NCBI GenBank assembly: GCA_963752995.1
Contig: CAVWAZ010000017.1
Span: 148,684-212,683, forward strand
Direction of reading: 5' to 3'
From: an uncultured delta proteobacterium
GTDB lineage: Bacteria > Desulfobacterota_D > UBA1144 > Nemesobacterales > UBA2774
DNA: 64,000 bases
The notes under the pieces are model-generated. The model had not been told where the DNA came from. It searched no databases and worked only from the letters and a program-made list of their open reading frames with translations. Position 1 is the first letter of the stretch. Each line of letters opens with the position of its first letter. Below are positions 1 through 64,000 of this stretch, in pieces. Made by a program: the position numbers and the translations under genes.

Positions 1-312
1 CGGTTTTAACGAAGCGTGTCCGAGAACTTCACTGATATGCAGCTCACGTTGACCCGTGGAACTCCATAACGCTATATTCAGATTCTTGCTGTCGGGCCTG
101 TTAGCCGCAAGCCGTTTGAAAAGAACCGGGTCGGGTTCAATGTTAATACCGTGCCATCCCCTATACTTCTCAAAGAACAGGCAATTAGAAATCATTACCC
201 CGTCGAGCGCCCCGGCCTCTACAAAGAACCCGCCCTCTTTATTTTTAAAATAGGTCTCATATAAGACCTTATCGAGTGGAGGATCAAATTGCCCGTAAAA
301 CTCAAACTTCAT
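1..312 (-). CDS. FkbM-family SAM-dependent methyltransferase, N-terminal part (gene runs off the window edge)
   Basis: Own translation of the minus strand from ATG 312-310: MKFEFYGQFDPPLDKVLYETYFKNKEGGFFVEAGALDGVMISNCLFFEKYRGWHGINIEPDPVLFKRLAANRP... The GxFVExGAxDG ... WxGIxIEP pattern is typical of FkbM methyltransferases. The frame is open to position 1. Confidence 0.55.
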   Translation of the reverse strand, partial: MKFEFYGQFDPPLDKVLYETYFKNKEGGFFVEAGALDGVMISNCLFFEKYRGWHGINIEPDPVLFKRLAANRPDSKNLNIALWSSTGQRELHISEVLGHASLKP

Positions 313-487
313 AGTAGCCCGCCCCAGATTATAGGTGGTGGTTTCGAATTCGCTGCAAATTCATCTTCTATATTATCATCTCATTCTCAAAACTGTTATA
401 ATTCAGGCTCGTACTCCCTACACGCTTTGAATCAGCAGGTGTAGATGGTTCAGTAAAAAGAATGAGGAGAGTTAAGATAATGTATAT

Positions 488-937
488 ATGCGAGCTGTAA
501 TCCAGCGTGTAAAAGAGGCGAGGGTGGAGGTCGAAGGCGAGGTCGTGGGCCGGATAGGGGAGGGTATGCTCATACTTCTCGGGGCGGGGAAGGACGATAC
601 GGAAGAAGACGTCCGGTATCTTGCGGAGAAAATAATGTCCCTTCGCATATTCGAGGACGCGGATGGGAAGATGAACCTGTCCGTGACCGACACAGGCGGC
701 GAGGTACTGGTCGTCTCCCAGTTCACGCTCTACGGCGACTGCCGGAAAGGGAGGCGGCCGTCGTTCGACAAGGCAGCCCCTCCCGAGATAGCCGAGAGGC
801 TCTACGAGCTCTTCGTGAGCGAGATCAGGGAGCGGGGCGTTAATGTGGAAACCGGCAGGTTCCGCGCCATGATGGACGTGCATCTAGTCAATTGGGGTCC
901 TGTGACGCTTATGCTCGACAGCAAGAAGGAGTTTTAG
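488..937 (+). CDS. dtd: D-aminoacyl-tRNA deacylase, copy 1
   Basis: 149 aa, [15 protein letters not shown]...GAGKDD...[19 protein letters not shown]...[16 protein letters not shown]. Full-length match to the Dtd family pattern. Confidence 0.95.
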
Positions 938-1144
938 CAGAGAGCTATGGCCTCCTCTCATGTTTAATTGCGATCACCACAAATCCAGCTTAAACCGAGC
1001 TTTACAAACAGGGAGCGGTACATACACATGATATTCTCATACGTATTTCCCCAGATTGTTTTATTCCCTGTATTGTGCTAGATTGGGGATAAACCTCTAC
1101 TTACGGCAGGATACGATAAAATATTGGTGTTGGAGGACTGGAAG

Positions 1145-2146
1145 ATGAAACTCGCGAGAGCAGTATATACGGCGACGTTTATGCTTTTGCTGCTTTTATT
1201 ATCTTTTATATTATCCGGCAATAAAGCGAATTCGCAGGAACTATACGTTACCAGCTTTAACAGCTCCCAAGTCCTCAGGTATAACGGCGCTACTGGCGCT
1301 TTCACAGACGCATTCGTAACGGCGGGGAGCGGCGGCCTGGATGCGCCTGAGGGTCTCGTCTTCAGGCCCGACGGCAGCTTATACGTAGTAAGCCTAGGCA
1401 ATAACCAGGTCCTTAGGTATAACGGCACAACTGGCGCTTTCACGGACGCATTCGTAACAGCGGGGAGCGGTGGCCTGGATGCGCCTCGGGGTCTCGTCTT
1501 CGGGCCCGACGGCAATTTATACGTAGCAAGCACAGGTAGCGACCAAGTCCTTAGGTATAACGGCGCGACAGGCGCTTTCATAGATGTATTCGCCAGCGGC
1601 GGCGGCCTGGATGCACCTTTTGGTCTCGTCTTCGGACCCGACGGCAATCTATACGTGGCAAGCGCAAATAACGACCAAGTCCTTAGGTACAACGGTGCGA
1701 CAGGCGCTTTCATAGACGCATTCGCCAGCGGCGGCGGTCTGGATTCGCCTACTGGTCTCGTCTTCGGACCCGACGGCAATCTATACGTAGCAAGCGTAGA
1801 TAACGACCAAGTCCTTAGGTATAACGGCGCTACTGGCGCTTTCACAGACGCATTCGTAACAGCGGGGAGCGGCGGCCTGGATGCGCCTATTGATCTCGTC
1901 TTCGGGCCCGACGGCAATCTATACGTAGCAAGCGCAAATAACGACCAAGTCCTCAGGTATAACGGCGATACTGGCGCTTTCATAGATGTATTCGCCAGCG
2001 GCGGCGGCCTGGATGAGCCTGTATTTTTAGTTTTTAGGGATTCTAGAAACATCCCGACGCTATCAGAGTGGGGGCTGATTGCCATGGCTTCTATTCTTGG
2101 GATAGTAGGATTTATGGCCATTAGAAAAAGAAGCGCGGCTGCCTGA
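1145..2146 (+). CDS. Secreted six-bladed NHL-repeat beta-propeller protein with IPTL-CTERM sorting signal
   Basis: ATG at 1145 lies 8 nt after GGAGG (the ORF track starts at TTG 1124). Signal peptide. Six 44-46 aa repeats QVLRYNGATGAF.D.F...GGLDAP.GLVFGPDGNLYVAS. C-terminus IPTLSEWGLIAMASILGIVGFMAIRKR. Confidence 0.85.
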   Translation: MKLARAVYTATFMLLLLLLSFILSGNKANSQELYVTSFNSSQVLRYNGATGAFTDAFVTAGSGGLDAPEGLVFRPDGSLYVVSLGNNQVLRYNGTTGAFTDAFVTAGSGGLDAPRGLVFGPDGNLYVASTGSDQVLRYNGATGAFIDVFASGGGLDAPFGLVFGPDGNLYVASANNDQVLRYNGATGAFIDAFASGGGLDSPTGLVFGPDGNLYVASVDNDQVLRYNGATGAFTDAFVTAGSGGLDAPIDLVFGPDGNLYVASANNDQVLRYNGDTGAFIDVFASGGGLDEPVFLVFRDSRNIPTLSEWGLIAMASILGIVGFMAIRKRSAAA

Positions 2147-2193
2147 ATTACATCGCTATATAGTAATCCAAGACATTCGATCCGGAAAAAATC

Positions 2194-2643
2194 TTGAGAG
2201 CCGTAATACAGCGTGTAAAAGAGGCGAGGGTGGAGGTCGATGGCGAGACCGTAGGCCGGATAGGGGAGGGTATGCTCGTGCTCCTGGGGGCGGGGAAGGA
2301 CGATACGGAAATGGACGCCGGGTATCTCGCGGAGAAGATTATGGGCCTCCGCATATTCGAGGACCCGGAGGGGAAGATGAACCTCTCCGTGACGGATACG
2401 GGCGGCGAGGTACTGGTCGTCTCCCAGTTCACGCTCTACGGCGACTGCCGGAAGGGCAGGCGGCCGTCTTTCGACAAGGCAGCCCCTCCCGAACTCGCCG
2501 AGGAATTATATGAGCTCTTCGTGAGCGAGATCAGGGAGCGCGGGGTAAAGGTCGAAACCGGCAGATTCCGCGCCATGATGGACGTGCATCTCGTCAATTG
2601 GGGCCCTGTGACGCTTATGCTGGATAGTAAGAGGGAGTTTTAG
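2194..2643 (+). CDS. dtd: D-aminoacyl-tRNA deacylase, copy 2 (TTG start)
   Basis: 149 aa, about 90% identical to the 488-937 product ([28 protein letters not shown]...). Both copies are intact. Confidence 0.9.
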
Positions 2644-2659
2644 GTCCACTGTCCCAATC

Positions 2660-2704
2660 GTAGGAGCGGCATCTTGCCGCGATCATAACTCGCGATCATA
2701 ACTC
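2660..2704. repeat. REP-like palindrome plus tandem 13-mer
   Basis: GTAGGAGCGGCATCTTGCCGCGA (stem GCGGCA/TGCCGC) followed by GCGATCATAACTC x2. The same REP core recurs at 14549 and, inverted, at 46949, 54944 and 58749. Confidence 0.7.
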
Positions 2705-2724
2705 TTGTCTACTAAATTTATTTT

Positions 2725-2785
2725 CCCCCTTTGTAAAGGGGGATCAGGGGGATTTAAAGACGAGATCCTGAAATAAATTCAGGAT
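2725..2785. repeat. Two perfect 8-bp hairpin motifs of the type common in metagenomic intergenic regions
   Basis: CCCCCTTTGTAAAGGGGG (2725-2742) and ATCCTGAA-ATAAA-TTCAGGAT (2765-2785). A related ATCCTGAAACAAGTTCAGGAT occurs at about 50678. Confidence 0.65.
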
Positions 2786-3048
2786 GACTGATTTAATAAC
2801 TGCAATGTTCACCCCCATCCTTCACCTTAATCGACTTAGGTAAGGACGAGTTGAATTAAGTTACTTCCCTGGCTTCGTTGAGAGAGCGACCGATTGCTCT
2901 TATCCATCGCAAACGTCCTCGTCAGACGACAGGCCCGTCCCCTGACCCGGGAACTCGTCCCCGTCGAAAAGGTGAGGGGCAGAAGTGAAGAAGGAACCAT
3001 AGAGCACCTCTGTGTTGATTTCCCCCGCTTAGACATTATATTAAAAAA

Positions 3049-3498
3049 ATGGAAAAGGTCGTCTGCACTCACCCGAGGGCAAAGAGGGATTACGTCATAG
3101 AGGAGAACTACGAGGCCGGCATCGAGCTCAAGGGCTCCGAGGTGAAATCGCTCCGCGAGAACCAGGCGAGCATAAAGGAGAGCTTCGCCATGATAAGGGA
3201 CGAGGAGGTCTTCCTCGTCAACAGCTACATAGCCCCTTACGAGAAGGCCAACATACTCAACCACGACCCGCGCAGGGAAAGGAAGCTCCTCCTCAACAAG
3301 CGGGAGATCGCCAGGCTCATGGGCAAGACGATCATAAGGGGATACACCCTCATCCCGCTCAAGATCTATTTCAAGCGGGGCAAGGCGAAGGTCGATCTCG
3401 CGCTCGGAAAGGGTAAAAAAGTCATAGACAGAAGGGACGATATAAAGAAGAGGGAAGCGGACAGGGAGATGGAAAAGGCGATGAAGAGGCGATTCTGA
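3049..3498 (+). CDS. smpB: SsrA-binding protein SmpB
   Basis: 149 aa, ...RDYVIEENYEAGIELKGSEVKSLR...LLLNKREI..L......GYTLIPLKIYFKRGKAKVDLALGKGKK. Lies immediately upstream of tmRNA. Confidence 0.95.
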   Translation: MEKVVCTHPRAKRDYVIEENYEAGIELKGSEVKSLRENQASIKESFAMIRDEEVFLVNSYIAPYEKANILNHDPRRERKLLLNKREIARLMGKTIIRGYTLIPLKIYFKRGKAKVDLALGKGKKVIDRRDDIKKREADREMEKAMKRRF

Positions 3499-3557
3499 TC
3501 CTGTATATATCCACGAAAGTAGTGTAAACTCTCCATATACCCGCCTGAGCGGCGGTC

Positions 3558-3585
3558 TTGACAATATTGAAATAATAATTATTTT
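3558..3585 (+). promoter_or_regulatory. Candidate sigma70-like promoter for tmRNA precursor
   Basis: TTGACA at 3558-3563, a 16-nt spacer, then TATTTT at 3580-3585, about 45 nt upstream of the mature tmRNA 5' end. Weak -10 element, not verified. Confidence 0.3.
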
Positions 3586-3632
3586 GTAATAGTAAGTTAC
3601 AAAGCATAATTAAAGTTTATTGTTCTTTGACA

Positions 3633-3985
<353 letters not shown>

Positions 3986-4001
3986 TCTTTATCCGTGATC
4001 T

Positions 4002-4454
4002 TTACAAGGTTTTTACGTAAGCGACAAGCTGATCGAGGGCGGTGCCCCATCCTTTATCAAATCCCCTTTCCTCATGTCTTTTGCGGCTTTCCTCGTCGGG
4101 GTGGAGAGCGATAACGGTATATTTCGTTCCGCTTCCGTGCGGCTCCAGCATTATGATTGCCGTGAAGAAGCTGTCGATACAGTCGTTCGGCTGATTGGAC
4201 GGCCGGTAGCCCTGCTCGAGCGCATCGGTCCAGACGAGCTTTTCGTTCTCGACGACTTCGAGGTAGCATCCGGTATTCGGGTGATCCTCCCCGTCCGGTG
4301 ATCGCATGACGGTGCGGAAGATACCGCCTGGGCGAAGGTCGATTTCGCAATATGTCGTCGTCCAGGGCGCGGGCGTAAACCATTTCTTCAGGTACTCCGG
4401 CGTTGTCCACGCCTTCCAGACGAGCTCTCTCGGCACATCGACGATGCGCTCCAT
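4002..4454 (-). CDS. SRPBCC / AHSA1-family (Aha1-like) protein
   Basis: 150 aa, ...[27 protein letters not shown]....[12 protein letters not shown]... Homology plausibly extends upstream ([14 protein letters not shown]) but no in-frame start is present there. Confidence 0.8.
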
Positions 4455-4499
4455 TACGAGATCGAGCTCGGGGATCAGGTTTATAGTTTGTACGGTTCA

Positions 4500-4835
4500 T
4501 TACTTTTTCTCCTTTAATTCTTCGAGGTAATTGTCCAGTTCGTCCAGGCGCAGCTCCCAGATCACACGCCGCCTCTCTATCCAGTGTTCAGCCGCTTTCA
4601 ACGGTTCCGGCGTCAGACGATAGGTACGTATCCGGCCCCTTTTTTGCGAGCGGACTAACCCGCACTCTTCCAGAACACCCAGATGCTGGGTGAATGAGGG
4701 CAGCGCCATGTGGAATGGCCGCGCCAGCTCGCTCACAGGCAGAGGGCCGTCACTCAGCCGTGTCAAAACAGCGCGCCGTGTCGGGTCCGACAAGGCATGA
4801 AAAACTCGATCGAGCTGTACTTGTAGGTTAGGCAT
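4500..4835 (-). CDS. ArsR/SmtB-family transcriptional regulator
   Basis: 111 aa, FHALSDPTRRAVLTRLSDGPLPVSELARPFHMALPSFTQHLGVLEECGLV winged-HTH pattern. Its stop overlaps an ATG (TAATG) at 4498-4502. Confidence 0.85.
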   Translation of the reverse strand: MPNLQVQLDRVFHALSDPTRRAVLTRLSDGPLPVSELARPFHMALPSFTQHLGVLEECGLVRSQKRGRIRTYRLTPEPLKAAEHWIERRRVIWELRLDELDNYLEELKEKK

Positions 4836-5047
4836 ATACCTAACTATACAGTAGTTGCAAGCTCATGTCAAACTTATGTGAATACCTAAGTTTTCTTTGA
4901 GGCAGGGCTCCGGGGAGACGGCGGCGGCGGCTTTAACCCCCGCCCGCGGGTTTAAACGAGACCACGCCATATACCCCACTCAGGAGCGATTTTCTTGACA
5001 ACTGCCTTTTTCACTGAACAATCATCAGGAAACCACGCGTTAAAACC

Positions 5048-5312
5048 CATGAACGTTCTTACAAAAGCATTTACTCCGTCAGTACGGTATAACCTACCGA
5101 AAACTCTGTCACGCAATAATCCAAACTCAAAAACAGCTAAAAGCTTGAGGAAAACCCGTCGATATAGCGGCATTTCGCAAGATCGCCTGTCCGGACGGGC
5201 GGGCCTGCCGCTAAACGATACCGTTGCTGTGGAATACGGCGCAAACACGAATCCAACTATTGAAACCCTCCCAAATCGCGAAGGCGTTTTGACGACGGCG
5301 TTTATGATTTAA
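5048..5312 (+). CDS. Possible small XRE-family HTH protein (diverged, start uncertain)
   Basis: ...SLRKTRRYSGISQDRLSGRAGLPLNDTVAVEYGANTNPTIETL resembles the HTH_XRE core. The expected ...QIAKAF C-terminus appears in a neighbouring frame. AT-rich context. Confidence 0.35.
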
Positions 5313-5324
5313 TCAATTAGGAAA

Positions 5325-5864
5325 ATGTTCAGACTTTATTACAAAATTATTTCGACTCCGAAGACGGTCATAGACGTTCGATCGCTCGGGTGCGGCGCCG
5401 GCATTGACATCGTCGGGAAAAAACTGGAAGCCAGGGTACAGCGGTCATTTCGCGGCTCGCTCGCCATCCGGGCCGTCGATGCCGGATCGACCAACGCATG
5501 CGAGCAGGAGCTTACCGCGCTCGGCAACGCTTATTATGACATCGAAAGATTCGGGATTCATTTTGTGGCTTCCCCGAGGCACGCGGACATGCTGATGGTC
5601 ACGGGCCCCGTTACCAGAAACATGAAAGAAGCGCTGGTAAGGACATACGAAGCAGTTCCTGACCCGAAAATTGTCGTGGCAGTCGGTGATGACGCGATAG
5701 ACGGAGGCATTTTTAAGGGTTCTTACGGAGTTTTAGACGGAGTGCACAATGTCATTCCCGTGGATTACCAAATTCCCGGAGACCCGCCGTCTCCGATAAT
5801 GTTACTTTGCGGCTTGCTGCAAATCCTTGAAATGCTCGATTCCCGCGCTAAGGCCGCTCAATAA
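5325..5864 (+). CDS. NuoB/HycG-like small subunit of a group-4-hydrogenase-related (Ehr-type) complex, lacking Fe-S ligands
   Basis: 179 aa, ...YDIERFGIHFVASPRHADMLMVTGPVTRNM...PKIVVAVG...VIPVDYQIPG.PP. Has GSTNACEQE, VGDDAIDGG and IPGDPPSP where the family has GxCxxCxxE, GxCAxxGG and GCPP. Confidence 0.8.
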   Translation: MFRLYYKIISTPKTVIDVRSLGCGAGIDIVGKKLEARVQRSFRGSLAIRAVDAGSTNACEQELTALGNAYYDIERFGIHFVASPRHADMLMVTGPVTRNMKEALVRTYEAVPDPKIVVAVGDDAIDGGIFKGSYGVLDGVHNVIPVDYQIPGDPPSPIMLLCGLLQILEMLDSRAKAAQ

Positions 5865-5866
5865 AT

Positions 5867-7908
5867 ATGTTTAACACGCTTAACTCATCAAATATATTTT
5901 TTCTGTCACTCCTCTTATGGATAGCAGGGGCGGTCGGGGCTTTGGTTTTGAGCAAAAATGACCGCCTGGCAAACTGGTGGGGAAATTCTTTTGCGATTCT
6001 CGGATCCTGCGCTGGATTATTGTTTTCTCTGTCGGTGCTGATCCTTGGCTCCACATTTTCTTTCAACATCGGCACCACTCTGCCTCTTTTGTCTTTATCT
6101 TTCAGCGTAGATAAATTATCCGCTTTTTTCATTTTCGTTATTTCACTCATCGCTTTATTGGCTTCCGTTTATGCGCTGGGATATGTAAAGCATTATTACA
6201 AACAATATAATATCGGCGCGCTCGGCTTTTTTTATAATATTTTCCTGGCCGGAATGGTCATGGTCGTCAGCGCCCACAATGCCCTTTTCTTTCTCGTCGT
6301 CTGGGAAATAATGTCTCTTGCTTCGTATTTCCTGGTTATTTATGAAAACAAGGAAAAAGAAAACGTGCAGGCGGGATCGCTTTATTTCATTATGACCCAC
6401 GTCGGAACGGCCTTCATAATGCTGGCTTTTTTACTCTTGTACCGTTCTACCGGGTCTTTAGACTTTGGCGTAATAAAAGAAACTATCGGACACAGCTCAC
6501 CGCTCGTAGCCAATGCGGTTTTCGTTCTGGCGCTTGTAGGGTTTGGAACCAAAGCGGGCATTATACCTTTTCACATCTGGCTGCCGAACGCTCACCCCGC
6601 CGCCCCGTCTCATGTTTCCGCCCTGATGTCAGGTGTGATGATCAAGACCGGCATCTATATGTTTATCCGGATGTTCATGGATATACTGCCGGACGCGCCG
6701 CTCTGGTGGGGAATCGTTATTTTAATACTGGGCGCTATATCATCGCTGTTAGGGGTTTTGTATGCCCTCACCGAATACGATATCAAAAGACTTCTGGCTT
6801 ACAGCAGCATCGAGAATATCGGGATCATTCTGCTGGGACTCGGCAGCTCGCTCGTGTTTTGGTCGCTGGATATGAAGCCGCTGGCTGTCCTTAGCCTGGT
6901 AGCCGCACTCTTTCATACTCTCAATCATGCGATATTCAAAGCATTATTATTCCTGGGAGCCGGTTCCGTTATTTCCCAAACCCATACCAGGAATATGGAA
7001 GAATACGGCGGCTTGATAAAATATATGCCGGAGACCGCGCTTTTCTTTCTTGCCGGCTCGATGGCGATATCGGCACTGCCTCCTTTGAACGGTTTTTTCA
7101 GCGAATGGATGACGTTTCAGTCTCTTTTTAGCGGAATCATGGCATCGAATATCTCGGTGCGCTGGGTATTTATGCTGGCGGCGGGATCGCTTGCGTTTAC
7201 GGGAGGGCTTGCGGCCATGTGTTTTGTGAGGCGTTCGGAGTTACATTCCTGGCGAGACCAAGAAGTGATAGTGTCCGGCACGCCCGTGAGTCCGGTTTTG
7301 CGCTTCGCATAGGCATGGCTGTCCTCGCGGTTCTCACTATAATCATAGGATTTACCGCCGGCAGCATCACAAATGCGGTATCAGGCGTTGTGAGCGGTTT
7401 AAGCGCCTTTAATTCTTACGAACCGGCATTCTTTTCAAATATATATACGGTCGGACTGCGAAGCGGCTTTGCTTCAATTTCGATGCAGCTGTCTGGCAAG
7501 TTTAATCGTAACCATAATATTGACCTTTTTCGCCGTGTATCTCGTCTCGCGTAACAGAAAAACAACGATCGGCCGCACCTGGGATTCGGAACCGACTCTC
7601 GGCCCGAGAATGGAAATCACCGGTACGGGCTTCTCCCACTCTATCGTTACTATTTTCCGCGGGGCGCTAAGCCGACTAAGCAAACGAGCATTGAGTACCG
7701 GGATGAAGATATGCGCTATTTTCAAAAATCGAGCACGGTTGAGCTTGGTATTCAGGATATTTACAACAGATATTTTTATCAGCCCGTGCATATGCTGATC
7801 TTGAGAGCTTCCGAGTATGTGAAAAGAATCCAGAGCGGCAATATCAATATGTACATACTGTACATATTGGCGATACTCATTGCCCTGCTCTTCGCTTCGG
7901 GTATGTAG
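5867..7908 (+). pseudogene. NuoL/HyfB/HycC-like antiporter subunit, at least 3 frameshifts
   Basis: ORFs 5867-7312, 7219-7554, 7469-7798 and 7711-7908 carry consecutive pieces (...GTKAGIIPFHIWLPNAHPAAPSHVSALMSGVMIKTG...; ...AFGVTFLARPRS...; ...TWDSEP..PRMEITGTGFS...; ...YFYQP...RIQSGNINMYILYIL). Confidence 0.8.
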
Positions 7909-7914
7909 GATACT

Positions 7915-8842
7915 ATGTCAATTGTAATTTGGACAATTCAAATAGCACTCGTGCCGGCCGTGTCGCCTCTGTGTATCGGCATCGTCAGAAAAATAAAAGC
8001 GAGATTCCAAAACAGAGTCGGCGCGAGTATATTTCAGCCGTACAGAGACTTGTGGAAGTTATTCCATAAGGATGAGGTGATAAGCGAGGACGCTTCCTGG
8101 ATTTTCAAATGCGCTCCCTACATTATATTTTCAACCACAGTGATTATAGGTGCAAGCATTCCGCTTTTTACTACAATATTTTCTTTCAATTCACTCGGCG
8201 ACCTGCTCGTCGTAATATATCTGATTGCTTTTGGAACTTTCTTTCTCGCCCTGGCCGGCATGGATGTGGGGAGCGCTTTCAGGGGGGTTAGATCAAGCCG
8301 GGAAATGACGGTTGCCGCCTTAACGGAGGGCGGTTTGATGTTTTCCATTCTCGTCCCGGCGTTCTCGGCTCATTCCACGAATCTTTTTGCAATCTCGGGC
8401 GCCGTCGCTTCGTTTTCGTTTTTTTGCTTTTGCCCCGATGATTCTCGCGCTCGCCGCGTTTATAATCGCCATGCTTGCCGAAACGGGGCGCTTCCCTTTC
8501 GATAACCCGGCTACCCACCTTGAGCTTACCATGATTCACGAAGCGATGGTTTTGGAATATTCGGGAAAGAAGCTGGCGCTTATCGAATGGGCGTCGGCAA
8601 ATAAGTTCTTTATCTTCCTCGCATTGGGAGCAAATCTTTTCTTCCCCTGGGGGATGTCGCCGTCGGGGCGTCTTGGGGATGTTCCGCTTGCCTTGGTATT
8701 GTTTTTTGCAAAAATTCTGGCGTTTAGCGTATTCGTTGCCGTCCTGGAATCCACTATCGTCAAATTCCGGTTTTTCAGACTGCCGGATTTATTATTCACA
8801 TCGTTTATTTTAAGCATTATTGCTATGAGTTTGACTATCTAA
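7915..8842 (+). pseudogene. NuoH/HycD-like membrane subunit, 1 frameshift in a T-rich run (~8410-8440)
   Basis: ORF 7915-8505 (...ARFQNRVGASIFQPYRDLWKLFHK...) continues in ORF 8387-8842 (...AETGRFPFDNPATHLELTMIHEAMVLEYSGKKLAL...). Confidence 0.8.
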
Positions 8843-8845
8843 ACC

Positions 8846-9505
8846 ATGATTCCTATTACGCCGCAAATATTATTCTTTCTCGAGACGATGCTGTTTGCAT
8901 CGGTCGTTTTTATGCACATCGCCAAGAAAAATTCAGGGGTAATATTTCTATATTCGGCACAGTCTTTGATCATTGCCATCGCCTTGTTTTATTCATCCCT
9001 CAAAGAGGCATCGTTATTGCTTGTGGTAGTGGCTGTCGCGACTTTTTTGGTCAAAGTGATAATCGTTCCGTATTTCTTTTCCGGGCTCATTAAAAAACAC
9101 CGGCTGCAATTTTCCGTCAGCACCTATTTGAATACTCCTATGACGCTGATCGTCCTGGCGTTATTGACCGCCCTTTCCTACTCGCATTTTTTCGGGCCAT
9201 TGACAATTCTTGCCCCGGACAAGGAAAACGCCTTATCGCTCGCCATAGCGATGGTGCTCATATCGATATTTTTAATTATTAACCGCAAAGGGGCCCTGTC
9301 CCAGATGGTCGGTATTTTGTCATTGGAAAATGCCATTGTTTCATTCGCGTACGTGGCCGGGCTTGAGACAACCGCCGGGCTGCAAGTGGGCATCCTGTTC
9401 GATATTTTTATCTGGGTCGTGATCGCGACCGTTTTTGCGTCGATGATATACCGGCACTTCGGCTCGCTCAATGTGAGCGAACTAAAACATTTAAAAGAGG
9501 AATGA
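8846..9505 (+). CDS. HyfE-like (NuoK-related) membrane subunit
   Basis: 219 aa, polytopic. Size and position between the H-like and N-like subunits match HyfE. ...LSLENAIVSFAYVAGLE... Confidence 0.6.
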   Translation: MIPITPQILFFLETMLFASVVFMHIAKKNSGVIFLYSAQSLIIAIALFYSSLKEASLLLVVVAVATFLVKVIIVPYFFSGLIKKHRLQFSVSTYLNTPMTLIVLALLTALSYSHFFGPLTILAPDKENALSLAIAMVLISIFLIINRKGALSQMVGILSLENAIVSFAYVAGLETTAGLQVGILFDIFIWVVIATVFASMIYRHFGSLNVSELKHLKEE

Positions 9506-9509
9506 TTCT

Positions 9510-10942
9510 TTGGCTTTATTATTAATTATCATCATACCGCTTGTCGCCTCCCTCGCATCTTTTTTTGTGAAGAAAGATATGCGGATATTGAGCTTTATCG
9601 CTGTCTCCGCCTCTTTCCTGGAGTTGACAGCGACACTGGTAACGGTCGCCTCGGTCATGGATAGCGGCATATATCGTTTAAACGGCTATTTTTCCGTCGA
9701 CGCTCTCGGGGCCGTCATAATCATGCTGGTCGCAGTCGTAGGCGCTATGGCGTCCTGGTACTCGACCGGCTATCTGAAACTTGAGGTGGCGAAAAGAATC
9801 ATAGGGTTCAGCAGGGTACGGCAATATTTTATTCTGCTGCACTTATTTCTCCTGGCGATGTTCTTCGCCGTTATGTCCACGAGCCCCATTTTGACCTGGA
9901 TTGCGATTGAAGCGACGACTGCTCTCTACAGCGTTCCTGATCAGCTTCTACAACAAACGATCGGCGATAGAAGCTGGCCTGGGAATATTCGATGATCAAT
10001 CTCGGTCGGACTCATTGCTGGGATTTTTCGGCACTTTTCTTCTCGAATACCCATCGATACATGCCGGCTTTCCGGGATCGATCAGCTGGCAGGACATGCT
10101 GTCCCATGTCTTCCGCGCTCGATCCCTTTATAGCGAAGATGGCATTCATTTTTATTTTAATCGGATACGGCACAAAAGTCGGTTTGGTTCCCATGCATAC
10201 CTGGCTGCCGGATGCGCACAGTAAAGCTCCGGCCCCGATCAGCAGCTTGCTTTCAGGCGTATTGCTTGATGTAGCTTTTCTCGCACTTTTGCGGTTCAAA
10301 TCCGTCGTTGATGTCGCGATTGGTCCGCATTTTTCCAGGGAGCTGCTCGTATTTTTCGGCGTTATCTCGATCTCCGTTGCCGCTTTGATTATTTTTAGTC
10401 AAAAAAACTACAAACGGCTGCTGGCGTATTCCAGCATCGAGCACATGGGTGTTATAGCTTTAGGGTTCGGGTTCGGAGGCGCGGCGGCATTCGCGGCCCT
10501 GCTCCATATGATCTACCACGCTCTGACAAAATCGGTCCTGTTTTTATCGGCGGGGAATATATTAGTGAAATACGGCTCCACAAAAATAAGAAACGTGAAG
10601 GGAGTCCTGACGGTCCTGCCTGTGACCGGCGTCCTGTTTTTCATTGGATTTTTGGCAATCACCGGCGTTCCTCCGTTCGGGACATTTGTAACCGAATTTT
10701 CGATTTTGTCGGCGGGTATTAAGACGCATCCGACAACGGTGATTATTACATTATTGGTGCTGGCCCTGGTATTCGTCGGTTTTTTGAGGCATGTCGTCTC
10801 GATCACGTTTGGAAACAGCCATACTCCCATGGCAAGGGTGAGAGCGGATTGGATACAATTCATCCCATCATGCCGCTGGCCGCTCTTTAATAATCACGAG
10901 CTTTTTCATTCCGTCGGGCTCATCATACTACTGATACCATGA
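9510..10942 (+). pseudogene. NuoN/NuoM/HyfF-like antiporter subunit, at least 3-4 frameshifts
   Basis: Pieces lie in three frames: ...WIAIEATT | LSTAFLISFYNKRSAIEAG | SVGLIAGIF | ...IFILIGYGTKVGLVPMHTWLPDAHSKAPAPISSLLSGVLL...LLAYSSIEHMG. Confidence 0.8.
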
Positions 10943-12467
10943 AAAAAAGAAATTTTAGATAAATATATTCCCGGTAATTTTAAGATAAGGAAGAGGGCAA
11001 CGTCGCTGTCTATGATGTTCCCGTAGATGAAATGCCGGAGATTGCTAGACCAGTTTATTTTACTGTTCACCGCTTCCACCACCGACCACAGAAGTGGATT
11101 GGGGCGTCGATATCTATTATGTGTTCGGCGCGCCGGGAGAGAATATTTTCCTCGCGCCCCGCATACCCTTCGCCCCTACTGCAAAATTTTCACCACCAAA
11201 GCCATCAAATCTTCTCACGAAAAACAAAATTGCAGATTTTCGTTTAAAGCCAGGACCCCCATCCGCTACCGGTCATTCTTCACGAAAATTGGCCGGATAC
11301 GGGATTCCGCTGAGAAAATATTTTGACTGGCGGGACCGGCCGCCGGAGGCGCACGAGCTATGAATTCCGGAGGTCTCTAGGCAGGGAATTTACGAATTCC
11401 TAGTGGGGCCGTTTACGCCCGCATAATCGAACCGGGGCACTTCCGGTTCAGCGTCATCGGAGAAGAACAGCATCGCTTGAGCTTAAAGCTGGGATATAAA
11501 CACAAAGGAAACGGAAAAACTCTTCGAGGTTCTGCCCATGGCGGGAACAGTGTCGAAGATCTCAAAAGGGTTTCTGCAGACGCCGGTCACTCACTCCGAG
11601 GGCATTTTGTCAGGCCGTGGAGAACCTGTCCGTAATTACAGTTCCGGAAAGCCAGTGAAGTATTTGATAGTTGTCGATCCCAGCTGAAGGCTGCCAACCA
11701 CCTGAATGATATCGGTCTGATTATGCTGGACGTGGGTTATAATTTTCGGCGGCAGCAACGCAGCACGCGCCTCCGCGATTGTTGACGCAACGCCGCGAAC
11801 GCCTCGCCCGGAAACCGCTTTCGCCAGGCATTAATACGGTCGGCGGAGTAACGCGGGACATCACGAGCGAGATGAGTGAAGAGTTATTAAACGGCCTTAA
11901 AAAAGTGCATGGGGATTTTAACGACGTGATTGAATTGCGGAAAGCAGCTTTTCCTCTCGAACCGCCTTTCCGGCACGGGCAAGCTCGATCGTGAGATAGC
12001 TCTCGACCATGGAGTCATCGGAGTAACTGGCAGGGCGATAGGGATCGCACACGACGCGCGTTAGAATATCCGTATGCGGCATACGACAGATTAAAATTCG
12101 AGATCGCCCTGGAAGAAGAAGGGGATGTGCGGGCAAGATGGTCGGTCGCGTCAAAGAAGTGCATTCTTCCATGAATATTATAGAGCAGGCGCTCCGGAGT
12201 ATTCCTTTGAATGATGAATTAATAGCCGGTGATGAAACGGTATTGAGGAGTAACAGCTGCGGCGTAGGGGCGGCGGAAGGATGGCGGGGTGATATCGTTT
12301 ATTTTGTTGCCACGGACGCGGCAGGAGAGGTAAGCAGGGTAGATGTGCGCGATCCTTCGTTTATAAATTGGACAGTATTGGGTTACGCAGGGAAGGGGAA
12401 TGTGGTGCCCGATTTCCCCCTCATTAATAAAAGTTTTAATTTGTCTTATTCCGGAAATGACCTGTAA
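10939..12467 (+). pseudogene. NuoC-NuoD/HycE/HyfG-like large subunit, many frameshifts, no [NiFe] cysteines
   Basis: ATGA overlap with the upstream gene, with an immediate frameshift in an A7 run. Own translation gives pieces GAVYARIIEPGHFRFSVIGEE..LKLGYKHKG, AFCQAVENL, LKAANHLNDIGLIMLDVGYNF, GINTVGGVTRDI. The last 109 aa are intact and end ...DPSFINWTVLG...VPDFPLINKSFNLSYSGNDL. Confidence 0.8.
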
Positions 12468-12627
12468 AACGGCCAGCGCCGATAAAATAGCCGCCGGTGC
12501 CGATCGGCCGTGGCCGCCCGCGAGACGGAAAAAGGGAAAGAAGGAGAAAGCGTTTAACGGACTCCGCCCCTGCCCGGGGGACAGGATTATTACCGCATAT
12601 CCGGTCTGAAAAAAGCGTATCAGTGAT

Positions 12628-13038
12628 CTATTTTTTTATAGTGCCTTTATAGGTATATATAATCGGGTCCTGACCTTCCTTCGACCAAAACATAGTGCCC
12701 GAGATTTCGTCACCCTTAACCGAGCCTTCCCATTCAGTCTTTCCTTCTTTACCGCTCGTGAGTGCGGATTTGAACAATACCTCGCCTGCTTTTGACTTCG
12801 ATTCATACGGAGCCGGAGTAAAGCCATACTGTTCGCATTCGGTGGAGAAGAAGGTCCCGTCCTTAAAAATCAGCTCATCCCTGGTCGTTTCATTTTTATT
12901 CGCCTCGGTGAGCTCGACTGAAAAAGATCTGCCGTCAAGCGTTTCGCCGGCTAACGCGGCGTTCAGATTAGAGCTGATTAATGATGCGCATACAGAAAAA
13001 ATAAAAAGATAGAACGATGAAATTAGAATATATCTCAT
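12628..13038 (-). CDS. Small exported protein of unknown function
   Basis: 136 aa with an N-terminal signal peptide (MRYILISSFYLFIFSVCASLISSNLNA). No recognisable domain. Confidence 0.5.
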   Translation of the reverse strand: MRYILISSFYLFIFSVCASLISSNLNAALAGETLDGRSFSVELTEANKNETTRDELIFKDGTFFSTECEQYGFTPAPYESKSKAGEVLFKSALTSGKEGKTEWEGSVKGDEISGTMFWSKEGQDPIIYTYKGTIKK

Positions 13039-13201
13039 ATTCCCCCCTGTTTACTGAAATTGTACCTGCAATTAACTCTACTGGAGTACGTAAAGCGATG
13101 TCAATACCGCTGAATGGCCGGATCTATCATCAAAACGGGGTGGGATGCATCACGCGACCCGGCTTGACTCAACTAATAAGGGACGGCACAAGGGGCTAAA
13201 C

Positions 13202-14449
13202 TCATAACTTGCCTGAATTCATATTTTTTCCTTTATAAGTAATAAGCAGGAGCCCGCCCAGGACAGCGACTATTCCGTAGGTCAGCAGCGGAAGAGGGAT
13301 CAGCATCGCCGCCAGGAATCCTCCCAGGAGCGCGCTCAGGGATTCCGCCCCCACCTGTATAGCGAGGTTATTCCCGAGCACTCTCCCCTGTCTCTCCCCG
13401 CCCACGAGACCCGAGAGGAAGGCGCTGCACGCGGACATCGTCATGACGAGGAATATAGTCGCCGGACCCGCCGTGAACCAGTAGAACACGTGGGATTTCG
13501 GTATGACCACCGCCGCCACGAAAGACCCGCCGACTATTGCCGTCCATATAATGAACGTCTTGAGGCTGAACCACCTGCTTAACGGAGCGTAGAGAAATAT
13601 ATTCGCGATGAATGAGACTATCGCCAGGTAGGAATAGTAAAACGTCACCTTGCCGACGTCGAAGCCCCACTCGTCCACCATGTATATCTGTATCACGCGC
13701 CAGAACCCGAACGCAGAGAGGTAGAGAAGGAAGTTGACGAGATAGACCCTTCTTATCGGAGCGTCCGTGAAAACGGTCAGGAGATTCGTGAACGTCTTGA
13801 AATAATCGATGGGCGCGTCCGTTTTAGGTACGAACGGGTCTTTAAAGCTGACGACTATCCATACGTACGTTACGACGAGCAGGCCCATGACTATCCAGAA
13901 CGGTGAGGCGTAGCCGTAATGGACGGCGAAGAGCCCTCCCAGGAGGGGGCCCGTTATATAGCCCAGGCTCTCGGCGGCGTATATGTACGCGAAGAGACGC
14001 CCCCTGTCCTCGGGCAGGGATATGTCGGCGACCGAGCACTGCGCTATGGCTACGTTCGACTCCGAGAGTCCGCACAAGAAACAGGAAACCATCAGCAGCC
14101 AGAGGGAATGAAACTCGAGAGAGACCGAGATGAACAAATAAAATATCGCCGTGAAAAAGAGGGAGACCGTAATTACCCTCTTCCTGCCGAACCTGTCGGA
14201 AAGGGCGCCGATCACGGGCGACCCTATGAACTGCCCGAGCGGATAGAGGGCGAGGAGCACGCCGATGACCGTGGTTTTAGCGGCCCTCGTGACCTCGCCG
14301 CCGAAGAACGCGTGGTCGTACATCAGCATCGGCACGAACAGCGTGACCATCATCGAGTATCCGATGAACCCGATGAATATGACGAGGTAAAGGGGCATCA
14401 ACGGATGTATGTCGGTCTTCTCTATAACTGCTCGTGTCGGCATCATCAC
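13202..14449 (-). CDS. MFS transporter (drug:H+ antiporter / TetA-like)
   Basis: 415 aa, about 12 TM segments. Signature GALSDRFGRKRVI between TM2 and TM3. Confidence 0.85.
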   Translation of the reverse strand: MMMPTRAVIEKTDIHPLMPLYLVIFIGFIGYSMMVTLFVPMLMYDHAFFGGEVTRAAKTTVIGVLLALYPLGQFIGSPVIGALSDRFGRKRVITVSLFFTAIFYLFISVSLEFHSLWLLMVSCFLCGLSESNVAIAQCSVADISLPEDRGRLFAYIYAAESLGYITGPLLGGLFAVHYGYASPFWIVMGLLVVTYVWIVVSFKDPFVPKTDAPIDYFKTFTNLLTVFTDAPIRRVYLVNFLLYLSAFGFWRVIQIYMVDEWGFDVGKVTFYYSYLAIVSFIANIFLYAPLSRWFSLKTFIIWTAIVGGSFVAAVVIPKSHVFYWFTAGPATIFLVMTMSACSAFLSGLVGGERQGRVLGNNLAIQVGAESLSALLGGFLAAMLIPLPLLTYGIVAVLGGLLLITYKGKNMNSGKL

Positions 14450-14548
14450 TAATCCCCTGCGGTTACAATTGAGCGTCGAGTTTCAGCACATTATAACAAA
14501 CACGTTCTAAATACTACAGAACCATTTCTGCTTATCTTTCTCCCTTTT

Positions 14549-14572
14549 ACAGGAGCGGCATCTTGCCGCGAC
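14549..14572. repeat. REP-like palindrome (same core as 2660)
   Basis: ACAGGAGCGGCATCTTGCCGCGAC. Confidence 0.65.
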
Positions 14573-14709
14573 CGTTTTAATCCCCTCCTTTCCAGAGTCT
14601 TACCCTTAAGAACCGATAAGTTCACCGGAATGAAAGAAGGCATTTCAGTATTGTCAGCACCTTGATGCGTTTATACTGAAGCGAAGGAGATGGGGATTCT
14701 AAAACAAAG

Positions 14710-14769
14710 ACCATGAGCTGAATAAATGGGCTGATTATTCAAACGGGAGCGACCTTCATTCAGCTCATG
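14710..14769. repeat. 13-bp inverted repeat with 34-nt spacer
   Basis: CCATGAGCTGAAT ... ATTCAGCTCATGG. Intergenic, between the beta-helix gene end and the MFS gene start. Confidence 0.6.
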
Positions 14770-14855
14770 GGTACCGAACGCCGATTCATGCAGGAGAGAA
14801 ATATTACAGGAATCATGCTTTCAACTTAAACGCAGCCTGACTACAGGGGATCGGT

Positions 14856-14890
14856 GCCTGACGTTCCGCATATGTACCGGAACGTCAGGC
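14856..14890. repeat. Perfect 13-bp hairpin (possible terminator of the minus-strand gene ending at 14930; no U tract)
   Basis: GCCTGACGTTCCG-CATATGTAC-CGGAACGTCAGGC. Confidence 0.5.
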
Positions 14891-14929
14891 AGCCAATCCA
14901 AAGATTATATTGACTCCGATAAACGATAA

Positions 14930-16055
14930 CTAATATTGACAAGACTGTTTATAACCAGACCTAAGGTCAAAAGTATTACCCGACTGAGCCGGTTTTTCAT
15001 CCCAGGCCACTATCCCGCACTTCATGCTAATAGACAAATCATTAGTAGAGCCAGGCGGCGTATACGGGTTTCGTATTGTGATAGTATTGTCCCTTATTAC
15101 AGTACCTGTAGTGCCATGCCAAAGAGCAGGTCCTACATTCACATCTACTATCTTATTGAGTTCGACCAAGGTATTGGATATAGGTTCGTCGCCGGCTTTG
15201 GCACATACATCACCGTTAAAACTCACTGCACTACCCCCTGAATCCGACAGGTAATTTTCTCTAACGGTAACATTTGACATGCCGCAGTAACCGGGGATGT
15301 TGCTCAAATAAACGGAATGACAGTGGCGCGGACTGATCTTTGAGCCGTCAACAGGATTAGGCCATCCATAGCAGTACTGTCCGTCACGCTCTGTCTTATT
15401 ATGCTCGACTAAAATATTACTCGAGCTTGCTATGAATATACTCGTATAATTCGTATCGTGAATCCAGTTGTTAGTTACAATAACGTTATCAGCATGGATA
15501 TCTATACCGGAATACCCGCCTGCAACTTCAAACCCCGAGAACTCATTATTTCCCTGATTTAGTCCCCATCTTATGCCACAAAGATTGACAAGTACCCGGA
15601 ATGATATATGGGTGAGTTGGATTAATGGTGTCAGTCTCCCAATCGTACGCCTCCATTCCCGGATAGGCTTTAACATTGACTCCAAATTTCATTTTAAGCT
15701 GGGAGTTTAAAACCCATGTCCCGGATTTGACCCAAACGGTTTGACCGCTTGAAGAGGCATTAATAGCTGATTGTATGGATTGACCGGCTGCTACAATTTT
15801 ATCCCCGGCTTTTATAGCACCCGGTGCAGGCGTCGGTACAGGTGTCGGTACGGGAGCAGGCGACGGTGTTGGTGACGGTGTTGGCGATGGAGTCGGTGCG
15901 GGTGTCGGACTAGGATTTGAACCACTTGGGGGCCTACGCGGATTTGAACGATGATAAGATAAAGCTTCTTCAGTAGAAAGAGGAATAACAACGAGCAGAG
16001 TGATAAGCAGAACGCATATAATATCCGGGACGGTTCTTCGATTCATTAGGTGCAC
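14930..16055 (-). pseudogene. Secreted right-handed parallel beta-helix (pectate-lyase-fold) protein with Pro/Thr/Ser linker, 1 frameshift (~15590)
   Basis: ORF 15546-16055: signal peptide plus PSPTPAPTPSPTPSPTPSPAPVPTPVPTPAP linker. ORF 14930-15685: ...GIDIHADNVIVTNNWIHDTNYTSIFIASSSNILVEHN... beta-helix repeats. The two ORFs overlap in different frames. Confidence 0.65.
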
Positions 16056-16515
16056 CTCTTCTGTTCAGGGATTTTGCGGTTATCAATGGCAAGCACCGTG
16101 CCAACGACAACGAATCCGCAATATCGCCAATGATGATGCCGGTTACTCTCATATCGGATTGGAATGTAAAAAAGAAAATCTCGAGATTAGTTTAATTTTA
16201 GACAGTATGATGTGTTTGAAACCGTACACTGCCGGTTATTTTCAGAAACTCTGTAAATGTCAATTTCACTTTTTTAATACTTTTAATTTCCGGAAGGAAA
16301 GGAGGTAGAATTATCATTTGCTTCTCTTTGAGAAAGCCGGATATATGGTATATGATCGAAGGAAACAAACCGCCAAATTAAAGTAAATAACCGTCGCATA
16401 AATTAAGAGAGACGCCGGTCTCGCTTTTTTGTTTAGTCACTAACGGCGGAACATCGTCATATGTTAATATTTCGTGAGTTTTAATTTTTATGTGAAGAAT
16501 GCGACAGCGAGGGAG

Positions 16516-17238
16516 ATGAACGTGCGAGATGACGGAAGAAACTGGGACCAGCTGAGGCCGGTTAAGATAACGAGGGGAATCATGAAATACGCTGAGGGGT
16601 CGGCGCTGATAGAAACGGGGGAGACGAAAGTGCTGTGCACGGCGACCTTCGAGGAGAAGGTCCCGCCCTTCCTCAAGGATACGGGCAAGGGATGGGTTAC
16701 AGCGGAGTATTCCATGCTCCCGCGCTCGACTAAGGAAAGGATAACGAGGGACAGCGTAAGGGGGAGGATAGGGGGCAGGTCCCACGAGATACAGAGGATA
16801 ATAGGCAGGGCGCTCAGGTCCGTTATAGACCTCGACAAGCTGGGCGAGAGATCTATAACGATAGACTGCGACGTGCTCCAGGCCGACGGCGGGACGAGGA
16901 CCGCGGCCATCACCGGGGCTTTCGTCGCCCTTTCGGACGCGGTGCTCAACCTCATCAGGGATGGTGTAATAGATGATAATCCAATCGTCGAATTCATCGC
17001 CGCCGTAAGCGTCGGAATCGTCGGGGGCAGGCTCGCGCTCGACCTCGACTACGAGGAAGACTCGAAGGCCGAGGTCGATATGAACGTCGCTATGACGGGC
17101 TCGGGGCTTCTCGTCGAGGTGCAGGGGACCGCCGAAGGGAAGCCGTTCTCGAAGAACGAGCTCAATTCCCTCATAATGATGGCGGAGAAGGGCATAACCG
17201 AGCTTATCGGCAGGCAGAAAGAAATACTCTCCGAATGA
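16516..17238 (+). CDS. rph: Ribonuclease PH
   Basis: ...[37 protein letters not shown]...[15 protein letters not shown]......[19 protein letters not shown]... The ORF track starts at 16474. ATG 16516 or GTG 16522 fit the family N-terminus better. Confidence 0.93.
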
Positions 17239-17257
17239 AATTCAGAAAAGTTTAACC

Positions 17258-17845
17258 ATGATAGAAAAGATAGTGCTCGCTACGGGCAATAAGGGGAAGC
17301 TGAGGGAGTTTAAGGGGCTCTTCAAGGGCGTATTCGGGAACATCGTATCCCTGAACGACCTCGAATCGCCGCCCGGGGTCATAGAGGACGGCGAAACGTT
17401 CCGGGAGAACGCCCTCAAAAAGGCGAGGGCCATAGCCTCTTATTCAGGCCTGCCCGCACTCGCAGACGATTCCGGGCTGGAGGTCGAGGCGCTTGACGGC
17501 GGGCCGGGAGTCTATTCGGCGAGGTACGCGGGGGAGGGCGCGACCGACAGGGACAATATCAATAAACTGCTCGCTGAGCTTCGGGGCACAGGGAACAGGA
17601 AAGCGAGGTTCGTATGCTTTCTCGCGCTCGTTACGCCGGAGGGGAGGGAGATAACCGCGGAGGGGAGCTGCGAAGGGGTCATACTGACAGAGCCCCGGGG
17701 GGAAGGCGGATTCGGTTACGACCCTGTATTCTTCCTGCCCGAATATGATAAGACCATGGCTGAGATAGCGCCCGGATTGAAAAACAAGATAAGTCACAGG
17801 GCCCGCGCCTGCGAGTCTCTCGCAAAACTTTTAAGGGGAATGTGA
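17258..17845 (+). CDS. rdgB: dITP/XTP pyrophosphatase (RdgB/HAM1 family)
   Basis: 195 aa, IVLATGNKGKLREF...EDGETF.ENALKKA...ALADDSGLEV.AL.G.PGVYSARY...GFGYDPVF...MAE....KN.ISHRA. Follows rph, as is common. Confidence 0.92.
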   Translation: MIEKIVLATGNKGKLREFKGLFKGVFGNIVSLNDLESPPGVIEDGETFRENALKKARAIASYSGLPALADDSGLEVEALDGGPGVYSARYAGEGATDRDNINKLLAELRGTGNRKARFVCFLALVTPEGREITAEGSCEGVILTEPRGEGGFGYDPVFFLPEYDKTMAEIAPGLKNKISHRARACESLAKLLRGM

Positions 17846-18014
17846 TATTGCCCGGGTCCCGACAGGGCGGATTCTTCTTCCTGTGAGCCGTTTAGGACAG
17901 GAAAAATTTTCTGACCCCCGGTCTTGCAAGATTTCCCGCTTTTGAATATATTAATAAAGACCTAGACGGTCCCGCCTTAAATTATTCAATACAGCTCTCT
18001 GAGGTCAGTATTAA

Positions 18015-19628
<1,614 letters not shown>

Positions 19629-19952
19629 TACTACCGGGTAGAATTCATCGCTTTTTCATAATATATTCATAGTGAGCTGTATAATTACGGGGTTTCATAG
19701 CTCGGCATACAAGCCCCTATACCCGATCAAAGAGGGACAGGTATCAACACACAGCCGGAAGCCGGATCCTCATTCTTTCCAGAAAGCGGCCTTTTCAGGT
19801 GGCTCCTGCTGTTCATCATATTCGCGGCCGCCCTCTCGGTCCGCGCATATAATATCGACGGCCCGCCGCTCGATTTCCACCCGACCCGTCAGTACAGGTC
19901 TTACCTGCTTGCGAGGGCGTTCTACGACGCGTCCTCGAGCTCGGTAGGGGAC

Positions 19953-21278
19953 ATGGATAAAGCCATAGCGCTCGCGGCCAAACCCGCCCTTCTCGAGCCG
20001 CCGATCACGGAACTGGTCGCATCCTTTCTCTACCGAATATTCGGCGGTGAGAGTTTTATAATACCGCGCTCCATGAGCATATTGTTCTGGCTCGCCGCGG
20101 GCGCGCTCATATACCTGCTCGCGAGGGACCTCGTTTCGCCGGACGGCGCTATTGTGTCCGCGGCGTTCTTCCTTTTCCTCCCATACGGAGTCAGGGCGAG
20201 CCGGAGCTTTCAGCCCGACCCGCTGATGATAATGATGTTCACGGCCTCGATATACGCCGTCTACAACTATTACGTCCGCCCTTCGAGAAACTGGCTTGTG
20301 GCAGCGTGCGTCCTTTCGGCGATAGCCGTACTGGTAAAACCGGTATGCCTTTTCCCGATACTAGGCGCATTCTTTATGACGAGGGTTCCGGAAAGGGACC
20401 TGCGAAAAATTTTCTTCAGACCCGATCTCTATATATTCGCGGCGGCATGCGTCATCCCAACCCTCTTATACTACGGATATGGCATATACTCCTCCGGAAT
20501 GTTAAAGCATCAGGCGGGTTTCACTTTCATGCCGGAGATTCTGAAGGAACCGTTCTTCTGGAAGGGCTGGTTCAAGATGGCTACCAGGGTGGTAGGAATA
20601 TGGCCTATTGCGATTTCCCTGATAGGCATATGCCTCCTGAGCTCGGACAAGAAGAGATTCTTTCTCGTCGGCCTGTGGGCGGGATACTTCGTTCACGGTC
20701 TGTACTTTACGTTCCACATTCATACGCACGATTATTATCAGATGATCCTTATACCCATAGTGGCCCTCTCGCTCGGCCAGGCGGCTTCTGTCTTATTGAG
20801 CGGCCTGTCACGAGAGAAAGTGTTGTGGCGGCTGGCGGTCTGGCTCCTTTTCATATTTTCTATCCTCTTTGCCCTCGGAGAGTCGGGGCTATCTCTAAAA
20901 GACGCGGGATACGACAGACAGGCCGGGATATACGAAGAGATAGGAGACAAGGTGGACCACAGCACAAATGTCCTGACGCTCGATAAAAATTACGGGAACG
21001 GCCTCATGTACCACGGCAAGGTAGCGGCGCTCGAAGAAGCCCAGTGGCCGGTGACGTATGATCTGAACTTCGGCGATAGCGCCGGACAAAACTACAAGAG
21101 AGGAAAGGAGCTGCTGGACGAGATAATATCCGAGAGGTCCCCGGATTACTTCATTATAACCAGTATGGAAGATTTCGACCAGCAGACTGATCTTAAGGAC
21201 GCCCTGAACTCGGGCTACGCCGTCGTAGCGCAAACCCCCGATTATGCTATTTACGACCTCAGAAAGTCAAATAAATGA
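19953..21278 (+). CDS. Polytopic ArnT/GT39-like membrane glycosyltransferase (N-terminus probably incomplete as called)
   Basis: 441 aa with multiple TM segments. The same frame is open upstream to 19701 (...FRWLLLFIIFAAALSVRAYNIDGPPLDFHPTRQYRSYLLARAFY...), which looks like the real first TM and loop, but it holds no canonical start codon. Confidence 0.55.
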   Translation: MDKAIALAAKPALLEPPITELVASFLYRIFGGESFIIPRSMSILFWLAAGALIYLLARDLVSPDGAIVSAAFFLFLPYGVRASRSFQPDPLMIMMFTASIYAVYNYYVRPSRNWLVAACVLSAIAVLVKPVCLFPILGAFFMTRVPERDLRKIFFRPDLYIFAAACVIPTLLYYGYGIYSSGMLKHQAGFTFMPEILKEPFFWKGWFKMATRVVGIWPIAISLIGICLLSSDKKRFFLVGLWAGYFVHGLYFTFHIHTHDYYQMILIPIVALSLGQAASVLLSGLSREKVLWRLAVWLLFIFSILFALGESGLSLKDAGYDRQAGIYEEIGDKVDHSTNVLTLDKNYGNGLMYHGKVAALEEAQWPVTYDLNFGDSAGQNYKRGKELLDEIISERSPDYFIITSMEDFDQQTDLKDALNSGYAVVAQTPDYAIYDLRKSNK

Positions 21279-21443
21279 AATATACGGCCGCGATGAGGCA
21301 TTAAAGAGCGGGACGTTCCGGTTCCCTCCCCGCATGACGCCGATATAAGCATTTAGAACCCCACATATCATGTTTACGCGGCAATATCGATAGATATTTA
21401 TAGATATTGATCTATATTGACAGAGATATTATCATGATATGTA

Positions 21444-21890
21444 ATGATTACTCATGCAGCCCGCCGCTCCGGATTTAAGAGATCGACACTAATCTTTGTT
21501 ACTATCTTTATACCCCTTGTCATTATAGAAGCGGGTTATCAAATAGTTCATATCTACAAAAGCTACAAGAACTCTATCAGAAAAAGCGACATAGATTTCG
21601 ATAGATACGACCCGTATTTCGGCTGGGTCGGAATACCCGGAAACAAAGGTCTGATCCATGGAGACATCAACGAGTTTTATTTTGAGAATAACAGTTCGGG
21701 GTTCAGAGATATCGAGCATGATAAATCGAACAACAAACCTGCGATAGTATTCCTGGGAGGCTCCTTCCCGTGGGGTTATGGAATTCCGACTGAAAAAATG
21801 TTCGTCAACCTGCTGAGAGACAGGCTGAAGGAATACGATATTTTTAATCTTGCAGGTATTTGCTACGTTCCGGCATTGCCATATTGGTGA
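21444..21890 (+). pseudogene. SGNH/GDSL-hydrolase-like gene, N-terminal fragment
   Basis: TM anchor, then ...NSSGFRDIEHDKSNNKPAIVFLGGSFPWGYGIPTEKMFVNLLRDRL (block I region, GGS instead of GDS). Terminated at TGA 21888-21890. Confidence 0.5.
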
Positions 21891-22196
21891 AGCCACTGTG
21901 CGTTCCCCATATTCGCGGATATATCGCAACAGGACCTGCGGGAAATCACGAAAAGGGAGGATAAAAGACAGGTAATCATCATGGCAGCAAGCGTATTACC
22001 CGCTATCTTATATTACGGTTATGCGATATTTATTGCCGCATTTATGAAGGAACAGGCGGACAGCAGCTTTGTTCCATCTCTTCTGATAGACCCTTCCTAT
22101 CGGAAGTGGTACCATATGTCGAGCGTGAAGGGAAATGCAGTACGAGTTCTCCAATGCGGGGCGTTTAAACGTTCACCGGAAATTCGAAATCGTTGA
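21891..22196 (+). pseudogene. Internal fragment of a paralogue of the 19953-21278 glycosyltransferase
   Basis: FPIFADISQQDLREITKREDKRQVIIMAASVLPAILYYGYAIFIAAFMKEQADSSFVPSLLIDPSYRKWYHM aligns by eye with LFPILGAFFMTRVPERDLRKIFFRPDLYIFAAACVIPTLLYYGYGIYSSGMLKHQAGFTFMPEILKEPFFWKGWFKM. Confidence 0.6.
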
Positions 22197-22355
22197 TGCG
22201 GGATGAGCGGTTGTTCTTACGGGAATTCCGGTCCCAATTCAAAGCCGACGATTGGGAACAACAGAAACCGAAACTGATCCAGCCCGAAAGTAAGATTTCC
22301 TTGAAAACCCGAATAAGAAGAGTACTATTAAAATCCCGTTTTCTTAAGGCTTTAT

Positions 22356-22790
22356 ATGACCGTTACGCACGTTTCCGAACGGGATGCAACATCCGAAGAG
22401 AAATCCGGGCCGTTTCGGCCGACGGAGTATGACCCGAGGTTGACATATAAAATTCTCGAAGAACTCAAAAGGACCGTCGAAGCGAGTAAGGCCGAATTGG
22501 TCGCTATTTTTATTCCTTCGTATGATGAAATTGACAAACTACCGGGTTACCGGCCGTACCAGCAGGAATTAATCGGCATGTGCGAGAAACTCGGTATCGT
22601 TAACCATGACCTCTCGCCCAGTTTCAAAAATACCGGTCAGGAAACTTATTATGCCGAGGGCGAGCACTGGAATTTCTACGGCAACGTCTTGGGGGCAGAA
22701 GCGATCTACAACTTTTTGACCGGAGGGAAGGGACCGAAAATGCAATATAACGAGATAAATGCGATTGAGGCTAATGAGCCAGGCAGGTGA
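22356..22790 (+). pseudogene. SGNH/GDSL-hydrolase-like gene, C-terminal fragment
   Basis: ...ELVAIFIPSYDEI......YQQELIGMCEKLGIVNHDLSPSF......YYAEGEHWNFYGNVLGAEAIYNFL (block V D/E-x-x-H region). Confidence 0.5.
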
Positions 22791-22993
22791 AGGGTAATGG
22801 TCGGTTCTTTTACTTATGTTACCGGGTCTATCCGGCCATCAGGCGCACAATGCCGATATAAATGCAGGTAATCTATTAAGGTGATACGGACACTCCTGTT
22901 TGCGCTGATTGCATCTATCATTCGGCGGCTGTATGCTCCTACGCCGACGTCCCCCCCGCCGAGAAACCCGAAGTCGAATACCTGCTCGGGCTC

Positions 22994-23245
22994 GTGAAGA
23001 CTTCAGCCTGCAAATTCGAAAGGAACGGGAAGCTCTATGACGGTCAAAAGGCGTACGAGCATATCGAAAGGAAATACGAGCACTTCCGGGACGAGATCAC
23101 ATCGACGGAGACGTTCATCGAATACGCCGCCACGAAGAGCATGATAAGCGGCAGGTACTATCTCATTATATGCCCCGGCGCGGAACCCGAAAATACCGGT
23201 GACTGGCTTCTCAAGGAGCTCCGGAAGTACAGGGAAAGCCGCTGA
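22994..23245 (+). CDS. DUF5329-like protein (signal peptide appears split off by a poly-C frameshift)
   Basis: ...EVEYLLGLVKTSACKFERNGKLYDGQKAYEHIERKYEHFRDEITSTETFIEYAATKSMISGRYYLIICPG. A signal-peptide-like VIRTLLFALIASII starts at GTG 22881 in another frame. The frames meet at the C7 run 22931-22937. Confidence 0.6.
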   Translation: MKTSACKFERNGKLYDGQKAYEHIERKYEHFRDEITSTETFIEYAATKSMISGRYYLIICPGAEPENTGDWLLKELRKYRESR

Positions 23246-23347
23246 ATCGCTTTTCCGGAAGCCGCCTTTAATCCTAAACGACCTCTAATCACTGAATTTT
23301 CCCTGATTTTTTGTAAAACCCGCCCGCTCAATTAGAATACTAGCTCC

Positions 23348-25357
23348 ATGACTCAAACGAGATTCCCGTCGCCCGGCGAAGTCGTACTGTTCAGAAAACG
23401 GAAGGAGCCGTCGCTCGGCATCTTCATCCGCGCGCTCGGGGATAAGCTGACCCTGTTCTCGGAGGAGGGCAGGGAGGCGGACATAGACCCGGACAAGGTC
23501 GCTTTCATAAGCGGCATCAGGATTGAAGGCGAATTCACCGCTTCAGAGAAAAAATTGAAGCTGAGGGATCTGAGGAGAGACCTCGACCAAGAGAAACAGG
23601 GTATAGACCTCGTGACGATATGGCAGTGCTACGAAGGCAGCGGGGACGAGGTGCCGTTCGACGAGCTGCTGTCGCTCTATTTCGGGGAAAGAGGCGTCTC
23701 CGACAGGGAGAGGCTCGCCCTCTTCTGGGCCGTGGACAAGGACGATATTTATTTCAGGAGGGGCGAGGAGGGCTATACGCCGAGGACAGGGGAAGAGGCC
23801 GGGGAAATAATCAAAAAGAAGGAAACCGAGGAAAGAAAGAAGGAGGAGCTTGAGAAGGCCCTTTACTGGGCCAAAGGGGTGCTCCTGGGGAACGCCCCGG
23901 CGAACGGAGCCTCGAATGAGGTTTCAGGCTACGTTGACCTTCTCAGGGGGTACATAACCTATCTCGATAAATTCAGCCGGTCTCCGGAAGCCAAATCGTT
24001 CTTGTCGGAGATAGGCATAAGGGACGTCGAAGGCGCGCTCGAGTTCCTGATAAAAGCCGGGGTGTGGCGGGAAGACGAAGACCCCATATTGAAAAGGTTC
24101 TCGATAAGGGACGACTTCCCCGAAGGCGTGGAAATTGAATCCGACAAGCTGATCGGCGAGGGTCTCCCCGGAGAAGGCTTCGAGGATTTAACGGGGCTCG
24201 ATATATTCTCGATAGACGACGAAAACACTGAAGACATAGACGACGCCTTATCGATAAGGGAGACAGCCGACGGCACGGAGGTGGGTATACATATATCGAA
24301 CGTCGCCGCGCTCGTGCCCAAATGGAGCGACGCCGACGAGGAGGCCGGGCGGCGCGGGGAGACAATATACCTCCCTGAAAAGCGCATACACATGTTCCCG
24401 CTCAGGCTCGTAAAGGAGAGGCTCAGCCTTGTAGAAGGGACGGAGCGTCTCTCCCTCACGCTCTTCGTAACGTTCGACGGAGATAACAACCTGAAAAACC
24501 AGAGGTTCACGAACTCCATTGTCAGGGTCAGGAAGAACATGAGCTACGCCGGGGGCAGCGAGTTCTTTCAAAATGACCCCGGCGGTATCAGGATGAGGGA
24601 GATAGCGCTCGGTCTCAGGAAAAAGAGACTCGAAGCGGGCGCCCTCATAGTCCAGCTCCCGCAGCTTAAAATCCGGATAAACGGCGAAGGGCGGATCAAG
24701 GTAGAGAAGAACTACATGAACTCCGTAGCCCACGTGGTCGTGGCCGAGATGATGATACTCATGAACAGGATGTCGGGCAGGTTCCTGAAGGAGAACAAGA
24801 TCCCGTGCATCTACCGCTCGCAGCCCGAGCCCGTGCCCGACGACGTGAGGACGCTCGACGAGACCTCCCCCCTTTACCCCGTGCGCGTGGTGAAGTTCCT
24901 GAGGGCCCCCAGGGTGGGGCTCAGTCCCGAGCCGCACATGTCCCTCGGCATCGACGTCTACACGCAGGTCACCTCCCCCATCAGGAGGTATCCCGACATT
25001 ATCATGCAGAGGCAGATAGTGTCGGAGCTCCTCTACGGGGAGGCCGCTTACTCGGAGGAGGAGATCGAGAACCTCTATCCACGAATAGAAGTCGGCATTC
25101 GCGACAAGAAAACCATAGAGAGGCAGAGGGAGAGATACTGGCTCTATAAGCACCTCAGGTCCCTCGAAGGGGGAGAGATCGAGGGGGTCATAAGCTCGGT
25201 AACCGACACCAGGGCAAGCGCGTACCTGCCCGACTACCTCTTTGAAACCCCGGTCAGCCTCGGTTCGGAGAGGGTCCCGGAGGAGGGCGCCAGAATCAGG
25301 CTCCGCGTGAGAAAAGTCGACCCATTAAGAAAAATATTGTCATTGGCTACAGTCTGA
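23348..25357 (+). CDS. RNB-domain 3'-5' exoribonuclease (RNase II/R family)
   Basis: 669 aa, ...DIFSIDDENTEDIDDALSI...GIHISNVAALV...GETIYLPEKRIHMFP...VTSPIRRYPDIIMQRQI... with an S1-like C-terminus. Confidence 0.88.
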   Translation: MTQTRFPSPGEVVLFRKRKEPSLGIFIRALGDKLTLFSEEGREADIDPDKVAFISGIRIEGEFTASEKKLKLRDLRRDLDQEKQGIDLVTIWQCYEGSGDEVPFDELLSLYFGERGVSDRERLALFWAVDKDDIYFRRGEEGYTPRTGEEAGEIIKKKETEERKKEELEKALYWAKGVLLGNAPANGASNEVSGYVDLLRGYITYLDKFSRSPEAKSFLSEIGIRDVEGALEFLIKAGVWREDEDPILKRFSIRDDFPEGVEIESDKLIGEGLPGEGFEDLTGLDIFSIDDENTEDIDDALSIRETADGTEVGIHISNVAALVPKWSDADEEAGRRGETIYLPEKRIHMFPLRLVKERLSLVEGTERLSLTLFVTFDGDNNLKNQRFTNSIVRVRKNMSYAGGSEFFQNDPGGIRMREIALGLRKKRLEAGALIVQLPQLKIRINGEGRIKVEKNYMNSVAHVVVAEMMILMNRMSGRFLKENKIPCIYRSQPEPVPDDVRTLDETSPLYPVRVVKFLRAPRVGLSPEPHMSLGIDVYTQVTSPIRRYPDIIMQRQIVSELLYGEAAYSEEEIENLYPRIEVGIRDKKTIERQRERYWLYKHLRSLEGGEIEGVISSVTDTRASAYLPDYLFETPVSLGSERVPEEGARIRLRVRKVDPLRKILSLATV

Positions 25358-25394
25358 TAGCATTTATATCTAAAGCTATGCGTTATGCGCAATC

Positions 25395-26829
25395 TCAGGT
25401 CTGATCCGGGATTTTCGCGGCCTTTTTCCTGGATTTTAACGCTTCCAGAATCTCTTCCACGCTCGTAAACTTTACCCTGGGTCTCCCCGAGGCCTTCCCC
25501 CTCTCGATCTCGATGTGATCGATCCCGAGCCAGTCCTCGTAAGTCACATAGTCCGGCTGCGCGCCGGATACGTGCCCGAGCACGCTTTCCGGGTCCGGGT
25601 CGGGCGGCTCGATCACTGCGCCGCTCCTCACGTCCTCGATTATGCACCCGACCGTCTCGCCCGCGTCCTGCTTGTTCGTCCCGATAACGCCCGTAGGCCC
25701 CCTCTTTATCCAGCCCGTCACGTAGAGGCCCGTCATGTGTCCGCCCGTCCCCGGGTCCGTGACACGCCCTTTCTCGTTCTCGATCACCCCCCATTTCTCG
25801 TGGAACGGTACGCCCGGCAGCGGTACCCCCTGATACCCTATGGACCTGAACACGATGTCCGCTTCGAGCTCCTCGAACTCTCCGGTGGGACGGGAGCGGA
25901 CGCTTCCGTCTTCTGCCCTGAAGAGCTCGTTTTTGGCGAGCTTCAGTGCGGCTACATGGCCCCCGGCGTCCCCTATGATCTCGACCGGGGAAACGAGGAA
26001 CCTGATGTGGAGCCTTTTATTCTTCGTATGGTGCTTCGGGTCCGAATACGACCTCAGTATCTCGATCTTGTTGATCGCCGTCTGGTCCTTATTCGTCTCT
26101 ACCGCTTCGTTTATAAACTCGTCGTGCGCGACTTCGTGGGGGAGCGTCACCGGATGCGCCCCGGTGAGCTTCCCGAGCTCCCTGACTTCCGGATTGGTGA
26201 ACGCGGCCTGGAGCGGGCCCCTCCTCCCGAGGAGGTACACGTCACGGATGCGGGACTCTCCCGAGCGCCTCGAGGGCGTAGTCGGCGATGTCGGTTTCCC
26301 GGAGCTCGCCGACGGTGCGGCAGAGTATCCTCGCGACGTCGATCGCGACGTTGCCCACCCCTATGACGGCGGCCTTTTCCCCGGACAGGTCGAACTTCAG
26401 ATGCCTGTAATCGGGGTGCCCGTTGTACCAGGCGACGAACTCGGTAGCCGTGTGGTTACCCTTGAGGTCTTCGCCGGGGATTCCGAGCTTCCTGTCTGTT
26501 TGAGCGCCCGTGGCGAAAATGATGACGTGGTAGTGCCTCTTCAAGTCCTCGAGCGTAATGTGCTTGCCGAATTCCACGAGTCCGAAAAACCTGAACCTCG
26601 GGTCTGAAGCGATCTTGTCGTACACCTTCGTAACCGACTTTATCTTCTGATGGTCGGGAGCCACGCCCGATCTCACAAGCCCGTGAGGGGTCGGGAGCCT
26701 GTCGAACATATCCGCCTCGAATTCGATGTCCGTCTGCTTGAGAAGGTGCTCGGCCGTATAGAACCCCGCCGGTCCCGACCCGATAATCGCCGCCCTTATT
26801 ATTCTCTTTCCCTTATTACGCGTTTCCAT
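25395..26829 (-). pseudogene. FprA/adrenodoxin-reductase-type ferredoxin-NADP+ reductase, 1 frameshift at ~26240
   Basis: ORF 26242-26829: [17 protein letters not shown]...[23 protein letters not shown]...[18 protein letters not shown] 25395-26240: ..YLLGRRGPLQAAFTNPEVRELG... The junction reads ...ALEALG|[15 protein letters not shown] if 1 nt is removed. Confidence 0.85.
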
Positions 26830-27172
26830 TCTGATATTCCTTTCGTCCTTTGACCCGGGACCGTCATTCTATTTTCGTCACGATCCCGTTTTCTTATTGA
26901 CCCGTTCGTTATCGGAATTATATTTTTATTCGGGAATTATGCATCCGGGTTTTTAACGAGTATTATAAATCAGGCGATAAATATACCAAAAAATCCCGCC
27001 CGGTGTATTTATTAAGAAAAATAATGCGTCCGAACCGGAGATGCTTGTGTCGGGCGCTTCCGGTATCGTGCTGAAAACGCATGGTCCGGTGTAAAATATA
27101 CTCGGAACAGGCCGTATGCCCAGTAGAAAACGCCCTGTTCGGGTATTTTAATGTCCGGGCCGGGAATAATTC

Positions 27173-29476
27173 ATGATTACCAAGAAAACAGTAGACAGAG
27201 CCGATTTTCACCTGAGGATAGTCCAGGAAATAAGCGACCTGGTAAATAAATCCACGGGCCTCAACACCATTCTGAAAAAGGTGGTGAACAAGATTGCGGG
27301 CTCGCTCCACTTCGACGTGGTCTCGGTCTACCTGTGGGACAAGGATAAGAACCTGCTCAGGCTCCGCTCCACGAAGGGGCTTCACGTCGACCCGCTCAGA
27401 ACACCGATCACGCTCAGCCCCGACGAGGGTCTTACGGGGCTCGTGTTCGAGAGCTCGAGGGCGCTCACCGTAATGCCCGCGTCCGAGCACCCGAAGTACA
27501 GGTATTTTCCCGAGATCGGGGAAGAGGAATACGAGAGCTACATAGGCGTCCCGATAATCCTCCAGAACAGGTGCATCGGCGTGCTCGTCGGCCAGACCAG
27601 GGACAAGAGGCTAATCAACCCGGCGGAGGAGACGCTATTTCAGATAATCGCTTCGAGGCTGGCAGGGCTCCTCGAAGTAGCCGACAGGCTCGAGCGCCTG
27701 AAGACACCTTCGATCGTCAAGCACGAGACGAGGACGTATCAGGGAAAGGGGGTCTCGACCGGCGTCGCCATAGGCAACGTATTCATATTCAGGGGTTTAT
27801 TTCAGCAGATAAGCTCCGACAAGCTCAGGCCTTCGAGCCCCAAGGTAGAAAAAGGGAGGCTTAAAACGGCGCTCAGGGAAGTGGAGGAAGACCTCCGCGA
27901 CCTCATCAAGACGCTCGATTCCGAGGCCCTCCTGTCCAAGGCCGAAATCGACATATTCAGGGCCCACCTCATGATTCTCGAAGGGTCCACGCTCAGGAAC
28001 ACCATATCGCAGAAGCTCAAGGAAAAGAACATCCCCGCCGAGCTCGCGGTCATCGAAGGCATCGAATCTATTGCGCAGCAGTTCGAAGAGCTGAGCGATA
28101 AATACCTCAGGGAAAAGGCGCAGGACTTCCGCGACATAGGCGAGAGGATACTGCAGGACCTCGTCAAGCTGAAGAAGGGCAGGAGCGTCGCCGCAGAGCC
28201 CCGCGAGGGCTCAGTCCTCGTCGCATACGAAATCGGGCCTTCCTTCATATCGATGCTCTTCAGGAACAAGGTGTCCGCGGTCGTGATAGAGAGGGGGGGC
28301 GAGACCTCCCACGCCGTCATTATCGCGAAGTCGCTCGGCATACCCGCCGTTGTGGGAATAGACAACATATGCAGCATGCTGAAATCGGGGGAGAAGGTAA
28401 TAGTCGACGGCAAGACCGGGTTTATATTCTCCAACCCCGACGAGAGCCTCATCGCCGAGTACCAGAACACGTACATCAAGCTCATGAAGGTGAGGGAGGT
28501 AATAGAAGAGGCCGGGAAAGAGAGTATCGACCACAACGGGCTCGGCGTGAAGATAACGGCAAATATAGGTTTCCCTATAGACGTAGAGCTCGCCAAGCAT
28601 TACGGCATAAACGACGTAGGCCTCTTCCGCACGGAATTCGCATTCACCCAGTACACCAAGTGGCCCGGGATAAAGGAGCAGGTGAAGATTTACACCGACA
28701 TCGCGAGGGAGTTCGAAGGGTACGTCACCGTCCGCACGCTCGACATAGGGGCCGACAAGCTCCTTCCCTACTTCGAGTTCCCGAAGGAGGACAACCCGCT
28801 TCTCGGGCTCCGGGCGATAAGGTTCTCCATGGAGTACCTGGACCTCTTCAAGAACCAGATACGGTCGATACTGCTCACGCTGAAGAAGGGATACCGCTTC
28901 AGGATACTCCTCCCGATGATAACGAACCTCTGGGAGGTGGAGACGGCGAAAGAGATAATAGAGCAGATGGCCGCCGAAACGGGACTGTCCCCGAAGCAAA
29001 TACCGCCGCTCGGAATAATGCTCGAAGTCCCCGCGATCCTATACCAGCTCGACGACTACAAGGACATGATCGATTTCATTTCCGTAGGCACGAACGACCT
29101 CATTCAGTACATACTCGCCGTCGACAGGAACTCTAACGTGGTGGGGCACCTTTACTCGGGCTTCCACCCCGCGGTGCTGCGCGTCCTCGACGACATATAC
29201 TACAAGACCAGGCATTCGGGCATGGACGTATCGGTGTGCGGCGAGCTCGCCGGGACCCCCTCGGGGGCGCTCAGCCTCATAGCCCTCGGGTACAGGCAGC
29301 TGAGCATTTCGCCGTCGCACGTCCCCTATATCAGGTACCTCTGCAAGAAGCTCGATAAATACATGCTCGGCACAGTGAGGCGCGACATCCTGAACATAAA
29401 GAAAAAGTCGGACATCGAGAGGTACCTGATCGAGGCCCTCGAGACAGTTGACCCGGCGCTCATCGAATTCGAATAA
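27173..29476 (+). CDS. ptsP: GAF-domain phosphoenolpyruvate-protein phosphotransferase (EI-Ntr)
   Basis: 767 aa, N-terminal GAF domain (...SVYLWDKDKNLLRLRSTKGL...YIGVPIILQNRCIGVLVGQT) plus PEP-utilising domains (...GGETSHAVIIAKSLGIPAVVG..., ...FISVGTNDLIQY...). Confidence 0.92.
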   Translation: MITKKTVDRADFHLRIVQEISDLVNKSTGLNTILKKVVNKIAGSLHFDVVSVYLWDKDKNLLRLRSTKGLHVDPLRTPITLSPDEGLTGLVFESSRALTVMPASEHPKYRYFPEIGEEEYESYIGVPIILQNRCIGVLVGQTRDKRLINPAEETLFQIIASRLAGLLEVADRLERLKTPSIVKHETRTYQGKGVSTGVAIGNVFIFRGLFQQISSDKLRPSSPKVEKGRLKTALREVEEDLRDLIKTLDSEALLSKAEIDIFRAHLMILEGSTLRNTISQKLKEKNIPAELAVIEGIESIAQQFEELSDKYLREKAQDFRDIGERILQDLVKLKKGRSVAAEPREGSVLVAYEIGPSFISMLFRNKVSAVVIERGGETSHAVIIAKSLGIPAVVGIDNICSMLKSGEKVIVDGKTGFIFSNPDESLIAEYQNTYIKLMKVREVIEEAGKESIDHNGLGVKITANIGFPIDVELAKHYGINDVGLFRTEFAFTQYTKWPGIKEQVKIYTDIAREFEGYVTVRTLDIGADKLLPYFEFPKEDNPLLGLRAIRFSMEYLDLFKNQIRSILLTLKKGYRFRILLPMITNLWEVETAKEIIEQMAAETGLSPKQIPPLGIMLEVPAILYQLDDYKDMIDFISVGTNDLIQYILAVDRNSNVVGHLYSGFHPAVLRVLDDIYYKTRHSGMDVSVCGELAGTPSGALSLIALGYRQLSISPSHVPYIRYLCKKLDKYMLGTVRRDILNIKKKSDIERYLIEALETVDPALIEFE

Positions 29477-29537
29477 ATCGGCTCTCCGGCATTGCCGCTT
29501 TCAATTTCCGTTTACTAAGGTATTTTTTACACCCTAA

Positions 29538-30443
29538 ATGAAAGTCGGAAAGATACACATAGTACTCTTCGTACTCACCGTATTCACCACGTTCGCGACG
29601 GGGCTTTCGTTCGGCGGCACCGTCCTGAGCGCGCTCGCGTTCTCGGGCGCTCTCTTGTTCATACTCGGCTCGCACGAAATGGGGCATTATTTTTACGGAA
29701 GGAAATACGGGGTCGATATAACGCCCCCGTACTTTATCCCCGCGCCGCCCATAATCTCGCCCATAGGCACGTTCGGCGCGTTCATAAAGATCAAGTCCCC
29801 GATCTCGACCCGGAAAGCCCTGTTCGATATAGGAATAGCGGGCCCGCTCGCGGGCATAATAGCCAGCATCCCGGTCCTCATCATAGGCATCAAGCTCTCG
29901 ACTATAGTGGACATCGCCGGCAGTGCCGGGGAGCAGGGGCTCACGCTCGGGTCGCCCCTCATATTCACGTTCTTCACGGGGATGTTCATCGGGAAGATAC
30001 CCGAAGGGAAGGACCTCTTCCTCCACCCGGTCGCATTCGCCGGCTGGGTCGGGCTTTTCGTAACCGCGCTTAACCTCATACCCTCGGGTCAGCTCGACGG
30101 GGGGCATATCGTGTATTCCCTTTTTTCGAAGAAGGCCCACAGGATCGTCTCCGTCGTCATGATTGCACTCCTGATAATATTCGGCATAGGGACGGAGCCC
30201 CTGTTCCTGCTTTCCCAGAGGCTCACCGGGAGCGGCGCGGGCGAGTTTTTGGGCCGCCTGCCCGAATTCGAGGGCTGGCCCGGCTGGATACTGTGGGCCG
30301 TCCTGCTCACGTTCATGGGGACGAAGCACCCCCCCACCATACACGACGAGGGAGAGCTCGACACGGGGAGGAAACTCCTCGGATTCATTGCGCTTTTAAT
30401 ATTTATCGGATGCATTTCACCCGTGCCTATAAAGCTCGCCTAG
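29538..30443 (+). CDS. M50-family (site-2 protease class) membrane metalloprotease
   Basis: 301 aa, polytopic, with HEMGH (HExxH) and a downstream LNLIPSGQLDGGHI motif. Confidence 0.85.
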   Translation: MKVGKIHIVLFVLTVFTTFATGLSFGGTVLSALAFSGALLFILGSHEMGHYFYGRKYGVDITPPYFIPAPPIISPIGTFGAFIKIKSPISTRKALFDIGIAGPLAGIIASIPVLIIGIKLSTIVDIAGSAGEQGLTLGSPLIFTFFTGMFIGKIPEGKDLFLHPVAFAGWVGLFVTALNLIPSGQLDGGHIVYSLFSKKAHRIVSVVMIALLIIFGIGTEPLFLLSQRLTGSGAGEFLGRLPEFEGWPGWILWAVLLTFMGTKHPPTIHDEGELDTGRKLLGFIALLIFIGCISPVPIKLA

Positions 30444-30680
30444 ACCGTGCGCCGGCATGTCCGGGTCCTGCCGCGGCGAGGGAAGGGAAGGGCGTATTTG
30501 CCGGGTGATAATACACCCGCCCGAAATTTTTTATATATATTGATAATTTCGGGGGTTAAGGTAAGTTTAGTTGTTCGCAAACGCTCGTATTTAGGACAAA
30601 TACTCCTTAAAAATTGAATGGGCAGTAAAGCATAATTAAAAAACCTTGCAGGAAACAAAAGCGTACAAGGAGGCATTACC

Positions 30681-31985
30681 GTGGCGAAGGACACGTTATC
30701 CATCACAGACAACAGGACGGGGAAGGGTTACGAGATACCGATCGAGAACGACACCATAAGGGCTGCGGATCTGAAGCAGATAAAGGTCAAGGACGACGAT
30801 TTCGGTATGATGAGCTATGACCCCGCATTCGGGAATACAGCGGCCTGCATAAGCAAGGTAACCTTCATAGACGGAGATAACGGCATACTCCAGTACAGGG
30901 GCTACCCGATCGAGGACCTCGCCGAGAAGAGCAATTTCCTCGAGGTCTCGTACCTGCTTCTGCACGGCGAGCTGCCGACGAAAGCGGAATACGACCAGTG
31001 GGTGCACAACATCATCCATCACACCATAGTCCACGAGAACATAAAGAGGTTCATGGACGGGTTCCGTTACGACGCGCACCCGATGGGGATGCTCCTCGGA
31101 ACGGTAGGGGCGCTTTCGACCTTCTACCCCGAAGCCAAGGACATATTCAACAAGGAGATCCGCGACATTCAGGTGCACAGGCTCATCGCGAAGATGCCGA
31201 CCATGGCCGCGTTCGCGTACCGCCATTCGCTCGGCATGCCTTACGTGTATCCCGATAACGACCTTTCCTACGCCGGGAATTTCCTCAACATGCTTTTTAA
31301 AATGACCGAGCTCAAGTATAAGCCGAACCCGGCCATAGAAAGGGCGATAGACATACTCTTCATACTCCACGCGGACCACGAGCAGAACTGCAGCGCGAGC
31401 GCGATGCGTAACGTCGGGAGCTCGCTCCCTGACCCCTATTCCGCGACGGCCGCCGCAATAGCCGCGCTCTACGGCCCCCTCCACGGGGGAGCCAACGAGG
31501 GCGTGCTCCAGATGCTTAAGGAGATAGGCTCCGTCAGCAAAATCCCCGAATACATAAAGAAGGCCAAAGCGGGCGAGTTCAGGCTCATGGGCTTCGGACA
31601 CCGGGTATACAAGTCCTACGACCCGAGGGCCAAGATAATAAAGGAAATCGCCTACGACGTATTCGAGGTCACGGGCAAGAACCCGCTCCTCGACATAGCG
31701 CTCGAGCTCGAAAAAATCGCGCTCGAGGACGAGTACTTCGTCAAGCGCAAGCTCTACCCGAACGTGGACTTCTACTCGGGCCTCATTTACCAGAGCATGG
31801 CAATACCGATGGATATGTTCACGGTGCTCTTCGCCATAGGGCGTACCCCCGGGTGGCTCGCGCAGTGGATCGAGCTACTGGAAGACCCCGAGAGAAGGAT
31901 AGCGCGCCCGAGGCAGGTTTACCTGGGGGAAATGGACCGCAAGTACGTTCCGATCTCCGAAAGGGGCAAAAAGAAGAAGGCCTGA
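30681..31985 (+). CDS. gltA: Citrate synthase (GTG start)
   Basis: 434 aa, ...ILQYRGYPIEDLAEKSNFLEVSYLLLHGELPT...ILHADHEQNCSASAMR...LYGPLHGGANE...GFGHRVYKSYDPRA. Confidence 0.95.
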   Translation: MAKDTLSITDNRTGKGYEIPIENDTIRAADLKQIKVKDDDFGMMSYDPAFGNTAACISKVTFIDGDNGILQYRGYPIEDLAEKSNFLEVSYLLLHGELPTKAEYDQWVHNIIHHTIVHENIKRFMDGFRYDAHPMGMLLGTVGALSTFYPEAKDIFNKEIRDIQVHRLIAKMPTMAAFAYRHSLGMPYVYPDNDLSYAGNFLNMLFKMTELKYKPNPAIERAIDILFILHADHEQNCSASAMRNVGSSLPDPYSATAAAIAALYGPLHGGANEGVLQMLKEIGSVSKIPEYIKKAKAGEFRLMGFGHRVYKSYDPRAKIIKEIAYDVFEVTGKNPLLDIALELEKIALEDEYFVKRKLYPNVDFYSGLIYQSMAIPMDMFTVLFAIGRTPGWLAQWIELLEDPERRIARPRQVYLGEMDRKYVPISERGKKKKA

Positions 31986-32097
31986 CCGCGGCACACGGGG
32001 CTAGCCTAAGGGGCAAAAACAATATCCTTAATCAGGTTAGGTGTGACGGGCTCAGGAGCGCATGAGAAATCATAAAACTCACATATGTGAGTGTGTG

Positions 32098-32454
32098 TTA
32101 TGTGCTCGAGAAGTGCTTGCCTATAAGGCTCGTGTGGTAATAATTGATCAGATGCTCGAGGGAGGCGATATATATACGTATCGCCTCGGTTTCAAGACCG
32201 CCCCCGTCCGGATACTCCGTATTCCCGGATTCGTTTTCAAACCCCTTTAATACCTGTCCGTATGCCTCCGTAAAGGACTCCAGGAGGTCGCGGCTGTCCT
32301 GCTTGAGTATCGCCTCTATGAGCGCCACGTCCTGGAGGTCGTATTTCCTGCCTTCGATGGCGCGTCTGAGCTCCTCCCTCACACGCCCTGATTCAAGCGC
32401 GGGGAAGCCCGCTGCGGCGGTATCGAAAAGTGCGAGAAGTTCTTCTATGTGCAT
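32098..32454 (-). CDS. Hypothetical protein
   Basis: 118 aa ORF with codon usage like the neighbouring genes. No recognisable domain. A 14-nt perfect palindrome CTCACATATGTGAG lies at 32078-32091, just past its stop. Confidence 0.4.
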   Translation of the reverse strand: MHIEELLALFDTAAAGFPALESGRVREELRRAIEGRKYDLQDVALIEAILKQDSRDLLESFTEAYGQVLKGFENESGNTEYPDGGGLETEAIRIYIASLEHLINYYHTSLIGKHFSST

Positions 32455-32489
32455 ACGTCCCTCGAACCTGATTCAAATGCGATTGAATT

Positions 32490-33326
32490 TCAATTGAGCG
32501 TACTGGCTTCATCCTTTTTAGCCGTCACGCCGCCCATTTCCTGCTTTATCCCCCTGATCATCATGTACGCGTACTTCCTGTTCTCTACCCAGTCGGGATA
32601 GAAGGACGGGTTCCTGTCGTTCAGTATGCCGTTCAAGACTTCAAGCGCCTCGTCGTATTTCTTCTGCCTCTTCAGATTGGCCGCCAGATATAGCCCGGCC
32701 GATGAAACGTGCGGGTCGAGCGAGACGGACCTCTTGAGATATACCTCGGAAATGTGGAGGTCCCCCCCGAGCATGGACGGAAGGTAGAGATACAGCGCCC
32801 CTGTCATCGCGAGCCCGTTAACGTGGTTGGGGTCGAGCTCGAGCACCGTCTCAAGCTCTCTGCGCACCTCGGGCAGCATGAAGAGGGAATTGAAGAGCCC
32901 CTTCGTATCGCCGAGGGACGCCAGATTGGCGACGTAGAAGAAATGTGCGTCGGCGTTGCCGGGTTCGATCCCGATCGCTTTCTCCGCCGCGTTTTTCCCG
33001 TTCTCGAATACGCGTATGAGCTCCTCCTTGGACCGCGCCTTCACGTATCCGTACGTGAGCCATACGCGGGAGAGGAAAACGAGGGCGGTGACGTTACCGG
33101 GGTCGCGCTTCAAAAGCCCTTCCGTGAGCGCGATAGCCTCGTCTATTTTGTCAGGGTTCTTATGATAGACGCCGAATATCTCCCGGGCGTTCTCGAGAGT
33201 CGGGGCGGCGCTTGTTTCCCCGGGCGTATTAACAGAGACGCTACTACCGTAGGCGTTCACCGCAGGGAATAGCCGGACGAGGAATAAAACGGCAAGCAGG
33301 GGGAGTAAATAATTCTTATTCCGCAT
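32490..33326 (-). CDS. Secreted TPR-repeat protein
   Basis: 278 aa, signal peptide (LLPLLAVLFLVRLFPAVNA), then repeated A..Y..A/L....P-type helical repeats. Confidence 0.65.
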   Translation of the reverse strand: MRNKNYLLPLLAVLFLVRLFPAVNAYGSSVSVNTPGETSAAPTLENAREIFGVYHKNPDKIDEAIALTEGLLKRDPGNVTALVFLSRVWLTYGYVKARSKEELIRVFENGKNAAEKAIGIEPGNADAHFFYVANLASLGDTKGLFNSLFMLPEVRRELETVLELDPNHVNGLAMTGALYLYLPSMLGGDLHISEVYLKRSVSLDPHVSSAGLYLAANLKRQKKYDEALEVLNGILNDRNPSFYPDWVENRKYAYMMIRGIKQEMGGVTAKKDEASTLN

Positions 33327-33343
33327 TATGCGTAATAAGTGTA

Positions 33344-34380
33344 TCAGAGAGAAGGGTCTTTCCCAAAATCCCCGATGTTTTCTATGACCGCGTGGATGAG
33401 GTCGATTGTATGCCCTATGTCGGATTTATAGGCGAGGCAGCTAGGGCTGTGGAGGTATCTGACCGGCACGGAAACGGACGCGGCGCGCGTGCCCTTTCCC
33501 GTGACCTGCATCGCCGTGGCGTTGGTCGAGCCCGCCTTCTTCACCGTGATCTGATAAGGGATGTTTTTACGCTCGGCGGTTTTCATAATAAAGTCGCTGA
33601 AAGGCCTGTGGGCGACGAGGAACCTGTCCGAGAGCCTTACCTCGGGCCCCTTGCCGGTGTTGGCGAGCGTCTTGTGCTCGGATACGCCCGGCACGTCCAT
33701 GGCGACCGTCCCTTCTATGGCTATCGCGAAATCGGGCTCGATAGCGGGCACTATAACGTGCGCCCCCCGGAGCCCCACCTCCTCCTGACATGAAGCGGTG
33801 AGATAGAGGTCGCAGGACTGCCTTGGCTTTCTTCTGAGGGCTTCTACCATTACAAATAGGCCGACCCTGTCGTCTATGGCCTTGGATATGAGCGCGTCTT
33901 CAGTCTCTTCGAAGGGTAGCAGAACGATGCCACGTCCCCGACCCTCACGAGGTCGTTCACCTTGTCCGGGGAGAGACCCAGATCGACGACGCAGTCCTCC
34001 ACCTCGGGCGCTTCCTTGTTGTTCGCGTTCCTGCTCACGTGGGGCGGTATTGCTGCGACGGTCCCCGTGACGGGCTTCCTTCCCCACACGGTTATCCTCT
34101 GCGCGTAAAATACCCTCGGGTCCATACCGCCTAACGGGATCACATGAAGGAACCCCTTGCCGTCGATATGGCTCACCATGAACCCGACTTCGTCCGTATG
34201 GGCGTCGATGACGAGCCTCGGCCCCTTACCGGGTACGTGCGCGATGATATTGCCGAGGGCGTCCTCTCTGATCTCGCTCGTGAATTCGGCGAATATCCCC
34301 CTGATAATTTCCTTAACAGGCCCTTCATGGCCGGGCAGCCCGGGCGCTTCGCAGAGTTTCTTAAGTAAATCCAGGTCCAT
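33344..34380 (-). pseudogene. M42-family aminopeptidase (FrvX/cellulase-M-like), 1 frameshift at ~33925
   Basis: N-terminal part MDLDLLKKLCEAPGLPGHEGPVKEII...GPRLVIDAHTDEVGFMVSHID.KGFL...GG. C-terminal part ...ALISKAIDDRVGLFVMVEAL...SCQEEVGLRGA...IAIEGT.A.D.PG. The two ORFs overlap in different frames. Confidence 0.85.
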
Positions 34381-34452
34381 AAGGGAAATGATTATAACCA
34401 ACGCTGGGCGTAAATCCAGCGTGGGGAGGGAGTTAAGGTGACGGCACGCGTA

Positions 34453-35187
34453 TCAAAGTCCCCACCCGCCGCTGAGATGTATGTTCGTGCCGTTCACGTA
34501 GCGGGCATCGTCGGAAAGAAGGAACAAAGCCGCGTCCACGGCGTCCTTCGTGCTCCCGATGTATCCGGCGGGTATGGTCTTCACCATGCTCTCTAGCTCC
34601 TCCATAGGGGCGCTGCCCGAATTTATGAAACCGGGAGAGATCGCGTTCACCGTGATCCCGTGGGGCGCCAGGAGACGCGCGAGCGAGCGCGTGAGTATGA
34701 GCACGCCTGCCTTCGCTATGTAATGAGCCGTAATCTCGGTCTGTGCGCTCATCTTGTCGGCGTTCGCCATGCCGAAGTTGATTATCCTGCCCCATCCGCG
34801 GGTCTTCATGCCTTCCGCGACAGTGCGGGAGAGATAGAACACCGGGTGCAGGTTGTTGTCGAACATCTCGTGCCAGCCCTCGACGGATTCCTTCAGCAGA
34901 TTTATGCGGTGATAGGGCCCGGCGCAGTTGATGAGCGCGTCTATCCTCCCGAATTCCGCCTCCGCCTTCCTCACGAGGTCAACGGCGGACGCGGGGTTCG
35001 ACACGTCCGATTTATAGTGTATGCCCCGCGCCCCGCGCGACTCTATGTCCTTTACGGTCTCCGCCGCTTCCTTTTTGCTCCTCCTGTAGCAGACGGCGAC
35101 AGACCATCCCCTGTCCGCAAGGGCAAGCGCTATTTCCCTGCCGATCCCCTTCGCCCCACCCGTTATAAGAGCGACCTTTTCAGACAT
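34453..35187 (-). CDS. SDR-family oxidoreductase (FabG-like)
   Basis: 244 aa, TGGAKGIG cofactor motif, NCAG, YIAKAG (YxxxK). Confidence 0.85.
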   Translation of the reverse strand: MSEKVALITGGAKGIGREIALALADRGWSVAVCYRRSKKEAAETVKDIESRGARGIHYKSDVSNPASAVDLVRKAEAEFGRIDALINCAGPYHRINLLKESVEGWHEMFDNNLHPVFYLSRTVAEGMKTRGWGRIINFGMANADKMSAQTEITAHYIAKAGVLILTRSLARLLAPHGITVNAISPGFINSGSAPMEELESMVKTIPAGYIGSTKDAVDAALFLLSDDARYVNGTNIHLSGGWGL

Positions 35188-35258
35188 TAATGTTCTCCAT
35201 TCGTAATATATCTAATATCTATAGAAGCGCCATACCGGCGCGAAGAAAAACAAGGGCA

Positions 35259-36955
35259 TCACCCGCACATCGGAGCGCGTCCGTTATTCGCGGAGACGCT
35301 GCTCCCCCATTCCAGCAATTCCTTACTGCAGTCGTCCCTGTCTATAATCACCTCTATAAGACTGAGGCCGTCGTGAGAGAGGGCCTTCTTTACCGCCTCG
35401 TCTAGCTCACCCTCTGTCCTGACCCTCACGCCGAACCCGTTCCCTTCCCCGGCGTTGAATACGTCGACCAGCCCCGCGTAGTCCCAGTTCTTTATGTCGT
35501 TGTAGGGGCCGTCGTGTATCTCGACCTCTATCGTGTAGCCGCCGTTGTTGATGAGGAAGATTATGGGGTTGAGCCCGTAGCGTATCATCGTCGAAAGCTC
35601 CTGCGCCGTGAGCTGGAACGAGCCGTCGCCGACGAACGTCAGGACGCGCTTTCCTTCCGGGCTCCCGAGGGCATAACCCAGTGTCGCTCCCTACGGACCA
35701 TCCGATAGAGCCGTACTGCATCTGTATCTCGAAGCCGCACCCATCGGGGAGCCTGAGCTTTATTGCGTTAAACCAGGAGTCCCCCGTCTCGGCGATAACC
35801 GCGCTGCCGGGGGTGAGGATCTCCTGAACGCGGGAGAATAGCCTCCTCGTCGTTATAGGGTGCGTCCTTCTTCAGGGGCGGCTCGGGCGCGAGCTCGACG
35901 CGTATGCGTTTATAGGCGGTAAGGGAGGAGTCGTTAGGCTTTATCTTCCCGGCGAGCGCTTCGAGGAAGTCCGGAAGCGCGATATCGCTGTACGTGACGC
36001 CGGGGAGCCTTACGAAATCGGGCCCCGCGTGTATGAGCTTCTCGGGCTTGATGAGCGCCGAAAAGCCGCACGTCGTATAGTCCGTGAACACGGGCCCCGC
36101 GAAGAGGTACATGTTAGCGGATTCCACTATCTCCGCCGTACCCGGACTGCTCACGGGCCCCCAGTACGTGCCTATATAGCCCGGGTGGTCCTCAGGGACG
36201 ATGCCCTTCGCCTCGGGCATCGAGGCGACCGCGTAATGTGAAGCGTCCGCGAGGTTTCTGAACGCGGCCGTCGCGCCGAACGGGCGGAGCTTCGCACCCG
36301 CCACGAGCACGGGCTTTGCTGCCGAACCAAGCAGCTCGGCGGCCTTTGCAACGGCCTCTTCGAGGGCCTCGGGATGGCTCGCGGGTTCTTTGGCGAAATA
36401 CTTCCTTTCGGGAGGCGGCACCTTGAGTCCCGCCAGGTTGCACGGAATCTCCAGATATACGGGCTTCTTCCTGAAGACGCACTCCTCTATCGCCTTGTCT
36501 ATGAGATAGGGCGCGTCATCAAGGTGCCTCACTATGACGGACATGGCCGTGGTATGGGAGAATATGTCCCTCTGATATCCGTAGTGCACCTCGCCGCAGG
36601 TGTGGTGGAGTATCCGGTTCTCCATTTCGGAATTCGTGTTGGGCCCGCCCGAGATTATGAGCACAGACAGGTCCTCCGCGTACGCCCCGGCGATCGCGTT
36701 CAGAGCGCTCAGCCCGCCCACGGAGAACGTGACCACCTGCGCAGCGACGCCGTTCGCCCTCGCGTACCCGTCTGCGGCGTATCCGGCGTTGAGCTCGTTG
36801 CAGCAGCTTATCATTTTCAAATCCCCGTTCTTCAAAAACTCGTCGAGAAGTATAAGGTTATAGTCCCCCGGTACGGCGAAGTAGTGCCTGACGCCCGCCT
36901 CCGAAAGCCTCGATGCTATGTACGACCCTACTGTAACGTGAGTGTCCGCGCTCAT
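35259..36955 (-). pseudogene. ThDP-dependent 2-keto-acid decarboxylase (pyruvate/indolepyruvate decarboxylase family), 2 frameshifts (~35865 and ~35690)
   Basis: N-terminal part TVGSYIASRLSEAGVRHYFAVPGDYNLILLDEF...CCNELNAGYAADGYAR. Own translation of the middle piece: [56 protein letters not shown]. Then [54 protein letters not shown]. Confidence 0.85.
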
Positions 36956-37195
36956 ATGTTCGATCTCCGAGTGTTATTTTTTTTGCGGTTCAGTAAAAAA
37001 CGGAATCCGCTTATCCAGCAATCGTATTGTGGTTTTCCTAAACATAACACCAAAAGCGGCGAGTCGCCGCTGACATACGAAAATATGGCGATTGCAGAGG
37101 AGTTGGAGGAATCGATTATCAGCGGACATTGTCCGCCCGGCGCGTGAATCCTTTATCAGTTATATTAATCTAGAAAGATCGAGAGGCGTAAACAC

Positions 37196-37801
37196 ATGGA
37201 CATCGCGAAGAGAATAGAAGCTCACAGAAGGCTCGTTTCGGGCATATGCTGCCCGGAGCGGAAGGTCGATCCCGAGAATTTGAAAAGCGTGCTCAACCTG
37301 GCCATGGAGATAGCCAGGGAGGGGAGGGAAGGCAGAAAGATAGGGACCATGTTCGTAATATCGGACACCGATTCCACGCTCAAACGCTCCCGCCCCATGA
37401 TACTCGACCCGCTATACGGCCACCCCGATGCCGTGAAGCGCATCGACGACCCCGGAATGCGCGAGACCGTGAAGGAGCTCGCTCAGCTCGACGGCGCGTT
37501 CATAGTTACCGACGGCGGCGTAGTGCTCTCGGCCTGCCGCTACATAGACGCCACGTCGGAAGGGCTCGACCTCCCGTTAGGGCTCGGGAGCAGGCACATG
37601 GCCGCTGCGTCCATAACGAGGACGACGAGCGCCGTAGCCGTGGTCGTCTCCGAGAGCTCGATGGTGCGGGTGTTCGACAACGGCAGCATAGTCGGTGAGA
37701 TAATCCCCGAGCTCTGGATGCTGAGGCAGTACGGCGCTCAGTTCAACGAACAGCTTGTAAGCGAAGCTATCACCGAAGAAGGGGTCATCACCCGTAACTG
37801 A
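37196..37801 (+). CDS. Soluble DisA_N / diadenylate-cyclase (DAC) domain protein with variant motif
   Basis: 201 aa, ...KIGTMFVISD...LAQLDGAFIVTDGGVVLSACRYI...LGLGSRHMAAASITR.TSAVAVVVSESS. The DGA motif is present. RHR is replaced by RHM. Confidence 0.6.
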   Translation: MDIAKRIEAHRRLVSGICCPERKVDPENLKSVLNLAMEIAREGREGRKIGTMFVISDTDSTLKRSRPMILDPLYGHPDAVKRIDDPGMRETVKELAQLDGAFIVTDGGVVLSACRYIDATSEGLDLPLGLGSRHMAAASITRTTSAVAVVVSESSMVRVFDNGSIVGEIIPELWMLRQYGAQFNEQLVSEAITEEGVITRN

Positions 37802-37812
37802 TTGCACGAGTA

Positions 37813-38469
37813 ATGAAGATTATCAACATAGCGGACATACACGGGAACCTGACGCCTATAGACGGCCTGGGCGCAGCACTCTGCCCGGTGGACCTCGTCA
37901 TTATCTCCGGGGACCTCACCCATTTCGGGGACGGCAGGGACGCCGAAGATGTTATATCCTCGGTCGCGAAATATAATAGAAACATACTCGCCGTAACCGG
38001 GAACTGCGACACCAAAGGGGTGGACGAATACCTCTCCGCAAAGGGCCTGAACATACACGGGAGGACCGTAGATATTAAGGGACTTTCCATCACCGGGGCA
38101 GGGGGCTCGCTCCCATGCCCGAGCCCGACCCCGAACGTGTACACGGAGGAGGAATACGCGGAGATATTCGAGGGTTCGCTCGACGGTTCCGGGGACGGGG
38201 CGCCCCGGATACTTGTTTCTCACCAGCCGCCATACGGCACGCTCAACGACAGGCTCGCAAACGGGGACCACGTGGGGAGCAGGACGGTGAGGGAGTTCAT
38301 AGAGCGCCGTAAGCCCCTCGTCTGCTTCACGGGGCACATTCACGAGGCCCCGGGAATCGATACGATAGGAGAGACCAGAATAGTCAATCCCGGCCCCCTC
38401 GGCACCCGCTCATACGCTTATCTCGACATTACCGATAAAATAAACACACTCGAAATAAGGAAGTTCTGA
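37813..38469 (+). CDS. Calcineurin-like metallophosphoesterase (YfcE/MJ0936-like)
   Basis: 218 aa, MKIINIADIHGN...VIISGDLTHFG...AVTGNCD...SHQPPYGT...TGHIHE. Starts 11 nt after the DAC-domain gene. Confidence 0.8.
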   Translation: MKIINIADIHGNLTPIDGLGAALCPVDLVIISGDLTHFGDGRDAEDVISSVAKYNRNILAVTGNCDTKGVDEYLSAKGLNIHGRTVDIKGLSITGAGGSLPCPSPTPNVYTEEEYAEIFEGSLDGSGDGAPRILVSHQPPYGTLNDRLANGDHVGSRTVREFIERRKPLVCFTGHIHEAPGIDTIGETRIVNPGPLGTRSYAYLDITDKINTLEIRKF

Positions 38470-38550
38470 GCGGTGTTGTCCGTTAGGTAACGCCGGGCCC
38501 TCGCTTAGATTGTATATGTATGTTATGTATGCACAGACACTTACAACATA

Positions 38551-39225
38551 ATGTTAGACCATCACATTAAGCATATTTTCCCCGTATTTACCTTGATTTT
38601 CCTCATTACGGGCGCTCCCGGCTCCCATGCACAGGAGCAGAAATACCACCCGCTGGAGAGCTATACGGTCACATACAGGATAGAGGGGAACAGCACGGGG
38701 GAGAAGACCGAATACTCGGGCAATTGGGGAAGGACGCTCTGCTGGACCGAGGCGGCTCAGGTGAAGAGAGCCGGCGGCACGCCGGTCACGATAAACGAAA
38801 AGGTGATAACCAGGATCACTGGCGGGGAGCAGTGGATCATTAAGATCAACCTCGACGATAACAAGGGGACCAAGGTCAAAAGCCCGGTGTTCCCGGAAAT
38901 CTACAATCGCATCAAAGGCAAGGACCCCGCGGAGTTTACGAAGGAGCTCATGACGAACTCGGGCGCGAAGCGGGTAGGGGAGAAGACGGTGGGCGGGGAG
39001 AAGTGCACCGAATGGGAGCTCGGCGAAGGGGCCAGGACATGCATTACCGAAGACCTCGTCAGGGTCGAGTCTTCGCTCGTTCTCGGCGATATATCGGTTA
39101 AGGAAACCGCAGTCGAGGTCAAACGGAACGTCCCCGAGCCCGAGGGAATTTGCGGGACCGGCGCCGCCGTTATTACGGAAACGGATCTTAAAGAAAAGAC
39201 GGACGAGGAAATTAAAGTGCAGTAA
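38551..39225 (+). CDS. Exported hypothetical protein
   Basis: 224 aa with a signal peptide (FPVFTLIFLITGAPGSHA). No recognisable domain. Confidence 0.5.
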   Translation: MLDHHIKHIFPVFTLIFLITGAPGSHAQEQKYHPLESYTVTYRIEGNSTGEKTEYSGNWGRTLCWTEAAQVKRAGGTPVTINEKVITRITGGEQWIIKINLDDNKGTKVKSPVFPEIYNRIKGKDPAEFTKELMTNSGAKRVGEKTVGGEKCTEWELGEGARTCITEDLVRVESSLVLGDISVKETAVEVKRNVPEPEGICGTGAAVITETDLKEKTDEEIKVQ

Positions 39226-39234
39226 ATTTTTTCA

Positions 39235-39275
39235 GGCAGAGGCGTTTATTCAATCCGCCCCTGCCGTTATATTTT
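39235..39275. terminator. Candidate bidirectional intrinsic terminator between convergent genes
   Basis: GGCAGAGGCG-11 nt-CGCCCCTGCC followed by GTTATATTTT, with a T-run upstream for the opposite strand. Confidence 0.45.
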
Positions 39276-39289
39276 AATAGGTTGGATAC

Positions 39290-39904
39290 TTACCCCTTCT
39301 TCCTAATCCCCTCTACCTCAAGCTCTATCTTCACGTCGTCCCCGACCACGAGGCCGCCCGAGTCGAGCGTCTTGTTCCACGTAATGCCGAAGTCCTTCCT
39401 GTCTATCTTCGTCTCGGCGGTGAACGCGGTGCGCTCGTTCCCCATCGGGTCCTGGGCCTTGCCGCCGTACTCGGCGTCGAGCTCGACCTGCTTCGTAACG
39501 CCGTTTATCGTAAGGTCGCCGACGATAATGAAATCGTCCCCGTCACCCTTCTTCACTTCCTTGCTCTTGAAGGTTATCGTGGGATTTTTGGCGACGTCGA
39601 GGAAGTCCGGGGATTTCAGGTGGTCGTCCCGCTTCTGCTTGTTCGTATTAATGCTCGCCGAGGTAATGGTCGTCTCCACGCTCGATTTGCTAATGTCCGC
39701 GTCGTCGAAAGAGTATGACCCTTCTATCAGGTCGAACCTGCCCGTGACGGTGCTTATTCCCATGTGCTTTACCTTGAAGATGACCTGCGAATGATCGGGG
39801 TCGATCACGTATGCGGCGGCCTCGGCGCGCGATTCGCTAACGTCGGCGAACCCCATCGAAACTACGGCGATAAGTACGGCCAAAATACCTTTTGCGGTTC
39901 TCAT
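39290..39904 (-). CDS. YceI-family periplasmic (polyisoprenoid-binding) protein
   Basis: 204 aa, signal peptide, YVIDPDHSQVIFKVKHMGISTVTGRF...SASINTNKQKRDDHLKSPDFLDV.KNPTITFKS...GDLTINGVTK.V.L. Confidence 0.9.
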   Translation of the reverse strand: MRTAKGILAVLIAVVSMGFADVSESRAEAAAYVIDPDHSQVIFKVKHMGISTVTGRFDLIEGSYSFDDADISKSSVETTITSASINTNKQKRDDHLKSPDFLDVAKNPTITFKSKEVKKGDGDDFIIVGDLTINGVTKQVELDAEYGGKAQDPMGNERTAFTAETKIDRKDFGITWNKTLDSGGLVVGDDVKIELEVEGIRKKG

Positions 39905-40094
39905 ATGTAAAGCCTCCTGTTATATAACCGATTTGTAATGCTCGTACGTTTAGATTCCTTTAAAGCACGTACGATTCAAAAAAATACCACACTGTCTCTC
40001 CGTTTTCATAATTATTTTAGAAAGCGCGTTATGACAGCCGGGGCGGCCGATAGGGATACGGCGGGTGATAATGTTTCACGGCCCTACGGGCGGT

Positions 40095-40925
40095 TCAGGC
40101 TTGAATACCCTTTCTTCTTACGTAGAATGCGCCTAACCCGGCGAATCCAAGCATTACCGCGGCCGCTATCATCCCCCATTCATTAAGGGTAGGAATCGGC
40201 CTTACTATGGAGAACTCCTGACCGATGATCTGAAAAACGAGGTCCGGGAAGTCGGCGCCGCAATCGGCCTGGGCCGGCGTGAACTTTACGCATCCGGTAC
40301 TGAACCCGTCGCCCGGGTTCTCCCAGACGAAAGGACTGAGCGTCTGTACGGTCCTTTCGAACCAGAACCACTGCCCGTTCTGAATGAAGCCTATGTTCGC
40401 CCGGACCGAGACCCAGTATATGCCGGGCTGGAGCAGGCACGTATGCGGGAGATCAATGGTAAACTCCGGATTCGTTAAATCATCCGGAAATACATCGTCA
40501 TAAACACATTGGGCTACTAATTGACCCGGCAGGCCGTCCTTGTCCACGAAAAAAACTACGTCGACGGAATCTATGAGGTCAGGGGTAGTTTCGTCGAACG
40601 CCCCGAATGCCCTAACAGTGTCTATAACCCAGAAAAACCCTTCCGGCACGAGGAAATCGTCCGCCGCGCGTGAATCATATTGATTGAGTGATCCTCCCCC
40701 ATCCGTGAAGTCCTGGGAGGAAATGTCGGAAGAAGCTATATTATCCGACTGGTTCCACAAAGTATCGGGAGGCACCGACACGGCGGGCGGGGCATCCGTG
40801 TCCTCCATTAAAGGGCTTATCGCAAACGCGCCGGAGGAGAGAAAAAACACGGCATTAAATAACAAGCAGAGAGAAAGGAGCTTCAGGTATGGGTATAGTA
40901 TGTAACCGAATTTGTCGCGGGACAT
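40095..40925 (-). CDS. Secreted protein with IPTL-CTERM sorting signal
   Basis: 276 aa, signal peptide. C-terminus RPIPTLNEWGMIAAAVMLGFAGLGAFYVRRKG. The body (..AADDFLVP..FWVIDTV...IYWVSV..) is not assigned to a named domain. Confidence 0.75.
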   Translation of the reverse strand: MSRDKFGYILYPYLKLLSLCLLFNAVFFLSSGAFAISPLMEDTDAPPAVSVPPDTLWNQSDNIASSDISSQDFTDGGGSLNQYDSRAADDFLVPEGFFWVIDTVRAFGAFDETTPDLIDSVDVVFFVDKDGLPGQLVAQCVYDDVFPDDLTNPEFTIDLPHTCLLQPGIYWVSVRANIGFIQNGQWFWFERTVQTLSPFVWENPGDGFSTGCVKFTPAQADCGADFPDLVFQIIGQEFSIVRPIPTLNEWGMIAAAVMLGFAGLGAFYVRRKGIQA

Positions 40926-41121
40926 CTCTCATCCTCCTCCAGGAACCGGATTTATTTAGGAAAAATAATCAATTACGAACTTAATTTTAACAGAAACAAG
41001 AATTACTTACAATCTCTCTGTGTTGCCGGTTATTTATGCGCCCCTATACCGAACGTGCCGGTTTGACCATATAGTTTAGTATTGATCTATAAGTCACAAA
41101 TTCTCGAAACCGGAGATTCCA

Positions 41122-41610
41122 ATGCCAGATGTAACTATCCGAGAAGCCAGGGCCGGGGACGCGCTCCGCATGGCCGAGATATTGAGGGAGATCGGATGGT
41201 CCGAGAGGAGGAACGCGCTTCCGCTTGAGGAGGTCGCGGGGCCTATCGAAAAGCTGATCGAGCACTGCGTCAGGGACGGCGAGGGACATTCCATTATAGT
41301 CGCCTCCGATAAAGACGATACGGTTATCGGCTTTCTCAACGTCCACTGGGTCCCGTTCATCATGCTCGGGAGCCTGGAGGGATACGTCTCGGACGTGTTC
41401 GTAAGCCCCACCTCGGGCGGCCTGGGGGTCGGGAAGGCGCTCGTCGAGCGCGTCATCGATGAGGGTAAGCGAAGGGGCTGCATGAGGCTCATGCTCACGA
41501 ACGGCAAGGAAAAGCTCTCTTATAAAACCGGTTTCTACAAGAAGCTCGGCTGGACGGAGAGGCCCTCCGTCGCCAACTTCGTTTACTATTACCAGGAGCC
41601 CTGGTCGTAG
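41122..41610 (+). CDS. GNAT-family N-acetyltransferase
   Basis: 162 aa, ...VIGFLNVHW......GYVSDVFVSPTSGGLGVGKALVERVIDEGKRRGC.RLML... (acetyl-CoA binding Q/RxxGxG/A-like segment). Confidence 0.8.
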   Translation: MPDVTIREARAGDALRMAEILREIGWSERRNALPLEEVAGPIEKLIEHCVRDGEGHSIIVASDKDDTVIGFLNVHWVPFIMLGSLEGYVSDVFVSPTSGGLGVGKALVERVIDEGKRRGCMRLMLTNGKEKLSYKTGFYKKLGWTERPSVANFVYYYQEPWS

Positions 41611-41632
41611 AGACTCTCACGAGATATGACTC

Positions 41633-41669
41633 AAAAAAAGCCCCTTCCCCCGCACGGGAGAAAGAGGCT
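41633..41669 (-). terminator. Intrinsic terminator downstream of the minus-strand IPTL-CTERM paralogue
   Basis: Minus strand reads AGCCTCTTTCTCCCG-TGC-GGGGGAAGGGGCT followed by TTTTTTT. Confidence 0.7.
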
Positions 41670-41737
41670 CAAATTTTCAGTCATCCTGAAGCTTTATCGG
41701 ACCTCTTTAGCGCATCTCATCCTTTTAGTTCTTCAGA

Positions 41738-42307
41738 TCAATTCACTTCTATAGCACATCTGCCTAACAGGGCGTCTTTCCTCCTTGTAACCGTTCTCAC
41801 CGCGAAGAACACCCCGATCAGCGCCAGTCCCCCCGCCGCAGATATCATCCCCCACTCGGAGAGGGTCGGTACGGTCGAAACCCTCCTGTTCGTGAACGTG
41901 CAGGTTGTGAAACCTTGAGACTGACAATGGGCGCTCACGCCGTTCTCGATGAGCGTGATGACTATTCCCGGGTCTCCCTCGCAATCGATATCCACGAGTT
42001 CCCATCCTTCGAAGGGATCCTCAATAATCTCATCGCTCTCACCGGTATTGAGGCCGGCCCCCGTACAACGTGAGTTGGCAGCCAGCGGTAAATTCGTTAA
42101 CGGACCCTCCGCGTATTTCGGTGAATGGAAAGAAAACCAGATCGTCCTCGGATTCATCGGGCGGCAGCTGGGGTGCGCTTTTACAGATTGTTACGCCGCA
42201 GTCCGGCTGTGCTACCGCGGTATCATAAAACGCGGAATAAATAAAAGTCCCAATACAGACAGCGCGAATACGTAAAACGGCAAAGCCTTATGTATGTACG
42301 GTTTCAT
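41738..42307 (-). pseudogene. IPTL-CTERM protein with prealbumin-like-fold domain, paralogue of 42555-43088, 2 frameshifts
   Basis: Own translation. Frame 1 from ATG 42307: MKPYIHKALPFYVFALSVLGLLFIP. Frame 2: AVAQPDCGVTICKSAPQLPPDESEDDLVFFPFTEIRGGSVNEFTAGCQL. Frame 3 (ORF 41738-42157): ...EGWELVDIDCEGDPG...TTCTFTNRRVSTVPTLSEWGMISAAGGLALIGVFFAVR. Confidence 0.75.
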
Positions 42308-42457
42308 ATATTCATCCTCCTTCAGGTTATTAAGATATATATCGATTTTACAATACGATTCATCACGGGGGAATTAACAACAGAATGTTCAACTTTCCCG
42401 GCCCCGATGTGGGATCCCTTCTTTTCCACTCCAGTCATTCCGGAACCACTTCCAATA

Positions 42458-42492
42458 AAAAAGCCCCTTCCCCCGCACAGGAGGAAGAGGCT
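42458..42492 (-). terminator. Intrinsic terminator downstream of 42555-43088
   Basis: Minus strand reads AGCCTCTTCCTCC-TGTGC-GGGGGAAGGGGCT (13-bp stem with 2 G-U pairs) followed by TTTTTTATT. Paralogous to the terminator at 41633. Confidence 0.7.
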
Positions 42493-42554
42493 TCCAATTC
42501 TTTCGTCACCCTGAACTCGTTTCAGGGTCTCATCTTTTTTCTTACGTTTACCTT

Positions 42555-43088
42555 CTATACCGCTTGCCCTTTCTTCTTGCGAAGAGCGAAGAACACCCCG
42601 ATCAGCGCCAATCCGCAAGCCGCCGCTATCATGCCCCATTCGGATAAGGTCGGGACGTTCGACACGAGTCCCGTTACGTTCGTGAAAGTGCACGTTATCT
42701 CCGTTCCTCCGAGACAGTCGAGGCTGACCCCGTCTTTGATAAACGTCACGTCGACAAGCGCCGAATCGCTGCACTCGACGTTATCGAGTATCCAGCCGGG
42801 AAAAAATTCTTCTCTGATCTGGTAGTCATCGCCGCTGAAAGCAGTGCCGAAGCATTCGCTGTTGGGAACCAGCTCGAACGTATCGGAGTCACCGCCTTGC
42901 GACACGGTGAAAGGGAAGGCAAGCGGCTCGACCTTGAAATCGACTACCGGCAATTCAGGCGCGCTCTTGCAGATTTGAACCGCGCATTGCGCGTGGGCGG
43001 TGTTATTGAGCGACGGAATCAACAAAAGACCCATCACCGTCAGTGCGAAAATGTAAAACGGTAAAGCCTTACGTATGTACGGTTTCAT
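42555..43088 (-). CDS. IPTL-CTERM protein with prealbumin-like-fold (C...CTFTN) domain
   Basis: ATG at 43088 lies 8 nt after GGAGG (the ORF track extends to 43160). MKPYIRKALPFYIFALTVMGLLLIPSLNNTAHA signal peptide. ...VQICKSAPELP...GWILDNVEC...EITCTFTNVTGLVSNVPTLSEWGMIAAACGLALIGVFFALRKKKG. Confidence 0.8.
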   Translation of the reverse strand: MKPYIRKALPFYIFALTVMGLLLIPSLNNTAHAQCAVQICKSAPELPVVDFKVEPLAFPFTVSQGGDSDTFELVPNSECFGTAFSGDDYQIREEFFPGWILDNVECSDSALVDVTFIKDGVSLDCLGGTEITCTFTNVTGLVSNVPTLSEWGMIAAACGLALIGVFFALRKKKGQAV

Positions 43089-43219
43089 ATATTCATCCTC
43101 CATTAAGATTGAATTTAGCACAATTATACAAGAATCACGGGGATTGAGCAATTCAGTCACGTTACGACCGCCTTGCCATCCCTCTCGCGGATGTTAGCCT
43201 TTAAACAGAGGTGATCCCG

Positions 43220-43732
43220 ATGCCCAAACTAAAAACCCTTTTCATCGTCCGCCACGCGAAATCGAGCTGGGACGAAGCCGGGCTCGACGACAGGGACAGG
43301 CCCCTTAACGAAAGGGGCAAGGAAGAAGCCCCCAAAATGGGGAAGCATCTGGCCGGATATTCCGTCAAGCCCGAGCTAATTACTTCGAGCCCTGCATTGC
43401 GCGCCCTCAAGACCGCCGAGAAGATAGCGAAGGAGCTCGGTTTTAAGAAATCGGACGTGAAGGTGGACGAGGGGATCTATACCTTCAACGGGGGTAACCT
43501 GATGGACGTGGTGAAAGGGTTCGACGACAAGTACAAGTCCGTTATGATGGTCGGCCACAACCCCGCAATCACCTCCTTCGCGAATGAGCTCTCGAATGGA
43601 GGCATAGACAACATCCCCACGTGCGGCGTGGTGCTCCTCGAATTCGACGCCCGTAAATGGAAGGACGTCGGAAAGGGCGGAGGCAGGCTCCTCGAATTCG
43701 ACTACCCGAAAAAGCTCTGGGGCAGGGCTTGA
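43220..43732 (+). CDS. sixA: Phosphohistidine phosphatase SixA / histidine-phosphatase family
   Basis: LFIVRHAKSSWDEAGLDDRDRPLNERGKEEA...SSPALRALKTAE...VGHNP. ATG 43220 has a GAGGTG RBS (the ORF track starts at GTG 43211). Confidence 0.8.
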   Translation: MPKLKTLFIVRHAKSSWDEAGLDDRDRPLNERGKEEAPKMGKHLAGYSVKPELITSSPALRALKTAEKIAKELGFKKSDVKVDEGIYTFNGGNLMDVVKGFDDKYKSVMMVGHNPAITSFANELSNGGIDNIPTCGVVLLEFDARKWKDVGKGGGRLLEFDYPKKLWGRA

Positions 43733-43780
43733 AATTTCCCCCCGCTCCTGTATAAATTCCCCTGAATCGGATTAATCGGC

Positions 43781-44173
43781 ATGAAATACTCGACCCCCGA
43801 CCTCTGCGACCTCTACCCAGCGCTCGTCCGTATAGCCGAGCCCGTATTCAGGAATTACGGAGGCAGGCGCTCCTTCGGCGGCGAGGTCGTCACCATCAAG
43901 TGCTTCGAGGACAATTCGTTCGTTAAGGAAACGGCCGGCAAGCCCGGGCGCGGCAAGGTAATGGTCGTCGACGGCGGCGGCTCGCTGAGAAAGGCCCTCC
44001 TCGGGGACCTCATTGCGGAGGCCGCATTCAAGAACGGGTGGGAGGGGTTGATCATATACGGCGCCGTGAGGGACGTGGACGCGATCGAGAGCCTCGACCT
44101 GGGCGTCATGGCGCTCGCTTCGATACCGCTCAAGACCGAGAGGAAAGGGCGGGGGAAACGGGCGGACCGGTGA
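43781..44173 (+). pseudogene. rraA: RraA-family protein (RNase E regulator / HMG-aldolase fold), frameshift at ~44150
   Basis: [25 protein letters not shown]...[18 protein letters not shown]....[43 protein letters not shown]. The expected C-terminus ...[29 protein letters not shown] is in the +1 frame, which then runs on into repeat copy A up to 44460. Confidence 0.8.
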
Positions 44174-44330
44174 CCTTCGCCGGCGTAACTTTCAGCCCCG
44201 GCGAGTACGTCTACGCGGACGGCACGGGGATCATAGTGTCCGCGGAGCCCTCAGGATGCCGGGCGGGTGACACCGCGGGCATACGATTCTCCGTCGCCCA
44301 GTCACCCGTCATTCGAGTTTGTCAAAACGC

Positions 44331-44494
44331 TCTTCCCGACATTACAGAATTTGCGTTAAGAAAATCGATTGTACGAGCGTTAAAAATCTTCCACGGGCTG
44401 GGGAGAATTGGAAGATTTAGCGAGTACATGAGATTTTTAGCAAATTATGTAGTCGGATGATTTTTGCTTCTTTTATCAGGAAAAGAAGGATAAA
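44331..44494 (+). repeat. Long-hairpin mosaic element, copy A
   Basis: Hairpin core 44336-44456 (CCGACATTACAGAATTTGCG...GTAGTCGG), then a U-rich tract and a second hairpin CTTCTTTT-ATCAG-GAAAAGAAG. A degenerate tail extends to about 44590. Confidence 0.85.
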
Positions 44495-44740
44495 GCTTTT
44501 CTTCCTAGTCTTTTCATAAAAAAGGTTGTCTGCCTTTTGCTTTCTTCGTCATCCGGAACCGCTCCAAGGGGGGTAAATATGGGGGAGCATTCCGCCGCTC
44601 GCAATGCCCCGCATACCGGGCCACGCCCCCGCTAAAATCTATTGATAATAATTTGAAAATAATCTACAATGGAGACAGCAAGGACCTCTCACCATTAATC
44701 TATATCAGACGATGATGACTGAGACCAGAGCGGAGGAGCA

Positions 44741-46615
44741 ATGAAACTTCTACTCATTAACCCGAGATTCCCGGAGAGCTTCTGGAGCTTCAAATGGGCC
44801 GTTGATAACATCATGCCCAGGGATGTAAGGACGATAAACCCGCCCCTCGGGCTCGCCACGCTGGCCGCCCTCAGCCCCCCCGATTGGGAAATCGAAATAA
44901 TAGACGAAAACATAGAGACCATACCGCTTAACCCCGTAGCCGACGTCATAGGCATCTGCGGCATGGGGGTGCAGTTCCAGAGGCAAAAGGAGCTTCTCAG
45001 GTTCTACAGGAACAGGGGTTACTACGTCGTGGCGGGCGGAAGCTACGCCTCGCTCTGCCCGGAGTACTTCGAGACCCTCGCCGACACGGTAGTCGCCGGA
45101 GAGGCCGAATACATATGGAAAAGGTTCTGTACGGACTACGACAACGGCTCCCCGCAAAAGCTCTACAAGGAATGCGAAGAGGTCTCGCTCGAGGATTCCC
45201 CCACGCCCAGGTTCGACCTGCTCAAGCTCGACAAGTACCAGGCGGTGAGCCTCCAGTTTTCGAGAGGGTGCCCGTACCGCTGCGAGTTCTGCGACATCAT
45301 AGTCATGTTCGGCCGGAAGCCGCGCGTGAAGGCGTTCGAGCAGGTGGGGAGGGAGCTCGACGAGCTCCGGAAGCTGGGCGTCACGAACGTATTCTTCGTC
45401 GACGACAACCTCATCGGGAATAAGCCCGTCGCGAAGAAGCTAATGGCTTATCTGAGGGACTACCAGAAGGAGCACGGCTACCAATTCCTCTTCGGCACCG
45501 AGGCGTCGCTCAACATAGCGCAGGACGACGAGCTGCTCGACCTCTTCAGGCAGGCCAATTTCGGATGGGTATTCATAGGCATAGAGTCCCCGGACGAGGG
45601 GAGCTTGAAGGAGACACTCAAGTTCCAGAACACGAGAGGCAACATTCTCGATTCCATAAGGCACGTATATTCATACGGCATAGAGGTGCTGGCGGGCTTC
45701 ATCATAGGGTTCGACAACGATACCGTCCGCACGTTCGACCTCCAGTATAATTTCATCCAGAATTCGGGCATACAGGCGGCGATGATCGGGCTCCTGACGG
45801 CGGTGCCGAAAACCCCGCTCTACGAAAGGCTCGAAAAGGACGGCCGTCTCATAAAGGACGCGAGCGGGACGGACAACACCAAGCTCGGCACGAACCTCAT
45901 ACCCAAGCAGATGACCTACGAGGAGATGGTGGACGGCTACCGCGAGCTCTACTTCAGGCTCCTCGACGACCGCACCATCGCGGACCGGATTTTAAACAAA
46001 ACAACTTATCTGAAGGACCCGCTCTTCAGGAGCACTTACGGCATCGCCGAACAGGCGCGCGCGCTCGGGAGGTTCATAATGAACGGCATCGCGCCCGGCG
46101 GCCTGCCCAGGGCATATCAATTCCTGAGGACGTTCCCCTTCACGAACCCCGGCATGATACCGCTCGTCATACAGGACTGGACCATCGGCATATCGATGAG
46201 GAACTACGTCGACCGTCATTTCGCGAGGGTCACGGACGAACAGGCGAGCCTCGCCAAAAACCACCTGGCCACGTTCGAGCTGTCGTTCGGGCGCTACCTC
46301 GACAGGGGCGTGCTCGAGGTCTCCCTCGAAAGGGTCCGGAACGCCGCGCACAACCTTTCCATATCCATAAAGGGCATGCTCGACGTGGACTTCTTCGACA
46401 GCGTCGGGACGCACCTGGAGAGCGTGCTCAGGGATACGCCCTCGTCCGTCACGCTCAAGATCGAGGAGATCCACGATACCGAGCGCCAGCACCTCCACAG
46501 GCTCTTCGACCGCCTCTCGCGCCACGGGGACAGGATATACATAGCAGTAAACGAGAAGCTCCGCGACAAGGTGCACATCGATTCCTCCGTATTCAACCTC
46601 GTTCTCGAAGGGTAA
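44741..46615 (+). CDS. B12-binding-domain radical SAM protein with DUF4070-type C-terminal extension
   Basis: 624 aa, N-terminal cobalamin-binding-like domain (LLINPRFPESFW...PPLGLATLAA...DVIGICGM), radical SAM cluster motif SRGCPYRCEFCDI, and a long helical C-terminal domain. Confidence 0.85.
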   Translation: MKLLLINPRFPESFWSFKWAVDNIMPRDVRTINPPLGLATLAALSPPDWEIEIIDENIETIPLNPVADVIGICGMGVQFQRQKELLRFYRNRGYYVVAGGSYASLCPEYFETLADTVVAGEAEYIWKRFCTDYDNGSPQKLYKECEEVSLEDSPTPRFDLLKLDKYQAVSLQFSRGCPYRCEFCDIIVMFGRKPRVKAFEQVGRELDELRKLGVTNVFFVDDNLIGNKPVAKKLMAYLRDYQKEHGYQFLFGTEASLNIAQDDELLDLFRQANFGWVFIGIESPDEGSLKETLKFQNTRGNILDSIRHVYSYGIEVLAGFIIGFDNDTVRTFDLQYNFIQNSGIQAAMIGLLTAVPKTPLYERLEKDGRLIKDASGTDNTKLGTNLIPKQMTYEEMVDGYRELYFRLLDDRTIADRILNKTTYLKDPLFRSTYGIAEQARALGRFIMNGIAPGGLPRAYQFLRTFPFTNPGMIPLVIQDWTIGISMRNYVDRHFARVTDEQASLAKNHLATFELSFGRYLDRGVLEVSLERVRNAAHNLSISIKGMLDVDFFDSVGTHLESVLRDTPSSVTLKIEEIHDTERQHLHRLFDRLSRHGDRIYIAVNEKLRDKVHIDSSVFNLVLEG

Positions 46616-46730
46616 GAACAGGGGCGCAGAACCTGTGTTTTATGATCCTTCCGCCGCTCCTCTGCATCATAGCCGGCAACGTACCCAGAACCCGTTCGAT
46701 CGCCTGAGCTTGTCGAAGCAAGCGCGCATC

Positions 46731-47010
46731 TTTTTCCTTCCCGACATTACAGAATTTGCGTTAAGAAAATCGATTGTACGAGCGTTAAAAATCTTCCACG
46801 GGCTGGGGTTGAATTGGAAGATTTAGCGAGTACATGAGATTTTTAGCTAATTCTGTAGTCGGATGATTTTTGCTTCTTTTCATCAAGGAAAAGAAGGATA
46901 AAAAAAACAGCCTTTCTCCCTAGTCTTTTCTTAAAACACACTCTGTGTGTCGCGGCTGGCCGTCCCGGACTGACCCGGGAAGCCCGCTCCTACAGATTGG
47001 GGAGAGGAAA
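46731..47010 (+). repeat. Long-hairpin mosaic element, copy B (full mosaic)
   Basis: Hairpin 46741-46862. Second hairpin 46873-46896. ACACACTCTGTGTGT palindrome. REP-like TCGCGGCTGGCC...GCCCGCTCCTAC. GGGGAGAGGAAA at 47000-47010. Confidence 0.85.
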
Positions 47011-47174
47011 TCTAGAACGCATAAACAAACACCTTCCTCCATCAAAGGCTTCAAAACCTTGTCACCCTAAAACGCGGTTTCGACCTTCCGTATTTGTTAT
47101 TCATAAACCGCATTGCGTGTGGTATCTTTGTTTTTTCCATCAAGGAAAGAAAATTTACTTACAGGGGTATTATT

Positions 47175-48197
47175 ATGTCCGTGAAAGACCCGTTCTCCAT
47201 AATGCGCACAGGTTTCGGATTCTGGGAATCCAAAGTGCTGCTCACCGCTGTCGAATTCGACCTGTTCACGAAGCTGGGCGACAATTCCATGACCGCCGAG
47301 GGGATAGGCGAGATGCTCTCCCTCCAATCGAGGGGCACGCGGGACTTCCTCGACGCGCTCCTGTCGATGGGGTTCCTCGAGCGGGAAGGGGACGGCCCTG
47401 GGGCGCTCTACCGGAACACCGAAACGACGCGCATATACCTCGACAGGGATAACCCGTCCTACATGGGCGGCATCCTCGAGATGCTCAACAAGCGCCTATA
47501 TAAATACTGGGACGACCTGGGCGAAGCGCTCCAGACCGGAAAAGCCCAGAACGAGATCAAGCACAGCCAGAAGCCCCTCTTCGAGGAGCTATACTCGGAC
47601 ATCCCGCGCCTCGAGCAGTTCATGTGGGCGATGGCCGGCATATCGCGCCACAATTTCATAGCGCTCGCGCAGAAGTTCGACTTCTCCCGTTTCAGGACGC
47701 TATGCGACGTGGGCGGCGCGGCGGGGGTGCTCTCCATAGCCGTCGCCGAAAAGCACCGTAACCTGATTTGCACGTCCTTCGACCTCCCCGAGGTCGAGCC
47801 CATCGCGAAAAGGTCGATAGAGCGGGCGGGGCTGTCCGACCGCGTGTCGACTGCGGCGGGGGACTTCTTCCGCGACCCGCTGCCGAACGCGGACGTTGTA
47901 ACGATGGGGATGATACTCCACGACTGGAACCTCGAGAAGAAGAAGCAGCTCATAAGGTCGGCTTACGAGGCCCTTCCCGAAAGGGGGGCGTTCATCGTGG
48001 TCGAGAACCTCATCGACGACGCCCGCAGGGAGAACACGTTCGGGCTCCTGATGTCCCTCAACATGCTCATCGAGACGGGCGAGGGGTTCGACTACACGTC
48101 GGCCGATTTCAACGAATGGTGCGCCGAGGCCGGGTTCAAAAAGTTCGAGGTGCTCCACCTGATAGGCCCTTCGAGCGCTGCGATTGCGTATAAGTAG
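47175..48197 (+). CDS. Class I SAM-dependent O-methyltransferase (family 2, with N-terminal dimerisation/winged-helix domain)
   Basis: ATG 47175 (MSVKDPFSIMRTGFGFWESKVLLTAVEFDLFTKL...). SAM motif LCDVGGAAGVLS...SFDLPEV...GDFF.D.LP.ADV..MG.ILHDW. The ORF track starts at 47094. Confidence 0.85.
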   Translation: MSVKDPFSIMRTGFGFWESKVLLTAVEFDLFTKLGDNSMTAEGIGEMLSLQSRGTRDFLDALLSMGFLEREGDGPGALYRNTETTRIYLDRDNPSYMGGILEMLNKRLYKYWDDLGEALQTGKAQNEIKHSQKPLFEELYSDIPRLEQFMWAMAGISRHNFIALAQKFDFSRFRTLCDVGGAAGVLSIAVAEKHRNLICTSFDLPEVEPIAKRSIERAGLSDRVSTAAGDFFRDPLPNADVVTMGMILHDWNLEKKKQLIRSAYEALPERGAFIVVENLIDDARRENTFGLLMSLNMLIETGEGFDYTSADFNEWCAEAGFKKFEVLHLIGPSSAAIAYK

Positions 48198-48439
48198 GGA
48201 TTCTTCTGCCGCGTCAATCCCGCCATTTCCTTTTAATTCCTTCCCCCAAACCGGGGTGGACAAAAGGGGAGCAGTACATCAATATATATGTGCTCATATA
48301 AAAACAATACTCTAAAATTGCGTTCGCAATGCGCTGCCCGCGGGAGGACGGTAGTTTTCATCTACTTCTCAGCGTTCCGGAAGCACCGCACAGCGGTCCG
48401 CGAGAGCATTGATCATTCTTTTTTTGGGAGGGTATTTCT

Positions 48440-49573
48440 ATGAAGACGCGCGTCCTGATTCTTGGAGCGGGTTTCGGAGGCCTCGAGCTCAGCACTCTCT
48501 TGTCGGAGGCGTTCGGCGATGAGGTCGATGTGACCCTCATCGACAAGAACGACCACTTCATTTTCGGCTACTCGAAGCTCGACGTGATGTTCGGCCTGAC
48601 GACGCCGGATGCCGTCCGTCTGCCGTACCGCAACTTTGTAAAAACGGGCGTGCGCTTTCTGCAGGAGACGATTACCGCGATTGATCCGGACGCGCGGCGC
48701 GTCACGACCGATGCCGGCAGCTACGAGTCCGATGTCATGGTCGTCGCGCTCGGCGCCGACTACGACCTCGACGCCACGCCGGGACTGGCCGATGAGGGCA
48801 GCGAGTTTTACTCCGAAGCCGGGGCGGAGCGGATGCGCGGGATAGTCCACAATTTCTCAAAAGGCCGGGCCATCATCGGCGTTTCCGCGGCGCCGTACAA
48901 GTGCCCGCCGGCGCCGAGCGAATGCGCGCTGCTTCTGCACGACTACCTGACGAAAAAGGGCGTCCGCAGCCGATGCGAAATTACACTGGTGCTGCCGTTG
49001 GGGAGCCCGGTGCCGCCGTCGCCCGAGACTTCCAGGGCGCTGGTCGGCGCCTTTTCGGAGCGCGACATCAAGTTTGTCCCCAGCCGCCGCGTGGCTTCGC
49101 TTGACCCCGGACGCCGCGTCGCGGTGCTGGACGACGGCAGCGAGCTGCCCTACGACTTATACCTGGGTGTGCCCAGGCACCGTGCGCCGAAGGTCGTCGA
49201 GGAAAGCGGCATGGCCGAGAACGGCTGGGTACCCGTCAATCCGAGGACGCTCGAAACACGATTCCCCGGGGTGTACGCAGTGGGTGACATCGCGAATACC
49301 GGAACGCCAAAGGCGGGCGTGTTCGCCGAGGCCGCGGCTCGCGCCGTTGCGGCTTCGCTCACCGCGCGCATACGCGGGGGCGGGCAGTCCGGGGCTTACA
49401 CCGGCGCGGGTTCCTGCTACATCGAGTTTGGCGCCGGGCGGATCGGCCGGGTGGACGTGGATTTCTTCTCGGGGCCTTCGCCAACGGGTACGTACCACGA
49501 GCCTTCAGTCGCCATGCGGTCCGAAAAGGAGCATTTCGGTTCGAGCAGGCGCGCCCGCTGGTTCGGCCTGTGA
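48440..49573 (+). CDS. FAD/NAD(P)-binding oxidoreductase of the sulfide:quinone reductase / NDH-2 type
   Basis: 377 aa, VLILGAGFGGLE dinucleotide fold, ...YKCPPAPSECALLL..., ...VYAVGDIAN...PKAGVFAE. Confidence 0.75.
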   Translation: MKTRVLILGAGFGGLELSTLLSEAFGDEVDVTLIDKNDHFIFGYSKLDVMFGLTTPDAVRLPYRNFVKTGVRFLQETITAIDPDARRVTTDAGSYESDVMVVALGADYDLDATPGLADEGSEFYSEAGAERMRGIVHNFSKGRAIIGVSAAPYKCPPAPSECALLLHDYLTKKGVRSRCEITLVLPLGSPVPPSPETSRALVGAFSERDIKFVPSRRVASLDPGRRVAVLDDGSELPYDLYLGVPRHRAPKVVEESGMAENGWVPVNPRTLETRFPGVYAVGDIANTGTPKAGVFAEAAARAVAASLTARIRGGGQSGAYTGAGSCYIEFGAGRIGRVDVDFFSGPSPTGTYHEPSVAMRSEKEHFGSSRRARWFGL

Positions 49574-49695
49574 TTCATGCAATAGCGTATGCCGGCATCG
49601 GCCTGTCACAATGTCTCAATCATGTCATCGCGGGCCGAAATAAAAAAGGGAGCCGAAGCTCCCTTTTGGTATTTAGTTTTTAATGCCGTTTGACC

Positions 49696-50382
49696 TTACG
49701 CGGCGGCTTTCCTTCTTCTCGCGATCAGAAGTCCGGCCAGTCCCAGAATGCCGGCCATCGCGATCAGGCCCCATTCTGAGAGGGTGGGGATTGGTCTCGA
49801 CGTAGTAGTCGTATAGACGATGCGCTCGAATGCCGTAGATTCGTTCAGGTCCTCTGTCACGCCGCACCTGTATCCGCCTTCGCCTATTAGCAGGTGCCAG
49901 CATAGCCTTTCATCGTTAGCGCCGCTCGATTCGGTATCGCAATTGTTCTTCCTCACACTGTCCCCCGCCCTTACGAATCCCCAGGCGTTCTGGCCTGGCT
50001 CAGTTTCACCTGGAGCTGATATGTTGAAATACCAGCCCACGCCGTTGGCGATATGAGTAACATCCAAATTCTCGCCTGTATCGAAAGTCACATCCTCTCG
50101 CGCGCCCTGGGCGAGGAGGGTCAGCGTACTGCTCCCGGTCGGCCGGCAGGACAACATGAGGAGATCGCCGGGACATCGCTCAAGCACGGTTTCCGCATTC
50201 AGTTGGTTGTCATAGGTATCCCTGTAACACTCGATCCATCCGCCTGTGGAAACGACGGAGACGGGAACGTCCACCTGCGGCCCGACGGGCAGGTAAGTCT
50301 GGGCGTTGGCTTCGTGGCTGATCAAGGCTATCGACATACACAGGAAAATAATCAACGGCAGGATATTAATTCCGTTTCTCAT
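49696..50382 (-). CDS. Secreted protein with IPTL-CTERM sorting signal
   Basis: ATG 50382 follows an AAAGGAGGA RBS (MRNGINILPLIIFLCMSIALISHEANA signal peptide; the ORF track extends to 50658). C-terminus RPIPTLSEWGLIAMAGILGLAGLLIARRRK. Confidence 0.75.
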   Translation of the reverse strand: MRNGINILPLIIFLCMSIALISHEANAQTYLPVGPQVDVPVSVVSTGGWIECYRDTYDNQLNAETVLERCPGDLLMLSCRPTGSSTLTLLAQGAREDVTFDTGENLDVTHIANGVGWYFNISAPGETEPGQNAWGFVRAGDSVRKNNCDTESSGANDERLCWHLLIGEGGYRCGVTEDLNESTAFERIVYTTTTSRPIPTLSEWGLIAMAGILGLAGLLIARRRKAAA

Positions 50383-50472
50383 CGAACATCCTCCTTTAAT
50401 TAATGCTCTGTTCTGATGATTATATTTCCTAACGGGGGGTTGTGTCAATGCGGCGTGCGCGATTGCTGTAGA

Positions 50473-50830
50473 ATCCGACAGATCCGACATATCCGCGGAG
50501 TATATACCCTGCGCGTCTGTCGGATGTGTCGGAAGATGGAAATCTGTCATTGCAACGATTTCGAGCGTGCGAGGAATCGGTCGCCATTGGCTAATTGCGA
50601 ATAAGCACCTTATTCGTCGTACCAAGGTCACAAAAACCAAATTACGAAGGCGCGGCAATCTCCTGAATAAAGATGAGATCCTGAAACAAGTTCAGGATGA
50701 CGGAAATGCGAGATCGCCACGGCCACAAAACGGTCTCGCGATGACAGAAAAGAGAGCCGTCTTTGCGAGCTGCGAAGCAGCGCGGCAATCTCACCCCTGC
50801 CTGTCATTGCGAGGGGGGGCAGAGATCACA
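50473..50830 (+). repeat. Mosaic block of intergenic repeat modules (left of the Cys-rich gene)
   Basis: Modules: ATCCGACAGATCCGACATATCCG...TCTGTCGGATGTGTCGGA..AAATCTGTCATTGC (50473-55), ATCCTGAAACAAGTTCAGGAT, AGATCGCCACGGCCACAAAACGGTCTCGCGATGACAGA (50711-48), GCGAGCTGCGAAGCAGCGCGGCAATCTCA (50765-93). Confidence 0.75.
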
Positions 50831-50925
50831 GAGTCTCTACCCCCCTTAAAGGTCAAACTAGATTTCAGAAGTATAACAATATCTGTTGAAGACTCTTCAA
50901 TTGTTATAACTTTTTGAGACTATTC

Positions 50926-51669
50926 TTAAATACATGCACCCTCATCTACCTCTCCGTCACAGTCATTATCTATTTCATCGCAGATTTCTTCTTCAGGAAC
51001 GCATTCATCCGGTCGTACGCAGCCGCAGTCGGATGGAGGTGAAGTTTGGTCAAGTTCACAGCTTCCTACAACGTCTACAGTACCTGGCACTATACACTCA
51101 CCGCCACAAGCAGCACGTGCATCACACGGATCAGACGGTACGCAGAGACAGTCCAATTCGCCGGGTGCAAGCTGTGTACAGATTCCAGAATTACCGGCTT
51201 CGTCCGTGCATTCGCCACCACAGACCGCACGCGCATCACATGCCTCACCTGTTTTAAAAGCAGGCGTGCAAAGATAATGCGGGTTGAATTTCTTTAGTGT
51301 CCTTATCCCGAACTGATCTTCAACCTCTACGTTTTCCGGAACAGGATTCTGTCCCTGTTTCTGAGGGCACTCTATACGGTAGCATATGCTGTCAGGCGCA
51401 TCTGGAAATATTGGGAAGTCTGACGGAGGATCGACCGTTTTGTTTACCCCACCACAAAAGAACCTTTCCTTGCCTATGATCTTACAGTCCTGAGCTATAC
51501 CGAACTGACGAGACAATAGGGCTACATCTTCTTTTACTTTTAAAGGGTCTTTCACCATGTAGCATTCGAGATGATCGTAAGGAATTGGAGCAACACCTGC
51601 AATACCTACAGCCGGCAAAAACATCAGGAACACAATAACTGGAGCAAAGATTCTTAGCATTCTAAACAT
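50926..51669 (-). CDS. Secreted cysteine-rich protein with C-terminal MopE-like CxxxDxDCDGxxDE motif
   Basis: 247 aa, GGAGG RBS, signal peptide. Duplicated module CDARA.CGGEC...C......DC.CVP.D.C. Ends EEICDEIDNDCDGEVDEGACI. AT-richer than the core genes. Confidence 0.7.
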   Translation of the reverse strand: MFRMLRIFAPVIVFLMFLPAVGIAGVAPIPYDHLECYMVKDPLKVKEDVALLSRQFGIAQDCKIIGKERFFCGGVNKTVDPPSDFPIFPDAPDSICYRIECPQKQGQNPVPENVEVEDQFGIRTLKKFNPHYLCTPAFKTGEACDARAVCGGECTDEAGNSGICTQLAPGELDCLCVPSDPCDARAACGGECIVPGTVDVVGSCELDQTSPPSDCGCVRPDECVPEEEICDEIDNDCDGEVDEGACI

Positions 51670-52211
51670 TTCACTTGCCTCCTATAATTTATTTGTTTTT
51701 CATGCTAAATCATAAGAATATGATTATTCCCCTTCACTGTTATTGTGTGTAATGCCAAGCTTAGTCCATTGGAATCACCCCCCAATTCTGGATTTTCTCA
51801 GTCTTTGGTCCTGATTGGAGTGAGACTTCGAGCGATTGTTGTGACGCAGTTTGAGTGGCCCGATCCCCGGGAGACCCGCTTTCGAGTACAAGCATATTCC
51901 CATCACCCTAAATTAAGATCAGATTAAAAGGGGGGGGTCACATATGAACTGGGATGCAATTTACATACAGAGGGGAGTGCAAAATAATACGAGATTGAAC
52001 TATTGCAATCCAGCCGCCTTAAACACTAAGTCCTTAGGCCTGTGACTTTGCGTCCCACTCTTTCGAATGGTTTGCCCTTTTAGTCTATAATGAGTTTAAT
52101 ACAAAACTGTCGATAAAGTCAATCTGCTTAACATGATCTGAATAAATGGGGGAGACTACGGTCACCCTTTTTGGTCAACAGGACAAACAGAACATCCACC
52201 CCTCCCCCCTC

Positions 52212-52372
52212 ATCCGACAGATGCGACACATCCGGGGGGTATATACTCCGGGGATCTGTCGGATGTGTCGGATGGTCCAAATCTGTCATTGCGAGCTGCG
52301 AAGCAGCGCGGCAATCTCAATAATAACAAGACAGATCGCCACGACCACAAAACGGTCTCGCGATGACAGATA
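52212..52372 (+). repeat. Mosaic block of the same repeat modules (right of the Cys-rich gene), module order permuted
   Basis: 52212-52295 matches 50473-50555. 52291-52319 matches 50765-50793. 52333-52370 matches 50711-50748. Confidence 0.75.
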
Positions 52373-52456
52373 GGTGCCCCCAGCCCCCCCGGAATTTGAC
52401 AACACGCTATAAATATGAATAATTTTACCCTTTCACAGCAACAGGAGGAGTATATC

Positions 52457-52768
52457 ATGCAGGCGGTAATTAAAACCGGCGGAAAACAGTACAGCGTAAA
52501 CAAAGGCGACGTTATAGACGTAGAGCTCCTGCCCGGGGACCCCGGCGACGTGGTCGAATTCAAGGAAGTGCTCCTGGTTGCGGACGAAGGCGTGACCACC
52601 ATAGGCTCGCCCGTCGTCGATAACGCGGTCGTAAAGGCGAAGATCCTCGGCACGAAGAAGGGCGAGAAGCTCATCATCTTCAAGTTCAGGAGAAGGAAGG
52701 ACTTCAGAAAGAAGACGGGGCACAGGCAGAAGTTCACTTCCATAGAGATCACGGAGATTTCCAAGTAA
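52457..52768 (+). CDS. rplU: 50S ribosomal protein L21
   Basis: [23 protein letters not shown]...[39 protein letters not shown] before ATG 52457 (the ORF track starts at 52415). Confidence 0.95.
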
Positions 52769-52787
52769 AGCAGGGAGGTAACCCAAA

Positions 52788-53048
52788 ATGGCAACAAAAA
52801 AAGGCGGCGGCAGCACCAGAAACGGCAGAGACTCAAGGGGCAGAAGGCTCGGGCTCAAAAAATTCGGGGGAGAGGTCGTAAAGGCCGGCAACATCCTCGC
52901 GAGACAGAGGGGCACCACGTTCCATCCCGGGCTCAACGTAGGCATAGGGCGGGACCACACCCTCTTCGCGCTCACGGACGGAGTCGTGGAATTCAAGACG
53001 TACAAGAAGACCAAGACCAGAATCAACATCCAGCCCCAAGAGGCCTAG
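52788..53048 (+). CDS. rpmA: 50S ribosomal protein L27
   Basis: [64 protein letters not shown]. Confidence 0.96.
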
Positions 53049-53350
53049 GCAAAGTCCCGGACCCTGAATCGGGAGCGCATCGTCAGCTTCCTTATGCGCG
53101 GGGGTTCCGGCGGGAAATAACGGCCCGGCATTCCGCAAATCCATTCATCCACGACAGGCCGGTTTCGCTCACCGCGGAGGCTTGAAAACAGCGCCGGGAA
53201 TTTTGTTAACACTCTGTTAAAATTTATCTTTACTAGTTAAATTATAGCCAGTATTATAAGGTAGCTTTTACTCTTTCAAATCTTCAACAGTGACGGACGC
53301 GCCCGCAGGTGTGCGCCGCGTTCGATCGGGCAGCCGGAGAATCGAGCTAA

Positions 53351-54585
53351 ATGGGATTAAAGTCCAGGTTAGGGAATATATATTCGGGAAACGCGATTGT
53401 CCTCGCTTTTATTTTCATTCTGATATCCGTATTGATCTCGCTCTTTAACTCCTACTATTTCACCACGACAGTTACGGAAGAAAGGGGCCAGGAGCTGGCC
53501 CAGCTTTTCAACACCACGGGCAAGAGCTTCGCCGACACGTCTAAGGACATACTCAATTCGAGGCCCGACATAGTGTATATAAAGCTACTTAACCCCGAAG
53601 GCGTGCTGCTCGAAAGCTTCGGCGGAGAGGAGACCGAGAACCTGGAGATCGTCCCCATAACGACACCCGAGAACAACACGATAGTCCTGGGCGTCTGGGA
53701 AAGGACTTCAAGAGCCTCGTGCTGTCGTCCCTCATGTGGAGCGCGCTCATCGGAGTGGCCGTTTCGGTCGTAGTCATATTCATATTGTCCCTATTCTCCT
53801 CGGGCAGGAACGACTCCATGGAAAAGCTCATCTCTGCGATGAAGAGCGTTTCCCGCGGGGACTACTCGGGCTCGAGGCTCGACCCCGAATCCTCGGACGA
53901 CGTGGCCACAATAAGGGCCTACGAGACCTTCAACCAGATGGTCGACCGTATGAGGAAGAGGGCCGACACCGAAGAGGAGCTGCCTCCCTTCCAGCCGCAG
54001 CTCATATCCTCGCACGACGAAGACGAAGACGAGGGCATCGTTTCGAGGCCGAGGAACGTGACCGTGGTGGTGGCGAAGATAGCCGACTTCCAGGAGCTCT
54101 CGAACACCCTCAAGCCTGCCGAGTTCAACGCATTCCTCGCCGATTACAGAAAAGCCGCCTCCGCCATCATCTCGAACTACGGCGGGGTGATCGAAGCCCT
54201 GCTAAAGGACGAAATAGTCGCTTTCTTCAACGCCCCCGATGAGCAGGTCAACGCGGAGCTCAAAGCCGTAAGCTCGGCCGTCGAGGTGCTCCAGCTCCTC
54301 GCCGGCATAACGAGGGACAGGAAGGTCGAGGGCAAGGCCGCCATCAGCGGAAAGATAGGCATAGGCATGAAGTCGGTCCCCGTTTACGAGGATTCGAGCA
54401 TGCCGCACGGCGTCAAGGAAGTCACCGACATCGCGAGGAGGATCTGCACGGTCTCGCCCGTATGGAGGGTGATAGTATCGTCCGACGTCTACGCGATAGT
54501 AAAGGACTACGTCGAAGCCCGCGAGCTCAAGCTCGGAAACGATTCCTACTATTCCATAGTGGGCGTCGAAGAAGGCGTGATCTAA
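53351..54585 (+). pseudogene. Membrane sensor: TM - extracytoplasmic domain - TM - HAMP - class III nucleotidyl-cyclase homology domain; 1 frameshift at ~53700
   Basis: ORF 53351-53773 (TM1 plus sensor) continues in ORF 53719-54585 (TM2 LMWSALIGVAVSVVVIFIL, HAMP ...VSRGDYS......IRAYETFNQMVDRM, cyclase-like VTVVVAKIADFQELSNTL.PAEFNAFLADY....SAIISNYGGVIEALLKDEIVAFFNAP). Confidence 0.7.
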
Positions 54586-54610
54586 AACCCCCGCATCCAA
54601 CTTTTGTCTT

Positions 54611-54715
54611 TTCTCTTCCCGACATTACAGAATTTGCGTTACAGAAAATCGATCGCTACGATCGTTACAAAATCCTTCTCACCGGAACGAACTTGTCAAG
54701 CGAGCGCGCATCGGA
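54611..54715 (+). repeat. Long-hairpin element, diverged 5'-arm-only half copy (C')
   Basis: CCGACATTACAGAATTTGCGTTACAGAAAATCGAT... (54619-54653) then a divergent 5' arm without a 3' arm, followed by the CTTGTCAAGCGAGCGCGCATC module also seen before copy B. Confidence 0.7.
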
Positions 54716-54720
54716 CACTC

Positions 54721-55003
54721 TTTCTTTCCGACATTACAGAATTTGCGTTAAGAAAATCGATTGTACGAGCGTTAAAAATCTTCCACGGGCTGGGGTAGAA
54801 TTGGAAGATTTAGCGAGTACATGAGATTTTTAGCTAATTCTGTAGTCGGATGATTTTTGCTTCTTTTCATCAAGGAAAAGAAGGATAAAGAAAACCAGCC
54901 TTTCTCCTTCTTCGTCTTTTCATAGACCCACACACTGTGTGTGTCGCGGCTGGCCTGTCCCGGGCTTGACCCGGAAACTCGCTCCTACAATTGGGGGAGG
55001 AAA
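54721..55003 (+). repeat. Long-hairpin mosaic element, copy C (full mosaic)
   Basis: Hairpin 54728-54849, a second hairpin, CACACACTGTGTGTG, REP-like TCGCGGCTGGCC...CTCGCTCCTAC, and GGGGGAGGAAA ending at 55003. Confidence 0.85.
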
Positions 55004-55107
55004 TACCGCCAGGTTTCGAACATACACCCATACGTCAACGACGACTCACGCGACCTCCCCCCGATTTGTCTCATTTTAACCTCTGGTGTAATCTATCCGG
55101 CATCATT

Positions 55108-56199
55108 ATGGAGAAAAAACGAATAGTCGTCGCCATGAGCGGCGGCGTCGACAGCACCACGGTGGCGGCGCTCCTTAAAAAGGAGGGCCACGACGTGATA
55201 GGCATCACCATGCAGCTCCTCGACTACGGGGACGCCGAAGGGGGGTGCTGCTCCCTCGACCAGGTCGTTGACGCGAGGAGGGCGGCCGCGGAGCTCGGCT
55301 TCCCGCACTACGTCGTCAACTTCACGGAGGAGTTCAATAAATACGTGCTGGTCGACTACGTGGACAAGTACATGTCGGGCAAGACCCCGATACCGTGCGT
55401 GCTCTGCAACAAGCACGTCAAATTCGACCTGCTTCTTCAGAAGGCCCTCGACCTGGGGGCCGACTATCTGGCGACGGGGCATTACGCGAGGATAGAAAGA
55501 GACCCCGGAACCGGCCTCCTCTCCCTTAAAAAAGCCGTCGACGAGTCTAAGGACCAGACGTATTTCCTCTACACCCTCTCCCAGAAGGAGCTCGGAAGAC
55601 TGATGTTCCCGCTCGGGGGAATGACCAAGGACGACGTCAGGGAGATAGCGAAGGGGTTCTCGCTCAGGCAGGCGGATAAGCCCGACAGCACGGGCGTCTG
55701 CTTCGTCCCGGGCGGCAACTACAGGGATTATCTCGAGGCCCGCTCGGCGTTCACCGCCGGAAAGGGCGATATCGTAAGCTCGGGCGGCCAGGTGCTCGGG
55801 ACACACAGGGGCGTATTCTCGTTCACAGTAGGGCAGAGGAGGGGCCTCGGAATAGCTACCGGGAAGCCCATGTACGTCACCCGCATCGAGCCCGGATCGA
55901 ACCGCGTATACGTCGGCGGCGAGACGGAGCTCTACAGGACGAAACTCATAGCGGAAGACATCACTTGGGTTGATAATATAAATATTGACAATATGTTAGA
56001 TGACATACTTAAAGTTAGCGCCAAGGTCAGGTACAGGCACCGCGAAAGCCCCGCCGAGCTCAGGATGTGGAGCGGCTCGGAAGGCATGCTCGAATTCAGG
56101 GACCCGCAGAGGGCCATTACCCCCGGCCAGGCGGTCGTGTTCTACGGCGGCGACAGGGTGCTGGGGGGAGGGTGGATTAAAGAGGTGCTGCCGCAATGA
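55108..56199 (+). CDS. mnmA: tRNA-specific 2-thiouridylase
   Basis: MEKKRIVVAMSGGVDSTTVAALLKKEGHDVIGITMQL...GCCS..D..DA...A..LG.PHYV.NF...F...V...Y..G.TP.PCV.CN..KF. ATG 55108 (the ORF track starts at 54991). Confidence 0.95.
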   Translation: MEKKRIVVAMSGGVDSTTVAALLKKEGHDVIGITMQLLDYGDAEGGCCSLDQVVDARRAAAELGFPHYVVNFTEEFNKYVLVDYVDKYMSGKTPIPCVLCNKHVKFDLLLQKALDLGADYLATGHYARIERDPGTGLLSLKKAVDESKDQTYFLYTLSQKELGRLMFPLGGMTKDDVREIAKGFSLRQADKPDSTGVCFVPGGNYRDYLEARSAFTAGKGDIVSSGGQVLGTHRGVFSFTVGQRRGLGIATGKPMYVTRIEPGSNRVYVGGETELYRTKLIAEDITWVDNINIDNMLDDILKVSAKVRYRHRESPAELRMWSGSEGMLEFRDPQRAITPGQAVVFYGGDRVLGGGWIKEVLPQ

Positions 56200-57494
56200 A
56201 GACCATATCGGTCGTGACCCTCGGCTGCAAGGTGAACCAGTACGACACGGCGGCGATCCTCAACAGGCTCCCCGGGAGCAAATACGTCCGCGTGCCGTTC
56301 CCCGAAAAGGCCGACGTCTACGTGATAGATACCTGCACGGTGACGCACAGGGCGGACGCCGAGGCGAGGCACTACATACACAGGGCGAGGCGGGCGAACC
56401 CCGAGGGCGTCGTGGTCGTAACGGGCTGTTACGCACAGGTGTCGGCCGACGAGATAAAAGAGCTGACGGACGTAGACTACGTCGTCGGGAACTCGCACAA
56501 GTTCTCCGAACTGATAAAAATAATACGCGAAGGGGAGACCCAGACCGAACCGAAATTATTCGTATCCGACATATTCAAAGAGAAGAAAAAGGGCTTCGAG
56601 ACGCCCGGCATCGAATCCTTCCCCGGCAGGACGCGCGCGTTTCTGAAGGTACAGGACGGGTGCAATTACGCCTGCACGTTCTGCATCATACCCCGCGCGA
56701 GGGGCAGGTCGAGGAGCCTCCCCGTAGCCGACATACTGGAGAGGATGGAGACGCTCGCCGGGGCCGGGTACAAGGAGATCGTACTTACGGGAGTCCACAT
56801 CGCGAGCTACGGGAGGGACATAGGCTCTAGCTTCGAAGAGCTGTTAAGGTGCATAGAGCGGGAGAAGATAGTCGGGCGCGTGAGGCTCACGTCGCTCGAC
56901 CCCGCGGATACCGAACCCGGGCTTATCGAATTCATAGCCGGGGCCGAGACAATATGCCCGCAGTTCCACGTCGCCCTACAGAGCGGCGACGCCGAGGTGC
57001 TCAAGAGGATGAGGAGGCGCTACGCCCCCGACAGGTTCCTCGCCCTCACTGACCTCATCAGGGAAAGGATCCCCGACGCGGCCATAGGCTCTGACATAAT
57101 GGTCGGGTTCCCCGGGGAGACGGACGAGGAATTCAGGAACACCTGTGAGATAGCCGGCCGGTCGGCGCTCACATATTTCCACGTATTCCCATATTCGAAG
57201 CGGAAGTCCACGCCCGCCGCCGCCATGCCCGGGCAGGTGCGGCCGGAGACAATAAAAGAGAGGAGCGCCATACTCCGGGAGCTCGGCATAAGGAAGAAGA
57301 CCGAATTCTACAGGGGCTTCATCGGGCGCACGCTCCCGATACTCGTCGAGACGGGAGGGAAGGGCACCACTCCCAACTACATACCCGTGAGGCTTACGGG
57401 CGGAAAATATGCCCCGGGCGAAGAGATAGAGGTCACGATCACGGGGATTTCGGGCGAAGAAGCGCTTGCGGCCCCCATCCGCGACGCCTCCTGA
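56196..57494 (+). CDS. mtaB: MiaB-like radical SAM methylthiotransferase (MtaB type)
   Basis: 432 aa, VVTLGCKVNQYDT..., radical SAM motif GCNYACTFCIIP, TRAM-like C-terminus. The ATGA start overlaps the mnmA stop. Confidence 0.88.
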   Translation: MKTISVVTLGCKVNQYDTAAILNRLPGSKYVRVPFPEKADVYVIDTCTVTHRADAEARHYIHRARRANPEGVVVVTGCYAQVSADEIKELTDVDYVVGNSHKFSELIKIIREGETQTEPKLFVSDIFKEKKKGFETPGIESFPGRTRAFLKVQDGCNYACTFCIIPRARGRSRSLPVADILERMETLAGAGYKEIVLTGVHIASYGRDIGSSFEELLRCIEREKIVGRVRLTSLDPADTEPGLIEFIAGAETICPQFHVALQSGDAEVLKRMRRRYAPDRFLALTDLIRERIPDAAIGSDIMVGFPGETDEEFRNTCEIAGRSALTYFHVFPYSKRKSTPAAAMPGQVRPETIKERSAILRELGIRKKTEFYRGFIGRTLPILVETGGKGTTPNYIPVRLTGGKYAPGEEIEVTITGISGEEALAAPIRDAS

Positions 57495-57514
57495 TCCCGT
57501 ATTAACCATAGAGA

Positions 57515-58433
57515 ATGAATAAACGTTTTATACCCCTGCTTATACTCCTGATATTCACAATCGCGTCGTGCCATGTAGGCTCGTTGTCGGGTAAGGAGCT
57601 CACCGAGGCCGACTGGTTCGTCCCCGAGGAGACGCTCACCGTCTGGGCGCTCTCGGACACCCACATCAAGAACGAAAAGCACATGAAACCCTTCCGTAAC
57701 GCGGTCGAGGACGTGAACGACAACGTCCCCGACGTGGACATGGCTATAAACGCGGGAGACGTCGCCGATTTCCCGACCGTGGAGAGTTACGACCTCTACA
57801 TAAAGGCGAGGGACGGGTCGTACATAAAGGAATGGTACGAGATAATCGGAAACCACGACTATAAAACGGACAAGGGGAATATATTCAGGAAAAAATTAAG
57901 GGGGGGAGGGGACGGGCATTACACGGTCGAGAAGGGGAACATCCTCTTCATATTCCTGTCGAACGAAGACAGGGGTAAGGCCACCGTCATAACGGACGAG
58001 ACTTTCGAGTGGTGGAAGGACCTGGTCATAAAGAATCAGGACAAGATTATAGTCGTCACGTCGCACGCGCCCCTTCAGGGGAGCGGCATAATGTTCTCGG
58101 CCATAGACGAGAGGCAGATAACGGACTCGAAGAGGTTCAGGGAAGTGCTCAAGGAAATACAAAGTCGATATATGGCTCTCGGGCCACCTCCATATCCCCC
58201 AGTCGCTGCCGGACACCATCGTCACACAGGAGGACTTGGGCGGGACGACGTTCATCGAGATATCCTCCATACGCCCCGACCTCGGGGGCATGAAGGAGCC
58301 CGAATCGAGGGTGCTCACGTTCGCCTGCGGCTCGGACAAGATGCTCGTCCGGTCGCGGAACCACGAGCGCTATTTCTACACCCCCGGCCTAGATAAGGTC
58401 ATCACGCTGTCGAAGCCGTATGAGTGCGATTGA
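57515..58433 (+). pseudogene. Lipoprotein metallophosphoesterase, 1 frameshift at ~58160
   Basis: Lipobox LIFTIASC. ...WALSDTHI...NAGDVAD...IIGNHD...VVTSHAPL. Own translation of the +1 frame continues YKVDIWLSGHLHIPQ...TTFIEISSI... up to the stop at 58433. Confidence 0.8.
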
Positions 58434-58530
58434 AATTAAATGCGTTCGTCCTTTCTTTAAATCCCCTCTCCCTTGAGGGGAGAGGGTGAAGGGTGAGGGC
58501 TGTAGCTTATCACTACAATCAATCAAGAAG

Positions 58531-58860
58531 TCTTTTCTTCCCGACATTACAGAATTTGCGTTAAGAAAATCGATTGTACGAGCGTTAAAAATCTTCCACG
58601 GGCTGGGGTTGAATTGGAAGATTTAGCGAGTACATGAGATTTTTAGCAAATTATGTAGTCGGATGATTTTTGCTTCTTTTCATCAAGGAAAAGAAGGATA
58701 AACAAATAGTCTTTCACCTATTTATTTGTCTTTTCTTTATCTCTGTAATTCGCGGCTGGAAGCCGCTCCTACAATTGGGGGAGGAAAAGAAGGATAAAAA
58801 AAACAGCCTTCTCTTTGTCTTTTCATAAAACACACATTGTGTGCCACACAACGTGTGTCA
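58531..58860 (+). repeat. Long-hairpin mosaic element, copy D (modules rearranged)
   Basis: Hairpin 58541-58662 and second hairpin. Then a unique spacer, REP-like TTCGCGGCTGGAAGCCGCTCCTACAATTGGGGGAGGAAAAGA (to 58790), a repeated AAGGATAAAAAAAACAGCC.. tail, and an ACACACATTGTGTG palindrome abutting the stop of the minus-strand VWA gene. Confidence 0.8.
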
Positions 58861-60462
58861 CAGCATCTTCCTCTTCCTCTTGAGATAATCGACGAAGAGA
58901 TACTTCCCCAGGTGCTCGGGAGTGGTGAAGAAGGCGCGGCCCTTGTTGATCCGCGTCATCTCGTCGACGAAGCGCCTGAGTGACGGGCTGTCGTCGAGCA
59001 TGAAGGTGTTGATGCGTATGCCCATCCCGGTCACGCGCTTCACTTCCTTGAGCGTCTCGAAAGTCGCCCTCGGCGAGAGCCCGCCGAAGAACATCGGCAG
59101 CTCCACCTGGAGGTAACCGTCGAGATAATAAGCCGTGGGCTGACCGTCCGTGATGAGGATTATCTGCTTGTTCGTGTTCCTCGACCCGGATATCGTCCTG
59201 GCCGCGACCGAGAGGGCCTCCTGTATGTTCGTGAACGGGTCGTTCGAGTCCCACGTCGTCACCGCGAGGTCCCTCGTCTTGAGCTTCCTCGCGCCCGTGG
59301 AGAACCCGATGATGTGGAGGTCGTCCTTCGGGTATTTCGTCCTTATAAGATGGTCGAGCGCGAGCGCGACCCTTTTCGCGGCGGGGAACCTGCCCTGAAA
59401 GCTCATCGACCAGGAGAGGTCGAGGAGGAGCGCCGTGGTGGCGTGGGTCTGGTATTCCGATTCGTAGACCTCGAAGTCCCCGGGATCGACCTTTATCCCC
59501 TTTCCCCGGGATTCCCTCGCGAGGGATTTCTTGAGCGTATTCACTATATTCAGATTAAACGGGTCCCCGAACTCGTAGTCCTTCGATTCCTCGGGCCTCG
59601 ACGAGCCCGACCCCCTGAGTCCGGTCTCGTGCTCCGCGACCTTGTTCCGCTTGAGAGACGAGAATACGTCCGTGAGCGCGGTCTCGCCCAGCTTCCTTAT
59701 CCCCTTCGGCGTAAGCTCCGTCCGCTCGCCGCTCGTCCTTACCAGGCCCGATTGCTCGAGCGCGGATTTGAAGTTCTTCAGGAGGAGCAGCGATTTCCGG
59801 CCTTCCCCGCTCAACACCCAGCCGGTCTGACCCGGGTCCAGGTCGTCGAAATTCCCCGATATGAGGCTCTTCTCGATCCTTTCGAGCTCTTCGAGCCTGT
59901 CTATCAATTCGAGGAGATCGTCGAACGCGATATGCGAATCGCCCGTAAACTTCTCGCCGAAGCGCTTTACGAACCTCTCGGCCTTCCTTATGTCCTCCAG
60001 CCTGTCGAGCAGCGCCTTGTATCTGCGGCCGGCCTCTTCGTCGAGGAATTCATAGTCCCTCAGGCTGTCGACCGCCTGGCCCGGCCTCGAGTCGAGACCG
60101 TTCAGGAACCTTTCCCTCTCCTTAAGCTCCGCAGAATCGGCGGGGAGGGCCTCCTTCAAATGCGCTAGCTCCCGGCTCACTATTTCAGAGAGCTCGTCCT
60201 TTATTTCGTCGAGCGCTTTCCTGGGGTTGTATTTATCGTAGGCGTTCTGCCTCCACGCGGCCAGCTCCGAGCGGAGGTCGTCTATCCCCATTACCCTCGT
60301 GCTCCGCCCCTTTAACCCCTGCTTCAGTATCCATTCGTAGGCCTCGTCGGGGGTCCATCCTTCCATCAGGTAATCGGACATCTCGCTGAAGAAGTCCTCG
60401 GCGCCCATGTCGAACCCGGGCTGTCTCCCGTCCCACTTCAGGTATCTATACTTGGTAGTCAT
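58858..60462 (-). CDS. VWA-domain protein (partner of the ChlI-like ATPase)
   Basis: 534 aa with a long helical N-terminal region. VWA domain with MIDAS DLSWSMS (DxSxS) ...IILITDGQPTAY. Its start overlaps the upstream gene's stop by 4 nt. Confidence 0.8.
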   Translation of the reverse strand: MTTKYRYLKWDGRQPGFDMGAEDFFSEMSDYLMEGWTPDEAYEWILKQGLKGRSTRVMGIDDLRSELAAWRQNAYDKYNPRKALDEIKDELSEIVSRELAHLKEALPADSAELKERERFLNGLDSRPGQAVDSLRDYEFLDEEAGRRYKALLDRLEDIRKAERFVKRFGEKFTGDSHIAFDDLLELIDRLEELERIEKSLISGNFDDLDPGQTGWVLSGEGRKSLLLLKNFKSALEQSGLVRTSGERTELTPKGIRKLGETALTDVFSSLKRNKVAEHETGLRGSGSSRPEESKDYEFGDPFNLNIVNTLKKSLARESRGKGIKVDPGDFEVYESEYQTHATTALLLDLSWSMSFQGRFPAAKRVALALDHLIRTKYPKDDLHIIGFSTGARKLKTRDLAVTTWDSNDPFTNIQEALSVAARTISGSRNTNKQIILITDGQPTAYYLDGYLQVELPMFFGGLSPRATFETLKEVKRVTGMGIRINTFMLDDSPSLRRFVDEMTRINKGRAFFTTPEHLGKYLFVDYLKRKRKML

Positions 60463-61856
60463 TTGTATATTATCTTTCCCCGGACGTCTTCCTTGTTGAG
60501 CTTGTTGTTCAGGTGGAGCCCCTCGAGAGTGAATTCGACGGCGGCCGCTATCTCGGCCGGGGACTCGGAGATGCCGAGCGTGTCTATGCAGCCCTGAAGG
60601 CCCTTTATCTCCCTCACGCCCATAATGTAGTCCTCGGACGGCATCACGTCCGCGACCTCGACGTATCCGTGCTCGAAGCTCTTTATCACGTCCGCGAGCG
60701 CGTCCAAAGACGGGAAATACGAATCGAACACCGTCTTGATCGAGCGCTTTATGAGCTTTTCCACGACCGCCCCTTCGGTCGCGTCTTCACCCAGGTATTC
60801 GAGCTCTATCTTGCCGCAGGTCGAGGGCACTATCGACGGGAAGTCGGTTATCCTCGGCGCGACCTCGCGCTCGCCGAGCATTATGCCCCTCTTTTCCGCG
60901 GCCGCTATTATGCTCTCGTAGTTGGCTATCGTGGTCCTCACGCTCACGCCCGAGCGCTGGTTGATATCCCCCGAGCTCCTCGCCTGAAACGACAGCTCGG
61001 CTATGATCTCCTTTATAAACCTGGGCACCCTGAGGCTCGACCCCTCTATCTCGGGGACGTACGCCTCCTGCTCCATTATGATTATCTCGACCTCGCGGGT
61101 CTTCGGGTAATGCGTGCTTATCTGGGACTGGAACCTGTCCTTGAGAGGGGTGATTATCCTTCCCCTGTTCGTATAGTCCTCCGGGTTGGCCGTGGCCACT
61201 ATGCATATATCGAGGGGGAGCCTGATCTTGTACCCCTTTATCTGTATGTCCTTCTCCTCCATCACGTTGAAGAGGCCGACCTGGACCTTCTCTACGAGGT
61301 CAGGGAGCTCGTTTATCGCGAATATCCCCCTGTTGGTCCTGGGGATGAGCCCGAAGTGAATCGTGAGCTCGTCCGAGAGGTACCTGCCTTCCGCGACCTT
61401 AATCGGGTCTACCTCCCCGATGAGGTCCGCGACCGATACGTCGGGCGTGGCGAGCTTCTCGCTGTACCTTTGCTCCCTTCCTATCCATTCTATCTCGGTA
61501 TCGTCCCCGTATTTTTCGACCAGCTCCCGGCAGTATTTCGTCACGGGCGAGTAAGGGTTGTCGTTGAGCTCGCCCCCCTTTATCACCGGGACCTCCTCAT
61601 CCAGGAGGTTCACGAGAGACCTGATCAGGCGGGACTTCGCCTGACCCCTCTCGCCCAGGAATATGACGTCGTGGCCGGCGAGTATGGCCGTCTCGACTTG
61701 AGGAATGACGGTGTCTTCGTAGCCGATAATATCCGGAAACGGGGTCTCGCCCCTCCTGAGCCTGCCTATGAGGTTCTTCCTCATCTCGTCCCTGACCGAG
61801 AGCACCCTGTATTCGTTCGCCTTCAACTGCCCGATCGTTGCGGGTTTATCGAACAT
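60459..61856 (-). CDS. ChlI/BchI-like (Mg-chelatase-type) AAA+ ATPase
   Basis: ATG 61856 follows a GGAGG RBS (the ORF track extends to 61946). ...IIGYEDTVIPQVETAILAGHDVIFLGERGQAKSRLIR (Walker A), RGIFAINELPD (Walker B-like), ...DICIVATANPEDYTNRGRIITPLKDRF. Confidence 0.8.
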   Translation of the reverse strand: MFDKPATIGQLKANEYRVLSVRDEMRKNLIGRLRRGETPFPDIIGYEDTVIPQVETAILAGHDVIFLGERGQAKSRLIRSLVNLLDEEVPVIKGGELNDNPYSPVTKYCRELVEKYGDDTEIEWIGREQRYSEKLATPDVSVADLIGEVDPIKVAEGRYLSDELTIHFGLIPRTNRGIFAINELPDLVEKVQVGLFNVMEEKDIQIKGYKIRLPLDICIVATANPEDYTNRGRIITPLKDRFQSQISTHYPKTREVEIIIMEQEAYVPEIEGSSLRVPRFIKEIIAELSFQARSSGDINQRSGVSVRTTIANYESIIAAAEKRGIMLGEREVAPRITDFPSIVPSTCGKIELEYLGEDATEGAVVEKLIKRSIKTVFDSYFPSLDALADVIKSFEHGYVEVADVMPSEDYIMGVREIKGLQGCIDTLGISESPAEIAAAVEFTLEGLHLNNKLNKEDVRGKIIYK

Positions 61857-62290
61857 TATATTTTTCCTCCGGTAGTGACTGTGGCGGTTACCGGCCCCTC
61901 GCGGGACGCGGGCATTGAGATGACCCAACCCTGAGCGGCCGTTCACAGAAGCCGCCCGCTATGCGGCGCTGAAACGAAACGCGGCCACACCTGTAAAGTT
62001 TACACGGGAAATTATAATTGCAATCGGCGGCGATTTGAAGCCCGCGCGTTATCGCGGCCCGATTTTCAGGCTTTCATCGGGCACCGTACCGGTATATAAT
62101 GAGTGACGGTAGGGGATGAAAACATGGCGGCTGAGTCATTACCCCCTGTTTTACATCTAATACCAATGGAGGGAACGGCCTGAGCCGGATTCACAGGGCT
62201 TCGCTGCGGGGTTCTATAAACCGCACGGGACTGCGCTCCGCAATTCACTCCGATATCTGAGCCGACCCTGCCTCCGGAGATAAACACGAA

Positions 62291-62530
62291 ATGTTCATGT
62301 GTAAGGACTTAGTAGAGAATATGATGGATTACATAGATAACGAGCTCGATATGAGAACCCTCGAGGAGCTCGAAAAGCATTCGTCCGAGTGTCCCGAGTG
62401 CAGGGCGTTCGTCGATACTTACAAGAGGATGCTCGAGCTCACGGGGAAGCTCAAGGACAGGTCGTTCGTGACCCCCGAAATAAGGGAAAGGCTCAAGGCC
62501 CTCCTCAAGTCGAAGATAAAGCCCTGCTGA
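62291..62530 (+). CDS. Small zinc-binding (ZAS-type, HxxxCxxC) anti-sigma factor-like protein
   Basis: 79 aa, C..L...MMDYIDNELD......LEKHSSECPECRAF. No sigma factor gene is adjacent. Confidence 0.65.
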   Translation: MFMCKDLVENMMDYIDNELDMRTLEELEKHSSECPECRAFVDTYKRMLELTGKLKDRSFVTPEIRERLKALLKSKIKPC

Positions 62531-62725
62531 TACCGTTCCGCTAAACCCCCTGCAATAAAACATTTCCTGCCTTCAGGCAGGCTTCCGCTGCACGGTTCGA
62601 AATATATATAAAGTTCAAATTCGCCGGCTGATCCGAGACCTTATCACCGGTTAACCGGACAATTAGCACTTCACATTGTCATACTTCCGGATATATACTA
62701 TATTTAAACTGCTTGATGGGTTAAC

Positions 62726-63253
62726 ATGAAAGGGGATATAGATAAAGAATTCGCACAGGAGAACCTGAAGAGGATCTCTGCAAACTTTGAACTGGAGCTC
62801 CTGCGTCTAATCAGGACGCTCAACCTCATTTCACAGTCAAAAGAGCTTTATAAAGGTCAGATTACATTCATTCAGTCCCTCACCGACAAGTACAAGCTCA
62901 GGTTAAGCGATTTCACGATCAGGCTCCTCGATCTCGAGAGGAATTCGCGCGAGCCCTCCCATGCTCATGATCCCGAAAACCTCTTCGGCGTTCCTAAAGA
63001 GCCCACGCTCACTCCCGCGGCCGTAGCCGGGATAGCACACGAAATCAGGGATTACCTGAACGAGATAAGCTCGGATATCGAGAGGAATCAAAACGAATAT
63101 CTGAACAAGCTCGATTCAGTCTATTCCGTCTACAACCTCCAGCTGGGCGCGTCCCAGACCGACCTCGACATAAAGCTGAGGGAGCTTCAGAAAGAGATAT
63201 CACGCGTCGCGGAATCGAACGGCTCGCGGACTCAACGAAAAAGAGAAGACTGA
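62726..63253 (+). CDS. Hypothetical coiled-coil protein
   Basis: 175 aa, heptad-rich and charged. No recognisable domain. Confidence 0.45.
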   Translation: MKGDIDKEFAQENLKRISANFELELLRLIRTLNLISQSKELYKGQITFIQSLTDKYKLRLSDFTIRLLDLERNSREPSHAHDPENLFGVPKEPTLTPAAVAGIAHEIRDYLNEISSDIERNQNEYLNKLDSVYSVYNLQLGASQTDLDIKLRELQKEISRVAESNGSRTQRKRED

Positions 63254-63275
63254 AGAAGTAACCGGGATCGATTAC

Positions 63276-63788
63276 GTGAAGCCTACTCTCCAGCAGCCCG
63301 AGACGGTAAAGCCCAGGGTAAGGAATATAGATTACATAGGACCCGACGAGCCTCCAAAGCAGGTCCCCCAAAAGCCTGCGGCCCAGGCGGCTGCGAGCGC
63401 TAAACCGAAGGCAGAGATAAAATCGACTCCCAAGACAGCGTCCGCCGACCCGGACAATGACGCGAAGATAAAAAATTCCTACTTCATCGGCGCCGGGCTC
63501 CTCATACTCGGCATCATCGTAGGCGTGCTCTTCTACGACATGCTGATGAGGATGTGGGGAGTGGAAGAGGTTTCAGTCGTGGACGCCGAGACCTACTCCG
63601 TAACGGACGCCGGGAAAGAACCCGCTGCGGTAAGCCCGCCCGCGATAGGGAAAGATAAGGTGAAAGCCCCTGATCAGCCTGCGCTCAATAGCAAACCGCT
63701 TCCCCCCGCAAAGCCAGAGGCCGCGGTCAAGGGCGATAACGCGGAAGCGCCCGTTCAAACGAAAGCAGAGACCCCCGGCGCTCTTTAA
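63276..63788 (+). CDS. Single-pass membrane protein with Pro/Ala/Lys-rich regions (probably the N-terminal part of an SH3b-domain protein)
   Basis: 170 aa (GTG start), TM helix YFIGAGLLILGIIVGVLFY. The stop at 63786-63788 lies just after the C5 run at 63772-63776. The next frame is open across it and into the SH3b segment. Confidence 0.55.
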   Translation: MKPTLQQPETVKPRVRNIDYIGPDEPPKQVPQKPAAQAAASAKPKAEIKSTPKTASADPDNDAKIKNSYFIGAGLLILGIIVGVLFYDMLMRMWGVEEVSVVDAETYSVTDAGKEPAAVSPPAIGKDKVKAPDQPALNSKPLPPAKPEAAVKGDNAEAPVQTKAETPGAL

Positions 63789-63789
63789 C

Positions 63790-64000
63790 ACCAAAGTCCC
63801 CGTAGAAGCCCCCGCGGTAGCGCCCGCAGGAGGCTCCGCAAGCTACACCGTGGTAGGCGTTGGAGCCAACGTCAGGAGCGGTCCCGGAATGGGGAACGAC
63901 GTCGTTACTTACGTGAAAGAGGGCGATGTATTTATGGGGCTCGGCGAAAAGCAGGGCAGGTGGGTAAAGATTCAGGCCCCGGACGGCAAAGAGGGCTGGA
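63790..64000 (+). CDS. Bacterial SH3 (SH3b) domain segment, partial (runs off the window)
   Basis: Own translation: ...APAVAPAGGSASYTVVGVGANVRSGPGMGNDVVTYVKEGDVFMGLGEKQGRWVKIQAPDGKEGW. Typical SH3_3 pattern (NVRSGP....V...V..G........G.W.KI....G..GW). Confidence 0.6.

Follow-up and report, generated by a model that had tools for sequence, protein, structure and literature searches.

A 64,000-nt stretch of DNA, referred to here as the window, carries four full copies of a long hairpin, all in one orientation, and raises the question of whether the hairpin is a structured-RNA module or a mobile DNA element. The first-pass annotation left both readings standing.

Anatomy of the repeat and its copies in the window

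The hairpin, named H1, is an interspersed, gene-less repeat of approximately 116-126 nt, with a shape like that of a MITE or REPIN. A polypyrimidine tract lies upstream of nearly all copies and is followed by a 20-nt 5' handle (CCGACATTACAGAATTTGCG), an inner stem that varies but is paired throughout, and a 3' arm, usually with a short second hairpin module downstream. The handle is invariant across at least six species whereas the remainder of H1, including the 3' arm, is less conserved. The two arms form a long, imperfect inverted repeat whose tips are conserved (CCGAC...GTCGG), but the handle also heads other, non-palindromic bodies, and its 3' partner is variable.

Both the repeat search and the covariance model recover the four full copies noted at first pass; the half copy is also confirmed, and all five lie on the + strand. 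Copies A (44336-44456; 138.1 bits), B (46741-46862; 139.2 bits), C (54728-54849; 139.1 bits) and D (58541-58662; 144.6 bits) belong to subfamily S1 and share 95-100% identity; the model finds no additional match over the other 60 kb of the window. Handles are absent from the first 44 kb and number five in the next 15 kb (four full hairpins, one truncated copy). The truncated copy starts at 54619, as first described, with the handle and 5' arm (54619-54675), but does not end at 54685. It extends to approximately 54716 on the + strand because a degenerate remnant of the 5' part of a ~90-nt loop element (GGAACGAACTTGTCAAGCGAGCGCGCATCGGACAC) adjoins the 5' arm, and it aligns with loop-insert-bearing hairpins at three loci (L070, L019, L055). 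The ~90-nt element sits exactly in the apical loop of approximately 25% of H1 hairpins, and two further families of palindromic repeats carry it in their loops as well.

The hairpin in the window is real. With RNA parameters, copy B and its flanks (46736-46900) fold at -53.9 kcal/mol on the + strand (z = -5.0) and at -44.6 kcal/mol on the - strand (z = -5.5). H1 structure has been maintained through compensatory change in at least five subfamilies, with compensated helices such as TCTTCCA/TGGAAGA, TCTTTCA/TGAAAGA and TGTTTTA/TAAAACA. In the H1 alignment 98.9% of cells are paired, compared with 35-50% after a shift of the 3' partners by 1-3 columns; both sides change in six pairs (84 cells), and the covariation score of 0.100 (0.043 when shuffled) is reached in none of 500 shuffles.

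The + strand tails are assembled from modules. Copy A is followed (44457-44518) by ATGATTTTTG, an 8-bp variant of the second hairpin, an A-rich linker, a pyrimidine tract and GTCTTTTCATA. The tail of copy B (46863-46950) comprises ATGATTTTTG, a 9-bp hairpin (46873-46896), GATAAAAAAAACAGCCTTTCTCC, GTCTTTTCTTA and a CACAC palindrome (46936-46950), and that of copy C (54850-54944) has the second hairpin at 54860-54883, GTCTTTTCATA at 54914 and a CACAC palindrome at 54930-54944. After copy D (58663-58858), the second hairpin (58673-58696) is followed by an extra stretch of ~84 nt (about 58711-58794), a half second hairpin (58782-58797), GTCTTTTCATA at 58817 and two CACAC palindromes ending at 58858. 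The U tract ATGATTTTTG with a 9-bp hairpin (CTTCTTTTC/GAAAAGAAG), ascribed to every copy, therefore holds for B, C and D but not for A with its 8-bp variant; the first-pass description of the CACAC palindromes, REP-like module and GGGGGAGGAAA is accurate. The pair TCTTTTCTTCCC ... GGGGGAGGAAAAGA, proposed as an outer inverted repeat, is no terminus: its left part is the polypyrimidine tract found 5' of nearly all copies, and its right part is a junction of REP and half second hairpin inside the extra stretch. Across genomes, ATGATTTTTGCT lies downstream of 94 of 104 GTCGG-ending hairpins, and tail motifs are co-oriented with H1 by 167:3 and 101:1 across loci.

Other repeats accompany H1. Co-polar, handle-less repeats occur on the + strand at 44260-44310 (the 'o' body, GCGGGTGACACCGC-GGGCATACGATTCTCC...GTCATTCGAG, which follows a handle at other loci) and at 46634-46728 (the 'b' body, TGTGTTTTATGATCCTTCC...CCCGTTCG..CTGAGCTTGTCGAAGC). 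A palindromic repeat, CCCCTCTCCCTTGAGGGGAGAGGG(TGAAGGGTGAGGG), lies 5' of copy D at 58464-58500. On the - strand there are GTAG-type REPs with a small extra palindrome in the loop at 46950-46993 (GTAGGAGCGGG...CCAGCCGCGA) and, from the same family, at 54944-54988, and a canonical one at 58750-58773 (GTAGGAGCGGCTTCCAGCCGCGA). The former family flanks RAYT genes at five loci (L149, L214-L217), and the canonical REP is identical to REPs around the RAYT gene in L149. The module called 'REP-like' is a true GTAG REP, and the lineage encodes the cognate RAYT transposase; 'BIME-like mosaic' is an apt description. H1 is one member of a lineage-specific intergenic repeat mosaic in a sub-clade of Candidatus Dadabacteria.

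Spread and turnover

The handle occurs 401 times in the ~1.3 Mb sampled, which covers at least six Dadabacteria MAG species and many metagenome contigs. H1 is found at a minimum of 77 genome loci, in at least six MAG species, and at a minimum of 120 metagenome loci; the covariance model detects 70 further full hairpins in 100 metagenome loci outside its training set.

Orthologous sites differ in their repeats. At the site of copy D, L024 (94% nucleotide identity) carries an S2 hairpin where the window has S1, a different repeat at the position of the upstream palindrome, and no ~84-nt extra stretch with its REP. Two loci with a radical SAM protein 96-97% identical (L078, L211) differ in their repeats at each of the two sites that bracket the radical SAM gene. 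In L079, L213, L080 and L081 (86-77%) the intergenic regions are short and repeat-free, with the promoter region of the gene retained, and the covariance model finds no H1 copy in L079-L081. No clean pair of an empty and a filled site was found among the orthologous sites compared. H1 proliferates and turns over as DNA. It is MITE-like if the term is taken broadly, for a DNA repeat that proliferates without being autonomous: several species carry it, in hundreds of copies, the content of orthologous sites varies by strain, and the sites are empty in more distant relatives. The MITE-like alternative of the first-pass annotation survives in this sense, together with its mosaic and the lack of a known RNA family, but the RNA alternative is not supported. 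H1 behaves like mobile DNA and unlike a conserved RNA gene, and its family is a previously undescribed group of selfish intergenic repeats in one Candidatus Dadabacteria lineage.

Polarity and its competing explanations

All H1 copies on a contig share one orientation. Mixed orientation is seen in none of 34 multi-copy contigs (including 45/45, 17/17 and 12/12) and in none of 48 multi-copy loci of an independent sample, or 0/82 contigs or loci together. Coding GC skew is -0.010 in genes co-oriented with H1 versus +0.094 in opposed genes (p = 2e-24), and -0.0145 versus +0.115 in a second independent sample (p = 1e-33). AT3 skew is +0.064 versus +0.010 (p = 5e-4), and per-locus skews agree on contigs of the long-read MAG. 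Genes are divided roughly 50:50 between the two strands (~52% co-oriented with H1), so transcription does not explain the contig-wide polarity or its link to GC and AT skew; the skews indicate that H1 orientation follows the compositional asymmetry of the strands, not transcription. The leading strand is usually G- and T-rich, and by this rule the + strand of the window would be the lagging-type strand and its complement would be on the lagging-strand template. tRNA and tmRNA genes are 10:2 co-oriented with H1 (~5 independent loci), a bias which suggests that the H1 + strand could be the leading strand. The single orientation remarked on in the window is an instance of a polarity that holds strictly along whole contigs and is tied to strand composition and, indirectly through skew, to replication.

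It is highly probable that H1 is a mobile or selfish DNA repeat that is polar with respect to replication. H1 may move, or be copied, at the replication fork by way of an intermediate of single-stranded DNA, and its polarity would then be set at insertion because of that intermediate; the hairpin and invariant handle may be features recognised by a trans-acting enzyme. The single-stranded mechanism by itself is offered tentatively. The whole statement, that H1 is a non-autonomous, replication-polar hairpin DNA repeat spreading via single-stranded DNA at the fork, is the reading that we lean towards. Single-strand hints are found in the apical-loop inserts, the Y1/HUH transposases present in the lineage and the IS200/IS605 precedent.

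When every ORF of 100 aa or more in ~1.3 Mb was screened for HUH motifs, one RAYT only and no H1-linked enzyme came up. Likewise, ~1.3 Mb yielded no TnpA_IS200 or TnpB gene and no gene-carrying H1 parent; between a handle and the 3' arm that follows it, the distance is 368 nt at most. At the five RAYT loci the flanking repeats are exclusively GTAG REPs, never H1. A Y1 enzyme alone gives no polarity here, because the REPs that are RAYT substrates are non-polar relative to H1 (78:62).

Orientation could instead be kept by selection and not set at insertion, with H1 as a host-selected polar chromosomal signal for replication, repair or segregation, comparable to KOPS, Chi, a primosome assembly or single-strand initiation hairpin, or a protein-binding site. 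Strict polarity relative to strand composition and an invariant handle beside a variable remainder fit such a signal, as does the polarity shared by unrelated neighbouring repeat families (228:12; CTGAGCTTGTCGAAG, 187:18; 'b' body, 69:1; 'o' body, 42:0). However, this explanation is unlikely: the spread is patchy, with an H1-free 44 kb in the window and 45 handles within 72 kb of one contig, related Dadabacteria of the same gene order are entirely without H1, and near-identical strains differ in content. Polarity of 100% over hundreds of copies is also rare from selection alone.

We consider it quite improbable that H1 is a structured-RNA module selected on the transcript, whether a large terminator, a 3'-UTR stabiliser against exonucleases or an sRNA. 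In 89 of 90 copies RNA parameters favour the fold of the + strand (mean -39.5 versus -32.3 kcal/mol), but the two strands of 46741-46862 fold about equally with DNA parameters (-21.7 on + versus -20.9 kcal/mol on -). G-U pairs are tolerated, one being conserved in 73 of 78 copies, and their A-C counterparts are almost absent; this conserved pair and the fold asymmetry leave room for an RNA-level effect. Regions with gene 3' ends are favoured (51 convergent versus 21 divergent), and REPs and ERIC elements are known to influence mRNA stability (PMC3733652). That every copy follows a + strand gene is correct inside the window, but elsewhere the upstream gene is co-oriented with H1 in 64% and opposed in 36% of 166 intergenic regions, and of the copies within tandem gene pairs 55 lie sense and 39 antisense (p = 0.12), an orientation independent of the neighbouring genes. 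A simple terminator scan called neither the H1 hairpin nor the second hairpin; the U tract begins 4 nt past the H1 stem, and A, not U, follows the second hairpin. Orthologous loci do not retain the same copies even where the proteins are 96-97% identical, the contig-wide polarity with its skew link is not explained by transcription, and the scan of Rfam 15 was negative, in keeping with the earlier remark that no known RNA family was recognised.

A classical MITE, i.e. an internally deleted derivative of a DDE-transposase IS moved by double-stranded cut-and-paste via terminal inverted repeats, is very unlikely. The inverted arms with conserved tips, intergenic location and copy number are MITE-typical, and one IS1595-type DDE transposase is found among the 150 ORFs closest to handles. 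DDE MITEs insert in either orientation, and a cut-and-paste MITE would show no contig-wide polarity, whereas H1 is uniform in 82/82 multi-copy contigs or loci. No target-site duplication is found at the hairpin borders, which are flanked by a pyrimidine tract of variable sequence on the 5' side and mostly by ATGATTTTTGCT on the 3' side. A handle that also heads non-palindromic bodies with varying 3' partners is unlike a pair of equivalent ends for transposase binding; covariation is seen in the inner stem among subfamilies, and no element has a gene between its arms. Finally, local segmental duplication or an assembly artefact in the 14.5-kb stretch, suggested by the clustering and near-identity of the window copies, is refuted by the genome loci, metagenome loci and model-found hairpins counted above (hundreds of copies across several species, long-read assemblies included), and the genes that separate the copies in the window occur once each and keep their synteny with repeat-free relatives, leaving a negligible probability.

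Comparison with known systems

Chromosomal integron attC sites (e.g. the 123-126 nt sites of Vibrio cholerae) resemble H1 as ~120-nt imperfect palindromes in one orientation, with conserved ends and a centre that is variable yet paired, and they recombine as folded single strands. In chromosomal integron arrays, orientation is set relative to replication. Unlike attC sites, H1 ends lack RYYYAAC/GTTRRRY core sites, H1 copies are separated by conserved housekeeping genes in fixed synteny and not by cassettes, and no integrase was seen.

ERIC/IRU elements of enterobacteria, Correia elements of Neisseria and TIRYTs, whose TIR repeats flank Y1 transposases, are also imperfect palindromes of ~120-150 bp that are intergenic, often transcribed and of lineage-specific copy number. 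We know of no report of strict replication polarity for these families. Rfam, plasmid and phage searches with H1 gave no match, and no sequence similarity to these elements was detected. RAYT-like genes with long flanking TIRs and moderately abundant TIR repeat families have been described (PMC3733652); unlike TIRYTs, H1 has no Y1 gene found between its arms.

REPINs and BIMEs, which are REP doublets mobilised by the Y1 transposase RAYT (TnpA_REP), share with H1 a high copy number, intergenic location and a hairpin of ~100 nt (PMC3116915, PMC3333891, PMC3733652). Both form mosaics with nested and adjacent insertions, have compensated subfamily stems and favour convergent and tandem gene 3' ends, and a single-stranded DNA mechanism is thought likely. 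Genomes with H1 also carry true GTAG REPs and RAYT genes. However, H1 does not consist of two short GTAG- or CGTC-tagged palindromes and flanks no RAYT gene; it is strictly polar, unlike the local REPs, and its conserved part is an asymmetric handle which also heads non-palindromic bodies.

IS200/IS605 elements and their gene-less derivatives, the palindrome-associated transposable elements, are hairpin-dependent with no target-site duplication seen, as is H1. The lagging-strand template is their documented target, and orientation is fixed relative to replication as a result of insertion via single-stranded DNA at the fork (PMC6006769, PMC3333891). They differ in having two like-oriented subterminal hairpins in place of long inverted arms and in inserting 3' of a fixed 4-5 nt target; by skew, the lagging-strand-template strand would be the complement of the H1 handle strand as written. 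Movement in the IS200/IS605 style could nonetheless serve, by analogy, as a model for H1 insertion polarity. To our knowledge, IS200/IS605 single-strand insertion is the only well-documented mechanism that predicts polarity of the H1 type.

Fold, handle and distribution of the H1 hairpin

The ~122-nt hairpin repeat H1 is present in the window as four full copies, A (44336-44456), B (46741-46862), C (54728-54849) and D (58541-58662), all on the + strand. The first-pass annotation had described them as near-identical; a repeat search recovers all four together with shared flanks at 95-100% identity, and a covariance-model scan of the window returns no others, scoring these four 138-145 bits on the + strand against ~38-41 bits on the - strand. 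The modules listed beside them, namely a second hairpin, CACAC palindromes, a REP-like module and GGGGGAGGAAA, are likewise all found. A half copy had been placed at 54619: its 5' arm is real, and its end is corrected to ~54716, the arm being joined to the degenerate start of an element that occupies the loop of other copies. With RNA parameters, the + strand of copy B and its flanks (46736-46900) takes the proposed form of a long, bulged hairpin and reaches -53.9 kcal/mol (z = -5.0), the - strand of this interval -44.6 kcal/mol; with DNA parameters the hairpin alone is about equally stable on both strands (-21.7 vs -20.9 kcal/mol).

The hairpin is maintained across the family. Ninety unique H1 copies form at least five subfamilies whose inner helices differ in sequence and keep their complementarity (TCTTCCA/TGGAAGA, TCTTTCA/TGAAAGA, TGTTTTA/TAAAACA, TCTATCA/TGATAGA, GTTTAAGC/GCTTAAAC, TTAAGGC/GCCTTAA and GTTAACGC/GCGTTAAC). 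Standard pairs fill 98.9% of cells in a 78-sequence alignment, a share that falls to 35-50% once the 3' partners are shifted by 1-3 columns. Both sides have changed at six pairs (84 cells, a count that overstates independent events because the copies are kin by descent), and the covariation score of these same related sequences is 0.100 vs 0.043 in shuffles, with 0/500 shuffles reaching it. The pattern of compensation across subfamilies is clear. Conservation of the two arms is lopsided. The 20-nt 5' start, or handle, is invariant, the sequence paired with it on the 3' side is variable (AATTATGTA or AATTCTGTA, with small insertions), and the handle also starts other bodies that have no complementary arm; it is therefore conserved as sequence and not merely as one half of a helix. 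The termini CCGAC/GTCGG are paired, the handle is preceded at -11 to -1 by a pyrimidine tract without a fixed word (last base C in 86%), and ATGATTTTTGCT lies directly 3' of 94/104 hairpins ending GTCGG. Two other explanations of these sequences were rejected: the handle as the end of a - strand peptide (...PQIL*), on reading the sequence, the upstream parts being wholly unlike between bodies; and a promoter within the hairpin, for which there is a single 9/12 match.

The family is widely spread. A 20-nt core of the 5' arm has at least 77 matching stretches in a collection of species-representative genomes, and all those matches listed fall in MAGs, of at least six species, that carry the label Candidatus Dadabacteria or Thermodesulfobacteriota. 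The handle CCGACATTACAGAATTTGCG matches at least 120 metagenome stretches, 401 handles were counted in all DNA sampled, and a set of 100 metagenome loci left out of model building contains 70 full hairpins by the covariance model. Nine viral-classed IMG/VR contigs match a 17-nt core of the handle, seven of them with the full 20 nt as well; these may be misclassified Dadabacteria fragments or proviruses. Local duplication could explain four copies with shared flanks in one window, and it is dismissed by this distribution.

The earlier statement that H1 belongs to no known RNA family agrees with Rfam 15, of which no family reaches its gathering threshold for H1. At that threshold the window holds only a tmRNA gene (3634-3987, +, 176 bits) and a c-di-GMP-I riboswitch (52001-52086, -, 76 bits), both away from the repeats, and 18 repeat-rich loci give tRNAs only. 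With permissive settings, a tailed copy and a copy with a loop insert yield only chance-level matches (E >= 0.06, scores far under thresholds). H1 has no blastn match in plasmid and phage collections, and a literature search on Dadabacteria repeats returned no relevant report.

Polarity of H1 and of its neighbours

H1 has a strict, replication-linked polarity. In a first sample of 59 handle-bearing contigs, 34 are multi-copy and none is mixed in orientation (45/45, 17/17, 12/12, 9/9, 8/8); an independent sample of metagenome and viral sequences adds 48 multi-copy loci, again with none mixed, so that orientation is uniform in 82/82 multi-copy contigs or loci. Genes in these loci are ~52% co-oriented with H1, and the uniform orientation is therefore not an effect of gene strand. 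Coding-strand GC skew is -0.010 in co-oriented and +0.094 in opposed genes of the first sample (p = 2e-24), and -0.0145 and +0.115 in the second (p = 1e-33). GC3 skew in the first sample behaves alike (-0.108 and +0.013, p = 1e-18), AT3 skew over all loci is +0.064 and +0.010 (p = 5e-4), and the per-locus skew agrees in 16/18 loci (three contigs, one long-read MAG). Strand asymmetry independent of transcription is a signature of replication, and H1 is thus polar with respect to replication, a link read from strand skew and not from a mapped origin. The lagging-type strand is usually rich in C and A, and by this rule the + strand as written would be of the lagging type. The sign of the polarity (leading or lagging) stays provisional, because tRNA and tmRNA genes, 10:2 co-oriented with H1 in only ~5 independent loci, hint at the opposite. 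The GC-skew profile of the window itself is too flat for reading the direction of replication.

Most neighbouring modules have the polarity of H1. Relative to it, the counts of co-oriented to opposed copies are 101:1 for GTCTTTTCATA, 69:1 and 42:0 for the 'b' and 'o' bodies, 228:12 for GCGGCAATCTC, 187:18 for CTGAGCTTGTCGAAG and 167:3 for the second-hairpin tail. Nesting in hairpin loops is a further property of these sequences. In about 25% of H1 hairpins a ~90-nt element occupies precisely the apical loop, with CGGG before it and GGGG after it (e.g. L019:4055-4150 and L016:7160-7250 among many sampled loci, with a remnant at window 54676-54716); the 227 handle-to-arm intervals include 161 plain ones, 48 with ~90 extra nt and ~10 with ~170. 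Its layout is ACGATTCC-GAGCAAGNNA-GGAATCG-GACGCCC...CTAATT, and the hairpin in its 5' part occurs in compensated variants (ATTCC/GGAAT or AATGC/GCATT). The same element lies within the loops of two more palindromic families (GTCATTGCGAG...GCGGCAATC and CCCTCCCC...GGGGAGGG) and is unmatched in Rfam. It resembles a miniature element aimed at hairpin loops.

REPs, short GTAG-tagged palindromes, are non-polar (78:62 relative to H1). The module first described as REP-like is a true REP, its other strand reading GTAG followed by a G+C-rich palindrome (GTAGGAGCGGCTTCCAGCCGCGA), and the module TCGCGGCTGGAAGCCGCTCCTAC, distinct from H1, has the REP form of a 20-40 nt palindrome with an unpaired GTAG or CGTC tag at one end. 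A tblastn search of the first 77 loci with E. coli RayT and IS608 TnpA gave zero hits; an HUH-motif regular expression applied afterwards found one RAYT, the Y1 transposase associated with REPs, as a 154-aa protein encoded at L149:4146-4607 (Pfam Y1_Tnp, E = 3e-13). It is bracketed by window-type REPs in inverted orientation, the REPtron arrangement (L149:4081-4750), and its gene is visibly A+T-rich against its surroundings. Homologues are 60-93% identical, some named RayT or Dadabacteria transposase in their sources, and four homologue loci that were fetched (L214-L217; three proteins, 60-70% identical) have GTAG REPs at their flanks. Two REP types, GTAGGAGCGGCTTCCAGCCGCGA and GTAGGAGCGCCATCCTGGCGCGA, occur across these five loci, and neither the handle nor an H1 arm lies beside their RAYT genes. 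By association, the RAYTs present act on the non-polar REPs.

In IS200/IS605 elements orientation is set through single-stranded DNA at the replication fork (PMC6006769, PMC3333891). By analogy, the orientation of H1 would be fixed by insertion or copying via single-stranded DNA at the fork, and a trans-acting enzyme may recognise the hairpin together with the handle. A bolder reading, which we consider improbable though conceivable, takes H1 and the repeats that share its polarity as the output of an undescribed replication-coupled, strand-specific writing of short non-coding DNA into intergenic regions. Those repeats are the loop-insert element, palindromes of the GCGGCAATC and CTGAGCTTGTCGAAG types, and the bodies 'b', 'o' and 'c' that begin with the handle. 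The reading has two forms. In one, a new class of miniature elements would be directed by a non-RAYT enzyme to pyrimidine tracts and single-stranded hairpin loops at the fork; in the other, the repeats would be polar single-strand hairpin signals used by the host. A polar signal selected by the host would suit the uniform orientation and the invariant handle, and would have to accommodate the differences between close relatives at orthologous sites.

Turnover at orthologous sites and flanking genes

H1 is a DNA repeat that proliferates and turns over fast. At the site of copy D, locus L024 (flanking genes ~94% identical in nucleotides) has a hairpin of subfamily S2 in place of the S1 type of the window, a different upstream repeat, and no ~84-nt REP-containing downstream stretch. 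Around the radical SAM gene, the repeats at both sites are largely different in two loci with 96-97% identical proteins (L078 and L211), and at site A the second of these has no H1 whatever. In L079, L213, L080 and L081 (86-77% identity) the intergenic regions are 57-203 nt long and repeat-free, the radical SAM gene still has its promoter-proximal sequence in L079, L080 and L213, and the covariance model finds zero H1 copies in L079-L081. L212 is likewise a locus without H1. CACAC-type palindromes followed by ATACGATTC are seen directly past stop codons (e.g. TGACACACACAATGTGTGTATACGATTCCTC) in these H1-less relatives (L079:18660-18700, L080:15460-15560); because it is kept there, the CACAC-type module predates the handle and hairpin and is more widely spread.

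The structured-RNA module offered as an alternative in the first-pass annotation would suit the greater stability of the + strand fold with RNA parameters. Among 166 distinct intergenic regions with H1, 55 are tandem sense, 39 tandem antisense (p = 0.12 for the difference), 51 convergent and 21 divergent. Regions at gene 3' ends are favoured, as they are by most selfish intergenic repeats, and the orientation of H1 is independent of transcription. An intrinsic terminator has a G+C-rich stem directly followed by a U tract, in sense after a gene; 39/94 tandem-context regions are antisense, and a simple terminator scan makes no call at H1 or at the second hairpin. Because of the turnover at orthologous sites, the gene orientations and this empty scan, H1 is not a conserved RNA element of its flanking genes.

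The repeats affect assembly and annotation. Short-read Dadabacteria assemblies are broken by them, and many orthologous contigs stop there; close orthologues of the radical SAM gene often lie on 2-5 kb contigs hardly longer than the gene, consistent with assembly breaks at the flanking repeats. Spurious or extended ORFs also arise. An RraA-like gene (43781-44460) is frameshifted near residue 125, and its C-terminal part runs on in the frame of ORF 44038-44460, loses its usual stop, crosses copy A and stops at the TGA within GTCGGATGA; the explanations are a pseudogene, an ORF extended by the repeat or a sequencing error.

An internally palindromic 81-nt sequence (ATCCGACAGATCCGACA...TCTGTCGGATGTGTCGGA) has two copies, 84% identical, one (52212-52292) a short way upstream of the c-di-GMP-I riboswitch (- strand) and the other (50473-50553) adjoining a perfect 12/12 sigma-70-like promoter (50448-50419, -); the pair may be a common operator or regulatory region. 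Paralogous secreted IPTL-CTERM proteins (IPTLSEWGMIAAAAGL...RRKR sorting signal) are encoded at 41741-42190 (-) and 42558-43193 (-). This family also occurs in L016, L059, L068, L074 and L077, often in tandem arrays, and is over-represented in repeat-dense loci (21 members). Within - strand ORFs at 489-2494 there are four repeats with 132-138 nt spacing (1191-2020) and a 300-nt repeat pair (489-788 and 2195-2494), probably encoding a repetitive protein.

Enzyme searches and comparison with known systems

Interspersed palindromic repeats are common in bacteria, and to our knowledge the way in which most of them spread is not known; likewise, we know of no cultured members of the candidate phylum Dadabacteria. 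In the sampled loci there is no gene-carrying parent of H1, the largest split of a hairpin being 368 nt, and ~1.3 Mb of these loci contain neither a TnpA_IS200 (Y1) gene nor a full-length element with H1 ends. Screens for TnpB-like zinc-ribbon and reverse-transcriptase motifs gave a single candidate without a Pfam domain. A Pfam scan of the 150 ORFs nearest to handles returned, among the matches listed, housekeeping genes, IPTL-CTERM surface proteins and one IS1595 transposase, and clustering of multi-copy proteins for transposases gave the IPTL-CTERM family only. Polar intergenic repeat families beside non-polar REP/RAYT in the same genomes offer a natural contrast on what orients single-strand DNA mobility, and the polar set points to an element that inserts precisely in hairpin loops.

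A classical DDE-type MITE would share the paired, inverted termini of H1. Such elements have target-site duplications around their terminal inverted repeats, whereas the H1 borders have none, nor matching direct repeats in the flanks; no clean pair of empty and filled sites that would fix the ends was found among the orthologous sites compared. Integron attC sites have RYYYAAC ... GTTRRRY core sites with cassette ORFs between them, whereas H1 ends in CCGACATTACAG ... CTGTAGTCGG and the genes between its copies are housekeeping genes, syntenic in repeat-less relatives.

By its shape and ecology H1 comes nearest to REPINs/BIMEs and to palindromic repeats of the ERIC or Correia-like kind, and by its polarity to IS200/IS605 derivatives; it lacks defining features of REPINs/BIMEs and of IS200/IS605 derivatives alike. 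REP/REPIN units are 20-40 nt palindromes with an unpaired GTAG/CGTC tag, flank their cognate RAYT gene and are found either way round, usually in inverted pairs, whereas H1 is a single ~122-nt hairpin with paired termini, does not flank such a gene and is uniform in orientation. With IS200/IS605-derived elements H1 shares the orientation bias relative to the replication strand, with no mixed contigs and with both GC and AT skew. Those elements have no terminal inverted repeats and two like-oriented subterminal hairpins, whereas H1 consists of a single long inverted repeat, and the second hairpin and CACAC palindrome 3' of it are mutually unrelated in sequence. They also insert 3' of a fixed tetra- or pentanucleotide and leave no target duplication; none is seen at H1, where the 5' flank is a pyrimidine tract. 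H1 belongs among the non-autonomous hairpin repeats and is distinguished from them by a complete replication polarity that is common to several co-resident families, the REP/RAYT system of the same genomes being non-polar.
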